From a virus, in the IMG/VR virus record IMGVR_UViG_3300023240_000010: a stretch of DNA of 64,000 bases, one strand, 5' to 3'. Position 1 is the first letter of the stretch; each line of letters opens with the position of its first letter. Below are positions 1 to 64,000 of the stretch, piece after piece. The position numbers and the translations under genes are program-made. Below the pieces are notes generated by a model, which had not been told where the DNA came from, did not search any database, and worked only from the letters and a program-made list of their open reading frames with translations.

Positions 1-1850
1 TAGCATACTGCGCTGTGAATATAGAAGTGTATGCAGAACCCGCAAAAGAGGCAGCGAATTGACCAGTGAACTGACCAACATAGTTACCTAAATAGTCCGA
101 CTCGAATGCACCAACGTAAGGAATACCGTCGAAACTGGCAGCAAAGTTCTGACTGAATGTTCCGATGTAATCACCGATATAAGATGAATCATATACTGAT
201 AGGTACGTAGTGCTATCGTACTCGCCAATAAAGGATGCTGTGAATAATCCTGAGTACTCGCCAGTATAAGTTGTTTCGAACTCAGCGATATATGCTTGAG
301 CATCATAAACACTTACATAAGCAGAATCGTAATTGCCAAGATAATCGCCAACATAAGTTTCTTCGTATGTTGATATGTAATCTGTGCCTTGATAATCTGT
401 AGCATATTCTGTATTGTATAGACCAATATAGTTGCCAACATATTGACTAGCATAGTTGCCTTGATACTCGACTCCATCAAATACACCAGTGTATAGTGTT
501 TCAAATTGTCCACCATATTCACTCTCATAAGTTGAAACATAATCAGAAACATATTCAGTGCCATCATAAGGCGAGATATAATCACCAAGATAATCTGATA
601 TGTAATCACCAGTATAGATGCCAGTATATTCTACAGTATAGTCTGTTGAGTACTGCGCTTCATAATTACCAGAGTAGGTAGAAATATATTCTCCACCATA
701 ATCGCCTACATATACTGTTTCGAACTCATCAGTGTATTGTGAAAGATAGTTTCCTGCATATACATTCTCATATCCAGCATCAAAGGTTGCTGTATAATCT
801 GTCTCGAATCCGCCAACATATACAGCATCAAACTGAGTAGTATAATTTGTTTCGTACTCTCCAGCATATGTTCCGAGATAATCGCTGATGTAATCACCAG
901 CGTATAAATTTGTGTAAACACCTTCAAAGGCAGTTTCATAATCAGCAACAAAGTTGCCCTCATATGCCACTTCATCATACTCGCCTTCATATTGTGTAAT
1001 ATAGTCAGTTGTATAATCCGACTCATATCCACTTGCATATGTTCCTAGATAATCACTGATGTAATCACCAAGATAGTTCTCTGCGAACTGACCTTCGTAT
1101 TGTGAGTCGTAATCTGTTAGATATGTTCCAAGATAATCAGCAGTGAAGTCTCCAGCGTAAGTTGCTTGAAAGTCTCCTTCGTAGGAGTTATCATATACAC
1201 CCTCATAACTTGCGCCGTAATCGCCTAGATAATCACCGTCATAAGTTCCAAGATAGTTACTGATGTAATCGCTGGTATAATCAGTAATGTAGTTTCCTGT
1301 GTATACATCATCGATATAGTTCGAGATATAGTTGCCAAGATATTCAGTCTGGAATCCACCAAGATAATCTGAAACATAGTTGCCTACATACTCTGTGCCA
1401 GAATAATCTGAAAGATATGTGTTTGTGTAATCACTGATATAGTCTGTGTTGTAATCACTGATATAGTTACCAGTGTAATCAACAGATTCGTAGTCACTAG
1501 CATACTGTTCAATAACAGCATCAGCATCATATGTGTTTTCATAATCACTAATGTAATCGGTGCCATCATAAGTAGGCACGTATTGATTAACGTAATCACC
1601 GAGATAGTTTTGTGTGTATTCTGTATTGTAATCGCCGAGGTAGTTCTGTGTGTAGTCACCCAGATAATCGCCATCGTATGTTGGAGTATATGAACCAGTA
1701 TAATCACCGTCATATGTTCCTAAGTATTCACCAGCAAATTCACCACTATATGTTGGTTCATAGTTGCCAGTATAAGTTGCTTCATAGTCGCCGAGATAGT
1801 CTTCTGTATACTGAGCAGTGTAAGTTTCTAGTGCTTGATAACCTGTATCA
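1..1850 (-). repeat. Degenerate 12-nt-period coding repeat (YLGD/YISD/YTGN/YEGE units)
   Basis: Recurring GTAATC/ATAATC/ATAGTT/ATATTC motifs on the + strand are Asp-Tyr/Asn-Tyr/Glu-Tyr codon pairs on the - strand. Confidence 0.9.
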
Positions 1851-3079
1851 TAATAGTATTCAAGTCTAGTATCAATTGCACTACCACGTGCTACCCATGT
1901 ACCAGTATCTGTCGGTCGACCTTGAGTCGCTGAACGTAATTGATATTTACCAATACCAGTAGTTTCGACCGCTTTCTTTACTCGCTCACCAAACGTGAAC
2001 TCTACTTCTGCATCGCTATGTTGTCTTAGTCCTGCCCATCCATTCTGAGCATTACGTGCAATATAAAGAGGTCTAATTACAGCAGGTTTAATGCCTGCTT
2101 GTCTGATCCATATAGAATAAGGTATAACAGTTCCATCGCCACGTGTGTCATTAAATACACTAGGAATAAACTGTACCCAATCAGCGCCAGGACTGTTCGC
2201 ACTTAGACGATACGTACCAGGCAACTCGTCTCGCATGATACGTATGACCAACTCTTCGCAAAATGCGTCAAGTTCTGCGTCATTCATCTCCTTAACACCG
2301 TTGGGCGTTAATGCTCTGCTCCAATATAATGGATTTTTCTTTAATGCACTAGTAGTATTAATAGGTTGTGATGCTGTTGTTACTTGATAAAGATCAGTCT
2401 GAACACCTATAGACTCCGGTGGTAAGGTCTCTTCGATTTCAATAGTAGGGAATACAATACTAGTGTTAGCAGTTTGTTTAGTTGTGTTTTGAACGTCAGT
2501 AGAGTTGGCAGTTAAAGTGAAGTTTAAAAGACCTACTTGAGTTGCTTTGATTTCGAATGTTGATTGATATGATCCTGAAAGACCACCGACAGTACTGAAG
2601 TCTTCCCACTCAACTCTTGTTCCATCAACTGAGTTAGCAGTAGGGGTTGTAGTAACGCCTTCGTTATCAAATAGTGCATCACCAGATACTGAAAGTTCGT
2701 GTCCGATCTCTTCAAATCCAGTTACTGCGTCACCATTTACAACAACATAAACTGTATCGCCGACATATAGAGGAGACGGCATCTCACCCTGTGCGGTGAA
2801 TATTGCGGTGTGTATACCAGTGCCAGGATTTGATCTATGTTCAACAGTGAAATTGACTGTGTAAAATGTGCCTGGTGTATCACCGACAGAGGTTTCGAAG
2901 AAGGTGTCGGTGAAAGTGCCGACAGCAGTTGCTCCACTACTCGTAGTAGTCAGAGCAGAAACATCGACATTGGTCATTTTTCCAAGATGTACTCCCGCCT
3001 GATACGCCAGATAATCTATATCGAGCGTAGCGAGTTCTTGAAGTGCACCAGTTGCTAGGTGTTTTAACGGTAAGGACAT
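1..3079 (-). CDS. Large putative virion/tail-associated protein, >1026 aa and truncated by the window edge; C-terminal ~600 aa is an acidic (Y/F)xxx tetrapeptide repeat
   Basis: Manual translation from the ATG at 3079 (MSLPLKHLATGALQEL...) stays open to position 2 (...FTAQYA). It is missing from the ORF track because there is no stop in the window. A TATAAATA late promoter lies at 3111-3118. Confidence 0.9.
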   Translation of the reverse strand, partial: MSLPLKHLATGALQELATLDIDYLAYQAGVHLGKMTNVDVSALTTTSSGATAVGTFTDTFFETSVGDTPGTFYTVNFTVEHRSNPGTGIHTAIFTAQGEMPSPLYVGDTVYVVVNGDAVTGFEEIGHELSVSGDALFDNEGVTTTPTANSVDGTRVEWEDFSTVGGLSGSYQSTFEIKATQVGLLNFTLTANSTDVQNTTKQTANTSIVFPTIEIEETLPPESIGVQTDLYQVTTASQPINTTSALKKNPLYWSRALTPNGVKEMNDAELDAFCEELVIRIMRDELPGTYRLSANSPGADWVQFIPSVFNDTRGDGTVIPYSIWIRQAGIKPAVIRPLYIARNAQNGWAGLRQHSDAEVEFTFGERVKKAVETTGIGKYQLRSATQGRPTDTGTWVARGSAIDTRLEYYYDTGYQALETYTAQYTEDYLGDYEATYTGNYEPTYSGEFAGEYLGTYDGDYTGSYTPTYDGDYLGDYTQNYLGDYNTEYTQNYLGDYVNQYVPTYDGTDYISDYENTYDADAVIEQYASDYESVDYTGNYISDYNTDYISDYTNTYLSDYSGTEYVGNYVSDYLGGFQTEYLGNYISNYIDDVYTGNYITDYTSDYISNYLGTYDGDYLGDYGASYEGVYDNSYEGDFQATYAGDFTADYLGTYLTDYDSQYEGQFAENYLGDYISDYLGTYASGYESDYTTDYITQYEGEYDEVAYEGNFVADYETAFEGVYTNLYAGDYISDYLGTYAGEYETNYTTQFDAVYVGGFETDYTATFDAGYENVYAGNYLSQYTDEFETVYVGDYGGEYISTYSGNYEAQYSTDYTVEYTGIYTGDYISDYLGDYISPYDGTEYVSDYVSTYESEYGGQFETLYTGVFDGVEYQGNYASQYVGNYIGLYNTEYATDYQGTDYISTYEETYVGDYLGNYDSAYVSVYDAQAYIAEFETTYTGEYSGLFTASFIGEYDSTTYLSVYDSSYIGDYIGTFSQNFAASFDGIPYVGAFESDYLGNYVGQFTGQFAASFAGSAYTSIFTAQYA

Positions 3080-3110
3080 AAATCAGTCATCTTAGGTCAG
3101 TTGTTTCATT

Positions 3111-3118
3111 TATTTATA
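3111..3118 (-). promoter_or_regulatory. T4-type late promoter TATAAATA
   Basis: Exact consensus ~30 nt upstream of the ATG at 3079. Confidence 0.8.
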
Positions 3119-3344
3119 TGCTTCTGGAAAGCAATAATGCGAGAGCGTCCTTTATTTCACACATATCTTTCTGAAGCGTTTCTACTGTTTTCACTAAGTC
3201 TGTCTGATCTTTTTGTTGTTGTCCTCTTATTTTTTTCTGTCTCTGGGCAAGTTCGATCTCGTGAGCATTTACGTTTATTAACGCATTAGACTCCATATCT
3301 CGAACTAACCCAGGAACACCCTCTACTTTGACGTAGCGCGACAT
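3114..3344 (-). CDS. Small conserved T4-like protein with C-terminal coiled coil
   Basis: MSRYVKVEGVPGLVRDMESNALIN; ATG at 3344 overlaps the stop of the upstream gene. Confidence 0.75.
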   Translation of the reverse strand: MSRYVKVEGVPGLVRDMESNALINVNAHEIELAQRQKKIRGQQQKDQTDLVKTVETLQKDMCEIKDALALLLSRSI

Positions 3345-6300
3345 TAACTTGCTAACCACTTAACTACTACACTACCTATGGTTGCAGGTGTTGCAGGATT
3401 AGTACCCGTGGTAATTATCTTAGTCTGTGCTTGTGTGAATGGATTCAGTGTACCTGCAACACCGCCTGCAAGAAACTTAACTCTGCGACTTTGACCATCT
3501 TTAACAATAATGTTAAATTCTGGTTGAAGTATCCAGGACAGTTCACTAAGATTCTGATCTGAAGTACCTACACGATAGTAGACAAGTACACTACCTGTTG
3601 GTGGTATTGATAAGTCAGCACTAATTTCAATACCGATAGCAGGTGATTCAAGAACGACTGGTTTCATAATATGTGCAGAACTTGAACTCGCTCCCGACGA
3701 TGCTGTATTAGCAACATTGTAGATGTGAGGAGTAACCGATGGATCATCAATCAAGTTATTTACAGTGACCAAAGATGATCGTTGTAAGTCAATGATTGGT
3801 GAGACATAATCGTTAGCACTCTTCATGTCAACTTTAAAGAAAGTAGAAGAAGTGAATGTTGCAACACCTTCGCCAGTCCTATCAGAATCAACTTCAAACT
3901 GATTGTACAGAGTGTATGTAGCAGCAAGATCAGTGTTAGTCTTAGGAGTAATTCTAGTGAAGTTAGCATCCTGTGCGAATCGTGTCTCCGTACCAGAGAT
4001 AGATCGTCCAGTAGTAAACTTACCGGACACATCAATCGAAGTAGAGTTAGGAATAATCGACTCGATAATTGGATTAACTACTGAGAAGTTTATGTTGCCT
4101 TGTGACAATACTCTTTCGCCACCACCAGTTGCAGTCGATGTTGCAGTAACAGGATTAGAAGGACTAATTTCAAATCTGTAACCGTACATATCAACATCGA
4201 TAACTTGATGTGATCCACTCAACTGCTCGGCAGTGAATCCGCCTGTTGCAGTAGCACTATCAATGTTAGCACCGTCACCTGCACGTAGACCATGATTGAC
4301 ATGTCGAACGTAAATGTTGGCAGAACTGTTTACAGTTTGAATTGGATTCTCTTCAAGCAGTTTAGAAGGCACAACGGCATTCTTCAGTATCAAACTACCG
4401 TTAGCACCACCGCCAGAACCGAACACTGCACGAGTAACTTTAAACATTAAGTCTTCGTTCAAAGACTTCTCCCAGTTCTTACCGTTCTGTGGCAAGAAGA
4501 GATAACCCGGAGTCTGTGTGCTGTTGAATCTACCAGTCGTGTTGATAACTGACTCGCTAGTTCTTGCACTAAACAACTCATATTCAGTTGACTGTGAAGT
4601 AACTACAATAGCATAGTCTTGTCCTGGTGCCAAGTAAACAGGTTCATCGAATACGAATGACGTTCCGTTACCTTGAATAGTAACTAACTGACTAGAGAGT
4701 TCCGAAACAATAACATTTGCGCGGTTGACAAATACTTGTGAATCTGGTACCATAGTACTGTAAGAAGGTTTACCATTCTCGACAGGTCGAATATGTATAG
4801 AAACGGGCAGAGATACATTAGCAGGTTTCGACTTAAAGAACAACTCGACTTTAGTTAGTGTAACACCAAACTCGTTGTTGACTTTAAATGTCTGTGCTAA
4901 AGGATTCATCGGAGTAGAGATTGCTTTTGTACCGAGAACAGAAGCAAACTGTGCCTGATTCACATTGATATAGTCGGACAGAACCTTAGACATATCTTGA
5001 TTATTAGCAAGTGTCTGTAATGCTGCCGCGTTTAATGTAGCGCCGTCAGGACTATATAATCCAGATAATCTAGGATCAATAATACTTACTGAACTAGCAG
5101 GTATAGAATCAAGAACCTTCTTCATCTCTTTTGCAGAATACAATCTATGTCTATAGTTGTAAGGATACAGATAACTATGACCACGTGTAAATGATAGAGG
5201 GTTGTACCAAGTCCAAGGCAACAGTCCTTTAACAGTGTAGTGTGCGAATGCTTTACTATTAGCGCCTGCCCAATCATTTACATTAATATCGAGAAGTTTA
5301 AACTCTCGCGCGCCTGATCTGAATCGTAGATAATACTTACTATATCGTCCACGATACTTAGTAGTAGCAACTTCATACTTTGGAGTGAGGTTAGGTATGA
5401 AGAATGATCCAATAACTTCACCGTTAGCATCAGCAATAAGTTCGCTTGTGCCGTCAGGATGACCAAGAACTGCTGAGTGTGTTAACTTGTTACCAATTTC
5501 ATCTGCTCTATCAGACCACTGAAGGAATGAAGACTCTGATTTACACCATACCGAAACATCAGTACCGTCAAAGAACGGAGTGAACTTAGTGTTAGGAGTC
5601 AGACCTTGTGCTTTAAAGTAAATCTTTCGTGAGCGAATCCATGGTACAAATGCAACATCGATAGTCTTTTCACCGACAACATTACGTAAAGTCTCGCCAG
5701 CAATGATACGTCTAACTATTCCAGAATCGTTTATTCCATATTTCGTTTTCAGAGTTCTAAGAGCGAACGCTTTTGATCTGCCTGAACCAGTACGAAGAGT
5801 CTGAGATAACTTAGCAATCTCTGTATTCTCTTTCGCAGTACGACCCTGCCAGTTCCACTGCCAGTTGTTCCATAAGAATGCTTGCTTACCGAATAGTCTT
5901 CCTGCACCAGCAAGAGACTTAGCGGCATTTTGAATAGACTCTTTCCACTCATCAGTTGACGGTGATAATTTCAAAGTGCCTACGTTGTCAACAAGACCGA
6001 ACGGATTGATTTTAACTGTTCTTGATGCAAGACTTTGATCGACCCAGTTCGCTTCAGTGTGAGCAAGATAGACATTATCGCCTTTCTTGACAACACCCGA
6101 CGATGCCGTAGCATCAAAGATTAGACGCATATTACCTTCATCGAATGAAGGACGTACTAAACGATTTTCAGGATCAATTGCTGCCTTATAGTCAGGAGAT
6201 TCTACTTCAGCATTAGTCTGATCGGCATGTTCATCTACTTGCATACCACTAATGATACGTAGTACACCCGCACTATCAAGAACATTGTCCATTCTTGCTT

Positions 6301-8740
6301 CAAGTTCTGCAATGCTCAATTGAGTTGACTCTTCAAGAGCATCTAACTTACGATCAATATCGCCAATATCTTTCATTGTGTAACCGCGTTGTTGTGCGGT
6401 AGGAACAATTACTAAATCGTCTTCGTTAATCGTGTTGCCGTTAAGAACGATCTTATACAATTCCATCGAATGCATAGGAGTTTCTTTGAACTGAGGTTCA
6501 CGCGCTTGTTGACCCATTAGCACCTGAATTTCTCCTTCAGGTGTAATAATTACTTTGTCTGCACGAGGTAGATAATAGTCAATATTAGCAGTTATATTAG
6601 TGCCGACTCTAGGCAAAGCATTAATATTAGTTACTGCACTATCGATACCGTTTCTATCCGGTCTGAAGTCAACTACATCTCGTAGATCGACTGTATTACC
6701 AGTAATTGAAGTGTGTATAGGAATATCTTTGTAAGGAACATTGTACGAAGAAGGAGCGAAGAAGTCGCCACTGCCTCGTGCAAAATACTTGTATGCAACA
6801 TATATGTCGCCCGCAGGAACTGCGTGACCATCTTTAAGCGTCAAAGTGCCATCAGCGTAGAAGTTGTCTCTTTGTCCATCGTCAAGTACTACTGCACCAG
6901 AAAGATCGAACCCAGAACTAGAACTCTGTCTTACTGAGTCAACAGAGTAAATATCAGGAACCTGCATATCGAATATTGTACGACCAGAAGAGTCAGTGAC
7001 GCTAGGCAAAATTGCGGTTGCTGATGTAAGAGTCTTTGTACGAATCGCTCCAGTCTTTTGAACATAGGCAAGAACTTCATATGCTCCTGATGCACTAGCA
7101 AGACTTGATATAGCAGCATCTCTGCCACCATTAGTAATAGAGATTGTATAAGTGCTAGGTGCTTCGAATACAGCACTGCCAAGACTTACAATCCATAAAG
7201 ACGAATCGACATATGATTGACCCGAAGGTAACTGATCTAGTGTAACAGTATTAGTAGAGGCAGTTTTTGCTTGTCTAACTTGCTTCGATAGAATAATATC
7301 CGAAAGAGACTCTACACGAGAAAATGGTGCATTAAACAATGCTGTGTTATTATTAGTAGTTTCGTTTAGAACTGCCGCGCCGCCAGTAAGAAGTTCGACA
7401 TCAAAATAATCTGAGGTCGCAGTACCGATGCTTTTTACTTCAGCAAGACTTTCATTTGCAAATACTTTAACATCGTATACATAAACTTTAAACTTAGTGC
7501 CATAAGGTTCTACTGCACGAATACGACAAGTACCTATGTCCGTACCACTACCACCATAACCAGTAGCATTCCATAAGTCAACTCTAGCATGATCGAGATT
7601 AGGAAGACCTCTGTTAGTTGTACATACAAAGTAGTTGCCGTAGTTGACACCGATAACATCATTTGCTACTGTTTCAGTTTCTACTGGTCGTGGTAGACTA
7701 AGAGTGACAGGAGATTGATTCTCTACACGATAACCATTAACGTATGCAGTGCCTTCACTAATATTAAGTTCAAGATTTTCATCAACGCCGTTGTCATTAT
7801 CAGAGACGTGGACAATGAATGGTTCAACAACATAATCACCAGACTCTTCTTTGGTTCGTAGCGCAAGAAGTTCTTCGATTTTAGCATAAGCGTCACTTGA
7901 TTGTAGTTGCTCGCTGATCGAAGAGTTTTCAACTTCAGCAAGATATACAAAGGTGTCGTTTGCATCAACTAAGTCTTTAGTAGTCAGTTCTAGTTTAATC
8001 TGAAGTCTGTCAGCACCAGGAGATGCTGTATTAACAATACCGTTCGCGTTGTCATAAAGTGTATCTGTGTCAGTAACAGTTACTACTTGCTGTACGACTT
8101 TAAAACCAACAGTTGCGTTAATGTTATCGCTAGTGTAAGATGAGAGAATAATAGACTGTTCTTGTGTATGAACGAAACGACCCAGCGCGAAGAAATCACC
8201 TTCTGCGACTGTAAACTTAGCACCATATCCTGTCGCACCAGGAGTCTCTGTTACTAATTCGTATGCACTAGTAGTAGCAAACTGCTGGACTAGTGTTTCG
8301 TTATCACCGAATGTGGTTATCGAAGATGTTGCGAGAGCATTACCACCGTTGATATACTCGACAAATAATGTATCGAACGTCTGAGTGCCATGAGCAGGTA
8401 TTGCTTGAATGACCTGAGCAGAAACATTAGTAGCAGTATTCTTCAGAATAGTGCCGCGCGGTATATCTCCGAAAGAACCGCCCTGATTCGTAGAGGCGAT
8501 CTTTACGAAGTGATAAGCGTTATTAATACTGCAACCACCTCCAGATACTACTGCACCTTCTTTAAAGATGTTTCTACCCAATCGACCCATCTCTTCATAG
8601 ATAAGAGTTTGCATCTGAGTGAGTTCTCGCGACTGAAGTGCGCGACCGCTGTTAAACAATATCTGATGATAGTTGTCATCAGCATTGTAATCGTCTGCAT
8701 AACTTCCAGATAACGTATTAGATGTGAATATATTTGCCAT
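3344..8740 (-). CDS. Large virion/baseplate structural protein (DUF4815 / VrlC-like), 1798 aa
   Basis: N-terminal YADDY...YHQILFNSGRALQSRELTQMQT, LALRTKEESGDYVV and PLAQTF motifs typical of this family; directly downstream of gp8. Confidence 0.8.
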   Translation of the reverse strand: MANIFTSNTLSGSYADDYNADDNYHQILFNSGRALQSRELTQMQTLIYEEMGRLGRNIFKEGAVVSGGGCSINNAYHFVKIASTNQGGSFGDIPRGTILKNTATNVSAQVIQAIPAHGTQTFDTLFVEYINGGNALATSSITTFGDNETLVQQFATTSAYELVTETPGATGYGAKFTVAEGDFFALGRFVHTQEQSIILSSYTSDNINATVGFKVVQQVVTVTDTDTLYDNANGIVNTASPGADRLQIKLELTTKDLVDANDTFVYLAEVENSSISEQLQSSDAYAKIEELLALRTKEESGDYVVEPFIVHVSDNDNGVDENLELNISEGTAYVNGYRVENQSPVTLSLPRPVETETVANDVIGVNYGNYFVCTTNRGLPNLDHARVDLWNATGYGGSGTDIGTCRIRAVEPYGTKFKVYVYDVKVFANESLAEVKSIGTATSDYFDVELLTGGAAVLNETTNNNTALFNAPFSRVESLSDIILSKQVRQAKTASTNTVTLDQLPSGQSYVDSSLWIVSLGSAVFEAPSTYTISITNGGRDAAISSLASASGAYEVLAYVQKTGAIRTKTLTSATAILPSVTDSSGRTIFDMQVPDIYSVDSVRQSSSSGFDLSGAVVLDDGQRDNFYADGTLTLKDGHAVPAGDIYVAYKYFARGSGDFFAPSSYNVPYKDIPIHTSITGNTVDLRDVVDFRPDRNGIDSAVTNINALPRVGTNITANIDYYLPRADKVIITPEGEIQVLMGQQAREPQFKETPMHSMELYKIVLNGNTINEDDLVIVPTAQQRGYTMKDIGDIDRKLDALEESTQLSIAELEARMDNVLDSAGVLRIISGMQVDEHADQTNAEVESPDYKAAIDPENRLVRPSFDEGNMRLIFDATASSGVVKKGDNVYLAHTEANWVDQSLASRTVKINPFGLVDNVGTLKLSPSTDEWKESIQNAAKSLAGAGRLFGKQAFLWNNWQWNWQGRTAKENTEIAKLSQTLRTGSGRSKAFALRTLKTKYGINDSGIVRRIIAGETLRNVVGEKTIDVAFVPWIRSRKIYFKAQGLTPNTKFTPFFDGTDVSVWCKSESSFLQWSDRADEIGNKLTHSAVLGHPDGTSELIADANGEVIGSFFIPNLTPKYEVATTKYRGRYSKYYLRFRSGAREFKLLDINVNDWAGANSKAFAHYTVKGLLPWTWYNPLSFTRGHSYLYPYNYRHRLYSAKEMKKVLDSIPASSVSIIDPRLSGLYSPDGATLNAAALQTLANNQDMSKVLSDYINVNQAQFASVLGTKAISTPMNPLAQTFKVNNEFGVTLTKVELFFKSKPANVSLPVSIHIRPVENGKPSYSTMVPDSQVFVNRANVIVSELSSQLVTIQGNGTSFVFDEPVYLAPGQDYAIVVTSQSTEYELFSARTSESVINTTGRFNSTQTPGYLFLPQNGKNWEKSLNEDLMFKVTRAVFGSGGGANGSLILKNAVVPSKLLEENPIQTVNSSANIYVRHVNHGLRAGDGANIDSATATGGFTAEQLSGSHQVIDVDMYGYRFEISPSNPVTATSTATGGGERVLSQGNINFSVVNPIIESIIPNSTSIDVSGKFTTGRSISGTETRFAQDANFTRITPKTNTDLAATYTLYNQFEVDSDRTGEGVATFTSSTFFKVDMKSANDYVSPIIDLQRSSLVTVNNLIDDPSVTPHIYNVANTASSGASSSSAHIMKPVVLESPAIGIEISADLSIPPTGSVLVYYRVGTSDQNLSELSWILQPEFNIIVKDGQSRRVKFLAGGVAGTLNPFTQAQTKIITTGTNPATPATIGSVVVKWLAS

Positions 8741-8752
8741 GTTTTTAGTCTC

Positions 8753-10144
8753 TTATCCTAACTGAATTACGATGCGAATGTCTTCGGTTTGATTAGAACC
8801 GCGTGTTATCTGTCCAACGTTATTTATGTGTAAAATATCACCGGTTGTGGCGTCAACGTCAGGATTAAATAATCTAGTAATCTCGCCGGTACCCGTTACG
8901 GTTCTATTGACAAGAGCGCCGCCGGTATTGAATTTACCGAACCCAGTAGTCTCATCTTGAAAATAATATAACTTTGTATCACTTGGTTCGTAGTAATACA
9001 CTTTACCTTGTATTGTGTTTTCTGCATTAGAGAATAGATCATCTGGAGCAAATACACCGTTTGTTAAATTTATCTGTAGAATTTTTAATGCGTTACCAAC
9101 ATTCAAATCAAAGTCTGAATCAGTAGAAACATAATTCCGCTCGCCGTCACTGTCTCCATACTTCTTTAAGTCTCTTATTAGGCAAGTCTGATAGAAATCA
9201 TTCTCAGTTCTAATCTTTGAATCTTCGTCAGACTTGAAGTCTGTTTGTAACATTAGAGCAGTAGACTTCAGAGTCTTAGTTGGATCATCATGAATGCCTT
9301 TAGGAGGTGAAAGAACGCATCGCAGTACTGCATTGCCTGCTGAGACCGTTGCCTTCGCTCGTCGATAACCTGTACCATTAAGATAAGAGGCGTCAAGATT
9401 GCTTTGCGACACTTCTACTTTTACAATACTGCCTTCATTAATAGTAACTTCGAATTCTGCTCCAGTACCATCACCATCTATAATAACTGTAGGAGTTGCA
9501 CTGTAACTTGTGCCGGCATCAACAATTTCAACACTAAGAATTTCACCATCAACGGATGCTTGCTGAAGTGCGTATTGCTCTTGCTCTTCAGCAATAGATG
9601 CTCCCGCAAGAACTTTCTTTACTGGAAACCATTCGTTTGTTTTGTATGTCGCATATGCTAGATTAGAGAGTCTAAACATGAAACGCCATTTGTAAAGATC
9701 AACAAGAGTAAAGGTTTTACCATCAGATGCTAAACCACCACCATTTTCAACAAAACGTGCGTATGTTGTGAATGGTTCATTAACTGAGTTTTGGACAATA
9801 CCCTCAGAGTTTTTACCCTGCTCTATACAAATAAACACTTCTCTTGCTGAATTGATAATATAGAAGTTCTCTTGTGCGGGCAATGCATCGCTATATGCTT
9901 CGTAAGAAAATCCAGTTGACCAAGGAATAGTTTTAACAACATGAGATGCATTATTCAGTGCCTTTACTGACTGAAGCGAATCACGAACTTGATTCTGTGC
10001 ATAGACTGAGTTATTAATCGTAGGATTGGTAATCAAGTCTGCCCTTGCAAGACCGATATAATAGTTCTCGGTACTGCCGTCGATGTCTTCTTTCAGTTGA
10101 TCTAAAAGCAGACTTCTAAACTGATTAGTAATTGCAGATGTCAT
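8753..10144 (-). CDS. gp8: Baseplate wedge subunit gp8-like
   Basis: MTSAITNQFR...YYIGLAR, FYIINSAREVFICIEQG, YKWRFMF and terminal RGSNQTEDIRIVIQ motifs; synteny. Confidence 0.8.
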   Translation of the reverse strand: MTSAITNQFRSLLLDQLKEDIDGSTENYYIGLARADLITNPTINNSVYAQNQVRDSLQSVKALNNASHVVKTIPWSTGFSYEAYSDALPAQENFYIINSAREVFICIEQGKNSEGIVQNSVNEPFTTYARFVENGGGLASDGKTFTLVDLYKWRFMFRLSNLAYATYKTNEWFPVKKVLAGASIAEEQEQYALQQASVDGEILSVEIVDAGTSYSATPTVIIDGDGTGAEFEVTINEGSIVKVEVSQSNLDASYLNGTGYRRAKATVSAGNAVLRCVLSPPKGIHDDPTKTLKSTALMLQTDFKSDEDSKIRTENDFYQTCLIRDLKKYGDSDGERNYVSTDSDFDLNVGNALKILQINLTNGVFAPDDLFSNAENTIQGKVYYYEPSDTKLYYFQDETTGFGKFNTGGALVNRTVTGTGEITRLFNPDVDATTGDILHINNVGQITRGSNQTEDIRIVIQLG

Positions 10145-10171
10145 TTAATTTTCTCTTTAGTATTATAAGTC

Positions 10172-10179
10172 TATTTATA
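10172..10179 (-). promoter_or_regulatory. T4-type late promoter TATAAATA
   Basis: Exact consensus upstream of gp8. Confidence 0.8.
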
Positions 10180-11962
10180 AGGTATCTGTAAGCACTGCTT
10201 TAGCAACAGACGATTCCGCATCAAACTTCAAAATATTGTTTCTTGTAGGATTAATCACGGACTCGTTAGCAGGTGTCGCTACAATCTTCATGAAGTCGCC
10301 TGAGATTAAAGATCCCGAGAAAGCATTCAGAGTAAGTGTGCCGTTTTGAGCATCATATGATCCCATTACATCTATTTCAACCAGTCCGTCAGAAACATTA
10401 ATTGCTTCAATCGTGCTAGTACTAATTCTATTACGTAAGAAACAAGTCTTACCGTTCAAGAAAAAGTTCTCGCTTTGTATAATGTACTCGACATTATCTG
10501 GTTGCGCAATAGGAGCAGGATAGTCAATTACGTAATCGATTGTTCCGCCAACGGGATCAAATCTTGATTGCATCTTAATTGATGATCGACTGGACAATAC
10601 AGAACCATCAACAGCATCAATATCGGATAGCATATTAGACCGTCTGAATGATCGATTGAACTTGCCTAGGTTCTCATCAAAATATTCTGAAGTTGCATTC
10701 GATACTAATGCTTGAACTGCGCTTTGACCTAGTGACGTTAATCTTGGATTGAACTGAAAGAATGTAGTCACTTCTAAGAAAGTATTAACTGGATCCGTGA
10801 ACTGAAGTTCGAACGATGCAACAGACAAATCTTTCGCCAGTTTCTTAATTGATTCTTTAGTAGATGCAATCACTGTAGCATCTTCTGTAGTAAAGTCGAT
10901 CGAGAGATACACCGAACCATATTTAGGCGGAACATTGTCTTGTCCGCCCCATGCTTTAATGTCGCTGATAACACTCTTGAAATTACGTAGTGTTAAGGCA
11001 GCATAGTCTTCAGCAGTAACCATTCTATTCTGTGCCGCATAGAGATAAGGAGCATTCTTACGAATAGACTCTATTGATTCTTTCTCATTACCACCACCAG
11101 CAGTTCCGCTAGTGACATTCAATGTCTTACCGCCGACAGTACTTTCGGGAGTAAATACTCTAGCACCATTAGCAGATGGACCAGAAACTGTAGTATATTC
11201 AACTAGTATTCTGTTGCCAGCAGTAGGAGAAGAATTAGTAAATCGAACACCGTTACCAAACGATACTTCATAGAAACCATTAGGAGTTTCCTTTGCTACA
11301 AAGATAGCAGAGTTTACGTCGATAGTTGTTGCGTCACTAATATTAGTATAAACAGTTCCTACTACATGCGAAGGATCCGTGAATACAGTAACTTTAATAG
11401 TAGCAATATCAATATTGGTTACGGGGATAATAAAAGAATCTGTCGATGCAGTTTCACCCGCAACAAAGTTTTTACTCTTAACGACACCTTCGTAGATAGG
11501 AACGTTGATGTTTGAATTCACAGTAAAGTAATATAGATTGCTGCCGTTGTTCGTAGCAGTTAGCGTATCACGAGTCTGAAAGGTGTATGTCTTATTATCA
11601 ACAGTAGTTGTGAATTTAAATCCTGCTGGCATTGTAACACTTGATGGATTATTAGTATCTTCAATCCAAAGATTCACTACAGCATATGCCGCAGTTCTTG
11701 AATTGACAGTATAACCCAAACCACCCGCTAGACCAACTAGTGATGAACGCATCTGTGCAGTACTCAGGAACGATTCATTCAGAGCATAGTTAGCGACTAG
11801 TGCATTTTGGTGTGTGTTATATGCCAGCACATCCAATAGACTTGACAATGCACTTCCTTCAAAGTTATAGTCATTGAATTCACCTGATTGTATCAAATGT
11901 GATTTAAGACTATTCTTGATCGCACTGAAATCTAAATCCGCAGATTTAATGGTTGTTGCCAT
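10175..11962 (-). CDS. gp6: Baseplate wedge subunit gp6
   Basis: LDFSAIKNSLK...DYNFEGSALSSLLDVLAYNTH...NESFLSTAQMRSS and QNRMVTAEDY motifs. Confidence 0.92.
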   Translation of the reverse strand: MATTIKSADLDFSAIKNSLKSHLIQSGEFNDYNFEGSALSSLLDVLAYNTHQNALVANYALNESFLSTAQMRSSLVGLAGGLGYTVNSRTAAYAVVNLWIEDTNNPSSVTMPAGFKFTTTVDNKTYTFQTRDTLTATNNGSNLYYFTVNSNINVPIYEGVVKSKNFVAGETASTDSFIIPVTNIDIATIKVTVFTDPSHVVGTVYTNISDATTIDVNSAIFVAKETPNGFYEVSFGNGVRFTNSSPTAGNRILVEYTTVSGPSANGARVFTPESTVGGKTLNVTSGTAGGGNEKESIESIRKNAPYLYAAQNRMVTAEDYAALTLRNFKSVISDIKAWGGQDNVPPKYGSVYLSIDFTTEDATVIASTKESIKKLAKDLSVASFELQFTDPVNTFLEVTTFFQFNPRLTSLGQSAVQALVSNATSEYFDENLGKFNRSFRRSNMLSDIDAVDGSVLSSRSSIKMQSRFDPVGGTIDYVIDYPAPIAQPDNVEYIIQSENFFLNGKTCFLRNRISTSTIEAINVSDGLVEIDVMGSYDAQNGTLTLNAFSGSLISGDFMKIVATPANESVINPTRNNILKFDAESSVAKAVLTDTL

Positions 11963-11976
11963 TACTGGTTATCCTC

Positions 11977-12654
11977 TTAAAGTAATCCGCCGGTGATAAT
12001 TAATATGTTGCCTGAATTATCAGAGAACGATATTTCATCACCGTCTTGTGTTAAAATTGCACCATCAACAGTATCACCAATATCTCTAATTAAGTAGGCG
12101 CCTGCTTCAGTCAATGTTCTTAATGTTACATTATCATCTCTTTCTGATAGTACGACTCTATCAATGATCTGATCTGGAGTAACTGGTAGCACGATAGGTA
12201 GAGCAGGACCTGCTGTCTGGTCACTAACTGATATCTTTAGCGTATCTACTTGTTGAGTATTCAGAATGCGAAATTCTATTACAACCGCAACACTATTGTA
12301 ATCTGGTGTCGCTGTTACTTGAAGTCGTAAGATTGCTACTCTTGGTTCGAATCTTTCTATCGCTGTTTTAATAGCAGATGATATTTCAGCACCTGTATCT
12401 TCATCAGCAAGATTGAATAGCAGAGAGTTTAAGTCTGCGCCAAACTGAGGTTTATAAGGTTTCTCGAAACGATTCGTTAAAAGAAGAGTCTTGATCGCCT
12501 GTTTTACTGATGCGGCATCGGTCTTCTTATATACATCACCGCCACTGGTAGTATTTGCCTCAAACGTAAGATCAAAATCAGAATACAGGCGTTCGCGCAC
12601 GACTCTAATACTCGTGCTGAGATTGCCATCTTCTGTTGAAAAAATCTTCGCCAT
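11977..12654 (-). CDS. gp25: Baseplate wedge subunit gp25 with C-terminal extension
   Basis: YSDFDLTF...SVKQAIKTLLLTNRFEKPYKPQFG...IERFEPRV motifs. Confidence 0.88.
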   Translation of the reverse strand: MAKIFSTEDGNLSTSIRVVRERLYSDFDLTFEANTTSGGDVYKKTDAASVKQAIKTLLLTNRFEKPYKPQFGADLNSLLFNLADEDTGAEISSAIKTAIERFEPRVAILRLQVTATPDYNSVAVVIEFRILNTQQVDTLKISVSDQTAGPALPIVLPVTPDQIIDRVVLSERDDNVTLRTLTEAGAYLIRDIGDTVDGAILTQDGDEISFSDNSGNILIITGGLL

Positions 12655-12676
12655 GTCGCTGAAACCCTTTTTCTTT

Positions 12677-12684
12677 TATTTATA
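12677..12684 (-). promoter_or_regulatory. T4-type late promoter TATAAATA
   Basis: Exact consensus upstream of gp25. Confidence 0.8.
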
Positions 12685-12692
12685 AGTTATTT

Positions 12693-13460
12693 CTAAGAGA
12701 AAAAATCAAATATGCTAGATTGATCGTCTTCTTCTGGAAGTATTTCTAGTAACTCGTCTTTCGACTGAAGTTCGCCATTATAAGTTGTTTCAAGATTGTA
12801 CTTGTAACTCACATCCCAATCAGTACCAACTTTAGGCATCTCTAATATAATAGAGCAAGTAAGATCGCCGTTCGGATCAAATGTGTCGTAGTCAAGTGTT
12901 AACTTATCATAGTTCATATAATCTTTCCAGAACACTGCGAGATCAAATGACATTCTAGGATCAGTCTTACCTTGCTGATCGATTAGTTGATATACAACTG
13001 TACGTCCAGTTCTTCGTAAGTCATTGATACTATTTGATGTTGGTTTCTCGCCAGTGTATATTGGTAGTCTAGCAACCCATCCATCAGGACCTTTACCATA
13101 AGAACCTTTATTGTTCTCTGCTAGTTTCTTTGCTTGTGCTTCACTGCCTGCAGGTCTTTCTTCTATAGTGAACTTAGGATTAGGTTCATAGATGCCTTCA
13201 CTCACAACCAATCTATGCTTCGAAAAGAATGAGTTTGTAGAAATAATCTGCATTGCTTGTGTGTGAAGAACTAAGTTTCTAGCAATCTGCGCTTTATCAG
13301 GTGCACCAAAGAAACCGTCAGCATATAGTTTCTCTAACTGTGTACGTGAACCTCTAGCACCCAGAAACTTAGCAAGTGTTACACCTGGTCCAAGTTTAGT
13401 CGCTGAAGTGATAGACGTTTGAAACTCTGGGTTGTACTGTGGATCTACCAATAACTTCAT
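12693..13460 (-). CDS. Hypothetical baseplate-associated protein, possibly a detached C-terminal part of a gp5-like hub
   Basis: 255-aa ORF overlapping the gp5-like gene (ATGA). Confidence 0.65.
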   Translation of the reverse strand: MKLLVDPQYNPEFQTSITSATKLGPGVTLAKFLGARGSRTQLEKLYADGFFGAPDKAQIARNLVLHTQAMQIISTNSFFSKHRLVVSEGIYEPNPKFTIEERPAGSEAQAKKLAENNKGSYGKGPDGWVARLPIYTGEKPTSNSINDLRRTGRTVVYQLIDQQGKTDPRMSFDLAVFWKDYMNYDKLTLDYDTFDPNGDLTCSIILEMPKVGTDWDVSYKYNLETTYNGELQSKDELLEILPEEDDQSSIFDFFS

Positions 13461-14911
13461 TTCGTATTTACCTTAAATCGCTTGCTTCTTGTATCAGCAG
13501 GGTTATTGCCGAGAGTGTTGATGCCAAATCTAATAGTTCCTTTCTTAGATGCTGATCGACCAATGTTTCTGGCAATGTTCTTCTTAAAGTCTTTATTCAG
13601 TTTACCTTCACTCACTAGATAACTTGTGAAATCACCATTATTAAAGTGTTGTGGGTCACGTAACTTCGAACGAATCTCATGAATCGTTGGATCAAAGTTA
13701 AACAGTTCTTTATAGTCATCTGACTTGCTGATTTTATCTTTCAGTTTAGGATCAACAACTACGTTTCTAATTCCATAGTTACTTGTCGCTAACTGCAACT
13801 CAATGATTGCAGGTTGTGGCAGAGGCGCAGTAGGCGGCACAGGTAGATAAGGCATTATGCCTGCTTTTGGTGTAGGAGGACTTACTACACATGGCGCTTC
13901 TTTTTTCGCTATAAGTGCTTTCGCAGAACCTTTAGCGAACTCTGCTATAGATGATGTGATAGCATAGTCAGCATGAATTGCTTCGGTTGCTCTACCTACT
14001 AATGTGCCGTAGAATGTTGAAAGATTAGTCAGACCGCCTGGCATACCGCCATATGTTTTACCGTAGTAATCAATGAGTGGTCCACCGATAGTTCCTTTGT
14101 GACCAATTATACTAACGTGTCGTGCTGATATATTAGCAGTCGATGCTGTCGCAACCCACTCATTAACAGCAGTCGTAATTAGTGAGGTGCCTGTTAGTAT
14201 TTCTATATCGCCTTCTACTAAGTTCTGTTGTTTACCTTTAACAATAACATTGTTGTCGCCAAGTATCGTTTCTGTGTTCATGCCGACAACTTGACTACCA
14301 CGCGATCCGCGTATAGTATAGTTCTGATCTTTGTTTACAGTTTTTGCGTGTCTTCCTTTAATCTCTTCAATTTTATCTCCTGCAACTTTGAGATTGTAAT
14401 TCCCACCAATATCAACATTATAGTCGCCAGACACTGAGAGATTAAGATTGCCCTTATAAACAAGATTGCCATCTCCTTCAATAATAGTAGTATGATCCCC
14501 ACCCGTAACTTCAATCTTCTGATTCTTCGAGACTATCAGAACAGTACCGTCAGCACGTAACTCTACACCCGCACCAGTTCTGTGCTTGAGCAAAATACGT
14601 TCACCGCCAGGTGTGTCATCTACTTCTATAGAATGTCCTGACTGCGTTTCTTGTACTTGATTGTAAGGATACTGTGATGGTTTCTGTGATGGAATATCAA
14701 TCGATACTCCGAAGTCCCCACCCCCAAGATCGAGATTGTTTATCTTCTCGCCTTTTGCTGCCTTGTTTACACTCGTGCCGAAGAAGTATTCACGATTAGG
14801 AAATTCACCAGACGCATCCGCAAATCCGTCGCGAGGAACTCCGACTGTTACTTCTTCGCCCTCACCTAAAAACTTTGTTCGCGAGGCGATATTATCTAGT
14901 TTATTTGTCAT
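13457..14911 (-). CDS. gp5: gp5-like baseplate hub/spike, C-terminal beta-helix part
   Basis: SQYPYNQVQETQSGHSIEVDDTPGGERILLKHRTG followed by VxGDxxxx octapeptide repeats. Confidence 0.85.
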   Translation of the reverse strand: MTNKLDNIASRTKFLGEGEEVTVGVPRDGFADASGEFPNREYFFGTSVNKAAKGEKINNLDLGGGDFGVSIDIPSQKPSQYPYNQVQETQSGHSIEVDDTPGGERILLKHRTGAGVELRADGTVLIVSKNQKIEVTGGDHTTIIEGDGNLVYKGNLNLSVSGDYNVDIGGNYNLKVAGDKIEEIKGRHAKTVNKDQNYTIRGSRGSQVVGMNTETILGDNNVIVKGKQQNLVEGDIEILTGTSLITTAVNEWVATASTANISARHVSIIGHKGTIGGPLIDYYGKTYGGMPGGLTNLSTFYGTLVGRATEAIHADYAITSSIAEFAKGSAKALIAKKEAPCVVSPPTPKAGIMPYLPVPPTAPLPQPAIIELQLATSNYGIRNVVVDPKLKDKISKSDDYKELFNFDPTIHEIRSKLRDPQHFNNGDFTSYLVSEGKLNKDFKKNIARNIGRSASKKGTIRFGINTLGNNPADTRSKRFKVNTK

Positions 14912-16809
14912 TTCGTTAATATCTCATCTATTGTAAATGGTTGCTGAGTAAGCGGGGTTTTAAACTTACTCTTCTTACCAAAGTTTGCTCGTACATAACT
15001 GATAACATCAAACCCAGGATCAAACTCGTCTTCGTCAATATTACTATGTCCAATAATCTGTGCGCCAGGCATAACACTATATGTTGCGCGACAGAAGTGA
15101 TCGAAGGTATTAACTTGACTTCTAGTCAATGACTGAGCAGATAGAAAGTTTTCACTATTGGGGGTTTCACTTGGCACGTTAATACCACCAACAAATACTA
15201 TTCCTATACTTCGCTCGTCATGATTGTTACCCGGAGAATGTTGTCCTTCGAGATTGACTGGTCGACCTCGTTGAAGTGAACCATCTCTTCTGATAACATA
15301 ATGATAACCAATACCGTTTAGACCAGCGGCAATGTGATATTTATTAATCTCTTCGGACCCGATATTCTTGTTCGTGTGAGTCTCTGTCCAATGAACAACA
15401 ACCTCTGTTACCTCACGACTTACGTTTTTGATATCCGCATGTAGTTCTTCTAGTGATGATATGTACGGGAATGCAGGATCGCCTTCACCGTCATTCCACG
15501 ATGTTTTGTATGATCCAATAACATAAGGTTCACCAAACACTTGATCTTCTAGTAATGGTTTAGTAGCATCAAAGATTGTAGTATCGATAGTCTTCAAGAA
15601 AGTTTTAATCACGTTGTAGTCTTTCTTAGTTATATCAAACATCTTTCTTACCGCCTGAGAAAACTCGGCAGCATCTCCCTGACACAAATCAACAATATCA
15701 ATAATATCTTCTCTTGAAACTGTTCGGGGAAAGGTGAAGTCGAAGAACTCTTTATTGATATTCTTCAAGGTTTCTTGATTGAGTCCTTGAATAACACCAC
15801 GCTTAGAGTCATTAGCAATCTTTGACTTGACCATGGTTCGATACTCGCTGCCTTTCTTGTCGTACAGTGATCGATATTCAGCGCCTTTATCAACATCTGC
15901 TTGAACAGTCTTGCCGTCTTTGCCAGTTAGATTTGCTAGATCAGATATTTCGCCTGCTTTATTAGATTTGATATCTTGTGCGCTAGTCACTGTCGCTCTT
16001 AAATCTGTTATCGAACCAGTCAAATCTGCCATAGAACGATTGAATGCACTGTCGTTATTTTCCATTGCTCCTGTAACAGTAGTGTATGCAGTCGCTTCAC
16101 CGTTCGAATCCCAACCACTTGGAAACGATAGATTCTTGTTGACACTATTAAGAACATTAGAACCTGCATCAACAACTTGACTTAAAGCACCATTCGTAAC
16201 ATTTTTGAGTGTATCTGTGACTGAGTTGACCGCGATTTCTGTTAGACTCGCAATCGCGGCAGCACCATCAAAAGCACCTAACTTACCAACAACTGATTTG
16301 CTCGCACCAATAAGACCTGCAGGACTTCCTTCTGCAACTAGTTTCTGTAGACTACCAGGACCTACTCCCAGACCAGTGATCAATTGAAGTATAGATGCCG
16401 CAGTTGGATCTACACCACCTTGAGGCACTAAAGATGATAGAAGAGGATATACCATACCCGAAGAATCTGGTTCACTGAATGTTACTTTAACTGATGATCC
16501 AAACTTTCCAATGAAACCAGAGACAAGACTATTAACCGCATCAGTTGCCATTCCGTCGAGACTTGCGATACCATCATCAACTAGACCTTCGACAGTTGTT
16601 GTGTTTAACTTGTCTTGAAACTTATCAACTTTAGATGACAGTGATTGAATACCACCTTCTACTTGACCTGCTATCTGTCCTGTAGTCGTTTCAACTTGAT
16701 TCTTTAAGTTTTCGACAGCATCTTGTCCAGACTTAGTTAACTGTGTTGTGTCAACTGCCTTCTGAGCGTTATCTAACTTCTCTCTGAGGATATCACTATT
16801 AGTACCCAT
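14908..16809 (-). CDS. Virion-associated N-acetylmuramoyl-L-alanine amidase (Amidase_2) with long N-terminal helical region
   Basis: VVVHWTET, IGYHYVIRRDGSLQRGRP, SIGIVFVGG and IIGH...DPGFDV zinc-amidase motifs. Confidence 0.85.
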   Translation of the reverse strand: MGTNSDILREKLDNAQKAVDTTQLTKSGQDAVENLKNQVETTTGQIAGQVEGGIQSLSSKVDKFQDKLNTTTVEGLVDDGIASLDGMATDAVNSLVSGFIGKFGSSVKVTFSEPDSSGMVYPLLSSLVPQGGVDPTAASILQLITGLGVGPGSLQKLVAEGSPAGLIGASKSVVGKLGAFDGAAAIASLTEIAVNSVTDTLKNVTNGALSQVVDAGSNVLNSVNKNLSFPSGWDSNGEATAYTTVTGAMENNDSAFNRSMADLTGSITDLRATVTSAQDIKSNKAGEISDLANLTGKDGKTVQADVDKGAEYRSLYDKKGSEYRTMVKSKIANDSKRGVIQGLNQETLKNINKEFFDFTFPRTVSREDIIDIVDLCQGDAAEFSQAVRKMFDITKKDYNVIKTFLKTIDTTIFDATKPLLEDQVFGEPYVIGSYKTSWNDGEGDPAFPYISSLEELHADIKNVSREVTEVVVHWTETHTNKNIGSEEINKYHIAAGLNGIGYHYVIRRDGSLQRGRPVNLEGQHSPGNNHDERSIGIVFVGGINVPSETPNSENFLSAQSLTRSQVNTFDHFCRATYSVMPGAQIIGHSNIDEDEFDPGFDVISYVRANFGKKSKFKTPLTQQPFTIDEILTK

Positions 16810-17690
16810 TATGATATTACCTCATCGTATGCTTGTTGAGCGAGTCTATTACTCACACCAGTATTCTTTAGATAATATCTGTTCATTACTTCACTCGCAT
16901 CCTTAATATTAGATGTTGCTATCAAACGACTATTCTCTTGACTGAAAGATGTCCTTAATTCATACAACACAAACTGTAGTTGGAGAGAGAAAGACTTCCA
17001 GTCAGAGTTGGGTGAGAACTGTGCCGCAAACTTTAGTAGATTGTTATAACGACTGCCCAAGGATCTAACCTTTTTCCAACCAGCAATGCCTAATTTAGGA
17101 GTGAGAAATGCATCTAGGAAACTTTCGTCATATATTTCAAACTGAGACTGTCCTTGAAGCGCGCCTGTAATTGCTGCGGCATGCATGATATCGTAACCAT
17201 TGTCAATAAAGAACTTCATGCTCTGTTGTCTACGTAAAGGTATTCTCGCTTTATCTAACTTGTCATCTTTAAACTGTTGTGTTACTACGTTCTGTAGTCT
17301 TCGCTTAGTGTAGTCAACAGCATTCTCGTCTGGGTTTCTTCTGCCGGTCTGTACAGCAGAGGGATATTCAACACGAGATAATGATCCAAGAATGAGCGGC
17401 AACTGAGAAGTAGTACCATCCATGAACATACCGAACACAAATGCACCCTGTACAATCTGAGGAATACGTCCTATACCCGATGCACCGCCTTCAGTAGTCG
17501 GTATGAGTATCTGTGCCCAAGGTAAATCTTTCTCAGGAATATCACCAGTGCTAGGACTATGTACGCCATTGATTCGCACTTTAACTCTGCCTTCAAGACC
17601 AGCAGGTGGATGTGCATTGACTACAGTGCCAAAGAACCAACGATGATCATCACCGTAAAAGTCTTTCTGAATGGGTACTAGAGTATTCAT
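16809..17690 (-). CDS. gp5 N-terminal OB-fold fused to a phage tail lysozyme-like domain
   Basis: WFFGTVV...GRVKVRINGVH...DLPWA...VFGMFMDG...PLILGS (gp5 OB fold); AAAITG...GIAGW...QLQFVLYEL (tail lysozyme-like). Confidence 0.82.
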   Translation of the reverse strand: MNTLVPIQKDFYGDDHRWFFGTVVNAHPPAGLEGRVKVRINGVHSPSTGDIPEKDLPWAQILIPTTEGGASGIGRIPQIVQGAFVFGMFMDGTTSQLPLILGSLSRVEYPSAVQTGRRNPDENAVDYTKRRLQNVVTQQFKDDKLDKARIPLRRQQSMKFFIDNGYDIMHAAAITGALQGQSQFEIYDESFLDAFLTPKLGIAGWKKVRSLGSRYNNLLKFAAQFSPNSDWKSFSLQLQFVLYELRTSFSQENSRLIATSNIKDASEVMNRYYLKNTGVSNRLAQQAYDEVIS

Positions 17691-19042
17691 AACTTAAAGT
17701 CATCCGGTAGTTCGCCAAGTTTCGATAATCTAAGTTGAGTGATATTCTTCTCGCTCGTTAGTTTATGATTTATTGCTATGATGAAATAGTCTCCTGACTT
17801 TCTCATATCTATCTGTTCTGCAAAATCTTTTTCATCGCCACCAACGTCACTGCTCAAGAAAAGAAGTCTAACTTTATTTCCAACGCTAACTGATCCACTG
17901 AAAAAGAATGTTCCGTTCATGCCTATGTCAATCATATTCTTTTTCATAATAGAACGTATGATCTTGTTCTTAACCTTCAATCTTGATTCGACTATATCGC
18001 TATTGCCGTCAAGTAAAGTTGCTTCGTCGTGATAACTAAGAAACTGATTGTAAGTTCCTGAGGAGGTCACTTGATGTATGTGCAGTGAGTTGTATTCATC
18101 TGACAACTTACCGTCTATCTTTAAAGTTGGATCATAGACTGATTGAATCGATTCTATTGATAATAGTCCATTAGTATAGAACTCGTCGATGATGTCACGT
18201 ACTGTTACATGATCATCAACTGAGTTGCCTGTTCCCGCATCCAGATTAGAATAGAGTGAACCGATAGAACCCTCTTCGTATAATGCAAGAGAGTTCGAAC
18301 CATCGGTTTCTCTAAACTCGATGATTTCATATAAGTTGCGTCGTGGATCATCGCTCGCTTGAAGTGCCTTTGAGTATCTGAATGGCATATCTTCGTTGAT
18401 AACATCTTCGCCCAAAAGATTATCCAAGTCAGACATGACTAAACCGTCTTGATATAAACTTGAATAGAGATAGATAGGTGCACCAATCTTCGTCGTTGCT
18501 CTAATCTTTAACCATTGTATGGCGGCAATAGGACTCATATAGGGAACAATGATCTTTCGTTCACCCTGCACTGATCCTGTGAATAGATGTCTATCTACAC
18601 TTTTGCCTAAATCGCGATTACATATATTCTCTATGATGTCTTCTAAGTTGGCAGTGTATGATCTACTGAATTGTTTAACGGCATCAACATATACATGCTC
18701 TTCGACTAAATCGACCGATAGCATTTCACTTCTTTCGTTCAATCGTTTTGACTCTACTATGCTGGCGAAGTAGAAGTATTTAATAATAGAAGGTTCTTCG
18801 GGATGCTCTGCATCGCCCACAACAATACGAATACGCTCTGTGCCTTGAACACCTAGCGCCTCCTTTAAACCCATATCGTCAATAAACACAATGCTTGCGT
18901 CTATAAAGGGTTCATCGATATGCTCGAAGAATTGTAGTTCTATAACATTACTCTTGATGTCAATTGAACTATCTTCACCAGAGGATGTCGAAGATATTAC
19001 TGCCGCTTCAAGAATACTATACTGTGATTGATTATCTGCCAT
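17687..19042 (-). CDS. Baseplate hub protein (gp27-like)
   Basis: Lies between gp53 and gp5-OB; C-terminal SGDYFIIAINHKL motif typical of hub proteins. Confidence 0.65.
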   Translation of the reverse strand: MADNQSQYSILEAAVISSTSSGEDSSIDIKSNVIELQFFEHIDEPFIDASIVFIDDMGLKEALGVQGTERIRIVVGDAEHPEEPSIIKYFYFASIVESKRLNERSEMLSVDLVEEHVYVDAVKQFSRSYTANLEDIIENICNRDLGKSVDRHLFTGSVQGERKIIVPYMSPIAAIQWLKIRATTKIGAPIYLYSSLYQDGLVMSDLDNLLGEDVINEDMPFRYSKALQASDDPRRNLYEIIEFRETDGSNSLALYEEGSIGSLYSNLDAGTGNSVDDHVTVRDIIDEFYTNGLLSIESIQSVYDPTLKIDGKLSDEYNSLHIHQVTSSGTYNQFLSYHDEATLLDGNSDIVESRLKVKNKIIRSIMKKNMIDIGMNGTFFFSGSVSVGNKVRLLFLSSDVGGDEKDFAEQIDMRKSGDYFIIAINHKLTSEKNITQLRLSKLGELPDDFKL

Positions 19043-19045
19043 ATG

Positions 19046-19843
19046 TTATCTCGATGTCAGACGTTTATGTTCGCCCACAATCTTATCAATGAATTGTTTC
19101 TTGATAACTCGTATCTTTCGAGAGTCTTGATTCTGTGCAATCATATACTCAAGATTGGTGACAGGTACTGTAGTCACCCGAGTCTCATAATAGAAGTCAT
19201 ACTCTAAACCATCAGAGTCCAAATAGTGATGTGTTCCTTCATACTCATACTTAGTGCTTACTAGAGTAAGTGCATTACTTGCACCATCTCCGTACGAAAG
19301 AAAGTTTTGATTCAAAGGAATCTCAGGACTTGCGGCCGCGCTATCAATTCTCACTGTTATCTCGGCGACTGCTAGATTCTTTCCAGTGACCACACCTTTC
19401 TGTTGACCAACAATAACGTCTTGACCAACGGTGTAAATAGAAGCAAGATTTGAAAGAATCATTCGCTCTGCAATTGCTTCAGTGCCCCATAGCGTAACTT
19501 GTGCAGAATCAGGAGTAACATCGATTTTACAAGTGTAGTTAGTGTATGCCTTTTTTTGTGCGAAATCATATACATCCTGCAGACGCATCGGCCAACCGGA
19601 CTCGCGCAGTCGCTCATTCATTAAGAAGAATGTCCATTCGTATTCGCTCTTACCGTAAAGACGATATGCTAAGGTGTCAGGTCTATCTCCTTCAAGAATC
19701 TCATATTCTAAATATGCTCCAACATCATCTTTGACTTGATCAATTAGATCGACGAACTTACTCAGTCTTTGAAATAAAACAGGATCTTCAGCATCACCGA
19801 AACTGTAGAGATTCTTAGGAAAGTTTTCAAAATAGTTTGACAT
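19046..19843 (-). CDS. gp53: Baseplate wedge subunit gp53
   Basis: YFENFP...YEILEGDRPDTLAYRLYG...WTFFLMN and VTNLEY...RKIRVIK motifs. Confidence 0.88.
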   Translation of the reverse strand: MSNYFENFPKNLYSFGDAEDPVLFQRLSKFVDLIDQVKDDVGAYLEYEILEGDRPDTLAYRLYGKSEYEWTFFLMNERLRESGWPMRLQDVYDFAQKKAYTNYTCKIDVTPDSAQVTLWGTEAIAERMILSNLASIYTVGQDVIVGQQKGVVTGKNLAVAEITVRIDSAAASPEIPLNQNFLSYGDGASNALTLVSTKYEYEGTHHYLDSDGLEYDFYYETRVTTVPVTNLEYMIAQNQDSRKIRVIKKQFIDKIVGEHKRLTSR

Positions 19844-21075
19844 TAAAAGTCCTCTCTTGCGACCATAAGTTTATCAAGTGCTTTAACTTCTTGAAACGAT
19901 AACGCTATATCTACTTCGATGAAATTGCCATCTTGTAGAAGTCCATTACCGGTGGCATTGTATGATGTCTGAACATCTCGTAGATAACATCTTTGTATTT
20001 TTGAGGCAGCATTACCGCCCAACTGATTCTTAACATCAATAGAAAAGACATTAGGAAACTTATATGCAATAGGAATTTTGTTGTCACCAAAAGTTAACAT
20101 CTCAGGATACAACTCTTGTCTAAAGAACTTGACGATGCTCTTAATCTCTTCCGCTTCTGCGGCGCTGTTAGCAATCAATTTAAATGCAAACGCAAACTGT
20201 CGAATCTGAACTTCTTTGAACAAAGTTCTTTGATTAGGTGCAGAAGCAATACGTGTTGCATTCTTGACAGCATCACCCAGACCCTCTGTTGCTCCGGCGC
20301 CAAGTACAGCACCGCCTAAAGCACCGCCTGCTAATTTACCAATCAGCGCGCCGACTCCAGCGCCCGATGCTTTTGCGACTGCTTGTGCGGCAAGTGCAGA
20401 GGCAGCAGTACTGAATGAACCGTCTCCTTTAGTAGCACCTTCGAATGGATTTTTACCACCAATTGCACCTGATAATCCAGCACCTAGTGCGCCAATAGCA
20501 GGACTCTCGTATACTACGTTATCAGAGAAACGTAAGTCACGTTGCAGAGGTAGTAGAACACTACCTACATCTTCGCCGGATTGCGTATTCTCGTATGATT
20601 GAAGTTGATTAGATAATCCAGAAAGATTATTTCTTTGCTCTTGAAGTTGTGCTGGAGTCATATCTTGTTCTGATTCAGAAACTTCGGAGTCAAGAACAGG
20701 TTTGCGGGTAAGTCTGTTATACAAACCTTTCATCTCTTTAGAAAGATCGATACCGTCTATTTTTATAGCAGTGAATAGAATAGTGCCAGGATATCCTTTG
20801 CCGCTCGTAGGCATTGACAGTGGGTATTTAAACCTGCGCGACTTGTCCTCTTCGAACATAGAAGGATTTTCTGCTATGTCAGCGACATTAGCAACTTCTT
20901 CATAAATGACTTTCGTCTTTGACTCCGCAGCAGGCGCACCACTTTCGTAGAATCTAAAGTTACTACTAGTAGGATCAGGTATGTTCTGCGACTTAGCAAT
21001 CTCTGCCGCTTGTACATTTGCCGCTGCCGCTGCCGCTTGCTTTTGCGCCTGTCTCTGTTGTCCTCGACTTGCCAT
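19843..21075 (-). CDS. gp48: Baseplate tail-tube cap gp48
   Basis: PNQRTLFKEVQIRQFAFAFKL...EAEEIKSIVKFFR...CYLRDVQTSYN...LSFQE motifs. Confidence 0.82.
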   Translation of the reverse strand: MASRGQQRQAQKQAAAAAANVQAAEIAKSQNIPDPTSSNFRFYESGAPAAESKTKVIYEEVANVADIAENPSMFEEDKSRRFKYPLSMPTSGKGYPGTILFTAIKIDGIDLSKEMKGLYNRLTRKPVLDSEVSESEQDMTPAQLQEQRNNLSGLSNQLQSYENTQSGEDVGSVLLPLQRDLRFSDNVVYESPAIGALGAGLSGAIGGKNPFEGATKGDGSFSTAASALAAQAVAKASGAGVGALIGKLAGGALGGAVLGAGATEGLGDAVKNATRIASAPNQRTLFKEVQIRQFAFAFKLIANSAAEAEEIKSIVKFFRQELYPEMLTFGDNKIPIAYKFPNVFSIDVKNQLGGNAASKIQRCYLRDVQTSYNATGNGLLQDGNFIEVDIALSFQEVKALDKLMVAREDF

Positions 21076-21085
21076 TTTATTTCCT

Positions 21086-21116
21086 ACTAAATAGAGTTTC
21101 TTTAAGGTTATTTATA
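21086..21116. promoter_or_regulatory. Overlapping divergent late promoters: TATAAATA (- strand, 21109-21116) and ACTAAATA variant (+ strand, 21086-21093)
   Basis: Located between the divergent gp48 and gp4 starts; ACTAAATA recurs at 21636-21643 before gp2. Confidence 0.65.
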
Positions 21117-21125
21117 AGTATAATT

Positions 21126-21644
21126 ATGGCGTATTCTGGAAGATATAAAGTTAAAAACCCCGAAAAGTACAAAGGCGATTACAATAAAGTCGTTTATCGT
21201 TCTCTATGGGAGAAGTATGCATTCATGTGGGCAGATGATAACACCGATATTAAGTACTGGTCAAGCGAAGAGACTGTCATACCTTATCTGTATGAGGTTG
21301 ATATGCGATATCATCGATACTTCATGGACTTGAAGTTGACATACAAGAGTACCGGCAAGACTGTTCTGGTTGAAATCAAACCACACAAAGAACTGTCACC
21401 TCCTACAGGTTCACGTAAGACAAAGAGATACATCAATGAAGGTTTGACTTACATAAAGAATCAAAACAAATGGAAAGCGGCAGCATCGTATGCTAAGGAT
21501 AATGGTTGGGACTTTGTGATATGGACTGAGAATGAATTGACTGCAATGGGTATTATGCCTAAGTCTACTCAGAAAGCAACTCCAAAGAAAAGTATTAAAC
21601 CTTTAAAGAAAATGAAACCATACTCTAGGAAAAAGACTAAATAG
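21126..21644 (+). CDS. gp4: Head completion protein gp4 (TnsA-like nuclease fold)
   Basis: MAYSGRYKVKNPEKYKGD...YRSLWE...WSSEETVIPY...RYFMD...VEIKP...NQNKWKAA. The true start is the ATG at 21126, not 21018. Confidence 0.92.
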   Translation: MAYSGRYKVKNPEKYKGDYNKVVYRSLWEKYAFMWADDNTDIKYWSSEETVIPYLYEVDMRYHRYFMDLKLTYKSTGKTVLVEIKPHKELSPPTGSRKTKRYINEGLTYIKNQNKWKAAASYAKDNGWDFVIWTENELTAMGIMPKSTQKATPKKSIKPLKKMKPYSRKKTK

Positions 21645-21648
21645 AACT

Positions 21649-22248
21649 ATGAGCGAAATATTTAAAAAAGTAGAAGCAGAAGCGTTTCGTGCAGGCATTA
21701 CTCCTCGCACTAAAGAATCGCAGAACTGGTTTAGACGCAAGGTGCAGAATATGCGCGGTCTTAATCGGCGGGCATTAATGCGCGAAGAAGAACTAGAACA
21801 GCGAGGTCCTAATGTTGCGAAGCAGAAGAGCGGCATTGGAGACATGTACATGTACTTCTATGATGCTAAGAACAGAGCAACACTTCCATACTGGGATGCG
21901 TTTCCTCTGGTAATCATTGTTGGTCCTGCAAAGGGCGGGTTCTATGGTTTGAATCTTCATTACTTACCTATTGCATTAAGAGCAAGATTTCTTGATGAGT
22001 TAATGAAGGTCACAAACAATAAAGCATTCGATGAAACCACAAAGTTTCAGACTAAATATTCTATGCTTCAGAGAAGTGCGAAGATGAGATTCTTTAAACC
22101 TTGTTTCAAGCATTACTTAACATCTCAGATTGAAGGTCGTATGGCATACGTGCCACCACCTGAATGGGAGATCGCGACTTTCTTACCCACGGCACAATTC
22201 CAGGGCAACAAGGGTCAAGTATATAAAGATTCACGGAGTATGATCTAA
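21649..22248 (+). CDS. gp2: DNA end protector protein gp2
   Basis: MYMYFYDAK...LPYWDAFPLV...GLNLHYLP...PCFKHYL motifs. Confidence 0.9.
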   Translation: MSEIFKKVEAEAFRAGITPRTKESQNWFRRKVQNMRGLNRRALMREEELEQRGPNVAKQKSGIGDMYMYFYDAKNRATLPYWDAFPLVIIVGPAKGGFYGLNLHYLPIALRARFLDELMKVTNNKAFDETTKFQTKYSMLQRSAKMRFFKPCFKHYLTSQIEGRMAYVPPPEWEIATFLPTAQFQGNKGQVYKDSRSMI

Positions 22249-22979
22249 TGTTTAGACCAGGTAGTGTAGACGAATTTAAAAGTGTGTTTGGTGCTAAAGG
22301 AGGTGCGGCAAGACCCAACTTGTATCACGTTCTTTTGCCTCGTATGTCATCCCAATCGCCCAAAGATATGTCGTTTATGTGTACAAGTGTTACACTTCCC
22401 TCACGACAGATCAGTACTGTTGCACGAGAGATTGGCGCTGATATACAGCAAGTGGCATACGGGTTCATGAATCCAGAAGTCAGTATGACATTCAGAGTAA
22501 TGAATGATCAGGGCACACGAAGATACTTCGAAGAGTGGATGGATAGAATTATTATGCGTGTTGGTGATGCGGGCGAAGGAAGATACGTTGCTGGATATGC
22601 AGACTCATATTGCTTTCCTCTACACATCTATCAACTTCAAAAAGGATTCACTACACCTCTATTCAATGTCAGCAAAGATATTAATCTTGGTCCTATCTCT
22701 CTCAATCTTGATATAGATGTTGACGCAGGAACAAGCGGTTCAGCAAACTATCATTGGTTACTTGATCGTGCATTTCCTAAGTCGATTGTATACGAAACAT
22801 TTACGGATGCATCGCAGAATGAAATCAGTCAGTTCACTGTAGAGTTTACATACAAATCATGGCAGGGTCAATATATGGAATCCGCTGATAAGGGCAAAGT
22901 AGGAATCACAGCAACTGGTGCCGCATCAACAAATGCGGCAAGTAAAGTAACAAACAAGATATTCAAAGGACTAAATTAA
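22248..22979 (+). CDS. gp54: Baseplate tail-tube initiator gp54-like
   Basis: GGAARPNLYHV...CTSVTLPSR...YFEEWMDRI...AFPKSI...FTVEFTYKSW tube-fold motifs. Confidence 0.75.
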   Translation: MFRPGSVDEFKSVFGAKGGAARPNLYHVLLPRMSSQSPKDMSFMCTSVTLPSRQISTVAREIGADIQQVAYGFMNPEVSMTFRVMNDQGTRRYFEEWMDRIIMRVGDAGEGRYVAGYADSYCFPLHIYQLQKGFTTPLFNVSKDINLGPISLNLDIDVDAGTSGSANYHWLLDRAFPKSIVYETFTDASQNEISQFTVEFTYKSWQGQYMESADKGKVGITATGAASTNAASKVTNKIFKGLN

Positions 22980-23371
22980 ATATGGCATACAGTGAGAAGT
23001 TACTAGACCATTACGAGAATCCCCGAAACGTGGGAAAGATGGACGAACATGACAAGAACGTGGGCACTGGTATGGTAGGTGCTCCTGCGTGTGGTGATGT
23101 TATGAGACTACAGATAAGAGTAAGCGAAGAAGGAATAATAGAAGATGCTAAATTTAAAACCTATGGTTGTGGTTCTGCTATTGCTTCTAGTAGTCTGCTT
23201 ACTGAATGGGTCATTGGTCTGACCTTGGATAAAGCAAACACAATCAAGAATACAGAACTGGCAGAAGAGTTAGCATTACCTCCTGTTAAGATACATTGTT
23301 CCGTCCTAGCAGAAGACGCAATCAAGTCTGCTATCGCAGATTACAGAAATAAATAAAGAACTAAATTAAAT
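22965..23371 (+). repeat. 17-nt direct repeat flanking iscU (AAAGGACTAAATTAAAT 22965-22981; AAAGAACTAAATTAAAT 23355-23371)
   Basis: 16/17 identity read directly from the sequence. Confidence 0.7.
22982..23356 (+). CDS. iscU: Fe-S cluster scaffold IscU (auxiliary metabolic gene)
   Basis: MAYSEKLLDHYENPRNVG, GAPACGDVMRLQI, FKTYGCGSAIASSS and LPPVKIHCS; all three Cys ligands and the HscA-binding LPPVK motif are present. Confidence 0.97.
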   Translation: MAYSEKLLDHYENPRNVGKMDEHDKNVGTGMVGAPACGDVMRLQIRVSEEGIIEDAKFKTYGCGSAIASSSLLTEWVIGLTLDKANTIKNTELAEELALPPVKIHCSVLAEDAIKSAIADYRNK

Positions 23372-23389
23372 TATTAAGGAAGTTAAATA

Positions 23390-24085
23390 ATGGCATTACC
23401 ATCGTTAAATGATACACCCAAATATGAGTTGACAGTTCCATCATTGAAGAAGAAAGTAAAGTATAGACCTTACTTGGTCAAAGAAGAAAAGATTCTACTG
23501 TTAGCGTCGGAATCAAAAGATGTTACTCAGATAATGAACGCAGTACTCGATACAGTTATGGCATGTCTTGACGGTAATGCTATCAAACGAAATGAATTGA
23601 CAACATTTGATATTGAATATATGTTTCTTCAGATCAGAGCAAAGTCTGTTGGTGAAGTTGTTACATTAAATGTCGCGTGTTCTGATTGTGACCATGAAAA
23701 TGAGACTATTGTTGATATCGGTGAGATTGAATGTAAAGTTGGTAAGAAGAGTAACATTATAAAATTAAGTGATACTATCTCAGTAGAGATGATGTATCCA
23801 AGTTATTCGATGGTCGACTTCAGTGAAGATGAGTCACAAGCAGGATTCAGTGTTCTTGGTAAGTGTATGAAGACTGTTATTACTGAAGAAGAACGAATCG
23901 TAATGGCAGACGAATCAACAGAGAGTATTGATGCGTTTATTGATTCGATGACACAACAGCAGTTCGAAATGGTGTCATCCTATTTAAAAGATATGCCTTC
24001 AGTTAAGCATGAAGTTAAGTTTGACTGTGAAAAATGTGGTACACATAATAATGTTGTACTGGAGGGAATGCAGAGTTTTTTCTAG
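23390..24085 (+). CDS. gp26: Baseplate hub subunit / assembly chaperone gp26
   Basis: MALP...PKYELTVPS...YRPYLVKEEKILLLA...FDIEYMFLQIRAKSVGE, two CxxC pairs, ends GMQSFF. Confidence 0.9.
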   Translation: MALPSLNDTPKYELTVPSLKKKVKYRPYLVKEEKILLLASESKDVTQIMNAVLDTVMACLDGNAIKRNELTTFDIEYMFLQIRAKSVGEVVTLNVACSDCDHENETIVDIGEIECKVGKKSNIIKLSDTISVEMMYPSYSMVDFSEDESQAGFSVLGKCMKTVITEEERIVMADESTESIDAFIDSMTQQQFEMVSSYLKDMPSVKHEVKFDCEKCGTHNNVVLEGMQSFF

Positions 24086-24276
24086 TATGCCTGTCTCACG
24101 ACAATCTAGCAAATCATTTTAAGACTAATTTTTTGCTATCCAGGTATCATAAGTATTCATTAACAGAGTTAGAGTTTATGATACCCTGGGAGAGAGAGGT
24201 ACACTTGATACTGTTAATGCAAACCTTAGAAGAAGAGAAACAAGAGAGAGAAAGTAATGGCGCAAACACTGGATGA
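24076..24276 (+). CDS. gp51: gp51-like hub assembly segment in the -1 frame of gp26, probably reached by ribosomal frameshift
   Basis: The -1 frame reads FFLVCLSHDNLANHFKTNFLLSRYHKYSLTELEFMIPWEREVHLILLMQTLEEEKQERESNGANTG*. There is no in-frame ATG before the conserved part, and T TTT TTC lies at 24076-24082. Confidence 0.8.
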   Translation, partial: FFLVCLSHDNLANHFKTNFLLSRYHKYSLTELEFMIPWEREVHLILLMQTLEEEKQERESNGANTG

Positions 24277-25615
24277 CGTAGTACTAGAACAGATGCAGAC
24301 TAACGAAACCCTTCAACGGGTTGATCGTAGACTCGATAATTTTATTACGCTTTGGTTTAGTAATAAAATGGACGAGATGGAAATGATGCGCGAGAGAATC
24401 TCTGTGCCTGCTCCTACCGCACCTGCAGAAAATACTAAACCAGAAAAAAGTACTGAAGGACTAGGATTTGGATTTGCTGCAATGGTCGCAGGTCTTACTG
24501 GTGCAGTTATTGGTTTCACATCTGGATTTGTTACGACTCTCAACAATATGTTAAAGTTCATTAAGATTGATCTTGGCAAAGTGTTTCTTAAATGGGGTAA
24601 TTCGTTTAAAGCAATCTTCTCAGCGGATGGAGCAATCGGTAAAGCAGTGTCAAAGGTAGGAACTTTCTTTAAACCTATGCTTGACTTCTTTGGCAGAATA
24701 GGCAAATTCTTTTCTGGTGGAGGAGTGCTACAGAAAGTCTTCGCTTCAATAGGAAAGTTCTTTCAACCTATCGCAACTTTTGTTGGTAAGTTTGGCGCAA
24801 CATTCGCCAAGTTCTTTGGTTTCTTTAGAGTGTTAGGTAGAATATTTCTTCCTATTACTGTGGCAATCGAAGTAATATCAGCACTCTTTAAAGAGATGAG
24901 TAGTCTCGATGTAGGTGCAACTGTTGTAGATAAGATTCAAGCATTCTCGAAAGGCATATTGAAGGGTCTAATTAACGTAGTTATGATTCCGCTTGATATG
25001 ATTATAAATGGTATTGCTTGGTTATCGAAGAAGATGTTCGGAGATACTAGTTTTTCTAAAGCACTCGAAGGTTTCTCTTTGTCTACTATGTTTAATGACA
25101 TTGTTGACTGGATAGGAAATTTATTAAAAGCAGTTGGTCACAGTACAATGGCAGCACTCAGAGCATTAGTGACTCCTGGAGCATCTTCTACTGACGCATT
25201 TAAGAAAGAATTTGCTAGTATAATGAGTGGTGCAGGACCTACATCACCTGCCGAAAACGCAGTTGCGGTTTCTAGCGGCGGTGCTGGTGCGAGAAATCAA
25301 CGCAGAATAGGTCAAGCAAATAGTAGAACTACTCTTGCAGAGATGAGTCAAGAAGGTCTTGCTAAAGCGGGTGTTACTGCTCAAGATAAATCTGTCGCCG
25401 AGAGACTGAGCAAGTCTACTATGCGAGATGAAATCAGTGGTCAGATTGGCAAAGAATCATTAGCAGTCGCTGGTAACGCAACAGTCAATATCACAAATGT
25501 TAATAATGTCAATGCTCCTACAACAACACAGAACAATGTACAAACTTCTAGTAGCGAATCTATGCTTGGTAATCCTACTAGCAATCGCCGTCGCAACAGA
25601 TATCAGACTGGTTAA
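24257..25615 (+). CDS. Tape-measure-like protein (gp29 position)
   Basis: Gly/Ala/Phe-rich amphipathic helices and a VNAPTT C-terminal motif; immediately after gp26/gp51. Confidence 0.65.
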   Translation: MAQTLDDVVLEQMQTNETLQRVDRRLDNFITLWFSNKMDEMEMMRERISVPAPTAPAENTKPEKSTEGLGFGFAAMVAGLTGAVIGFTSGFVTTLNNMLKFIKIDLGKVFLKWGNSFKAIFSADGAIGKAVSKVGTFFKPMLDFFGRIGKFFSGGGVLQKVFASIGKFFQPIATFVGKFGATFAKFFGFFRVLGRIFLPITVAIEVISALFKEMSSLDVGATVVDKIQAFSKGILKGLINVVMIPLDMIINGIAWLSKKMFGDTSFSKALEGFSLSTMFNDIVDWIGNLLKAVGHSTMAALRALVTPGASSTDAFKKEFASIMSGAGPTSPAENAVAVSSGGAGARNQRRIGQANSRTTLAEMSQEGLAKAGVTAQDKSVAERLSKSTMRDEISGQIGKESLAVAGNATVNITNVNNVNAPTTTQNNVQTSSSESMLGNPTSNRRRNRYQTG

Positions 25616-25616
25616 T

Positions 25617-25644
25617 AAAAAAAGGGACGCTTTCGCGTCCCCTT
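25617..25644 (-). terminator. Rho-independent terminator (GGGACGC-GAAA-GCGTCCC + T-run), possibly bidirectional
   Basis: Perfect 7-bp GC stem at 25624-25641 between convergent genes, with a U-tract on the - strand. Confidence 0.85.
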
Positions 25645-25697
25645 AGTTTCATCTTCGACCGGGTTACTCCCAAATATAACGTCTTATGAAGTTGACG

Positions 25698-26597
25698 TTA
25701 TTCTGTCGCCGCTAGTTTAGCGAAGTAAGACATCGTGTCGTCTTCGTCTTCAGCGGCACTAGGCATGACAGGAGCAGGTGCTTCACGTACAGGCGCAGGC
25801 GCTTCATTAGTATCTAATGCTACAGTCTGTGCAATAGTGCGAGGCGCTTTTTCACCAAGAACAAGAGCAAGACGAGCAGATAACTCTTCGTATGTCTTGT
25901 AGGCAGAAGGATCAGAGAACTCGCTCAAGTCATAAACAGTTTCATATAACTGCTCAAGTTGATCATCATCACCGCCCATTAGAGGTGCTGGCGAAGAGAA
26001 CTCAGATTTATCATAGTTACGATACCCTTCAACTTGACGAATCTTCAGTTTAAAGTCTGCACCTTCCCAGAAGTCGAATGGGTTAACTGGTTTCTCATCA
26101 GCGAACTGTGGTTGCATAACATCCATGATCTTATCGAAGATTTTCTTACCATAAGTGTACATGAATACTTTGCCTTCATTGGCAGGATTAGATGGATCAC
26201 TAACCACTAGTACATTTGATACATAGTGCAAACGGCGCTTACGATCACGAACAATTGCTTTGTTATCATCAGTACCTGTGTTCCATAGGATACTGTTTGC
26301 TTCTGATACTGGATCTTGTTGACCAATAGAAGTCAAAGATTTCTCGATGAACCATTGACCAGTAGGACCCTTAAACCCGTGATCCCAATAGCGAACCCAA
26401 GGAGTTTCACATGTTTCAGGAGCAGGGAGAAAACGAAGTACAGCATAACCATTGCCTGCTTTATCAACAGTTGGTTTCCACTGACGTTCATCTTTATAGG
26501 ATTTCTTTGCGTCTCCACCACCGCCTGAACCAGCACCAGCGGCACTGACAAGATCGGAGATTGAGTTACGGTTGCGTTTTAGATTTGCGAATGACAT
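25698..26597 (-). CDS. gp32: Single-stranded DNA-binding protein gp32
   Basis: MSFANLKR, DERQWKPTVDKAGNGYAVLRFLP, NPFDFWEGADFKLKIR and acidic tail YFAKLA. Confidence 0.96.
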   Translation of the reverse strand: MSFANLKRNRNSISDLVSAAGAGSGGGGDAKKSYKDERQWKPTVDKAGNGYAVLRFLPAPETCETPWVRYWDHGFKGPTGQWFIEKSLTSIGQQDPVSEANSILWNTGTDDNKAIVRDRKRRLHYVSNVLVVSDPSNPANEGKVFMYTYGKKIFDKIMDVMQPQFADEKPVNPFDFWEGADFKLKIRQVEGYRNYDKSEFSSPAPLMGGDDDQLEQLYETVYDLSEFSDPSAYKTYEELSARLALVLGEKAPRTIAQTVALDTNEAPAPVREAPAPVMPSAAEDEDDTMSYFAKLAATE

Positions 26598-26686
26598 ATT
26601 TATTTACCTTTAGTATTATTACAGAGTATAGTTTCTAGTATGGTGTTGCTTTTTGTGTCCACTTGTATTTCATAATGTACTTGTAT

Positions 26687-26715
26687 ATAGTAACATAATA
26701 ACTTACAGAAGTCAA
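26687..26715 (-). promoter_or_regulatory. sigma70-type promoter TTGACT-N17-TACTAT (extended -10) for gp32
   Basis: Read directly from the sequence. Confidence 0.75.
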
Positions 26716-26724
26716 CCTTTTCTT

Positions 26725-26961
26725 TCATAGTGGCAAAGTATTTTGCCTTGGTAAATAATTTAGAGACATTGCTTCTGCCTCAATTTTGTTCTTGATGACA
26801 GGCGAGATGTACTTCTTACAATCTTCTACTTCCATGTTGTTGTTCTCACAAATCGCTACTACTGCATCCATATAGGGTTGTTGCTTCTCGCGCACCCAAT
26901 CTTCTACCATCTTAGTGAAGCGACTCTTTGTCATCATCATACTACTTTCAAGTTTCATCAT
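26725..26961 (-). CDS. gp33: Late-promoter transcription co-activator gp33
   Basis: FTKMVE...YMDAVVAICENN...ISPVIKNKIEAEAMSLNYL; the exact Met start is uncertain. Confidence 0.85.
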   Translation of the reverse strand: MMKLESSMMMTKSRFTKMVEDWVREKQQPYMDAVVAICENNNMEVEDCKKYISPVIKNKIEAEAMSLNYLPRQNTLPL

Positions 26962-27700
26962 TATTATAATAACCTTCCATTTCTTCAGTCCATACACCAC
27001 CAACATCTAAGTAGTGAATACCAATAGTTCTTTTCTGTGTACCGTCTGCATGGTATGCTGGCGAAACACATACAGCGACTTGCTTGAACTCGCGCTTTTC
27101 GCCATAGTGCGAATCTAACCACACTCCTGATCTGACATAGGCGTTGAGATTGTAGAGATAAGTTTCCATTGTACGATACTGACTACGTATCGTAGAATCA
27201 GAAGACTCTTGATAGTTTTTACTCGCCTTCAGAAACGCCTTAGTCTCTGCTATCCATTCCTTCACTTTCGGGTAATACAATGCATGGTCTTCATCTTTAT
27301 CAAGCACTGATGCATGAATCGCAGGATCACTAGCAATTCTATCTTTCAGTTGTTGTGCTTTCTCAAGCAAAGGTAGAAGATTCTTCTTAATTGAAGTTTC
27401 AACAGTATCGGGCATATATCCCAATCGAATTGCTTTCCAACCATGCTTTGCAAATGGCAACATGAACGTATCAGGCAATAGGGCACTTTGCTCTGCCATA
27501 TTCCAGTTACTACCGCGCACCCACTTCTTCATAGAGTGAAGGTATTCTTTATCAGTCACTTCAGCATGAACGAATTGTTCGCATTCAGTCCACGCTGCCA
27601 TGCGCTTCTCTTCTGTATTCGCCTTCTCAAGTTTCTCCCAGTTAGGAGCAGGTACCAAAGTTTTCTTAGGTTTTGGTGTAAACTTCGCCTTCTTTGCCAT
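26948..27700 (-). CDS. Hypothetical protein
   Basis: 250-aa ORF coupled to both neighbours. Confidence 0.7.
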   Translation of the reverse strand: MAKKAKFTPKPKKTLVPAPNWEKLEKANTEEKRMAAWTECEQFVHAEVTDKEYLHSMKKWVRGSNWNMAEQSALLPDTFMLPFAKHGWKAIRLGYMPDTVETSIKKNLLPLLEKAQQLKDRIASDPAIHASVLDKDEDHALYYPKVKEWIAETKAFLKASKNYQESSDSTIRSQYRTMETYLYNLNAYVRSGVWLDSHYGEKREFKQVAVCVSPAYHADGTQKRTIGIHYLDVGGVWTEEMEGYYNNDET

Positions 27701-28251
27701 TAATTAACTCTCCACCATTCTGGGATATTTCTCTTTGTCCATACTGCGAAATCACGCTTCGCTTCTCTGTAGTAGTTACGATACGATGTTAATGAATCTC
27801 CTTCTACTATGCAATGCTTGTGTGAACCCATAGCAGGAGTAGGTTGTGTGAACCCATCCGTAGGTATGTTTGCTGGTGGAACTAAGAGATAGTACTCTAA
27901 TTTAACAAACGACAGATGCTTCTTGCCATAACGTCTTTCAAACTCAAAACATAATGCAATCCACATATCATACAACCACTGATAATTCTGTACTGATTTT
28001 CTGCACCAGATAGACGATGGATGATTGATGTGTGTTGCTTTATACAGCGTATGATTCATGGCAGAGTCTGGGTGGAAGTACCTAGCAATCTTACGACCAT
28101 TAGTTGTTCTACCGTTCCAGAATTCGCCATCAATACATCTTTGTGCAGTCGATAACAGTTGTGCATACTCTACACACATCTTTACCACGTGCTTGTCGTT
28201 GTGCTGTTCAGCACATATTACAGGATCTTGATGTAAATAGAATATATTAAT
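27700..28251 (-). CDS. Pyrimidine-dimer DNA glycosylase-like (DenV family) protein with an ATT start codon
   Basis: [ATT]NIFYLHQDPVICAEQHNDKHVVKMCVEYAQLLST...YKATHINHPSSIW; GGAG lies 7 nt before the ATT at 28251. Confidence 0.8.
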   Translation of the reverse strand: MNIFYLHQDPVICAEQHNDKHVVKMCVEYAQLLSTAQRCIDGEFWNGRTTNGRKIARYFHPDSAMNHTLYKATHINHPSSIWCRKSVQNYQWLYDMWIALCFEFERRYGKKHLSFVKLEYYLLVPPANIPTDGFTQPTPAMGSHKHCIVEGDSLTSYRNYYREAKRDFAVWTKRNIPEWWRVN

Positions 28252-28327
28252 GTTATTTCTCCAACTGTTTTTGTTTTGCTACTTTATAAATCTCGCCTAA
28301 CAATTCTTTTTCTTTGCTAGTTAGACT

Positions 28328-28356
28328 ATTATACAAGGACTTTGACCGTTTGTCAA
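28328..28356 (-). promoter_or_regulatory. Perfect sigma70 promoter TTGACA-N17-TATAAT
   Basis: Read directly from the sequence. Confidence 0.9.
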
Positions 28357-28395
28357 CCTTTCCTACTTTACGAAACAATTTCGCTTTCTTTGAAT

Positions 28396-28671
28396 TCACA
28401 GAATGATGCCGCTTACTGCTGTACGATACGCTTTCTCAAACTCTGCGTTGGTTGGTGTTACATAAACATAATCTTTGAAACGAACAGTATTGACATTCTC
28501 AATACCAGTCATGCAAATACCACGAGCGAAACCAACACCTTCATCACCAGCAATCAACATACGAGGATCATCTAACGTCAACCCACCGTCTGCATGATTC
28601 TGATTGTACTTGCCCATATACTCTCCTGAAAGAGTTACTACACTTACTACATCACCTTTAACAAAACTCAT
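28396..28671 (-). CDS. Small conserved phage protein, possibly Sm/LSm-like fold
   Basis: GDVVSVVTLSGEYMGK...LTLDDPRML beta pattern; ends SGIIL. Confidence 0.6.
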   Translation of the reverse strand: MSFVKGDVVSVVTLSGEYMGKYNQNHADGGLTLDDPRMLIAGDEGVGFARGICMTGIENVNTVRFKDYVYVTPTNAEFEKAYRTAVSGIIL

Positions 28672-29339
28672 TACTTAGTCTCCTCGACCGCTTTAACTAC
28701 ATCAGGGAAGTGTTGCTTAATTATTTCCCAACATTTATTTGCTACATCCATATGCTCTTTCTGTGTACCATTCGCCATGCGCAAATCACAATAGTGAATC
28801 CATGAACGCAAACTACCTGCCATATACAGTGTTGTTCCTGTTAAACCCTCGGGCAACAATGCACGTGCCTGTTCCTTAGCAATACCCATATCAAGTGCGG
28901 CAGCATACTCTTTCTTTGCGAAGTTGCGAACCCTCGCTTGTGAACGTCCCCATTCACTCTTAATATGTTCATCATCAGTTACATTAGAGTTCTGGCGATT
29001 CTTCTCGTCTTGAACTCGTGCTTCACGTACCACATTAATATTCTCACTCACTGCATATCTCTGTGAGAACTCTTGAAAGGCGAACGACCTGTGACGTATA
29101 ATCTGACGACCAATATCACGAGTTGTTTTAATCTCAAGTGTCAAGTGTACCATTTCAAGTGGTGACCAATGATTCTCCTTAATCAAATAACGAACTAACT
29201 TACCAGCAGTCTCGGTGTTATTCTGATTAGCGGGGTTACTCACTCTTGCCGCATATGCTACCAATTGCTCTGCTGAATTAACTCCAGTGATTGCACTAGG
29301 TTTACTCAGTGCAATCAAACTCACTTCATTTTGTTCCAT
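28671..29339 (-). CDS. thyX: FAD-dependent thymidylate synthase
   Basis: HWSPLE, RHRSFAFQEFSQRY, AKEQARALLP and TQKEH motifs. Confidence 0.96.
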   Translation of the reverse strand: MEQNEVSLIALSKPSAITGVNSAEQLVAYAARVSNPANQNNTETAGKLVRYLIKENHWSPLEMVHLTLEIKTTRDIGRQIIRHRSFAFQEFSQRYAVSENINVVREARVQDEKNRQNSNVTDDEHIKSEWGRSQARVRNFAKKEYAAALDMGIAKEQARALLPEGLTGTTLYMAGSLRSWIHYCDLRMANGTQKEHMDVANKCWEIIKQHFPDVVKAVEETK

Positions 29340-29340
29340 A

Positions 29341-29883
29341 TTAATCCCATAGTCCTTCGTAGTATTTACCAAATAGTCTGAAACCATTTGTTATTCTTTT
29401 TTGATGCGCTTCAACGCCTTTCATGTCAACTTGATAAGTATGATTAGGACCCTCTACTAATCGAAACATTCCGTCACCATTATCAACATGATCCCAGTCA
29501 GTTTCACCTTTTGAGTACTGAGACTGCCAATTAACTGGGGTTTTCTGTTCGAATGCCCAAATCATTTCGCTGATAACATATTCCCAACGCTCAAAGTATT
29601 GCTCATCAACTTCACCTTTGGTCTTGTAGTGTCGTTCGTCTTTCATGTCCCAACGTAGAAGTTCAGGAACATCTTCCATCTCAACAAAGGGTGCACCATG
29701 CTGTGTCTCTTTCAACTGAATAAGCATAGGAAGAATTATCTTTGCGAGTGTATGATCCATTGACCAAGTATCAAACTCTTCAATCACAATCTTCTCTTTT
29801 ACCTTTGCTTCATATCCAAAGTGCCAGAAAACAAAGTTGTGATACCATCGGTGTCTAGGATACTTACCTATATTAACTTTCAT
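29341..29883 (-). CDS. Conserved hypothetical phage protein
   Basis: DTWSMDHTLAKIILPML and GFRLFGKYYEGLWD. Confidence 0.75.
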   Translation of the reverse strand: MKVNIGKYPRHRWYHNFVFWHFGYEAKVKEKIVIEEFDTWSMDHTLAKIILPMLIQLKETQHGAPFVEMEDVPELLRWDMKDERHYKTKGEVDEQYFERWEYVISEMIWAFEQKTPVNWQSQYSKGETDWDHVDNGDGMFRLVEGPNHTYQVDMKGVEAHQKRITNGFRLFGKYYEGLWD

Positions 29884-29974
29884 ATGTTACCTTTTAATCA
29901 TTATGTATATGAAGTGTCGCTCTCGCTTAGGAATCATTACCAGTTTACGAAAGAGTTATCACTTCATAGGCACC

Positions 29975-30003
29975 ATTATACAGCAAAGTAAATGGATTGT
30001 CAA
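29975..30003 (-). promoter_or_regulatory. Perfect sigma70 promoter TTGACA-N17-TATAAT
   Basis: Read directly from the sequence. Confidence 0.9.
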
Positions 30004-30013
30004 GCATTATTTT

Positions 30014-30063
30014 AAAAAGAAAAGCAGTTTCGTGACATGCTCAGGTCGGTCCCAAGGCGGGAC
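30014..30063 (-). ncRNA. Candidate structured 3' element: hairpin + H-type pseudoknot + U-tract
   Basis: GTCCC-GCCTT-GGGAC hairpin, then a GAC/GTC stem whose loop AGCA pairs with downstream TGCT, then TTTCTTTTT. Confidence 0.4.
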
Positions 30064-30716
30064 TAAATCTTAGGGAAAAGTATCTCGGTCATGAAATACT
30101 CTGCACGTTCTTTGCCGATCTTCTTATTCAGTGCGGCACGTGTGCGTGGGTTTGATGCTTGGTGTTTACAGTAATTATTCTGTGCGTCCTTGATGATATC
30201 TAGTGCATCGTAAGGATCATCTTTACCAGAGGTTTTAATAACGCATTCTTGGAGCATCATCATATATTCCATGAAAGTATCTATAGCAAACTCAAACAGT
30301 TTTTCAGTCTCCTCTTCATCAGGTCTGATAGCGACGAACTGATCACTAAAACAATCTGCCCATACAGGTAGTTTTCTATCTTTATTCCATACAGTGTCGT
30401 GCCACTTGCCGTCCCATAACATAGGTGACCAATCAACGAACGCTCCAGTAATTTTACCAGTCTTAGCACTACCGACAACATCGAATCCGAAGATAGGTGC
30501 ACCGATAGACTCGCGCGGCATTACAACAACATGAGCAACAACCAGTCCATCAACATAGTATCGCTCTATGTGTGCTAGTCTAAACTTAGGCGATTCGTAT
30601 CGATAGTTCTCCCATCCAAACTCCTCTGTCTCTAATGGTTTAACGCCAGCAGACGCTTCAATGATTTCTTGCATCTCACCAGTTAGTGCGGTTAGACGAT
30701 CTTCTAAACTAATCAT
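30063..30716 (-). CDS. pcyX: Ferredoxin-dependent bilin reductase, PcyX/PcyA type
   Basis: FRLAHIE, HVVVMP...PIFGFDVV...GAFVDWSP, LPVWADCFS, QNNYCKHQASNPRT and EILFP motifs; adjacent to a heme oxygenase. Confidence 0.82.
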   Translation of the reverse strand: MISLEDRLTALTGEMQEIIEASAGVKPLETEEFGWENYRYESPKFRLAHIERYYVDGLVVAHVVVMPRESIGAPIFGFDVVGSAKTGKITGAFVDWSPMLWDGKWHDTVWNKDRKLPVWADCFSDQFVAIRPDEEETEKLFEFAIDTFMEYMMMLQECVIKTSGKDDPYDALDIIKDAQNNYCKHQASNPRTRAALNKKIGKERAEYFMTEILFPKI

Positions 30717-31242
30717 CTTTACCCATCCTTTCTAACTCTTCGAATATCTCTATGTGATAACGAAACCCTTGATTGACTTCATCGACACTTAGTTCCAATC
30801 CACGAATCGCCGCAATGATTTCTGATCGACCACCTTCGAACTTATATAAGTTACCATCAGAATAACCATTCTTTGCTACGATACCACCACCGAACATCAT
30901 ACCCATGTAGTTCAAGTAGATGTGTGAACTACGAAGATTCTCTTCAGAGTCGTATGGTCCAAGAATGTAATCAGCATATCTGTAAGCAGACTTAGGCATA
31001 TTATGACCAGTTGCTTCTTCATCTAATGATTTGAGATCATCGATGATTGCTTGTTTTCTAGGTAGATTCTCATGAGGAAGAGTATACTCACCATATTGTT
31101 CCATAGCATTAAATATTAAATACTGGGCATTAAGATAGCGAACGTAGTCCTTCTTAGACAAAGTACCATCAATCATTCGAATAGCAAAGGGTGTCGCCTC
31201 TACTGCATTATGCAAGTCAATTGTTGCTTCTCTAATATTCAT
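30709..31242 (-). CDS. hemO: Heme oxygenase
   Basis: IREATIDLHNAVE (proximal His) and HIYLNYMGMMFGG (distal helix GG). Confidence 0.85.
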   Translation of the reverse strand: MNIREATIDLHNAVEATPFAIRMIDGTLSKKDYVRYLNAQYLIFNAMEQYGEYTLPHENLPRKQAIIDDLKSLDEEATGHNMPKSAYRYADYILGPYDSEENLRSSHIYLNYMGMMFGGGIVAKNGYSDGNLYKFEGGRSEIIAAIRGLELSVDEVNQGFRYHIEIFEELERMGKDD

Positions 31243-32173
31243 TCGCGTTTACACCATAATTATTAATTAATTTCATACCGTAGTTATTAACACCTTTCTG
31301 TATCAGAACAGTTGTATCTTTATCTAGCGGATTCTTTTTGAACGACTCGTAGTTTACATGGTGATGCCATCTACCATATCTCCATACCATCGTTGCCACG
31401 TCAGGATGCATATCAACAAGCATCTGTGACTTGGCGATTGTTCCTGCTACGTTATATCTTTCTTTTACGTCTAATGTTTCGTCTGCTTGAATAGCAACAC
31501 CGTTCTCATCAATACCCAACTCTTTATGATAGAACTCTTCGGTGTTACCACCCTTGAGTGTCTGCGTTGCCATCTTGCCTTGAAGAAATGCATTGAACTG
31601 AATAGTACAGTCACCGTCTTTGAGAACGCGCAAACAAATGTCAGTGTCTTCATTGTAACGACCACGCCATCTGTGCTTACATTCATTGTCAATCAAGAGA
31701 CAAGAATAGATTCTAGTGTTCTTTACGAATGCGGGGTATGCTTGATTAGGTGCGCAGAAGAAACGATACTGAGGTCCTGCTATCATAACATTAGTGTAGC
31801 GATCAACGAAGTCTTCCATAGGAGCAAAGAATGCACCACTCTCTACACGAATGCGCTTATTATTATGAAGGCGGTAGAAATCAGCAATATTGTCGTCAAG
31901 AACCCAATGGCGTTTAGCGCCAAGTGTAATAGAATGGTCCCAGCACCAATTACGAGCGCGACCTGGACCATCACCATGGTTGCTGAAGGGCAGAAGTAAT
32001 AGAGTAACATACTTCCTAATGTTAAAATTATCAAGCGCAGTCTCATAAGCGTCCCAGTCTTGAGGTTCAATGCTAATGTAATGATGGACTTTCATTCTCG
32101 CTAATGACTGTGATGTCACCATAGAGTCTTGGCGTCCCTTTGATATAATATATATAGGATACTTAGGCGTCAT
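31232..32173 (-). CDS. GT-A glycosyltransferase of the TET-associated/GREB1-like DNA-base glycosyltransferase type
   Basis: YPIYIISKGR, GPGRARNWCWDH, HWVLDDNI, NTRIYSCLLI, WRGRYNEDTD and KGGNT motifs. Confidence 0.7.
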   Translation of the reverse strand: MTPKYPIYIISKGRQDSMVTSQSLARMKVHHYISIEPQDWDAYETALDNFNIRKYVTLLLLPFSNHGDGPGRARNWCWDHSITLGAKRHWVLDDNIADFYRLHNNKRIRVESGAFFAPMEDFVDRYTNVMIAGPQYRFFCAPNQAYPAFVKNTRIYSCLLIDNECKHRWRGRYNEDTDICLRVLKDGDCTIQFNAFLQGKMATQTLKGGNTEEFYHKELGIDENGVAIQADETLDVKERYNVAGTIAKSQMLVDMHPDVATMVWRYGRWHHHVNYESFKKNPLDKDTTVLIQKGVNNYGMKLINNYGVNANEY

Positions 32174-32501
32174 CTTGAACCCAACGCAATAATGAGTTAG
32201 CAGTTCTATCTAACCGTGGGAACCAAGTACTCTTAGTCTTCTTAGTTAATGGTTGTCCAATCAGTTTAGCAAACTCTTCATAATCTTCTTTATTTCTAAA
32301 GTGCATAGAGATAGTCTTGTAAGTAGGATTATCTTCCTGCTTGTACTCGGGCATACCAACCCATTCTTTCTTCCACTCTACAGTTTTATCTTCCATACCG
32401 ATAAACTCTGCGAGTGATGCTGGTGCTTCGGTATCTACTTCTACTCTTTCACCAACAAAGTTCTCGTACTCTGCTGATTCAGAAACTGTATTGTTCGGCA
32501 T
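32163..32501 (-). CDS. Small partner protein commonly adjacent to this glycosyltransferase family
   Basis: EWVGMPEYKQED...ISMHFRNKEDYEEFAKLIGQPLTKKTKSTWFP. Confidence 0.65.
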   Translation of the reverse strand: MPNNTVSESAEYENFVGERVEVDTEAPASLAEFIGMEDKTVEWKKEWVGMPEYKQEDNPTYKTISMHFRNKEDYEEFAKLIGQPLTKKTKSTWFPRLDRTANSLLRWVQDDA

Positions 32502-33162
32502 TTTTGCGATCCTTATATTTCTTGATTGTGTCTTGTAATGGTCCTGACCAATTATCACGATGCTCGATAAACACTTGTGGTTCATCATCGTCAACAGCAA
32601 TAATGGTAACTAGTTGTGTAATAGGTAATTGAGTGATCTCTTCCCATGCTATAGCATAGAATGACTCTTGCATAAAATACGCTTCGACATACTTGCGAAG
32701 TTTTGCTTTCTTAGCAGTCTTGAAATCGATGATTGATAACTTGCCATCAAACTCAGCAACACAATCCACTCGTCCTGCAACACCTAGATGATGCGAGTAC
32801 AATGGAACTTCTTGTGCATAGACTTTACCTATACGTGTATCTAGGATTTCTTTAACGTCAAGAAAGTTAGCAATGATGTTAGGCATATACTTCTTAGTAT
32901 AGTCTGGTACATTATTGATGTAATCTTCGATGATTTCGTGAACAGCAGTACCGCGAGTAGAGGCGCGGAAAGAAATCTTGTCTGCTTCTACATCACCAAC
33001 ACGTTTGCGCCAAGCGGCGATGCCTTTCTCAGATAGAATAGACAGACATGTAGTGATAGAGGGATACTTTTTGCCGTCAGGCGTTTCGTAGTGACGACCA
33101 GTAGAAAGGGTCTCTGACTCTAAATCAGCATAACCCAGGTCGTAATTAACGTGTTCGAACAT
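32479..33162 (-). CDS. PD-(D/E)XK (Cas4/RecB-like) exonuclease
   Basis: YPSITT, RGTAVH, QEVPLYS, AGRVDC and IIDFKT motifs. Confidence 0.88.
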   Translation of the reverse strand: MFEHVNYDLGYADLESETLSTGRHYETPDGKKYPSITTCLSILSEKGIAAWRKRVGDVEADKISFRASTRGTAVHEIIEDYINNVPDYTKKYMPNIIANFLDVKEILDTRIGKVYAQEVPLYSHHLGVAGRVDCVAEFDGKLSIIDFKTAKKAKLRKYVEAYFMQESFYAIAWEEITQLPITQLVTIIAVDDDEPQVFIEHRDNWSGPLQDTIKKYKDRKNAEQYSF

Positions 33163-33194
33163 AATATAAGTCTCTTCAATTGAATACAAGTAGT

Positions 33195-33223
33195 ATTATA
33201 TCACAGGTATTCCACCAATGCAA
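33195..33223 (-). promoter_or_regulatory. sigma70-type promoter TTGCAT-N17-TATAAT
   Basis: Read directly from the sequence. Confidence 0.7.
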
Positions 33224-33226
33224 GAC

Positions 33227-33976
33227 TTATTTTGATTTCTTTTTCAATTCTTTTTCTAATCGTCGTCGCTCTGCTCTTGTCTGTGGGACAACAACCTGCT
33301 GATCCATTCCACGACCATCACTAATATCACTCTCATCTTTCTTCTTTTGTGGACTGGTCAATGCGTCTGGATATACTACCACTTCAACATTAGGCAGTTT
33401 AGGTATCTTCAGTTGGTCATGATTGTGATGCAATACGAATTTAGTATCAGGAAACTCGCGCATGATGTCACGCCAGACAGGGCGCCAGTTGTTCAACAGT
33501 CTATAGTTGTTGACTTGTGTTCTATCACTAGACAATACAAGGTCAGTCACACTTCGCATATTGAAGTCGAACAGAGTATCGAATCCATACATATGAATCT
33601 CATCTGCTTTATGTCGTGCTGCCGCATAGTGAACTGCCATGTGACCACAGTTAAAGTTCGTTGCATTGCCAGCATATTCAGGAACATCAGTGTAGAACTC
33701 TTTGATGTTAGGGGCGTACTTGAGATAGAATGCATGACGTTCATACATCCATGCGCGAGGACGTGTGCCTAGAATCCACATATACTGATCAAGTTGAACT
33801 GACCCTTCGGTCAATGCCATCATCATCTTGAAGTCGACCATGCACGTACCGAACACCTCATCTCTAGGTATCTCGAACGGAGGCATATTACAGAGAAGTT
33901 TAGTTCCCTTTCGTGGTTCTTTCAGATAGTGCTTCGCTTGATCACCGTTACCAATAATATGAAATACTTTACTCAT
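33227..33976 (-). CDS. Putative sugar transferase, sialyltransferase/MAF(DUF115)-like
   Basis: HIIGNG...CN...GHMAVHYA...IHMYGFD pattern. Confidence 0.5.
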   Translation of the reverse strand: MSKVFHIIGNGDQAKHYLKEPRKGTKLLCNMPPFEIPRDEVFGTCMVDFKMMMALTEGSVQLDQYMWILGTRPRAWMYERHAFYLKYAPNIKEFYTDVPEYAGNATNFNCGHMAVHYAAARHKADEIHMYGFDTLFDFNMRSVTDLVLSSDRTQVNNYRLLNNWRPVWRDIMREFPDTKFVLHHNHDQLKIPKLPNVEVVVYPDALTSPQKKKDESDISDGRGMDQQVVVPQTRAERRRLEKELKKKSK

Positions 33977-34625
33977 TATACATTATCTTCTTTATCTGTT
34001 CTTTGCCCTTTGCACCTGTCCAGTGCATAGCAAGTTTGTTAGGATTGTCTTGACCATCAAGTAATTGTATACGTAACCAGTTGTATATATTAGGCACACT
34101 ATTGATGTGTGTCATACGTGAAATGGGAGTAAGCATCATAGAGTGAAGTACTTCTTGGTCTCCTACTTTAGGGTTCTTTCGACACTCATCTGCCCACTTA
34201 CGAAGTATATTAGGTTTGCCCTTCATTGCAACAACACCAGAGTTGTGCCATACTTCGCCTCTTCGTGCGCTCCAAGGTTTGTCTTCTACCATGCCTAGTT
34301 TATTATCTTCAACATGATCCCAGATACCCGATAGATCGCCCAGTACATGAATGTCTGTGTCAATCCAGCATGTCTCTTCACAAGGAGATGCAAGTAATGC
34401 TTGTGGTTTATAGAACCAACCACCAACTTTCTGTTTCTCCATTGTTATGTAGTCAGTAAATATATTATCAGTCTGTAACCATCCTTTCAATTCACGCGAT
34501 ACACCAAAGTCCATAAAGACAATAGGTGTCTTGTTGTGCTTAGTGTAGTGCTTAATAAACCAAGGGAGCATCCATTCTGTATTAGAATCGCATCCTGTTA
34601 TAAAGCATCTGCTTGTATTAGACAT
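33969..34625 (-). CDS. GT-A glycosyltransferase (GT8-like)
   Basis: WIDTD (DxD), HNSGV, GDQEVL, YNW and HWTG motifs. Confidence 0.8.
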   Translation of the reverse strand: MSNTSRCFITGCDSNTEWMLPWFIKHYTKHNKTPIVFMDFGVSRELKGWLQTDNIFTDYITMEKQKVGGWFYKPQALLASPCEETCWIDTDIHVLGDLSGIWDHVEDNKLGMVEDKPWSARRGEVWHNSGVVAMKGKPNILRKWADECRKNPKVGDQEVLHSMMLTPISRMTHINSVPNIYNWLRIQLLDGQDNPNKLAMHWTGAKGKEQIKKIMYNE

Positions 34626-35268
34626 TACTTATTATCCGATATTTGTTAGCATCATAATTATGCTTTGCTACACACCCACCTTCTTTTTGAATAGTAGTAA
34701 ATGTATCTCTTGCAACTACAGGATGTGGATAGAACTCTTCTAACCAAGGAAAGATTGCAATGTTTAGAAATACATCTGTTGGTCTGGCATAGTCATAAGC
34801 ACCCTGAATAAATGCTTTTGCTGCTTCAGGTTTGAGTCGATAACCATGTGCGCCAGGAAAGTAAGTCTTAGTTGTCAAAGGATTAACACCCATCTGACCA
34901 CACTGCATATGCTTACCATAACTAGGTGCGCCAATATTGACACAACCCGTATAACTCATAACTCTAGGAATAGGCATAACTGCTACAGCGTCATGCTCGA
35001 ATATTTGGTACTCGACATTATCTTTGATACACATTTTCCATAATGTGTAGTGTGATAAGAATGCAGACATACAGTTAAGTTTCACTGATCCCTCTTCTCT
35101 GAATCCATGCAGAGGCAATCCATAATAATCAAATAGTTTATATGGATCATCCTTAGGAGTAATAGCATTGAACATCTGAACATCATACTCAGGCGCCGAG
35201 GCAATCATTCTCTCTGCTACCTTAACAGACTCGGGTAAAGATTTTATTGTAATTACATATGATTTCAT
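34618..35268 (-). CDS. Glycosyltransferase family 25-like
   Basis: SYVITI, FLSHYTLW, IFEHDA, GAHGY and PTDVF motifs. Confidence 0.8.
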   Translation of the reverse strand: MKSYVITIKSLPESVKVAERMIASAPEYDVQMFNAITPKDDPYKLFDYYGLPLHGFREEGSVKLNCMSAFLSHYTLWKMCIKDNVEYQIFEHDAVAVMPIPRVMSYTGCVNIGAPSYGKHMQCGQMGVNPLTTKTYFPGAHGYRLKPEAAKAFIQGAYDYARPTDVFLNIAIFPWLEEFYPHPVVARDTFTTIQKEGGCVAKHNYDANKYRIISNV

Positions 35269-35963
35269 AATGAAGTTGTCGATTCGATACCTTGTACTTT
35301 AGTTACATAAGGAAACAATTGTCCCAGTTTGCGCGGTATTAGTTGTCTGCACATAATAGCATCGTTTGGCCAAGCACCGTATTCGTTCACTAAGTTTATT
35401 AGTTTCTGTGCGCCTTCGGGTTTAATGAAGTACGCAGAGTTTCCTGCTATGCCTTGTGGAATCTCAATGCTATCTATCTTAGGTGCTGGACTAACACCAC
35501 GTTTCTTACTTACACTTTCATGATATAGTTGGGCGCGTCGAGTTGCTCCCATTGGATTATTAAGTCCTATTATATCATAAGGTGACTGAGATAGCAAACT
35601 ATAATCTAATTTATTTGTAAAATATGCATCATGCTCAAATATCATTATGTCTTTCTTCTCACCTACACACTTTTTCCATAGTAGATAGTGTGACAGAAAG
35701 CAAGCGATTCTCTTATTAGGATCAACAGTTTGATAAGCAGACTTCATAAGACCAGACTGTAAATCAAGTTCTGTTCCTTGCCAAGGATAGTTCCAATTAA
35801 GTCTTTGCTGGTTAAACAATGTTGTTACACGATCCGGTGTGATTGCCTGAGTCTTATGAATCGTAAACTCGTTCTCTACTTTCTCTGAACTAGCAATGAG
35901 TCTATCGCTCGAATGCCAAGAGATTGGATTATCACTCAATGTTATTACGTAACCTTCAATCAT
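35265..35963 (-). CDS. Glycosyltransferase family 25-like
   Basis: ACFLSHYLLW, IFEHDA and GNSAYFIKPEGA motifs. Confidence 0.82.
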   Translation of the reverse strand: MIEGYVITLSDNPISWHSSDRLIASSEKVENEFTIHKTQAITPDRVTTLFNQQRLNWNYPWQGTELDLQSGLMKSAYQTVDPNKRIACFLSHYLLWKKCVGEKKDIMIFEHDAYFTNKLDYSLLSQSPYDIIGLNNPMGATRRAQLYHESVSKKRGVSPAPKIDSIEIPQGIAGNSAYFIKPEGAQKLINLVNEYGAWPNDAIMCRQLIPRKLGQLFPYVTKVQGIESTTSL

Positions 35964-36588
35964 TTTTTATCTCTATAATATAACTATCAGGAACACCGCT
36001 CGTATATCGACAATCGTATTCTACGTATCCTTCGGGCAATGCCTCGAGGAACATGTCATAGAATACTGGACTGTATACTGCTTTCTGTAACCAAGGATTC
36101 ATCGATTCATCGAAAGTCATCTTGTTCATCGGCCAAACATCTTCAATTAAGAAACTGCCGCCCTTTGCTGTATACTCCCATAGGTTCTCGAAAGTCTTTT
36201 TGTTTGCACTGGGTGTATGTAAACCATCATCAATGATAAAGTCAAACGTAATATCTTTGCCCCATGCCGCTTCAATATGACCTTGTATCCTAGGATCTGT
36301 ACTGTCTGCTTTGATGTAGTGGCACCGATCGTCCTGTAGTGCAGGAACGTCTTCGGGTTGTACACGAGTAAATATGTCAATGCCATAGACTTGTGCATTT
36401 GGAAAATAATCTAACCACGATTGATGACTCGTTCCTTTCCAAATACCTACCTCTAATATCTTAATAGGTTCGTTCCGACGCGATTCGAATACTGACTCAT
36501 ACACTGTGTGATAGTGGTGTGGGTATTTACCAGTAACGCCTTTATCACTGCCGTTCTTTTTAAAGATGTCTTTCATGTTCGTGTTCAT
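35956..36588 (-). CDS. Class I SAM-dependent (sugar O-)methyltransferase
   Basis: ILEVGIWKGTS, YGIDI, FIIDDGLH and GGSFLIED motifs. Confidence 0.85.
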   Translation of the reverse strand: MNTNMKDIFKKNGSDKGVTGKYPHHYHTVYESVFESRRNEPIKILEVGIWKGTSHQSWLDYFPNAQVYGIDIFTRVQPEDVPALQDDRCHYIKADSTDPRIQGHIEAAWGKDITFDFIIDDGLHTPSANKKTFENLWEYTAKGGSFLIEDVWPMNKMTFDESMNPWLQKAVYSPVFYDMFLEALPEGYVEYDCRYTSGVPDSYIIEIKND

Positions 36589-37289
36589 GTCAGTCTCGCT
36601 GATTTAATATCGTTCGGACAGAGTACGCTCTGCGGAACTTGTAAGTGTATGTTACCTGTACCAATATGATCTTCACGTAATCTATCAGCAAATCCTATAC
36701 CTTCTACATTTATATAGTCAATCATTCGCTGTGCTGCCACGGGACCTATTATGTAACCACTAGTGCCGTTTGTGCCTGAAAGAGGATGAGAAATGACACC
36801 GCGCTCTCCAGTCCAGTCGCGATATGGTTTCTGTGTCGTACCGAACTTTCTCATCTTATTAGCACGACCACAACCCTTTAGCATAGCAGGTGTAAGTTGT
36901 GTTGCTGAATGAGATGATATTTGAATGATCGATTCGTTTATATTGGTAGGTAATTCTGTAGGCAGAGGAGCGACAAAAAACGCATCGTGTTCTAGTATAG
37001 CAATTGGTTCATTCAATTCAACACACTTCTTATACAACATATAGTGAGTAGTGCCGTTTGCTACTCTAGTCTGTGGCGCGAACTTCTTAACAAAGTCTGT
37101 GTGTTGACCAGGTATTGGCGTCCACTTTACTTTGATGTCATGCTCTTTCCAAACTTCTTTTAAGTCAGAGAAGTGTATGCAGGGATATGATATAAGATCG
37201 ATGTCGTGCTTCTTAGCAGAATCTTTACACCTTTGCAATCCCTGCTTAGATCGAGGATCCTTCTCAGTGTAAATACAATAGACTTTCAT
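36585..37289 (-). CDS. Glycosyltransferase family 25-like
   Basis: THYMLY...AILEHDA...GTSGYIIGPVAA. Confidence 0.72.
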   Translation of the reverse strand: MKVYCIYTEKDPRSKQGLQRCKDSAKKHDIDLISYPCIHFSDLKEVWKEHDIKVKWTPIPGQHTDFVKKFAPQTRVANGTTHYMLYKKCVELNEPIAILEHDAFFVAPLPTELPTNINESIIQISSHSATQLTPAMLKGCGRANKMRKFGTTQKPYRDWTGERGVISHPLSGTNGTSGYIIGPVAAQRMIDYINVEGIGFADRLREDHIGTGNIHLQVPQSVLCPNDIKSARLT

Positions 37290-37768
37290 TAATAGTTCTC
37301 TATGTAATCAGAACATACACCAGCAAACAGAGATACATCTTGTTTGTTCAGTTCTGGTAAGTTGCATATACTAATACAATCAGCAGAATTGTAAATGTCT
37401 GTTGGTTTATATTCGCGAACAGAACTACCTGGATATGCCCAGATCCAATTAGAACTTGTTAAAGTATATGAATCACTCTCGTGGAAATAATAGTGCCAGT
37501 CTTCAAGCGAACATGAGAAGAATTGTAATGATATAACATCTTTACAGTGAATGACGATTTCATTCTTTCTTGCTCTCAACCATTCAATATTGACTTCAGT
37601 TCTATCGGACAACTTACATTCATTGGTCATATACAATCTATGACCATTCTTCCATATATCCAATTCAACCACATATCCTAATGCGATTGCTTCATCAATA
37701 TACTCTGAGGTGTTCTCGCGACCAGGATTAGGTCCACTTACATTACCACGGTGTGATATCTTAATCAT
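37289..37768 (-). CDS. Glycerophosphodiester phosphodiesterase-like protein
   Basis: ISHRGN...EN...VELDIW...IHCKD...GVCSD. Confidence 0.72.
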   Translation of the reverse strand: MIKISHRGNVSGPNPGRENTSEYIDEAIALGYVVELDIWKNGHRLYMTNECKLSDRTEVNIEWLRARKNEIVIHCKDVISLQFFSCSLEDWHYYFHESDSYTLTSSNWIWAYPGSSVREYKPTDIYNSADCISICNLPELNKQDVSLFAGVCSDYIENY

Positions 37769-38303
37769 GTGCTCTATACCAACTAACTAATACTGTTCTG
37801 TAACCGCGTTCAACTTGACAAACGCCATGCTTAATTGCATTGTCATAGATGATCGAGTCACCCAGGGTCATTCTAGCGATAATAGGAATGAGTGACGTAC
37901 CAATTGGTGCTTCTCCCATCTTACCACGTTTTGCATACTTATGTTTAGGTCTAGCACTTTTAACATAACGATCAAGCACCAGTGTTTCACCACCTACTAG
38001 ATCCATATCCTCAAGCAATGTTACGACAGTCAACTTTACTACGCCGTCATCATCTGTATGCAGACTAGTGAATGCTTCTGGTGTATACTTAACAAAATAA
38101 TGAGACATAGGAGTTAAGTCCATATACTCATTTAGTTTTTGTAACAGAGGATGTGTAGCAGAGTTTGGAATAATACGTTTATCAACATCATAGAGATTAT
38201 AATCTTGATGTGCTAAACTCTCTTCACAGGAATGGAATAGATGTCTCAAATGATATATATCATCATTGGTAAAGATTCTTTCTATTTTAAATGCGTTGTA
38301 CAT
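37761..38303 (-). CDS. 2OG-Fe(II) oxygenase
   Basis: HTD...GGET...HGV...R.VLVSW facial-triad pattern. Confidence 0.82.
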   Translation of the reverse strand: MYNAFKIERIFTNDDIYHLRHLFHSCEESLAHQDYNLYDVDKRIIPNSATHPLLQKLNEYMDLTPMSHYFVKYTPEAFTSLHTDDDGVVKLTVVTLLEDMDLVGGETLVLDRYVKSARPKHKYAKRGKMGEAPIGTSLIPIIARMTLGDSIIYDNAIKHGVCQVERGYRTVLVSWYRAHD

Positions 38304-38887
38304 TATTTAACTCTAATCGCTAATCCAGTGTAGACTCCAGTACTATTATACACCGTTGAGAGGTTTAAGTCAAGAGGAATATAGTTATTCTCTATAAAGA
38401 ATTGACTCCACTCGTCCTTAGTCCACTTAATAAGATGTGTAGGATCAGCACGAGATACGTCAAGATAGTAATCTTCGCCTGTCGCGGCAGGTACAGGCAT
38501 ACGAAATATGATTGTTTCTGCTTTAATAAGATTGAAGAATAGATCGAGTTCATCAACAGGCATATGCTCAAATACATCCATAGCAAATACAACACCGTGA
38601 TTCTTGTGCCATTCTACTTCTGATAATGCAGTAAGTCCTTTCTCTTTACATACTTCACGAGCATATTCAGAGATGTCAACACCGTACATTGAAGTATTAG
38701 GAGAAAGATTCTTTAGACCTTGAAGTAAGAATCCTACAGCACAACCGAAGTCGAGAAAGGGTCCATGATCTAAATTCATTGTCTTTAAGTGTGCCAGCAA
38801 CTCTGCGGCAGTTTGTTGGTAACGATCACCTCTTTCGAGATAGTTCGTATAGTTGTTTGTTTCGTAGTACGTTTTGTCAAATGCCAC
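38303..38887 (-). CDS. Class I SAM-dependent methyltransferase
   Basis: LDFGCAVGF, GVDIS, DVFEH and DPTH motifs. Confidence 0.85.
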   Translation of the reverse strand: MAFDKTYYETNNYTNYLERGDRYQQTAAELLAHLKTMNLDHGPFLDFGCAVGFLLQGLKNLSPNTSMYGVDISEYAREVCKEKGLTALSEVEWHKNHGVVFAMDVFEHMPVDELDLFFNLIKAETIIFRMPVPAATGEDYYLDVSRADPTHLIKWTKDEWSQFFIENNYIPLDLNLSTVYNSTGVYTGLAIRVK

Positions 38888-38895
38888 ATCATCAC

Positions 38896-39042
38896 CTATT
38901 GTATAGTTACTAGTTTCTTACACTCTCGGAGTCTTCTTATTGAGGAGAGTACTCCGTAAAGATCATCTTCGCCATCAACACTCATTGATAACCAGACAAT
39001 CAACATCATTCGCAAAATTAACATCCCTGTTTCATGTCTCAC
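38896..39042 (-). CDS. Small hypothetical protein (48 aa), not in the ORF track
   Basis: GTG start overlaps the upstream TGA; MRHETGMLILRMMLIVWLSMSVDGEDDLYGVLSSIRRLRECKKLVTIQ fills the gap. Confidence 0.5.
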   Translation of the reverse strand: MRHETGMLILRMMLIVWLSMSVDGEDDLYGVLSSIRRLRECKKLVTIQ

Positions 39043-40142
39043 GGAAAGTTAGGGTCTTCCATTGGTTGCGCTACTGTATGTAGTAGTTTGTTATTGTTAT
39101 AGTAGAAGCACTTCACGCATGACTTGTCCCAGTCATCACCACAGTTACCACGTACTTCATACGGGTTGCCTGTCTTTGCGTACAGTAGATTCGCCTTGTT
39201 CCATATTGCTTTGATGTCTTTAATGTCACCAAGAGAATAGTCCAAATCATAGATTCGATTCTCTAGCACATGACTTGTGCAGATATAGACTTGATATGAA
39301 CCGCCGTCAGGATGTGGTGCAATGTATGGGCGAACTAGTCCTACGTAACAACCGTCAGAGAACGGTTTATCTTGATCCCATATCTCTTTGATAAAGAACT
39401 TGTCATGCTTGTCAAGTGCATCAATGATATCACCGAATCTACCACGTATCTCTGTGTTGTGTCCTGACAATAAACAGTTGCCTGCAATACGACAGAACTT
39501 AACACCAGGGTTCAACTCAATCAGTTTAGCAATACGTTCAATGCTTTCTACTGTAGTGCCTTGATAAGGTTTGTTCGTGCGAGATAATACATCAGGTCCA
39601 TCGCCTGTGCTATCGTAGATTATGTAACTGAATCCTAACTTGCTGTGAGGGAATGATCCGAAATCATACTTCTCTGGTGGAGTTCGCTCGTCTAACTTAA
39701 TCAGTGAGATACGAATCCAGTTAATCATTGGATACACTTCTGGATCCAGATGACGTTCAAGTTTCTCTGTGTTAGTAATAATACCAACATCAAATCCACA
39801 TTCGTTACAGAACTTAATTACATCGTTGATATTCTTCTTGGTCTCTTTATCGCGATACAGTAATGGATTACCACCACCGGTTATCTCAATACTCTTAGCA
39901 CCCAAATCTTTAAAGTCAAGCAGAAGTTGTTTCACTTGCTCCCACGGAATGTAACTCTTCAGAGGTCGTGCCGCAACAGAGCAGAACGGACAATCACTAT
40001 CGCACATCTCACATAGTGACAGTTGAACTGTAACTGGTTTAAACTTATCTTCTATTTGTATGGACGCCAGAAGGTCAGCATGTTGGAGAAGTTTATCTCC
40101 CCACGTACTGTATTTCTGAGTCTTATCTTCGTATGACTTCAT
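39039..40142 (-). CDS. Radical SAM protein with C-terminal SPASM/twitch-like Cys cluster
   Basis: CDSDCPFC, ITGGGNP and C-terminal C...C...CVKC. Confidence 0.9.
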   Translation of the reverse strand: MKSYEDKTQKYSTWGDKLLQHADLLASIQIEDKFKPVTVQLSLCEMCDSDCPFCSVAARPLKSYIPWEQVKQLLLDFKDLGAKSIEITGGGNPLLYRDKETKKNINDVIKFCNECGFDVGIITNTEKLERHLDPEVYPMINWIRISLIKLDERTPPEKYDFGSFPHSKLGFSYIIYDSTGDGPDVLSRTNKPYQGTTVESIERIAKLIELNPGVKFCRIAGNCLLSGHNTEIRGRFGDIIDALDKHDKFFIKEIWDQDKPFSDGCYVGLVRPYIAPHPDGGSYQVYICTSHVLENRIYDLDYSLGDIKDIKAIWNKANLLYAKTGNPYEVRGNCGDDWDKSCVKCFYYNNNKLLHTVAQPMEDPNFP

Positions 40143-40924
40143 ATGTTTCCTATTAACTCGCTTACATTCTCACCGCCATTCGGCAGTTTATCTTTCAGAA
40201 AGAAGTGAACGAAGTGACATTCAGTTATCTTTGTATTTACAGTATACAGACCATTCCACTTAAAGTCAAGCGATTTAAACGAAACCTTCTCTTTTTTTAT
40301 GAAATAGTTTAATAGAGTCTGATCAGTAGACCACTTCCAAGTACCAACGCCATCGACGAATGGTTTAAACTCCATACGATTTAGAAACTGTTTTGCAGTC
40401 TGTCCTTTAAGATATGGTTTGAACAACTTACTATTCAGTAGAATCAGACCCATGTTAGCGAACTCGAATCCCATTCTATTAGGTTTGAAGTCTACTGCAT
40501 GAGTGTGTAATCCACCGTACTGCATATTAGAATAGTTTAGTATCTTATTCTCATACTCTCTAGTGATAGGCATCTCTCGCTCAATGACTGCACCGAACGC
40601 ATGATCTGTTCCGAAATCATCAAATATATTAGGAGCATCTTCACGTATGAATATGTCAGCATCAACTATAGCAATCTGGTCATAAGAATCGAGAAGATCA
40701 AAAGCATTCTCTTTCTCATAGATAGGTAGAAAACCACCATGCTTACTGTATGACTCAGTGCTACGACCCGTAGCAAAGATGTCGGGTTTGATTCTAAGTT
40801 TAGGAGTTGTCTGTACGATATGTTCTATACCATGACGTTCACAATATAAGGAAACTGTCTCTATACATGTTGCATATAACTTAGAGGGTTTACCTACTGC
40901 TACTTGATATATTAATCTTTTCAT
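40139..40924 (-). CDS. GT-A glycosyltransferase (GT8-like)
   Basis: IVDADIF, NMGLILL, DQTLLNY, KWNGL and HFVHFF motifs. Confidence 0.8.
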   Translation of the reverse strand: MKRLIYQVAVGKPSKLYATCIETVSLYCERHGIEHIVQTTPKLRIKPDIFATGRSTESYSKHGGFLPIYEKENAFDLLDSYDQIAIVDADIFIREDAPNIFDDFGTDHAFGAVIEREMPITREYENKILNYSNMQYGGLHTHAVDFKPNRMGFEFANMGLILLNSKLFKPYLKGQTAKQFLNRMEFKPFVDGVGTWKWSTDQTLLNYFIKKEKVSFKSLDFKWNGLYTVNTKITECHFVHFFLKDKLPNGGENVSELIGNI

Positions 40925-41502
40925 TTTCTATGCTCTACTGTCACACCAACTTCTTTGTCTTGTACTTGTATAGTTGTCATCATGAACCACTTGCCGTACT
41001 TATCGCATTGCTTGTGTATCCAAGCGTCTGAGTTATAATCAACGGAACCTTTTCTGTGATCTTTGATTGAACATAATCTCTTAGCGCCTTCGGGCGTAAT
41101 ATAATATGCACCACCCGCGAGTTTAGCATGATCACCATTTCTTCGTGTGACATGAGACAAGCAGGCAATAGGATGATTGAATACATCAGGATCAATGTCT
41201 CGCTCTAATAAAATATCATGCTCTGCTACGATGATAGGTATGTTCAATTGACGGCATAGCATCCAAGCATAGTAATGACTGTACCATACTGCAACTTCTG
41301 TGTCAGTAAACCCAAGCAATTTACCACCTCGACGCTTATCGCCTAGAGGCAAGTCAATCGCTCCCACACAATCTTCGGGCACGTATGCCTCGAAGTGTCT
41401 GACTGTCCAGTCACGTTCTTCCCACGAAGGTTTAACTAGATCACGATAATGCTCTGATATAGAATTGCCAGAAATAGTAATCATATGTACTTCAGGTTTC
41501 AT
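40921..41502 (-). CDS. Glycosyltransferase family 25-like
   Basis: WYSHYYAW, VAEHDI and GGAYYITPEGA motifs. Confidence 0.72.
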   Translation of the reverse strand: MKPEVHMITISGNSISEHYRDLVKPSWEERDWTVRHFEAYVPEDCVGAIDLPLGDKRRGGKLLGFTDTEVAVWYSHYYAWMLCRQLNIPIIVAEHDILLERDIDPDVFNHPIACLSHVTRRNGDHAKLAGGAYYITPEGAKRLCSIKDHRKGSVDYNSDAWIHKQCDKYGKWFMMTTIQVQDKEVGVTVEHRK

Positions 41503-42467
41503 CGGTAGTCATCCAGACTAAACTCAGTGCCGTACATCTTGTGTAGATCACGCTCATGGTTACTATAGACTAGAACTTCGGGATCGTCGAGTAAGAAGTC
41601 ACACGACTTACAGTAATCTGGATAGTCGCCTGTAGTATGATTGTCTCTCAACTCAGTGTAAGCAGGTCCATCCCAAATCTCTTCGATAGTATTCTCAGAA
41701 CAATGACCGAGAACTGCTTCTTCGTCGCGACCTAATACTTGACAGCAAGGAGCAACTGCGCCTCTTCTACCATCTAAACCACCAGCACGAATCACTACGT
41801 CAGGAGAGAATGGTCGACCACATGTTTTAACATTACCCTTTCGAGCATTAACCTCTAACTCATATACACCTGACCAGTTATGCATCTTCCAGATTTCAGT
41901 CTTAACATCTAACTCTTCAACGATTGCTTTATACTCAGCAAGTTCGGCATCGTAGTTGTCGTTGTCAGTGATAAGATGATACGTTGCTACTGTACATGTA
42001 GAACCCGATGACTTAACATAGTCGCGCATCTCGCGGATGTTCTTCTTGATAAACTCGTAGTTAGATCCGCGAGTGTTATACATCCACTCATCATACTTTG
42101 CTGGATTAGAACCGATGAACGAGAATCTAAAGAAGTCAAGTCCTGCGTCCACACAGTCTCGCATGAACTGACCATGCATCTTAAAACCGTTAGAGAAGAT
42201 AACGCACTCGGCATTGTATCTCTTAACAATTTTAATATATTCAGGAAGTGTTCGTAGAATTGTCGCTTCGCCCGAACCATCAAGATTAACTACACGTAAA
42301 CCATGCTGTGCGCAATCTCTTACGTAGTCCTCAAACTCTAATAGATTCATCTTACGGAGAAAGTCTTTGTGTCGCCCGCCCTGTTCGTTGCGCTTGTCTT
42401 GTGGACACATGGTGCAGGAGAAGTTACATGCACCTTCGATTTCAATTACTGCTCTATCGATTTTCAT
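41499..42467 (-). CDS. Radical SAM/SPASM protein
   Basis: CNFSCTMC, GSGE and C-terminal CGRP...PCC...G...CKSC. Confidence 0.92.
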   Translation of the reverse strand: MKIDRAVIEIEGACNFSCTMCPQDKRNEQGGRHKDFLRKMNLLEFEDYVRDCAQHGLRVVNLDGSGEATILRTLPEYIKIVKRYNAECVIFSNGFKMHGQFMRDCVDAGLDFFRFSFIGSNPAKYDEWMYNTRGSNYEFIKKNIREMRDYVKSSGSTCTVATYHLITDNDNYDAELAEYKAIVEELDVKTEIWKMHNWSGVYELEVNARKGNVKTCGRPFSPDVVIRAGGLDGRRGAVAPCCQVLGRDEEAVLGHCSENTIEEIWDGPAYTELRDNHTTGDYPDYCKSCDFLLDDPEVLVYSNHERDLHKMYGTEFSLDDYR

Positions 42468-42497
42468 ATTAATTCACTTTATTACGTTATAGACTAC

Positions 42498-42505
42498 TAT
42501 GTATA
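42498..42505 (-). promoter_or_regulatory. Probable late-promoter variant TATACATA
   Basis: One mismatch to TATAAATA; the same octamer is intergenic at 29902-29909 and 45007-45014. Confidence 0.45.
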
Positions 42506-42512
42506 GTATACA

Positions 42513-43400
42513 CTAAATGTCTTCGACTTGCAACTCATTTAGAATAAAATTTCTATATTTCTCTGCGCGTCGATCCATGTGCATCTGATTACCTTTATCT
42601 AAACCTTCAAGATAAGAGAAAACTGTGCCACCGGCGGCATCAGGTTTAGGTAACTTGAAGTTGACACCCTGTGGATTGTGTATGTGAATGATACCATTGT
42701 CGCCTAATGCTACAACAGGTTTACATAAGTTCTTCGCAATGTACTGCCACATGCCATCATAGAATATACCAAATCGACAAGTGTTGATATGATAGAATGC
42801 TTCTCTTACGGGGGTGCGATATGACAACTCAATAAGTTCATAACCTTTGGCGCGTAGTATGTCGAGTATTCTTTCCCAGTCTTCGGGTTGAAATGTTCGT
42901 TTCCACCCACGTGGGATCTCTGCATTAAGTACGAACGGTCTCCAGAATACCACCTTCTTGCTTTCACTTGAATCGTGCCAGCAATCGCGTCTGAACATCC
43001 ATGACGGGATACCATCTAGCACATCTCTCGCACCCGACTTACGTTGTAGTCCTCTATGACGTAGACGTTCAATCTCATTGTCAGTGGAGTTAAAGATATG
43101 ATTAATCTTTACGGATTCTTTATCGTGATAGAACGAGTGAATGTAATCAGTCCGTTCAATGATAGTTTCGGGATCTTCGAAGTGGTGGAGATGGTCTTCG
43201 CCATGTGTCCAATGCACATTCATCGTAGTGAACGGAATATCACGTCCAGACTTTCTTGCTAGATGTGTGAGCATATGCACAGCATTAAGACCAAAGAGTA
43301 TGTCGCCGACACCAATAGTGCCTCTCCAATCTACAGTATTAGTATCTGTAAAAAGAAATGTAAAACCTTTCCATGGATCGACATACTCTTGTAAGGGCAT
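42513..43400 (-). CDS. Hypothetical protein, possibly a GT-B glycosyltransferase
   Basis: GVGD N-terminal motif, WKR...W..I...L and YDGMWQYIAK...KPVVALG resemble GT9-like patterns. Confidence 0.5.
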   Translation of the reverse strand: MPLQEYVDPWKGFTFLFTDTNTVDWRGTIGVGDILFGLNAVHMLTHLARKSGRDIPFTTMNVHWTHGEDHLHHFEDPETIIERTDYIHSFYHDKESVKINHIFNSTDNEIERLRHRGLQRKSGARDVLDGIPSWMFRRDCWHDSSESKKVVFWRPFVLNAEIPRGWKRTFQPEDWERILDILRAKGYELIELSYRTPVREAFYHINTCRFGIFYDGMWQYIAKNLCKPVVALGDNGIIHIHNPQGVNFKLPKPDAAGGTVFSYLEGLDKGNQMHMDRRAEKYRNFILNELQVEDI

Positions 43401-43549
43401 TACTTCTGTTCACGCTTCTCTGGCATTTCGGTTGCTCTCTTATCAAGCGAGTTAATAAAGTTCATAGCATCTTGTGGACTTCGAACTTTCTTACCCTCTT
43501 TCTGCTCCTTCTTCTTATTACGCGGGTCAAATCGACCGTACTTTGCCAT
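43400..43549 (-). CDS. Small basic hypothetical protein (49 aa)
   Basis: MAKYGRFDPRNKKKEQK...; TAATG overlap with the next gene. Confidence 0.7.
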   Translation of the reverse strand: MAKYGRFDPRNKKKEQKEGKKVRSPQDAMNFINSLDKRATEMPEKREQK

Positions 43550-43554
43550 TACTA

Positions 43555-44001
43555 TTATCCTAGTGCTTCCAATCTAACCATCAGACGCTCGGCACGATTG
43601 CCTACTTGTCTGTACCATAGACTATCACGACCTTCTACTGCCGCTCGTGCAAAGTCTTTATCTTTAAGTGCTGCCCTGAAGTTCTTGAACTTACTCAGTC
43701 GAGTACGACCTAAGTTGAACATCATGTTAATGCAGATTTCTTGTACTTCTGGTTGCCACAACATGAATCCGTTACCGAATAGTGCAACACACTCTATCTC
43801 TGCTAACTCACTGTCATATTTAAACGCTTCAGCAACACGTTCTTCTGAGATAGGAGTGCCTTCTTCGAATCCATATTCGGGGTCATCTTTTAAAATTAAG
43901 TGACCTACACCAAATGTTGGATAACCAAGATGATCCTTGTACACTTCGTACTTGATACCTTCGTCGATTTTTAATTGTTCAAATAAATTTGTTCTATTCA
44001 T
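43555..44001 (-). CDS. T4-type lysozyme (GH24)
   Basis: DEGIKYEVYKDHLGYPTFGVGHL (E-D-T triad) and DSLWYRQVGNRA. Confidence 0.92.
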   Translation of the reverse strand: MNRTNLFEQLKIDEGIKYEVYKDHLGYPTFGVGHLILKDDPEYGFEEGTPISEERVAEAFKYDSELAEIECVALFGNGFMLWQPEVQEICINMMFNLGRTRLSKFKNFRAALKDKDFARAAVEGRDSLWYRQVGNRAERLMVRLEALG

Positions 44002-44726
44002 TATGTTATGCCCATATGTTCTTTAGTCATTATATAGTCTCTCACGAAGTCTGACCTTACGATGTCTTTCCAAGTAAATGTAACTATGCTGAAACGTTTC
44101 ATGTTCTCAAGTATACTTAGGAATTTATTAACTCCCTCTTTTTCATTCTTATTCTTGAAATCTGATTGCAGATAATCACCCGCAAATATAATCTTACTGT
44201 TTTGTCCGATACGTGTGATGATAGAATCCAACTCGTGGAAGTTTAAGTTCTGCATCTCATCGACAATAACAATAGAGTTATCGTATGTCACACCACGAAT
44301 AAATGATGTAGACTCGAATGTTAATTGGTTGGCGTCAATCAGTTTGTCATACGCTTCACCGTCTCCGAACAACTCAGCACAAGCAGAACGATAAGGTCCT
44401 GTGAACGCATCAAGTTTTTCTTCTAGTGTTCCTGGCAAGAAACCAACATCTCTTGTAGGTACAACTGAGCGAACGATTCTAACTGATTCATATATTGTAG
44501 ACTTATTCATCATCTCTTCGAAGGCAAGATATAAAGCAAGAAATGTCTTTCCTGTTCCTGCTGTTCCTACGAGTGCTAGATGATCATCAGACTTATATGC
44601 TTCAAACGTATCTCTCTGCTTATCAGTAAGAGGTTCGATAGTCATCAAGTCACATAGACGAAGTGTTCTTGGTCGACGTGCCGCGGCAGTCGTAATGAAT
44701 TGACCTTTAGTTTGTTTTGATTTCAT
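44001..44726 (-). CDS. phoH: PhoH-family ATPase
   Basis: GTAGTGKT, GFLPG, FIRGVT, VDEMQN, GDYLQSD and DIVRS motifs. Confidence 0.95.
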   Translation of the reverse strand: MKSKQTKGQFITTAAARRPRTLRLCDLMTIEPLTDKQRDTFEAYKSDDHLALVGTAGTGKTFLALYLAFEEMMNKSTIYESVRIVRSVVPTRDVGFLPGTLEEKLDAFTGPYRSACAELFGDGEAYDKLIDANQLTFESTSFIRGVTYDNSIVIVDEMQNLNFHELDSIITRIGQNSKIIFAGDYLQSDFKNKNEKEGVNKFLSILENMKRFSIVTFTWKDIVRSDFVRDYIMTKEHMGIT

Positions 44727-44727
44727 A

Positions 44728-44964
44728 TTATACTTTTATAGTATTAGGAATGTGAGTGCCTGCCGCTTTCTGACAGCGCGAGAGATGTTCTTTCCAATCA
44801 CCAGATGTCTTATTGATGATGTTACCTGTATGACTTACTAAAGCAGGCGCACTCATAACTTGTGTGTGAGTACCTTCTGCTACGAATATTTCCATGTTTG
44901 CTATAGACATAAACATATCTTCAGTTTCACCAGTCTTAATATTTTTCATTGTGTAAATAGGCAT
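44728..44964 (-). CDS. Small conserved T4-like protein (FmdB-like N-terminus)
   Basis: MPIYTMKNIKTGE...MSI...DWKEHLSR. Confidence 0.7.
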   Translation of the reverse strand: MPIYTMKNIKTGETEDMFMSIANMEIFVAEGTHTQVMSAPALVSHTGNIINKTSGDWKEHLSRCQKAAGTHIPNTIKV

Positions 44965-45101
44965 TATTTGTTTCTTATCCTGTACATTGTTTCTTATAGT
45001 ATACATTATGTATAGAAAAGATATGTCTCATCCTTGAGACGCTATCCTAAAACATACGATGAAGTAACTGTAATTACTCCAAAGAGATAGGATCACCCCC
45101 C

Positions 45102-45272
45102 TTATTTTGCTATTGAAGTCTCGAATGAATCTATTATCTGATTGAGAAAAGATTGCCGTTTTGCAATTTTATATGCTTTATCTGGATTTCCTTTCTTATT
45201 CAATTTGTGGATATAGTGTCCAAGTTCTTGAGAATCTTTTCTTAACCTTGCTATCTGATTTCTTTCTACCAT
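45102..45272 (-). CDS. Small hypothetical protein (56 aa)
   Basis: MVERNQIARLRKDSQELGHYIHKL...; GAGG upstream; not in the ORF track. Confidence 0.7.
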   Translation of the reverse strand: MVERNQIARLRKDSQELGHYIHKLNKKGNPDKAYKIAKRQSFLNQIIDSFETSIAK

Positions 45273-45320
45273 AGGCGTACCTCGTTAGGGGGTTAGTTAA
45301 TTAAACTTCAACATGACAAA

Positions 45321-45752
45321 TTATCGGATCAAATCAGGCAATGCCTCCTGTACCAATTTCTTGGTCAATCCTTTCACTGGCGGTTTTTTTGCAATCATAG
45401 CGATTACAATTTTGGCATCTTGTGGATGTACTGATTCTAGTACTTCGATAAACATTTTTTCACGCTTAACATTACTGAGTTGTTCGCATTCCTTGACGCC
45501 CACAACAAAGTACTTAAAGAATCTATGATGTCTAAGTAGAGTCGAAGGTGCAGAATTTGGTTCATTGGCAGTATACGGAGGAGTACCTGCGGGCAGTTTG
45601 AATTGAACTGCTGGATCGAATGCGCCTTGAAGTACGTCCCGTAGCGCGATTATATCGTTCTCACGTAAAACTTTAATTTTGTCTTGTCGTGATGTTGCGG
45701 ATTCTACTAGTTCAAGTATCTGATATACTTCTTTGCGTTTCTGGTGATTCAT
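45321..45752 (-). CDS. Conserved T4-like hypothetical protein
   Basis: LPAGTPPY and KREKMFIEVLESVHPQDA. Confidence 0.78.
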   Translation of the reverse strand: MNHQKRKEVYQILELVESATSRQDKIKVLRENDIIALRDVLQGAFDPAVQFKLPAGTPPYTANEPNSAPSTLLRHHRFFKYFVVGVKECEQLSNVKREKMFIEVLESVHPQDAKIVIAMIAKKPPVKGLTKKLVQEALPDLIR

Positions 45753-45799
45753 ATTAATACTAACCTTTCATCTTATTCAATTAAAAACGTACTAAGTGT

Positions 45800-45828
45800 A
45801 TTATACACGTTCATAGCACGCCTGTCAA
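45800..45828 (-). promoter_or_regulatory. Perfect sigma70 promoter TTGACA-N17-TATAAT
   Basis: Read directly from the sequence. Confidence 0.9.
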
Positions 45829-45842
45829 CCTATTTCTTACTA

Positions 45843-46547
45843 TTATCTAGTCTTATTTTTCAACTCGGATTTAATCCACTTCTTAGCACGAGAATCTTTA
45901 ACTGGTTTCTTGGACCACGCTCCAATACCCTTGTACGCTGCCATAGTTTCTTTTGTGAAGTCTTTGCCTTCGCTGTTATCTACGATAAAGGTATTCTCTT
46001 GACCAAACATTTGCTGGTATGTTCCAATATTATCTTGCACTGCCTGCCACATCGGGGTAAGCATCTTCTTACCAATAGAGCGTTTACGTTGTGCGTCACG
46101 ATCAACAGCAGTTTCTAAGTTGGTGTTCACTACAATGATTGCAGTGTCATATCCCATCTTCTCTAGTTTTGCTCTTTGCGCTTTAATCTTGTCTGAGTCT
46201 TTACCAGTTCCATCAATAACAATACCTAGACGACCTTTAAGATACATCTCTTGTTTAGCGGCAGTTAATTTAGTTGCTTTACCACGTAGTTCTTGACCCT
46301 TAACAGAGAAGATATTATCTGGATTCATCTCCATGCCCGCTTTCTTCATAGCGTTTTCGAATGCGTCATCAGAGTTGACGACACGAAATCCAAAACTACC
46401 TAGTCCAGTTTTACCAACGATGAAAGACTTACCGCTACCAGGACCACCAGCAAGAAACACCGCCTTAAAAATAGCAGGATCATTTACGCCTTCGTTGATA
46501 GTGTCGTATAGTGCTTGCTCGGCGAGGTGCTGTTTAAATTTTAACAT
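45843..46547 (-). CDS. P-loop kinase (zeta-toxin/PNK-like) with CTS-like leader
   Basis: GGPGSGKS, VNSDD, IVIDGTG and R..R lid; N-terminal MLKFKQHLAE. Confidence 0.8.
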   Translation of the reverse strand: MLKFKQHLAEQALYDTINEGVNDPAIFKAVFLAGGPGSGKSFIVGKTGLGSFGFRVVNSDDAFENAMKKAGMEMNPDNIFSVKGQELRGKATKLTAAKQEMYLKGRLGIVIDGTGKDSDKIKAQRAKLEKMGYDTAIIVVNTNLETAVDRDAQRKRSIGKKMLTPMWQAVQDNIGTYQQMFGQENTFIVDNSEGKDFTKETMAAYKGIGAWSKKPVKDSRAKKWIKSELKNKTR

Positions 46548-46617
46548 TAAAGATCCATATGAGGTTGTGTTAGTTAATAGTATTTAGCGTTAGAACATCT
46601 TTCACATTCATTATATA

Positions 46618-47073
46618 TCACGATCTATTGTGCCAAGGTTCTGCTGGTCGCACAGGCATCGCAGGTTTAGATAAATGCTTTGCATGTATTTTGCAACCGA
46701 TGAATGCGTTATAGTATCGTTCGTCGAGCAGTACATCATATTCGAATTGTAACTTTGCTTCATAATAGGAGCATTCGCCTTTTGTTGTACATAACTTTAG
46801 AACTTCACGGTGATAGTTATCGACTCCAGTTCTCTTGATCGACTCTAATAGATGTTCGCTTGATCCGTAATACTTCTGCCAGTCAGATGGAACTTTCATC
46901 TTCACCTTTCTCTTACGGACACTGTTGACTGGCAGTGTCTTGGGTTTCCAGAAGAACTTCTTACCTATATACATTTTACCGGTATCTTTCTCGGTGATAC
47001 GATACACGAATCCAACATAGTCTTTTAAAAACTCTTCGCTGGGTTCAAATGTTTCCTCGTTCATATTCCACAT
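46618..47073 (-). CDS. denA: GIY-YIG endonuclease (T4 endonuclease II-like)
   Basis: GFVYRIT...MYIGKK...WQKYYGSS...YEAKLQF...YYN. Confidence 0.75.
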   Translation of the reverse strand: MWNMNEETFEPSEEFLKDYVGFVYRITEKDTGKMYIGKKFFWKPKTLPVNSVRKRKVKMKVPSDWQKYYGSSEHLLESIKRTGVDNYHREVLKLCTTKGECSYYEAKLQFEYDVLLDERYYNAFIGCKIHAKHLSKPAMPVRPAEPWHNRS

Positions 47074-47087
47074 GTTACTATATATCC

Positions 47088-48704
47088 TTAGAATAACCAG
47101 TATTCATTTTCATACTCTATCACAATGTTATCAAGACCAGTTGTCTGTAACACTTTGAATGCTTCATCAAAAGTATTTAGTATTGGCATGCCTTGAACAT
47201 TGAAGGAAGTGTTTATTAGGACTCCATCGAACGCTGTCAGTATGTCATAGATTGCGGCATTGCTCTCCTCCGTCACCACCTGCAGTCTCGCCGTATTGTC
47301 GTAGTGTGTTATAGAGAATAGTTTAGTTTGATACTCTGGCAACACATCCGCGACGAATTGCATACATTCCATGTTATCAAAGTTAGGAGAGTAAAAATAC
47401 TTAGGTGCATCTTCCTTTCTGCATATAGGAGCGAAGGGTCTGAACCACTCTCGAAACTTTACTCTAGCATTGAGCGTGTCCTTCATCTTTGGATTAGATG
47501 CGTCACATAGTATAGAACGATTGCCTAATGCTCTTGGTCCTACTTCCATGTTCCCAATACACATTCCTATTATCTTCTGCTCTTTAAGTAGGGCAGCAAT
47601 ATCAGTAGCATCGACTTTCTTTGCATCATACAGTTTGATGACAGGTTCTAAATATTTGTAGTCGAATATTCTTGGACCAGAATGTGTGACATCATACTTC
47701 TTCGTTGTCTTTAGATGTTCATATAGTATACCAAAACTTAGGCCGCCGTCGTGACAGTTGGGTGGGATGTATATGTTGACATGTGGCAAAGCACGTTTTA
47801 TTGCTTCATTAGCAAGAACATTTAATGCACCACCTCCAGACAATAATAGATTGTTGTCATGTGCTTCAATCTTATCGTGAAACTCTCGCACTATAGTCTC
47901 TACAAGTCCTTCTTCAAATGCTGCCTGAGCAGACCTAGCAAGCATATATGAATCGATGTTCTTTAGTTTCTTTGCGTACTCTGTAGTTTGAATAGCGGGT
48001 GAGATAGTCTTTCGCATCTTAAGTAATGGATTGTTCGAATCGTTCCAAGTTTCATTCTGACGTAATCGATGTTCCCACCACTCTGCTGTCATAGCATTTT
48101 TCATTATATCTGTCCACTTACGATTCAACTCACCGTACGCAGATAGACCCATTAGTTTACCAGGAACGTCAAGTGCATAAGTGTCATGCAGTTCTTTGAC
48201 CGACATGCCCATAGCAGTATAGACTAACGAAAAATTATGAAACTTACTTTCGACAGAGTGTCGATTGATGCCCTCGAAACACGAGTATTTGAATGCTGTA
48301 GTATCACCCCAACCATCATAAGTTATACACGCGGCGTTCTTAAAGGAAGCAGGCGCCTGTCCATACGCGCACCATGCATGAGCGTCATGATGATCTATCG
48401 CAGAGAATATTTCCTTTTCGGTATTAATACAACTGCGATTGATGAATGATAAATCACCGAACTGCGGTTTAAAGATTAGAAGTTCAAAGTCGTTTTCTAT
48501 ACCGTGAACTTCTTTTAGATGATCTAAGCACTTCTGTATATACACCGGATTCATACTGGTGGGTATATCTTTATGTACTTTGGTGTTGTGGTGTTTAATA
48601 CTAGAAACTCGCTCTAATTCATAGATGTAAAACGAGTCAGTATTAGGGTCATATACTGTCAGATTAGTATCATGACCCTCGAATAATGCTATAGTGGGTT
48701 TCAT
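47088..48704 (-). CDS. Carbamoyltransferase, NodU/CmcH family
   Basis: GHD, ELER, HHDAHA, DGWGD, GKLMGLSAYG, GGGALNV, EVGPRALGNRSIL, KFREWFRPFAP and NTSFN motifs. Confidence 0.93.
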   Translation of the reverse strand: MKPTIALFEGHDTNLTVYDPNTDSFYIYELERVSSIKHHNTKVHKDIPTSMNPVYIQKCLDHLKEVHGIENDFELLIFKPQFGDLSFINRSCINTEKEIFSAIDHHDAHAWCAYGQAPASFKNAACITYDGWGDTTAFKYSCFEGINRHSVESKFHNFSLVYTAMGMSVKELHDTYALDVPGKLMGLSAYGELNRKWTDIMKNAMTAEWWEHRLRQNETWNDSNNPLLKMRKTISPAIQTTEYAKKLKNIDSYMLARSAQAAFEEGLVETIVREFHDKIEAHDNNLLLSGGGALNVLANEAIKRALPHVNIYIPPNCHDGGLSFGILYEHLKTTKKYDVTHSGPRIFDYKYLEPVIKLYDAKKVDATDIAALLKEQKIIGMCIGNMEVGPRALGNRSILCDASNPKMKDTLNARVKFREWFRPFAPICRKEDAPKYFYSPNFDNMECMQFVADVLPEYQTKLFSITHYDNTARLQVVTEESNAAIYDILTAFDGVLINTSFNVQGMPILNTFDEAFKVLQTTGLDNIVIEYENEYWLF

Positions 48705-48737
48705 TTAATAGTGTCACCTTGTTGAGGATAACATTAT

Positions 48738-48884
48738 TTAGTCTTCCAGGAAAACCTCTTCCACTTCTGCTTCAGTTCCGCACATAGGACAATAGATCAC
48801 TGCCTCATCGACGTTTAACACATCGACAAAACAGTTACTATCACACACAGGACATTCTGACATAAATTTACGAGTATCTTCCAT
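48738..48884 (-). CDS. Small acidic zinc-ribbon/rubredoxin-like protein (48 aa)
   Basis: MEDTRKFMSECPVCDSNC...YCPMCGTEAEVEEVFLED; not in the ORF track. Confidence 0.72.
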   Translation of the reverse strand: MEDTRKFMSECPVCDSNCFVDVLNVDEAVIYCPMCGTEAEVEEVFLED

Positions 48885-49852
48885 CATGTTGGCACTCCTT
48901 CTGCATCCCATCCCCAATCACCGTCCATACCATTTACAGAGTATTCGGTGACTCGCTTCTCAAAGAAATTATCATGAGATGCTCCATTGAGTACCCAGTC
49001 CAACCAAGGTAATGGATTCTCTTTTACTTTAAACTTAGGTTTCATGCCTAGTTGTAACAAGCGTCTATCAGCAATGTGTCGGATGTATTGCTTAACATCT
49101 TCCTTCGCAAGACCTTCGATCTCGTGGTTGTTGTATGCTAAGTCAATGAACTTATCTTCTAACTTAACAGCATTCTTTGCCATCTCATAAATCTTTGACT
49201 TCAATTCGTCATTGACAATACGTGGATGCTCTTCGCAGAACTCACGGAACAACTTAGCGTTGCCTTGTACGTGTAGAGTCTCATCACGAATAGACCACTC
49301 AACAATAGTACCCATGCCTTTCATCTTACCGAAACGCTGGAAGTTCAATAGCATAACAAACGAAGAGAACAAACTCATACCTTCGTTGAATACTGACTGT
49401 GCTAATACTAATGCAAGACCTGTATGTGTATTGATACTGCCTTCTTTCATGAAGTCTAGTTTCTCTGCCATCGCTTTGTATTCAAGAAACTTGTGGAAGT
49501 CTTCGTCTGGCAATCCAAGCGTATCATTCAACAGAGCATATGCACGTTGATGTACACCTTCGCGATTAGCAAAAGACGATAGCATGTTACGGATCTCATT
49601 GTTCTTAAACTTAGGGATCAATAACTCATGGTAGTTCTCTCCCACTTGAACATCTGACTGTGTGAAGAGACGTAGAATCTGAGTAACAAACTCCTTCTCT
49701 TCTTCACTTAACTTGGTCTTCCAATCTTGTACGTCTTCGCTTAACTCCGCTTCATCTTCTACCCAATGTATCTCTTCGTGCTTCTTTGTCAAGTCCACTG
49801 CCCACGGGTAGGCAAATGGTTTGTAACTTTTACTGAATTCTAATAATGCCAT
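48884..49852 (-). CDS. nrdB: Ribonucleotide reductase class Ia beta subunit
   Basis: FTQSD, EGVHQRAY, EGMSLFSSF, RDETLH and NFFE motifs. Confidence 0.96.
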   Translation of the reverse strand: MALLEFSKSYKPFAYPWAVDLTKKHEEIHWVEDEAELSEDVQDWKTKLSEEEKEFVTQILRLFTQSDVQVGENYHELLIPKFKNNEIRNMLSSFANREGVHQRAYALLNDTLGLPDEDFHKFLEYKAMAEKLDFMKEGSINTHTGLALVLAQSVFNEGMSLFSSFVMLLNFQRFGKMKGMGTIVEWSIRDETLHVQGNAKLFREFCEEHPRIVNDELKSKIYEMAKNAVKLEDKFIDLAYNNHEIEGLAKEDVKQYIRHIADRRLLQLGMKPKFKVKENPLPWLDWVLNGASHDNFFEKRVTEYSVNGMDGDWGWDAEGVPT

Positions 49853-49864
49853 TAATCTACTCTC

Positions 49865-51859
49865 TTATCCGGAACACGCGAGACATTCATCATCGCCGTC
49901 GTTCACTACTTCTTTATCTAGGTATGTCATAAGTGCTTCATACCCACCAATGTATTCTCCACCAATATATATCTGTGGAACTGTTTTAACATCTTTACGA
50001 CCCGTTACTTCTGCCGATGTCTTACCTACCTCAGTTAGATTAACTTCATCATATGGAATACCACGTAGTCTCATTTCTTCTTTTGCCAATTGACAGAATG
50101 GACAATCTGGTTTAGAATATACTACGTTTCGCTTATCACCTTCTAGTGCAACTCTTTCTACTTTCTCTGATACATTCTCTGCACGAGACTTTGCTTCTGT
50201 ACGAAGATAGTACAGTCCTTTCAGTCCTAGTTTCCATGCATTGATATGCACTTTATTTACATACGACTTAGAAGAACCTGCTGGAAAGAATAGATTAACA
50301 CTCTGACCCTGACAGATATACTTCTGACGTTCACCTGCGTGTTGGACTACCCAGTTCTGATCTAACTCTTGCGCAGTCTTGAAGATTGCTTTCTCGCCTT
50401 CAGTCATAAACGGTAAGTGTTGAACAGAACCTTTGTTGGTGATGATACTTGTCCAGTTCGACTCGTTATCTTCGCCCTTATCAATCAGTAGTTGAATCAA
50501 GTATGGATTCTTAACAAGAAACGATCCAGCACGAGTACGGTGTGTGTATGCGTTTGCTTTACTCGGTTCAATAGAAGGACTAGTACTTAGTATTACTCCA
50601 CTTGAAGCGTTGGGTGCCACTGCCATGAGATGACTGTTTCTCCGTCCACTTCCCTTACCATCCAGATATTCACCGCGTTCTTGTGCCAAGAGTTCAGTTT
50701 CCAGAATAGCGTGGGTATTGATGTTTTTAAACACAGCATCGTTAATGTCCCGCGCTGCCTGGGACTCCCATGCAACTCCATGTCGTTGCAATAAACTGTG
50801 GAATCCCATCGCTCCCAGTCCGAGCGACCTTTCTCTTTCGGCGCTATACTTAGCACGTTCAATTGTGTCTGGTGCGTTGTTGATAAAGTACTGCAAGACG
50901 TTATCAAGCATACGGATAAGATCGCGAACAATCGTGGTGTCTTTCCATTCATCATAGTATTCCAAATTTAATGATGACAGACAGCATACTGCGGTACGTT
51001 CTGCACTAGTTGGTAAATGTATTTCGTTACACAGATTCGAACCATTGATCTTCAGACCTAAGTCTTTAAGTGGTTGAGGCAAATCTCTATTAGCAGTATC
51101 AATAAAGTTTAAGTAAGGTTCGCCTGTTCTGAAACGTGTTTCAATAATACGTTCCCATAACTTACGTGCGTTGATAGATTCTTTGACAGCACCATCTTTT
51201 GGATCTTTAAGATCGTATGAGGTGTTGTTTGTTACTGCGACCATAAATTCATCGTCGATGTTGATAGCATTATGCAAGTTAAGTGCTTTACGCTGTACGT
51301 CACCCGTAGGCACACGCATATTAAGAAACTCGATAATGTCAGGGTGACTTACGTTCATATATGCCGCATAAGAACCCTTGCGAGTCTTACCTTGACGATA
51401 TGCGATCATGTCAGCATCTACTGTGTGTAGAAAGGGCATAGGACCAGGCGCTACATCAGATACAGTTCGAACATCGCTCCAATGACCGCCAACTCCACCA
51501 CCATAAACAGACAACCAACGTAACTCAGAAGTATGACTAATCAAACCTTCTAATGTATCTGGAACATAAGTTAGAAAGCAAGAGATAGGCATTCCTTTAT
51601 CCGCTTTCTTACCAGGTGCATTAGATAGTACCGGACTAGCAAACATAAACCACTTCTTAGAGCAATAGTCGTATAGACGTTGCGCTAACTCTCCGTCCCA
51701 CTCTCCTTCATAAGACGACCAAGCAGTCGCCGCTCTTGCATATGCTTCCTGTGGTGAAGATTCATCATCATTCAAGTAGAAGTCTTTCAACATGCCTACC
51801 GCATAATCTTTTAGTAGTGCATCTCGCTTCTTATCAATTTTTACAGGCATTAAGTCCAC
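49865..51859 (-). CDS. nrdA: Ribonucleotide reductase class Ia alpha subunit with an inserted glutaredoxin domain
   Basis: SNLCNEI, APNASS and LYYLR, then VYSKPDCPFC...TVPQIYIGGEYIGGY, and a terminal CLACSG. Confidence 0.95.
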   Translation of the reverse strand: MDLMPVKIDKKRDALLKDYAVGMLKDFYLNDDESSPQEAYARAATAWSSYEGEWDGELAQRLYDYCSKKWFMFASPVLSNAPGKKADKGMPISCFLTYVPDTLEGLISHTSELRWLSVYGGGVGGHWSDVRTVSDVAPGPMPFLHTVDADMIAYRQGKTRKGSYAAYMNVSHPDIIEFLNMRVPTGDVQRKALNLHNAINIDDEFMVAVTNNTSYDLKDPKDGAVKESINARKLWERIIETRFRTGEPYLNFIDTANRDLPQPLKDLGLKINGSNLCNEIHLPTSAERTAVCCLSSLNLEYYDEWKDTTIVRDLIRMLDNVLQYFINNAPDTIERAKYSAERERSLGLGAMGFHSLLQRHGVAWESQAARDINDAVFKNINTHAILETELLAQERGEYLDGKGSGRRNSHLMAVAPNASSGVILSTSPSIEPSKANAYTHRTRAGSFLVKNPYLIQLLIDKGEDNESNWTSIITNKGSVQHLPFMTEGEKAIFKTAQELDQNWVVQHAGERQKYICQGQSVNLFFPAGSSKSYVNKVHINAWKLGLKGLYYLRTEAKSRAENVSEKVERVALEGDKRNVVYSKPDCPFCQLAKEEMRLRGIPYDEVNLTEVGKTSAEVTGRKDVKTVPQIYIGGEYIGGYEALMTYLDKEVVNDGDDECLACSG

Positions 51860-51895
51860 TCATTTTATTTTTGGGTCAGTCGTTTATATAGTGCT

Positions 51896-51924
51896 ATTAT
51901 ACACTACATTGGTGAGGAGGTCAA
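51896..51924 (-). promoter_or_regulatory. sigma70 promoter TTGACC-N17-TATAAT for nrdA
   Basis: Read directly from the sequence. Confidence 0.85.
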
Positions 51925-51939
51925 TCTATTTTGAAAAGT

Positions 51940-52116
51940 TTATTTAACTAGTTTCTTTCGCTTGCCCATTACTTCTATATAAGAACGGGTTAGAGGTCTA
52001 CGCTTTTTCTTCTTACCGTATGTCCAGTCAGCAGGATCACCAGGACTTGTTCCTGCGATACTTGGACCTGTTGATACTGTAGGTTCTTCTACCATAAACT
52101 CTTTAAATGATTTCAT
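51940..52116 (-). CDS. Small basic protein (58 aa) with CTS-like leader
   Basis: MKSFKEFMVEEPTVSTGPSIAG...KKKKRRPLTRSYIEVMGKRKKLVK; ATGA overlap; not in the ORF track. Confidence 0.75.
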   Translation of the reverse strand: MKSFKEFMVEEPTVSTGPSIAGTSPGDPADWTYGKKKKRRPLTRSYIEVMGKRKKLVK

Positions 52117-52700
52117 TTGTAGATTTCTCCTAGTGTGATATACACCATCTTATTAGTCGTTAGGTGTATTGCTTCATACACGTTCATGCCGAACACATCA
52201 CCGACTGGAAATGATTCGTCAAGTATACGAATTTGATCTTTAGCACGAACTGCATCTTCGAGTCCTTCGCCAAGAAGTTTATCACCCTTTACACGATATA
52301 TTCCTGGTGATAATTGATTGTTCTCAAGTACGTACCAAGCATGGTCTTCTGCTATCATATCAAGTGGATCAATGCCCGCTTCGACACATATTCTTGTTAG
52401 ATTCTTCTCGCCGACACTATAATGTTCTTTGAGTAGAAAGAGTGCTGCCGCATAAGAACCAACAGTGGTCTTGCCGCCAGGTAATTTACCTAATGCTCTT
52501 TTGATATTAAACACGAGACGAACAAAAGGTCCCAACGCAGTTTTCTTGTCAGGTGTATCAGTCTTCTCGCTCTTGATTCGCTTTCCATCTTCGTCGATTA
52601 GACCTAATTTGAACGCATCAGTCTCATCCCAAGGTGTAGTCAACATCTTCAAGAATCTAAACGTATAGAGCAGATCGCCCGCCTTACTTGCTAAACTCAT
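52113..52700 (-). CDS. Conserved T4-like protein (gp30.3-like N-terminus)
   Basis: YTFRFLKMLTTPWDETDAFKLGLIDEDGK...RLVFNIKR. Confidence 0.65.
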   Translation of the reverse strand: MSLASKAGDLLYTFRFLKMLTTPWDETDAFKLGLIDEDGKRIKSEKTDTPDKKTALGPFVRLVFNIKRALGKLPGGKTTVGSYAAALFLLKEHYSVGEKNLTRICVEAGIDPLDMIAEDHAWYVLENNQLSPGIYRVKGDKLLGEGLEDAVRAKDQIRILDESFPVGDVFGMNVYEAIHLTTNKMVYITLGEIYK

Positions 52701-53065
52701 ATCTTTCTCAACTCTTCGATAACACGCGCATCCATTTCAATGCCCGTATATGTTTCGTTTGTTATTACTCTTAGATATACAAGGAATGGTTTGATTGATG
52801 TCCAGTGGCGGTCATCTAACTTGTACTCTAGCATCTTTAAACCTGGTTCATTACCAAACACATTGAATACAACAATGAGATGATTTAATATCAAGTTCAC
52901 TGACAGTTTACCGCCGTCAAGATGTCTGTTCAATAGACGCTTGATATACTTAAATCGCTTTATATCTTCATAGAACTCCTCAGCATCGATACAAGTAGGA
53001 TTGTAGTAATTCTTTGCTGAGAAGATCATGAACGTAGATTCATCTATTGTTTCAAAAAGTTTCAT
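52697..53065 (-). CDS. Conserved T4-like hypothetical protein
   Basis: YYNPTC...EFYEDIKRFKYIKRLL...LILNHLIVVFNVFG. Confidence 0.78.
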   Translation of the reverse strand: MKLFETIDESTFMIFSAKNYYNPTCIDAEEFYEDIKRFKYIKRLLNRHLDGGKLSVNLILNHLIVVFNVFGNEPGLKMLEYKLDDRHWTSIKPFLVYLRVITNETYTGIEMDARVIEELRKI

Positions 53066-53103
53066 ATTTTCTATAGTCTATATGTTGTGTAGTATATAGA
53101 CTT

Positions 53104-53409
53104 CTATTTCTTCATCGCTTGTGTGCCAAAGAAAGCGCCAACAATTAATGATACAGATACAAAGTAAGTAGGCGCCATATCACCTAAAGTATTCGCCGCT
53201 GTTTCCATACCTATTACTGAAGCAAGTACGACAGCAAATGGATATAGCAACATACCGAACAATGCGAACCACGCCATCTTACGTTGCGCATCTCGCATTG
53301 CATCAGCATCATCGAGTTCTTTACGTTTAAACTCTAAATGCATTGCCTCTTCTTCTTTAGAGACTTTACCGTCTCCATTAGTATCAGCAGGATGCATAAT
53401 ATCAGACAT
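53104..53409 (-). CDS. Small 2-TM membrane protein with an EF-hand-like loop (holin-like?)
   Basis: DTNGDGKVSKEE plus two hydrophobic segments. Confidence 0.65.
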   Translation of the reverse strand: MSDIMHPADTNGDGKVSKEEEAMHLEFKRKELDDADAMRDAQRKMAWFALFGMLLYPFAVVLASVIGMETAANTLGDMAPTYFVSVSLIVGAFFGTQAMKK

Positions 53410-53410
53410 A

Positions 53411-53668
53411 TTAGTCTTCTAACTCTTCGGTGATACCCGAAGACAAATCAATGTCATAATGCAATGAAGTGACTTCTAGTTCCACATCAGTCATGGAATT
53501 CAATGAAGTCTGGTGAACAGGCGCTTCATTCAATTGAGTTGCTGTGCTTTCGCCATAGAACTCAGAGATTTGCTGAGAAGTAATACGTTGACTCTTTAGC
53601 AATTCGCCTTTTGGTGAAACCCAACCGTTCGGTGTTGGGATAGCATTCTTAGGTCCTCTAATAGGCAT
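53411..53668 (-). CDS. Hypothetical protein
   Basis: 85-aa ORF within the operon. Confidence 0.65.
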   Translation of the reverse strand: MPIRGPKNAIPTPNGWVSPKGELLKSQRITSQQISEFYGESTATQLNEAPVHQTSLNSMTDVELEVTSLHYDIDLSSGITEELED

Positions 53669-53672
53669 AATC

Positions 53673-54536
53673 TTATTCCTTACCAGTAGTTTTAGTTACA
53701 GCACCCTTAACAGGATTAACAATGTTCTTATCACCTATACGAGGTTCGTTGCCACGAGTACCAGACTGTGACTTAACTGCACGTCCTGCTTTAGTCGCAT
53801 CTTCGTGTCCAGCAGAATCGTCTGCCGCTAACTTAGGATCATCTTTGTCGTGCTTGTCCGCAAAGTCTTTCTCGCCTTTTGACTGAGTTTCGCCATGCTT
53901 CTCACCACCACCGGCAACTTGAGTCGCTTTCTTTGCTAGTTTAGTGGCGGCAACAGTCTCGAGGAATGTCAGAGTTGCTTCGCTCATACCCATTTCAACG
54001 CCATGTTCAAACATAACATCTACGCCTTCATCAGTACGTTGCAGAATTTCACCATAACCGTGGTCAGCATGAGTAACAGTATTAGACTCTTTAACTTCTT
54101 CGTAAAAATCATCTGCCATTTCTTTTCCATACTTCTTAATGAAGTCTTTCTTAGACATCTTTTCAGAATCTTTAACCATTTGGTCTTTCACTTTGCCTTC
54201 TTCTACTTCTTTTTTACCCGTGTCTGCTTTAGGACAATCGGGTTCGTGATTTTCCATAGAACCTTCGCAATCAGGACAAGGAGTCATTTTTTCCTCACCG
54301 CAAGATTCCTTAGCAGGTTTCTTACCGCCATCAATCTTATCATCGATTGCTTTGCGTCTCTTATGCAGAAACTCATCAGATGAATCAACATCGCCGTCGT
54401 TGTCAATGTCTTTATCTTTACGATCAACGAACTTCTTATCGTTCGCTTTATCATCTACGGGATCTAATTTCTTCTTTTCGCCTTCTTGTACGTCTTGCCA
54501 TAGTTGGGCGATATTTTTAATGTACTCGGGGTTCAT
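53673..54536 (-). CDS. Charged modular protein, probable internal head protein
   Basis: D/E/K-rich; DIDNDGDVDSSD loop; CPDC...H...C; HxxYGxG SH3-like segment. Confidence 0.65.
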   Translation of the reverse strand: MNPEYIKNIAQLWQDVQEGEKKKLDPVDDKANDKKFVDRKDKDIDNDGDVDSSDEFLHKRRKAIDDKIDGGKKPAKESCGEEKMTPCPDCEGSMENHEPDCPKADTGKKEVEEGKVKDQMVKDSEKMSKKDFIKKYGKEMADDFYEEVKESNTVTHADHGYGEILQRTDEGVDVMFEHGVEMGMSEATLTFLETVAATKLAKKATQVAGGGEKHGETQSKGEKDFADKHDKDDPKLAADDSAGHEDATKAGRAVKSQSGTRGNEPRIGDKNIVNPVKGAVTKTTGKE

Positions 54537-54554
54537 TGTGTTCTCCAGTTGCGT

Positions 54555-54854
54555 TTATTGGCCGATTACTATCTGCCCAGTTAGTAGTGCTAAAAAAATT
54601 GTTGCTATCAGACCGCCTGCCGCGAGACCAACCATCTGTATGTTGTTTACTTTTTCCATCAACGTGGTGACCTTAATATCTATGTCATCTAATTTCTTTG
54701 AGTGCAGATTCATACGTTCGTGTTGCTCCGCTCTTCGATTCTCCAAGTCCGATACTTTCTCCTGCACTCTTGCGAGTGAGATGATTGCTTCGGACATTTG
54801 GTCAATCTTGTCCTCTATTCTGCCTAGTCGATCTGCGTTTGTCATATTTCCCAT
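54555..54854 (-). CDS. Coiled-coil protein with C-terminal TM helix
   Basis: RLGRIEDKIDQM heptads and a hydrophobic C-terminus. Confidence 0.7.
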   Translation of the reverse strand: MGNMTNADRLGRIEDKIDQMSEAIISLARVQEKVSDLENRRAEQHERMNLHSKKLDDIDIKVTTLMEKVNNIQMVGLAAGGLIATIFLALLTGQIVIGQ

Positions 54855-54859
54855 ACAAT

Positions 54860-55636
54860 CTAGTTATCTACTTTCGCAGATGCCCTCCATTGATAGCAAC
54901 TCCAATAACCCGGAGTAGTTTTATCTTTCTTATCAGCACAATTGTGCCGCGCTCTGAAGGACTTTCGTCTTTCGGGATCATCACGTTTGATCTCCATGTT
55001 AGGATCACCAAACGTAACTTTAACTATATTACCTTTCTTATTAGTAACGTATACGCCAAACTTCTTCTTATTACCAGAAGGCAGTCTAAAAGGGTTATTT
55101 AGTGTAACTGATTTACCCTGATATTCTGCTTCTGTGATCTCTAGTTCTTCACATGTACAATCTTCATCAAGGTCTACAGATTCTTTCATTGAACCGAATC
55201 CGGGATCGAATCCAGCAATGCCACTAATATTCGCAGTTGCGGCAAGACGCAGATAACGCAACTTAACACTTTTGCTCTCAAACTCTGCGTGTTCAATCTC
55301 ACCATCAATCGACTTCTGTGCCAGGTTATATAGTAGACCACGTTTAACATCAATCTTAACTAAAGGAAAGATGTCGCCTGCCATACTATTACGAGTAGCA
55401 TAACGGAATACTGTTTGACCAGTCTTGACCTTTGCTTCCTTACCGACATACTTCTTGTCGCCAGCATCCAGACCGAACAGTACAATACCTTCTACCCTAC
55501 CGTGACCACATACACCGATCACTTTGTGACCTTTCTTGGTTCCGTAAGCGACTACCTTATCCTCACCCCAGTTACTAGGTGACTTATCCAAGAATTGCTG
55601 ATATGCTTCTGCTATAAATGATTTAAATTTTTTCAC
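54860..55636 (-). CDS. Two-module protein with CTS-like leader
   Basis: MKKFKSFIAE; C-terminal conserved module KKFGVYV...VTFGDP...RRKSFRARHNC...YWSC. Confidence 0.78.
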   Translation of the reverse strand: MKKFKSFIAEAYQQFLDKSPSNWGEDKVVAYGTKKGHKVIGVCGHGRVEGIVLFGLDAGDKKYVGKEAKVKTGQTVFRYATRNSMAGDIFPLVKIDVKRGLLYNLAQKSIDGEIEHAEFESKSVKLRYLRLAATANISGIAGFDPGFGSMKESVDLDEDCTCEELEITEAEYQGKSVTLNNPFRLPSGNKKKFGVYVTNKKGNIVKVTFGDPNMEIKRDDPERRKSFRARHNCADKKDKTTPGYWSCYQWRASAKVDN

Positions 55637-56712
55637 GACTTGTTCATTGTCTCGCGGAACTTAAAGAAATCTTTCTTCTCTTCGACAGACTCCCTCTCTC
55701 CCATTCGCTTACCTTGGGTAGCACTAGTGTTAGTGGGAAACTTATCTTTAGCAACACTAAACGAACTTGCTGGTGCCGCTTTAAGGGCAGGATCGCCCCA
55801 CAGTTTTATTGCTTTGTTAATTGCTTCGAATGCAGAACGTGCTTTAACCGACTGTGATGCGCCTTTCTTTAACTTATTGACTGGTTTTGTAACTGTAACT
55901 TTCCAATCTTGTACTGCTTCTTCAATAGTTGACTCTAGGAACTCCGATATTGGAGTATCGAAGTGTAAATCAACCGACTCACGCTTTGACTTCTGATGCG
56001 CCTTGTATTCTTTGCGTCTCTCTGCATCTGCTTTCTTCTCGGCAGGAGTCATCTGTGATACTGGTTTCTTGACCTCGTCAACAGATTCTTTCTTATTAGC
56101 ATTCTTCATCATATCTCTAAGACGCTTTAACTTGTCCATCTCACCAGGTTTCATTGCTGCCTGTTGGCGTCTTCGAGCAATTGCGGACATCGACTTACCA
56201 TATTCCTTTGTTGACTCTGAAGATATATCTTCTTTGGGTACACAGTTAGGCACTTCTTTACCATTCTTCTTCTTAGTGCCAACCATCTCGTAATCTTTCC
56301 AACAGGGATCATCTTTCATTTTTTTTGCTTCCGTAGTAATTACTTTACTTGTGGTCTTGAAATCTTTTTTACGCATAATAGTCTTAGTTATAACCTCGAA
56401 CTCTTCTTTGTTCTTATTATAACTTATAACCACAGGTAAGTTCAAGTCTTTTTGAATATCTTTTATGACTGCTTCGCTATCAGGATTCTGTCGAATATCC
56501 TTTGCTTTCTTCTTAGCAATCTTCTTAAATATCTGCTGTAACTCCGCAACACTAACTGCGGGTCTGTTTCGAGCATCATTCATACGATCCGCAAAATGTC
56601 GAGTAAATTCAATGTCTACATTAAACTTGGCGAGAATACGATCCGCAAACTTCTCAACATCATTAAGTTGCTTTTGTGTTACTTCTTCTGATATCACATT
56701 AAATGTCTTCAT
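55633..56712 (-). CDS. Multi-module protein with CTS-like leader; first module possibly BECR/RelE-like
   Basis: MKTFNVISEE; IEFTRHFADRMND...TIMRK; CWKDYEMVGTKKKNGKEVPNCV. Confidence 0.75.
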   Translation of the reverse strand: MKTFNVISEEVTQKQLNDVEKFADRILAKFNVDIEFTRHFADRMNDARNRPAVSVAELQQIFKKIAKKKAKDIRQNPDSEAVIKDIQKDLNLPVVISYNKNKEEFEVITKTIMRKKDFKTTSKVITTEAKKMKDDPCWKDYEMVGTKKKNGKEVPNCVPKEDISSESTKEYGKSMSAIARRRQQAAMKPGEMDKLKRLRDMMKNANKKESVDEVKKPVSQMTPAEKKADAERRKEYKAHQKSKRESVDLHFDTPISEFLESTIEEAVQDWKVTVTKPVNKLKKGASQSVKARSAFEAINKAIKLWGDPALKAAPASSFSVAKDKFPTNTSATQGKRMGERESVEEKKDFFKFRETMNKS

Positions 56713-56718
56713 AGAATC

Positions 56719-56726
56719 TATTTATA
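56719..56726 (-). promoter_or_regulatory. T4-type late promoter TATAAATA
   Basis: Exact consensus just upstream of the ATG at 56712. Confidence 0.7.
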
Positions 56727-57969
56727 CTTTTGGATTTGTCTGTTTATTTTTACGACGAGCGCGGTTCAGTCTAGCGCGGTCAAGAATACGATCATGTTTA
56801 ATCTTGTCTGTCTGAAGTTCTTGGTCGATAACATCTCTTGCTAAGGCAACTTCATCACCCTTTGCTTCAGTCTGACCAGGAACAAACTTCTTCGCTTTCT
56901 TAGTTGCTTCGGGTGTTCCCCAACCAGGAACGTTAGTCTCGTGCATAGTAGCAAGAACCCGAGAATTAATATCATATTGTTTAGCGATTTGACCCGCGTA
57001 GTATTCGATACCGTGACGCATGGGTTTACCATTCGCTTCTTTCTTCTTACGAGCAACAACATCTTTTAGTACTTTAAGTGCTGCCTGATATCGCTTCTTA
57101 GATACAGTAGATGCTTTAATCTTATCGATCATCTGACCTGTTGGTACTTCTGCTAACTCAACTGATTCTATCCATTGACGAGTGATGCCACCTTCATCTA
57201 ATGCTACGATAACATAGTTAGTACCAATAGTCTGAATGTATCCCGACTTACCTGACTCGCTGATAATAACTTTGTCAGTAAGATTGAATAACTCACCTTG
57301 AATGAATTTCTCTCGTGTCTCTGAGACTGATTCAAGTTCAATGTGATTTCTAAATGTAGTTGTTTCTTTGAGTCCCATCCCACCGCGAACATCATTGAAC
57401 AGACGCTTTGCATCTCTCGCATTCATCGACTTAGGAACGCCTTGAGAGAATGCTGTAAAATCGTTGTTACTAGCATTCTCGCGTTGCTTAGATGCAGACA
57501 TTCCCTCTACGCCTTCGGCATCAGGATCTCGTTCGCCCGCAGAGACAACCATAATCTTTTCGAAGTTATAGAAACCATGTCGTGCTTTCTCACCATTGTA
57601 CTTGTCAAGGAGAGTCTTAAATTCTGTTACACGATCCGAACCAACAACCATTGTAATGCGATTGAAACCTTGATCGAATAGTATTACAGCAATATCAAAC
57701 ACTGTACGTACTTTCTTATCAAGCATTACATTACGACCAAACTTAGGAAACATCTTGCGGACATGCTTCACTTTCTGGTCGTAGGTTAAGGGATCTTTCT
57801 TTGCGTTTTGTGATTGTGAGACATAAGCGAACCAGGGATTCTTGCCCGCTTTAGTAGATAGTGCTGTCAGAAGTTTACCATGTCCGATGGTAGGAGGATT
57901 CATACGACCGAAGGTGAAGAACACTTCACGGTTCTCTTCTACGAGATACTGTTTAAAGGAAGGAATCAT
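56722..57969 (-). CDS. HIGH-superfamily nucleotidyltransferase (cytidylyltransferase/NMNAT-like) with CTS-like leader and C-terminal modules
   Basis: FTFGRMNPPTIGH, VVGSDR and GMSASKQR motifs; MIPSFKQYLVEE. Confidence 0.85.
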   Translation of the reverse strand: MIPSFKQYLVEENREVFFTFGRMNPPTIGHGKLLTALSTKAGKNPWFAYVSQSQNAKKDPLTYDQKVKHVRKMFPKFGRNVMLDKKVRTVFDIAVILFDQGFNRITMVVGSDRVTEFKTLLDKYNGEKARHGFYNFEKIMVVSAGERDPDAEGVEGMSASKQRENASNNDFTAFSQGVPKSMNARDAKRLFNDVRGGMGLKETTTFRNHIELESVSETREKFIQGELFNLTDKVIISESGKSGYIQTIGTNYVIVALDEGGITRQWIESVELAEVPTGQMIDKIKASTVSKKRYQAALKVLKDVVARKKKEANGKPMRHGIEYYAGQIAKQYDINSRVLATMHETNVPGWGTPEATKKAKKFVPGQTEAKGDEVALARDVIDQELQTDKIKHDRILDRARLNRARRKNKQTNPKV

Positions 57970-58400
57970 TTTGGAGTATTTCCACCCTGCCGACGATCTT
58001 TCTCTAATTTACGAATAGCAGGTAAGTTTTTACGTGCAATCATATTTACCTTAGATTTCATCTTCTCGATACGCTTCTCGATCTCTTGACGGCGAGACGC
58101 AGGAACCTCCGATTTTGGTGTGCCCTTAGCGAATTTTTTGAATAGTGTACTGATCGCAGATTTGCGAGCGCGTTTCTGAAGAACTTCCTGACTAGCAGTT
58201 TTCTTAGCGGCACGTCTACGACCCATCGCTATCTTTGCTTTGTTCTTTTTCATCGAGCGACCGCGGGCACGTCTCTGTTGAAAGTCCAGTGCTTCGTCAG
58301 TTTCTTTACGCTGTTTAGCGTTTATCGCCTGCACTCTTTCGCCAGTCTGACTGTAGTCAACTGTTAAAAAGTCTTTAAACGATAATGGTTTATCTGCCAT
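57966..58400 (-). CDS. Highly basic protein, probable internal head/core protein
   Basis: LSFKDFL leader; R/K-rich body. Confidence 0.7.
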   Translation of the reverse strand: MADKPLSFKDFLTVDYSQTGERVQAINAKQRKETDEALDFQQRRARGRSMKKNKAKIAMGRRRAAKKTASQEVLQKRARKSAISTLFKKFAKGTPKSEVPASRRQEIEKRIEKMKSKVNMIARKNLPAIRKLEKDRRQGGNTPK

Positions 58401-58401
58401 C

Positions 58402-59631
58402 TTATTTACCTTTTGGTTTATCCCATCCTTTTAATATATCAGGTGAAAAGTTGTTGTATGAAAACTCCATACGATCAACAAGTTTCACCGCATCACCACC
58501 AAGTGTGTCTATTGCAACATAACCTTCTTGTCCAGTAACTTTGTATCCGTTCTTAGTTTTAACAAACGCACCAATATTACTTAATCTATTAAGGTTATTT
58601 ATAAGTTTTAATTTAACTAATACAATCAATTTCTGCAATTCAAACATCTTAATGAGACTTATTTTGTTTTCTTTGCTGAAGAACTTGAGGATTTCGTCGC
58701 GCTTTGCTTGCTGGGCGCCTTTGCCTTTTTCGGTGCTACGCTTGTCGATTTCTTTTTGGTACTTTTGGTTGATGTAGGCGATGAGTTTTTCGGCGTGCTT
58801 TTTGGAGTCTCCAATAACTTCTCCTCGTCTAACGTAGGTGTTATTAAAGGTCTCGATTGTCTGTGCAAGTCCTGGGTTAGAGGATAATACTCGAAGAGTG
58901 CTTCCAGAGATTTGGTTAAAAAGTTTGCCAATTTGTGATAGAGTTTCATTTACTTCATCCGTTTCTTTTTTAGTCATCGTAGCATTAGACACATCACGCA
59001 ATATAGCATCCTGTGACCAGACGTTCGTTGACTTTTTCATTTTGTTTACATCAACACCATATGATGCGCTCATAGTTTCAAAAGAACTACCTGTATATGT
59101 AGTGTGCCATACAATGCCTATTTTAGAAGCAAGTAGTTCTTTAGATTGTGTTACGGGTACTGCATACACGATTGTGTTAGGGTGAAAGGTAAGATATGTT
59201 TCTGTGCCGATCTTCTTCTTCTTTAGTTCAGAACGCTTGTATAGAAAGTCGCCTTGAATGACTCCTTTAATACCAAGTTCAGGTAAGTACTTCAATGCAA
59301 GTTTTAGTTTGTCATTGAGATCGCCAGATGTATCGTCATCGATGTCAGCATCAGTCTTGTATATCTTTGGATTCTTATTGAAGATGCCTTTCTTAGCAAC
59401 AAAGAACTTACCGTCAGAGGGATCAGTGCCGGCAAATACTGCTGGTGCGCCGTCCCACTTAACTGATACAGAACCTTCTTTCTTACCGCCAAGCATATCT
59501 CTTAACTCACGAAGAGCATTGATTGCTTGACGAGTTCCATCAGCACCACCGTAGATCACCTTATCTTCGATGTGGGTCATATGGGTATTCTTTTGTGCCG
59601 CTTCTGTAATGAACTCGTTAAAATTATCCAC
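58402..59631 (-). CDS. Ligase-fold (KxDG) nucleotidyltransferase, DUF6267-like, with CTS-like leader
   Basis: SVKWDGAP (motif I), IQGDF (III), EGYV (IV) and VKLV (V); MDNFNEFITE. Confidence 0.72.
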   Translation of the reverse strand: MDNFNEFITEAAQKNTHMTHIEDKVIYGGADGTRQAINALRELRDMLGGKKEGSVSVKWDGAPAVFAGTDPSDGKFFVAKKGIFNKNPKIYKTDADIDDDTSGDLNDKLKLALKYLPELGIKGVIQGDFLYKRSELKKKKIGTETYLTFHPNTIVYAVPVTQSKELLASKIGIVWHTTYTGSSFETMSASYGVDVNKMKKSTNVWSQDAILRDVSNATMTKKETDEVNETLSQIGKLFNQISGSTLRVLSSNPGLAQTIETFNNTYVRRGEVIGDSKKHAEKLIAYINQKYQKEIDKRSTEKGKGAQQAKRDEILKFFSKENKISLIKMFELQKLIVLVKLKLINNLNRLSNIGAFVKTKNGYKVTGQEGYVAIDTLGGDAVKLVDRMEFSYNNFSPDILKGWDKPKGK

Positions 59632-59944
59632 GTGTTACCACCATACTTATTTTGGTAATGTCTTCTTCCCACATCTCTCTATCTAACGTCAATGAACTTC
59701 TTCTCCAATCGGAGATGTATGGTCTACCAGTTCGAACCTTGGGAAAGTATTCGAAGTATCTTATATTCATTTTACTCAACTCTGGTATAGATACTCCAAT
59801 GGTTTGTACAATATTTCCTTTATAGTAAAGTTCCACCACTTCGTCCTCAAAGTATTTCTTAGTACCATACACTACTTTGAAGTCTGACTTCTTAGGATTA
59901 TCTATTTTTGTCTTCTCTGCGATGAACTCTTTAAAATTATTCAT
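59624..59944 (-). CDS. Small protein with CTS-like leader
   Basis: MNNFKEFIAEK starting at 59944. Confidence 0.7.
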   Translation of the reverse strand: MNNFKEFIAEKTKIDNPKKSDFKVVYGTKKYFEDEVVELYYKGNIVQTIGVSIPELSKMNIRYFEYFPKVRTGRPYISDWRRSSLTLDREMWEEDITKISMVVTRG

Positions 59945-60233
59945 GATCAGCAATCCACCTTTCAACTTCTGCTTTCGCTATAGTAACATTCTTATAACCG
60001 CTAACAGGGTATCTTGGACTATATGATGCTGGATGCATATCAAAGACTGTAGGCATCACTTTCTGACTGCCATCTTTATTAAATTTCATAGAATCAGCAC
60101 CAGATATACGTATTTGATACATACCATCAGAAGTAACGTGTTTGTACACCATCCTTTTATTCACGTATCCGTCAGCAACTTTATTCCACTTTACTTTAGT
60201 GGATTCTTCGAGATGGGTCTTAAATGACTTCAT
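59937..60233 (-). CDS. Small protein with CTS-like leader
   Basis: MKSFKTHLEES. Confidence 0.72.
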   Translation of the reverse strand: MKSFKTHLEESTKVKWNKVADGYVNKRMVYKHVTSDGMYQIRISGADSMKFNKDGSQKVMPTVFDMHPASYSPRYPVSGYKNVTIAKAEVERWIADHE

Positions 60234-60265
60234 ATTTCTCTCTTAGTTCTAGTAAGTAATATGCT

Positions 60266-60293
60266 ATTATAACATACTGGTACTGGTTGTCAA
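60266..60293 (-). promoter_or_regulatory. sigma70 promoter TTGACA-N16-TATAAT with extended -10 TG
   Basis: Read directly from the sequence. Confidence 0.8.
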
Positions 60294-60300
60294 CCTTTTA

Positions 60301-61125
60301 TTATGCGTTAAGTACACTATTTTCAACTACAACTAAATCAAACGAACAGGATATGGAATTGTTATTCGCACCAATTGCTCTCACATCAATATCAGTCTTT
60401 TCGGTCAACTTAATTGGTGACGAATATTTGATTGTGTGATCCATTCGATGTAAGAACGTACCGCCAACTACACGGAACGCACCACCGAATGGACGTGCAA
60501 ACATAGCAACTTCCACATCAGTACTCTTATTTGAGGTCATCTGTATAGTGGTTAGAAATCCAGTACAACCCGCAGGAATAGTATATAATGACTGTAGTGT
60601 TTGACCACGACCTGCTTTAATCTCTGTAATAACTGTGGGTGTTGCATTCTTTACAATAATATTACCAACATTAGTAGCAATGCCTGACATAAATGCGCGA
60701 CTGACTCGATGAAATACTTTACTGCCTGTTACCGCAGACGTACCCGTCAAGGTGAGTGTCTCGGTTTGGAATGCATAATTGACATCCAATCCTTCTAGTG
60801 TTACAGTAGTAGTATCAGAACCCGAAGTAGATACTACAGTAACAACACTGGCGTCTCCGATTGCAGGCCAAGGATACAACTGTTGACCATCAGTTTCCGC
60901 ACCAGTCCATACAGTGTTCCAACCAGTACCGTTAGTGCCATCACAAGAACCGTATTTATGTACAGCAGTGTAACCCGAAACATCACCATTTGCTAATGGG
61001 ATGTTAGATGCCGCTCCAAAGGTGCTGATGATATTACCATCTTTATCACCGAGCAATTGAACATCATGCAAATCGCCGTTATTGTCGGGATAATGACTTG
61101 CTCTATTTACTGAATATTGTGCCAT
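60301..61125 (-). CDS. Hypothetical beta-rich protein, probably structural
   Basis: T/G/V-rich; YTIPAGCTGFL and EKTDIDVRA. Confidence 0.7.
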   Translation of the reverse strand: MAQYSVNRASHYPDNNGDLHDVQLLGDKDGNIISTFGAASNIPLANGDVSGYTAVHKYGSCDGTNGTGWNTVWTGAETDGQQLYPWPAIGDASVVTVVSTSGSDTTTVTLEGLDVNYAFQTETLTLTGTSAVTGSKVFHRVSRAFMSGIATNVGNIIVKNATPTVITEIKAGRGQTLQSLYTIPAGCTGFLTTIQMTSNKSTDVEVAMFARPFGGAFRVVGGTFLHRMDHTIKYSSPIKLTEKTDIDVRAIGANNNSISCSFDLVVVENSVLNA

Positions 61126-61134
61126 ATGTGCCTC

Positions 61135-62586
61135 TTATGCTATTTTTATATAATAACTAGATTGGTCTGTTGCAGAAGATGCATACAACCAGCACAAAGT
61201 CATTATTTCGTTCTGCTCTTTGGCAGGTAGTTTTATTAACTCATTTATGAATCTACTGGTAATGTATTTTGATACTCTAAAACCATCTGTCACTTGACTG
61301 AGTTTCTTATCAAACTCTACTTCGGACATCGGCACTTCTTGCCTTAGGTTCTTAGAACTTTTCGCTAAATTAACATACAACTTATAGAAATCATTACTAT
61401 ATTTAGTATTATTATTTATTTCATTTCTGATGAGAATGTCTTCAGTTCCTAATGCACCGAACATCTTAACTCTACCTTTAGTGACTAGATTTAGATAGAA
61501 CGCTAAGTTACCACCACCAATCTTACCGCCTGCTGCCGCCGCACCAGTAATCTGTCCCTGCCAAGATGATGTAGTAGAGAATGTTCTTAACTGCATTCTG
61601 CCCTGTACTGCTGTATACAAGTAGGCATCAGTAGATGAGAAGAAGTTATTGATTTGACCGAAGGTAAAATGTGAGAATGAGATATCATCGAATGTCTTGG
61701 TGCCAGGAATATTGAACTCTTGTACTTTACCCATTCCTGACAATCTCTTCAGAGATATGCCTAGAATCTTAGCATCGCCTCCGAAAGCACCACTTAGTCT
61801 TGCCACTGCATCATTAAGTTCACCCCAAGAATCTGTGAAGTCGTGCAGAGGTTTTGCTTCGTTAGGTAATGTTGTTGCCCATATGTCACCAGGATTCCAT
61901 TTGTCATTAGAGAAACTGCCAGGTGCTTGAGGTTCACCAGACTGTCGATCCTTTCTAGCACAAATCAACTTCGCTTGATAGATATTGTCCATCAACTTAG
62001 ACTTACTGCCATCACCAGAACGATGAAAGTATACAGTACCCTTGAACTTGCCTTTATATTTTTCAAACATTGCATTAGCAGTCTTAGCATATATCTGATC
62101 GTCGAACCACGCAGAGGGTCCTTTCTTGATACAATCATCAAATGACTTAGATGCGTATACCAGATTCTCACATGATTTTAGTTCATCAGTAGTAGGAGGT
62201 TTCTTCAGATCGATCTTACGTCCATGCTTGAACACATAGGCACAATAGTAGCACTGTGTAGACTCAGTGAACTTGGTTACTTCAGCACCACCACCTGATC
62301 CTGCTTTGCCTCCACCGAAGTCTGCATCTTTAAATATCTTTCTATTTGATACAGTTAATAGATCGTTCTTGTTGTGAATGTAGTAAGTTAATATGCCGGA
62401 CTGATTTGTGTCGCGTGGATTATAATCATAGGAAACGCCGTTGACCTTTCTGCCTGCACCGGTGTTTCCTATGATGAATTGCTTTTTGTCTTTTATTTTC
62501 AGATCGAAAATTTCGTGACGAGTCTTTCCAGCATAAGTGCCACCAGACGCCTGCTTCTCGAAATCTGCTTTCTGTAATGCTGCCAT
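61135..62586 (-). CDS. Late-expressed PD-(D/E)XK restriction-endonuclease-like protein
   Basis: TESTQC, DKWNPGDIW and ILGISLK motifs. Confidence 0.6.
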   Translation of the reverse strand: MAALQKADFEKQASGGTYAGKTRHEIFDLKIKDKKQFIIGNTGAGRKVNGVSYDYNPRDTNQSGILTYYIHNKNDLLTVSNRKIFKDADFGGGKAGSGGGAEVTKFTESTQCYYCAYVFKHGRKIDLKKPPTTDELKSCENLVYASKSFDDCIKKGPSAWFDDQIYAKTANAMFEKYKGKFKGTVYFHRSGDGSKSKLMDNIYQAKLICARKDRQSGEPQAPGSFSNDKWNPGDIWATTLPNEAKPLHDFTDSWGELNDAVARLSGAFGGDAKILGISLKRLSGMGKVQEFNIPGTKTFDDISFSHFTFGQINNFFSSTDAYLYTAVQGRMQLRTFSTTSSWQGQITGAAAAGGKIGGGNLAFYLNLVTKGRVKMFGALGTEDILIRNEINNNTKYSNDFYKLYVNLAKSSKNLRQEVPMSEVEFDKKLSQVTDGFRVSKYITSRFINELIKLPAKEQNEIMTLCWLYASSATDQSSYYIKIA

Positions 62587-62607
62587 AAATCCCTCGATAT
62601 TATGTTC

Positions 62608-62615
62608 TATTTATA
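62608..62615 (-). promoter_or_regulatory. T4-type late promoter TATAAATA
   Basis: Exact consensus ~20 nt upstream of the ATG at 62586. Confidence 0.8.
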
Positions 62616-62635
62616 AGGGACTGAGAAACGTGTTA

Positions 62636-62661
62636 GGGAGTAGCACATAACGCCACTCCCC
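62636..62661 (-). terminator. GC-rich hairpin after the HAD gene (possible terminator or processing stem)
   Basis: GGGAGTGGC...GCTACTCCC stem; weak U-tract. Confidence 0.4.
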
Positions 62662-62669
62662 ATAACTTA

Positions 62670-63248
62670 TTAACCTACAAGTCTCTCATAGATGTCTTTC
62701 CAGTTTTTCATACAAGGAATAGTCTCGTGGTTCATGTTGAATCCGTGTTCCATCAGAACACTATCTAATCCCAACTCAACACCCAACTCAGCATTTTGAA
62801 TCTTGTCTTCTACCCAGAGAAGACCGCTATCACGATAGGGTTCTAGTGCTTCGTCTTTGTCATCACCACAACCAAGGATTGTGAACTTCGCGAATAGAGT
62901 TTCACCAAACAACTTCTGAAGATTCATGATACGTAACTTCTGTGCGTTTGGGTTACTGCTCTGACTAGTGATTGCGTGGAAAACATATCCATGCTCTTCG
63001 TGCAACTTCTTCATGTAGTGCATTGCATCACGCAGAGGCGGTAAGAATCCCATTGCGGCACTCTCGTTAAACATGCGAACCATGTGCTTGCCTGTCTCAC
63101 GAGATATACCATATGCAGTACTCACATCGTATACTGGAACACCATCTCTTTGATTATGACCATGTTCTGTCATAAAAACATCAAACGCATATGCCCAGTT
63201 TAGAACTACACCGTCGATGTCTGTTAATATTACTTTTTCTTCTGTCAA
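62670..63248 (-). CDS. HAD-family phosphatase (5'(3')-deoxyribonucleotidase / T4 30.2-like), TTG start
   Basis: ILTDIDGVVLNW, HAITS and WVEDK motifs. Confidence 0.85.
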   Translation of the reverse strand: MTEEKVILTDIDGVVLNWAYAFDVFMTEHGHNQRDGVPVYDVSTAYGISRETGKHMVRMFNESAAMGFLPPLRDAMHYMKKLHEEHGYVFHAITSQSSNPNAQKLRIMNLQKLFGETLFAKFTILGCGDDKDEALEPYRDSGLLWVEDKIQNAELGVELGLDSVLMEHGFNMNHETIPCMKNWKDIYERLVG

Positions 63249-63524
63249 TTAAATTTCCTCTACACAAAATATTTGTTTAAAAATCTTTTTGTTAGTGCGA
63301 ATCTCCGCAAAGGGAAAACCACTCACTTCTTCTTCACCAATCTCAACACTAACACGCGCTCTGCCTTGTGATTGGAGTTCTAAGTCTTCAGCAATTCCCA
63401 TTGCTTTATTTTTTACCACGTCATACAACTCGCGAATAGTAATTGCTTCTCGGACAGTCTTGTCGAAGTAAGCATCGTTTTCAACTTGATTTGCAGTAAT
63501 AACAGTAATTCTATCAATAATCAT
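63249..63524 (-). CDS. Hypothetical protein
   Basis: Likely start MIIDRI at 63524, just after the upstream stop. Confidence 0.6.
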   Translation of the reverse strand: MIIDRITVITANQVENDAYFDKTVREAITIRELYDVVKNKAMGIAEDLELQSQGRARVSVEIGEEEVSGFPFAEIRTNKKIFKQIFCVEEI

Positions 63525-63525
63525 A

Positions 63526-63909
63526 TTAAACACCAACCTTATTAAATTTAACAGCATCTTTCGGAGCAGGGAGAATCCACTGACCGTTGAAGTATCCACG
63601 AATAACTCTATCTGCTTGCTTCAGAACAGCAACAACAGACAGGTCTTTTTCGTCATAACCAATCATCTGATCAAGTGCGGTCAACGCTTCTTGACCACTT
63701 GTGTATTCGAATGTCTTAGTGACACTGCCCTTCTTATATTGAACACTGAAGTGGCGAAGTGTTTCCATCTCTGCCTCATGTCGCTCATGATCATCGATGA
63801 TTTGATTACACAGTGACAAAGGCACTTTGTTTATACGCTTCTCTAGCGTCTCATCAAGGATAACTCGGCGAAGGTTTGCGGGGATTTCATTGTAATCATT
63901 ATATAACAT
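63526..63909 (-). CDS. Hypothetical early protein
   Basis: First ORF after a sigma70 promoter; GAGAG SD. Confidence 0.7.
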   Translation of the reverse strand: MLYNDYNEIPANLRRVILDETLEKRINKVPLSLCNQIIDDHERHEAEMETLRHFSVQYKKGSVTKTFEYTSGQEALTALDQMIGYDEKDLSVVAVLKQADRVIRGYFNGQWILPAPKDAVKFNKVGV

Positions 63910-63938
63910 ATTTTATCTCTCTCTCAATTCGTACAACC

Positions 63939-63966
63939 ATTATAACATATTCACACAGGGTGTCAA
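63939..63966 (-). promoter_or_regulatory. sigma70 promoter TTGACA-N16-TATAAT with extended -10 TG
   Basis: Read directly from the sequence. Confidence 0.8.
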
Positions 63967-64000
63967 CACTTTTCACATTTTTCTCATGAATAGTGATTAT

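Follow-up and report, generated by a model that had tools for sequence, protein, structure and literature searches.

Nine proteins of a T4-related marine phage share an N-terminal leader resembling the T4 capsid-targeting sequence

Why should nine otherwise unrelated proteins of one viral genome begin with the same kind of short N-terminal sequence? The locus lies in a 64,000-nucleotide stretch of IMG/VR record IMGVR_UViG_3300023240_000010 (the window). All nine ORFs, numbered here k1 to k9 by position, and their leader N-termini lie where a sequence-only reading of this DNA had placed them, all on the minus strand. Seven of the nine are consecutive, with starts and stops that overlap or abut (54860-60233). 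That reading had likened the leaders to the capsid-targeting sequence (CTS) of T4 internal proteins (IPs), a view now supported by the match to T4 residues, the disorder of the leader, the basic carriers, a protease in relatives, fusions and a gene cassette. We consider it likely, by analogy with T4, that the shared N-terminus of about ten residues acts as a propeptide that targets proteins to the capsid, of the kind found on T4 internal proteins.

The strict core of the leader, F[KN]x[FYH][ILM]xE, occurs seven times in the six-frame translation of the 64-kb window, each time at the beginning of a real ORF, 3-5 residues past its start codon (7/7); the comparison of motif with background that had been proposed earlier finds it only at real gene starts, with no occurrence elsewhere. 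Mononucleotide shuffles of the window contained 0.41 +/- 0.63 cores, with a maximum of 3. The core is N-terminal in 114 of 122 occurrences across 889 kb from 80 related IMG/VR loci, and in 4/5 occurrences in the whole 156-kb genome of phage C48C1. Leaders are carried by at least 23 unrelated protein families and are kept across distances as great as that to a soil Stenotrophomonas phage. The UvsW-like helicase of C48C1 starts with MKDYSHFMVE, a loose match that we treated as chance. A megablast search of the region against phage records returned short RNR matches only.

The Phe anchor of the leader is residue 4 in most carriers, and seven of the nine leaders pair F4 with F, H or Y at position 7. 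The ending [ILM]-x-E is present in 8/9 carriers, and two leaders are variants. In k4 (55633-56712, minus strand; 359 aa, lysine-rich, pI 9.7) the leader MKTFNVISE|E places Ile-Ser-Glu one residue early and has Ile, not an aromatic residue, at position 7. In k6 (57966-58400, minus strand; 144 aa, pI 11.2) the leader MADKPLSFKDFLTVD retains both Phe residues, shifted by an N-terminal extension, and carries Val-Asp in place of x-Glu. About 60 relatives conserve the same FKDFxxVDY form, and the C48C1-type orthologue of k6 has the canonical leader MLSFKQFVSE. The absence of Glu from the cut position of k6 and of the second aromatic from k4 are observations that run counter to the propeptide reading. 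The k6 protein is very basic (29% K+R) and may bind DNA.

Leaders within the window differ by synonymous codons, and the 40 nt upstream of them are unrelated between carriers. Among 146 distinct leader cores, several synonymous codons are used at every conserved position; Leu at P3 is encoded in six ways and Ile in three, and P4 has TAT, TAC, TTT, TTC, CAT and CAC. Because codons vary synonymously and the upstream DNA is unrelated, the likeness between leaders is, as far as sequences can tell, one of protein and not of DNA, and selection acts on the protein. The leader could instead work as an RNA or DNA element, either a translation-initiation or RegA-type operator or a pure recombination site, with the peptide incidental; TTTAA(A/G) recurs often in the nucleotide sequence, RegA is encoded by relatives, and two leader copies bound the k8 cassette described below, so that the leader sequence does act as a substrate for recombination. 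This explanation is very improbable given the codon variety at every conserved residue, the unrelated upstream sequences and the retention of the motif at domain junctions inside long ORFs, where no initiation occurs. The clear duplication and recombination at leaders, together with domain shuffling, would also suit a functionless relic of common descent, a duplicated exon-like piece spread by gene shuffling. Four positions are nevertheless kept across the 23 or more families and across distant phages despite saturating synonymous change, a pattern that indicates purifying selection and leaves a relic scarcely plausible.

Returning to a selected peptide, leader residues 1-11 have pLDDT <50 in both AF2 models (k5 and k7), beside well-folded domains, and the leader is absent from many orthologues. 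About one-third of 150 representatives of DUF6267, the family of k7, carry it 12-14 residues before a conserved KNxHxxHxED, and others start directly at KNxHxxHxED. In one cyanophage orthologue set, that of Syn1, the leader was looked for and is absent. On these models and alignments the leader is a disordered, dispensable add-on. The carriers themselves are uniformly basic (pI 9.1-11.2 in 9/9, against a median of 5.7 for the 62 other genes of the window; Fisher p = 6.5e-7), and T4 IPII and IPIII have pI values of 9.3 and 9.5.

In T4, IPI, IPII and IPIII bear the same kind of 10-residue leader, in which residues 4 and 7 are aromatic, residue 8 is I/L and residue 10 is Glu; gp21 removes it, as it does the propeptides of Alt. 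The conserved leader positions here are aromatics at 4 and 7, I/L/M at 8 and Glu at 10, and k8 (MNNFKEFIAE) and k3 (MKKFKSFIAE) each have 6/10 residues in common with the leader of IPII and IPIII (MKTYQEFIAE|A; NC_000866). Suppressor analysis of IPIII assigned targeting to residues 4 and 7 and gp21 processing to residues 8 and 10 (PMC9026906, section 2.6), and Asp at position 10 stops cleavage but not targeting (PMC9026906). A gp21-type protease (Peptidase_S77) was found in 7/7 relatives searched (E 1e-33 to 4e-44), namely C48C1, Melnitz, HTVC008M and four large related contigs, one of which encodes a DUF6267 protein 98% identical to k7; from these relatives a protease of the phage itself is predicted. 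C48C1 also encodes an acidic gp22-like scaffold, and its major capsid protein has [LI]xE sites in the N-terminal region.

By analogy with these elements, the aromatics at positions 4 and 7 would bind the scaffolding core during prohead assembly and so bring the tagged protein into the growing structure. The gp21-type prohead protease would then cut after Glu10 of [I/L/M]-x-E and free a basic mature protein that would stay among the packaged DNA, and the cargo would exit with the DNA at infection, as do the T4 IPs and Alt. Because the nine carriers bear what appears to be the T4 head-loading tag, they probably travel inside the capsid and enter the host together with the DNA. We infer each of these steps from the T4 system (core binding, cleavage, packaging and ejection), as well as any biological role, including counter-defence.

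The seven-gene run is preceded by a sigma-70-type promoter (60266..60293, minus strand; TTGACA-16-TATAAT with TG, 12/12 matches) that is conserved in related locus L009. It lies among nucleotide-metabolism genes and not in a head module, the window being without one. The early-looking promoter and the position outside the head module are counter-observations to a propeptide; early promoters are also a feature of T-even IP loci, which are variable, with >30 IP variants (PMC2839356). Late-promoter-like motifs stand near only two of the nine carriers, k4 and k1. The T4-type late promoter consensus TATAAATA (56719..56726, minus strand) lies 6 nt before the k4 start; the window holds seven copies, all on the minus strand, and 4/7 are followed, 21-33 nt downstream, by the start of another gene. 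Thirty-three nt upstream of the k1 start is a variant, CTAAATA (46581..46587, minus strand), a putative cyanophage-type late promoter.

A strong early-type promoter, a place among replication and nucleotide-metabolism genes and a leader as disordered as degrons are would all be expected if the leader were a tag for some process other than packaging, such as a degron or processing signal that a host or phage protease reads to time the removal or activation of early proteins, whose carriers would act solely inside the producing cell. We judge this unlikely, since the leader agrees with the T4 CTS at precisely those four residues to which a function has been mapped (PMC9026906), all carriers share with T4 IPs a basic charge that would not be expected of degron-tagged proteins, the [ILMV]xE linkers in fused relatives fit a gp21-type endoprotease, and homologues have been reported in virions (PMC10665884).

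If the capsid-targeting reading holds, the cargo would be modular: an RNA-ligase-like DUF6267 protein, a NadD/PPAT-like HIGH nucleotidyltransferase, a zeta/AAA_33 kinase, the basic k6 and small variable proteins. The sequence-only reading had named a kinase, a nucleotidyltransferase, a ligase-fold protein and a possible RNase; the first three calls hold against Pfam and PHROG profiles and predicted structures, whereas searches of Pfam, PHROG and the Atlas linked none of the nine carriers to an RNase family or fold.

k1 (45843..46547, minus strand; 234 aa, leader MLKFKQHLAE, pI 9.7) is predicted to be a zeta-toxin/AAA_33-type P-loop kinase from its Pfam matches (Zeta_toxin 6.8e-10, 39.2 bits against a cut-off of 22.3; AAA_33 3.4e-9, 37.6 bits against a cut-off of 27), its PHROG match to polynucleotide kinase (1.5e-9) and its Walker A P-loop GPGSGKS. 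Its substrate may be a nucleic-acid end or a small molecule. Sequence search against PDB chains gave only weak adenylate-kinase and zeta-toxin matches, and relatives of k1 have the leader MKSFKT[YF]L[ND]E. k5 (56722..57969, minus strand; 415 aa, leader MIPSFKQYLVE, pI 9.7) is a putative HIGH-motif, NadD/PPAT-like nucleotidyltransferase with a Rossmann-like fold. It matches cytidyltransferase in PHROG (1e-62) and falls under the 21-bit Pfam cut-off for CTP_transf_like (PF01467, 19 bits); the (T/H)xGH signature, T27-I-G29-H30, is invariant in 44 sequences, and Foldseek matches the AF2 model to NadD/PPAT (E 2e-4, prob 1.0, TM by target 0.56-0.65). Its leader was found in 54/54 distinct relatives.

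k7 (58402..59631, minus strand; 409 aa, leader (V)DNFNEFITE, pI 9.4) belongs to DUF6267 (Pfam 1.5e-103). It starts at a GTG that overlaps the upstream stop, and its counterpart in a relative with about 90% DNA identity has ATG before the same leader. Sequence searches of k5 and k7 against PDB chains gave nothing useful, and Foldseek returned no significant match for the k7 model (AF2, pLDDT 94, pTM 0.91). Likeness to ligases appeared only with VIA-align over all representatives, where matches included REL1 (Z 7.7 over 194 aa), T4 Rnl2 (Z 7.6 over 182) and Trl1 (Z 7.6 over 198), a Z of about 7.6 being middling for VIA-align; by structure the scores were 7.7 (1xdn), 7.7 (5cot), 7.6 (2hvq), 7.6 (6n0t), 7.4 (1s68) and 6.6 (9do4). 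The long matches (162-201 residues) are all ligases, of RNA or tRNA type save the S. solfataricus DNA ligase 2hiv. Motif I KxDG (K58-W-D60-G61), which holds the catalytic lysine, does not vary across 116 sequences that are 35-62% identical, nor do E369, G370 and K383, candidates for ligase motifs IV (EGxx) and V (K-x-K) that stand in the right order. k7 is on these grounds a putative member of the covalent nucleotidyltransferase superfamily (ATP-dependent ligases and capping enzymes), with a predicted RNA-ligase-like nucleotidyltransferase fold. DUF6267 resembles Rnl2, REL1 and Trl1 in its invariant KxDG and ligase-type nucleotidyltransferase fold but has no sequence-level match to any ligase family, and it departs from known ligases in a large helical insertion and in its C-terminal part. 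Searches for papers on DUF6267, and on internal proteins of HTVC008M, found none.

The remaining carriers are less readily assigned to an activity. k2 (51940..52116, minus strand) is a basic 58-aa protein (leader MKSFKEFMVE, pI 10.1) conserved with its leader in loci L009, L011, L015, L017 and L020. k9 (59937..60233, minus strand; 98 aa, leader MKSFKTHLEE, pI 9.5) is conserved with its leader in L009, L010, L033 and L034. k3 (54860..55636, minus strand; 258 aa, leader (V)KKFKSFIAE, pI 9.3) starts at a GTG that overlaps the k4 stop, and its C-terminal module matches phrog_7595. A BrnT/DUF4258-like toxin fold for the N-terminal domain of k4, suggested by its HFADRM motif, was dropped as no tool supported it.

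Relatives join these modules in other ways, and at the domain junctions of the fused proteins either [ILMV]xE or a whole leader is retained. The k3 domain is internal in L033 and L034, behind the junction ...SVELDE|AYQQF, and the k4 N-terminal domain (residues 10-130) is internal in nucleotidyltransferase fusions of relatives, behind ELISE|DV, ELVSE|EV and similar sequences. Atlas clusters fuse the same k4 domain to CTP_transf_like, PAP2, NTP_transf_2 and DUF6267, and a kinase-DUF6267 fusion exists (P0123). Cargo domains in relatives are, as their sequences read, either separate leader-tagged genes or polyproteins with [ILMV]-x-E linkers.

The 106-aa ORFan k8 (59624..59944, minus strand) is an insertion missing from relatives about 90% identical in DNA. 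It has one leader copy on each side, ATGAATAATTTTAAAGAGTTCATCGCAGAG upstream (59915..59944, minus strand) and GTGGATAATTTTAACGAGTTCATTACAGAA downstream (59602..59631, minus strand); the aligned L009 is collinear up to the upstream copy and then runs straight into DUF6267. No homologue of k8 was found in the 83 loci searched. Recombination between leader copies is probably how new cargo genes are gained and lost.

Comparison with known systems places the locus nearest the T4 IPs, which also carry their tag on unrelated basic proteins from variable, early-promoter-tied loci shaped by recombination (PMC9026906; PMC2839356); relatives of this phage also encode a gp21-type protease and an acidic scaffold. 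Unlike T4 (Straboviridae), the phage belongs to a marine HTVC008M/Melnitz/C48C1-like lineage assigned to Kyanoviridae in isolate records; nine carriers fall within 15 kb, three of them predicted enzymes of 234-415 aa, a given module may be a separate gene in one phage and part of a polyprotein in another, and none of the mature parts shows homology to a T4 IP. What appears new relative to the T4 internal-protein system is a variant with predicted enzyme cargo.

Inner-body and ejection proteins of phiKZ, 201phi2-1 and SPN3US are cut after x-x-Glu by a gp21-related protease (PMC9026906, section 3.2; PMC5694885). As would be the case here, these phages have many head-internal proteins, some cut several times after Glu, whose propeptides are removed in maturation; they differ in being jumbo phages with another short motif and no uniform 10-residue N-terminal tag, and in phiKZ-type phages the cargo forms a structured inner body. 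Polyvalent and MuF- or portal-fused effectors (Iyer, Burroughs, Aravind) likewise consist of shuffled domains predicted to be head-packaged and injected (PMC9503650), a likeness seen in the fusions of the k4 N-terminal domain to NTase, PAP2, NTP_transf_2 and DUF6267. Here, by contrast, packaging would need a cleavable leader and not fusion to a structural head domain, and most modules in the window are separate genes.

The cyanomyoviruses S-CREM2, S-CBWM1, S-SZBM1 and S-SCSM1 have virion-associated cytidylyltransferase/NMNAT-like proteins and kinases (PMC10665884). The same gene block lies beside replication genes, with a DUF6267 gene adjoining the cytidylyltransferase gene. The cytidylyltransferases, homologous to k5, were detected by MS in purified particles, an experimental hint of packaging, as were kinases of APH/ChoK or Ser/Thr type, not of the P-loop family of k1; the authors themselves caution that such detections could be contamination and raise the possibility of carry-over (PMC10665884). 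Syn1 orthologues lack the leader, yet cyanophage nucleotidyltransferases are reported in virions; either the leader is not the sole route into the capsid or the detections reflect carry-over.

Should the tag act as it does in T4, a very abundant group of marine phages would use its capsids to deliver proteins as well as DNA, and a simple sequence rule could list the proteins that uncultured T4-like phages inject. The presence of unexplained enzymes in virions of related cyanophages would gain a possible mechanism, though Syn1 orthologues are untagged, and the RNA-ligase-like enzyme, the kinase, the nucleotidyltransferase and the small variable proteins would become candidates for time-zero counter-defence. 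Such an arsenal would evolve by leader-to-leader cassette insertion, with domains switching between tagged genes and protease-cut polyproteins.

We offer as a rather doubtful extension that kinase, DUF6267 protein and HIGH nucleotidyltransferase form a capsid-borne kit for healing and sealing RNA ends in abundant ocean myophages, and that the 30-nt leader is an integron-like recombination site. Such a kit would enter with the DNA and reverse host tRNA- or mRNA-cleaving defences from the first second, and such a site would turn any new gene into packaged cargo in a single step. The natural kinase-DUF6267 fusions recall the ligase-kinase pairing of Trl1; in contrast to T4 RNA repair by Pnkp and Rnl1, the cargo set has no end-healing phosphoesterase, and the T4 repair enzymes are not packaged. 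DUF6267, a large uncharacterised family (>8000 clusters at 90% identity, ~2500 at 50%), gains a predicted fold and a likely chemistry.

The sequence-only reading had described nine genes (k1, 45843-46547, to k9, 59937-60233, all on the minus strand) with similar N-termini of about ten residues, seven of them consecutive, and had proposed that their products are packaged and injected. All nine ORFs and their N-termini were recovered as described, and the consecutive run spans 54860-60233, its stops and starts overlapping or abutting. The strict core of this leader, F[KN]x[FYH][ILM]xE, occurs seven times in a six-frame translation of the 64-kb window (0.41 ± 0.63 copies in shuffled sequence). 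All 7/7 copies are at the N-termini of real genes, 3-5 residues past their start codons, and no copy occurs elsewhere. The k4 gene (55633-56712) carries a variant, MKTFNVISE/E, and k6 (57966-58400) another, MADKPLSFKDFLTVD, which keeps both Phe residues without the Glu; this Glu-less form is conserved in about 60 relatives. For k8 (ORF 59624-59965) we took the ATG at 59944 as the start, since the leader then has the canonical spacing, Met-x-x-Phe, and agrees with that of the related contig L009. An alternative upstream TTG start is possible (MKGGLLIMNNF...).

The window derives from a marine T4-like myophage, whose DNA-level matches to isolates among phage records are limited to RNR genes. By protein similarity, the nearest records are Phage C48C1, Stenotrophomonas phage DLP6, Methylophilales phage Melnitz and Pelagibacter phage HTVC008M, with several hundred T4-like cyanophages ranking next. 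Across 80 related IMG/VR loci (889 kb), 114 of 122 copies of the core are N-terminal in an ORF of 35 aa or longer. The tagged proteins cluster into at least 23 unrelated families. Of 128 non-identical leaders (23 families), 68 have the Phe anchor at residue 4 and 32 have it at residue 5. The complete C48C1 genome has five strict copies, of which four are N-terminal in genes of the homologous block and the fifth is an internal chance match; two more genes of the block have looser forms. Homologous genes of Melnitz also carry the leader, as do, in more degenerate form, those of HTVC008M, and it is present on the DUF6267 protein of the soil phage DLP6. We found no paper on such leaders in the HTVC008M/Melnitz-like lineage or on DUF6267 proteins. 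The annotated start of the C48C1 cytidyltransferase (MNPPTIGH...; 17688-19031 of our C48C1 locus, 63514-64857 of OQ984149.1) leaves out the leader as well as the first beta-strand; starting from a GTG further upstream gives VIKNFSQYLLEEEREVYFTFGR, in agreement with all relatives.

The resemblance is at the protein level. Leader codons differ between genes, the 40 nt upstream of the leaders are unrelated, and across 146 distinct leader cores of relatives each conserved position is encoded by several synonymous codons. This variation disfavours an RNA- or DNA-level element as the reason for the shared N-terminus.

A leader that targets a protein and is then cleaved is classical T4 biology. T4 ipII and ipIII (NC_000866) share the start MKTYQEFIAE, with Ala as the next residue, and k8 (MNNFKEFIAE) and k3 (MKKFKSFIAE) are each identical to it at 6 of 10 residues. 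In T4, residues 4 and 7 are the main determinants of targeting, and residues 8 and 10 those of processing; Asp at position 10 blocks cleavage without blocking targeting (PMC9026906, a review, section 2.6). The same four positions are conserved in the window phage, as F4, F/H/Y7, I/L/M8 and E10. The carriers also resemble IPII (pI 9.3) and IPIII (pI 9.5) in charge: all nine have a pI of 9.1-11.2, compared to a median of 5.7 for the 62 other window genes, 9 of which exceed pI 9 (Fisher p = 6.5e-7). Basic charge is expected of proteins sitting among packaged DNA. Inside the block, an acidic 287-aa protein without a leader (53673-54536, minus strand; pI 5.1) has the short modules phrog_22379 and phrog_4359 in common with k4 and k5, and may serve the basic cargo as a partner or chaperone.

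The leader is a separable, unstructured add-on. About one third of 150 representatives of DUF6267, the family of k7, have it 12-14 residues ahead of the conserved KNxHxxHxED, and many others start directly at that motif. In AlphaFold models of k7 and k5 (overall pLDDT 94 and 75), residues 1-11 have pLDDT <50 and directly precede well-folded domains.

Cargo domains recombine freely, and leader-like sequence persists at their junctions. The N-terminal domain of k4 is internal in many relatives, fused behind a nucleotidyltransferase at ELISE/DV, ELVSE/EV or FKDMYEE/V (slash, junction), and the k3 domain is likewise internal behind SVELDE/AYQQF. In other fusions DUF6267 follows the kinase (P0123), the nucleotidyltransferase (P0187, P0254) or the C-terminal module of k3 (P0125), and Atlas clusters join the k4 domain to CTP_transf_like, PAP2, NTP_transf_2 and DUF6267. 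Of the 18 fusions examined, most have [ILMV]xE or an entire leader 3-6 residues ahead of the domain, a pattern that fits an endoprotease freeing modules from separate genes and polyproteins alike. The full leader-like motif IPNCVPESFKSFIGEAVKIS also occurs inside a long ORF of contig L021 (frame-0 residue 4682, about nt 14047; 241 codons upstream, 141 downstream), apparently a k4-type C-terminal CxxC module joined to another cargo with the tag kept as a linker.

Two further explanations, that the leader marks proteins for another proteolytic fate or is a relic without function, are disfavoured, as is the nucleic acid element. Against these three stand the match to T4 at specific positions, the use of synonymous codons, the basic charge shared by the carriers and the linkers within fusions. 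The match, the charge and the linkers support the original interpretation as far as sequence analysis goes, and we consider it likely that the shared N-terminus is a T4-type targeting and cleavage leader.

The head module is absent from the 64-kb window, and we therefore infer a prohead protease in this phage from its relatives. Peptidase_S77 (T4 gp21) was found in C48C1, Melnitz, HTVC008M and four large related contigs; the DUF6267 protein from one of these contigs is 98% identical to k7. In C48C1 the protease adjoins a highly acidic scaffold-like protein and a major capsid protein, the latter with several [LI]xE sites in its N-terminal region. In CsCl-purified cyanomyovirus particles, MS detected a cytidylyltransferase encoded in the homologous block, together with unknown proteins from neighbouring genes and kinases belonging to other families; the study remarks on the "frequent detection" of enzymes like these, yet considers carry-over possible (PMC10665884). 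The leader is absent from the orthologues in Syn1, the one cyanophage checked, so these detections support packaging of the cargo family and not the role of the tag.

Three enzyme assignments of the initial reading held. The k1 protein is a P-loop kinase (Zeta_toxin, 6.8e-10; AAA_33, 3.4e-9; PHROG polynucleotide kinase, 1.5e-9), and k5 is a HIGH-motif nucleotidyltransferase (PHROG cytidyltransferase, 1e-62; invariant TxGH) with a fold closest to NaMN adenylyltransferase and PPAT. The DUF6267 protein k7 is predicted to be ligase-like and most similar to RNA ligases, on middling scores (Z 6.5-7.7 over 162-201 residues). Its long structural matches are ligases without exception: REL1, Naegleria RNA ligase, T4 Rnl2, Trl1, T4 Rnl1 and an archaeal DNA ligase from S. 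solfataricus. The invariant residues of k7 are K58-x-D60-G61, E369-G370 and K383. The family is large, with more than 594 IMG/VR stretches encoding it and at least 8000 matching clusters at 90% identity (2549 at 50%); the C48C1 member is 68% identical to k7. Among the nine, no support was found for the proposed RNase, and no function could be assigned to k2, k3, k4, k8 or k9. The k6 protein is 29% Lys plus Arg. Natural kinase-DUF6267 and nucleotidyltransferase-DUF6267 fusions argue that the three enzymes may act together, for which RNA-end healing and sealing is just a reasonable guess.

The small gene k8 was gained or lost between two leader copies. Contigs L009 and L010 (88-92% DNA identity) are collinear with the window through k9 and the leader ATGAATAATTTTAA(A/C)GAGTTCAT. 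Past this leader L009 goes directly into DUF6267, lacking what the window has there, a 96-residue k8 body and a second leader copy (GTGGATAATTTTAACGAGTTCATT) before DUF6267. No k8 homologue was found in the 83 loci searched. Such cassette exchange has also been described at the T-even IP loci, variable sites with >30 variants and an association with early promoters (PMC2839356, citing Repoila 1994 and Comeau 2007).

Minus-strand sigma-70-type promoters (two 12/12, one 11/12) are located at 45800-45828, 51896-51924 and 60266-60293, each in the intergenic gap before a gene run, in a window whose total of promoter-like sites is not above shuffles. The perfect TTGACA-16-TATAAT at 60293-60266 stands ahead of the seven consecutive genes, and L009 has conserved it. 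Early-type transcription counts mildly against a head-packaged fate, although early promoters are linked to the T-even IP loci as well (PMC2839356). The sequence TATAAATA has seven copies on the minus strand versus none on the plus strand, including those at 3111-3118, 10172-10179, 12677-12684, 21109-21116 and 62608-62615. Four copies lie 21-33 nt ahead of the starts of other, structural-looking genes, a spacing consistent with T4-type late promoters; one lies 6 nt ahead of k4, and CTAAATA is found 33 nt ahead of k1.

Near k1, a 151-aa gene (46618-47073, minus strand) matches phrog_447 "NAD synthetase" and several homing-endonuclease PHROGs; the same label in relatives (C48C1 CDS0110) looks like a misannotated GIY-YIG-type endonuclease. 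At 52113-53065 the pair phrog_407/phrog_18642 is followed by a small leader-tagged gene, with homologues in three related loci (L002, L003, L004). The arrangement of the pair is conserved from Syn1 through HTVC008M to the window, and a nearby gene of the block is annotated "head protein" in Syn1.
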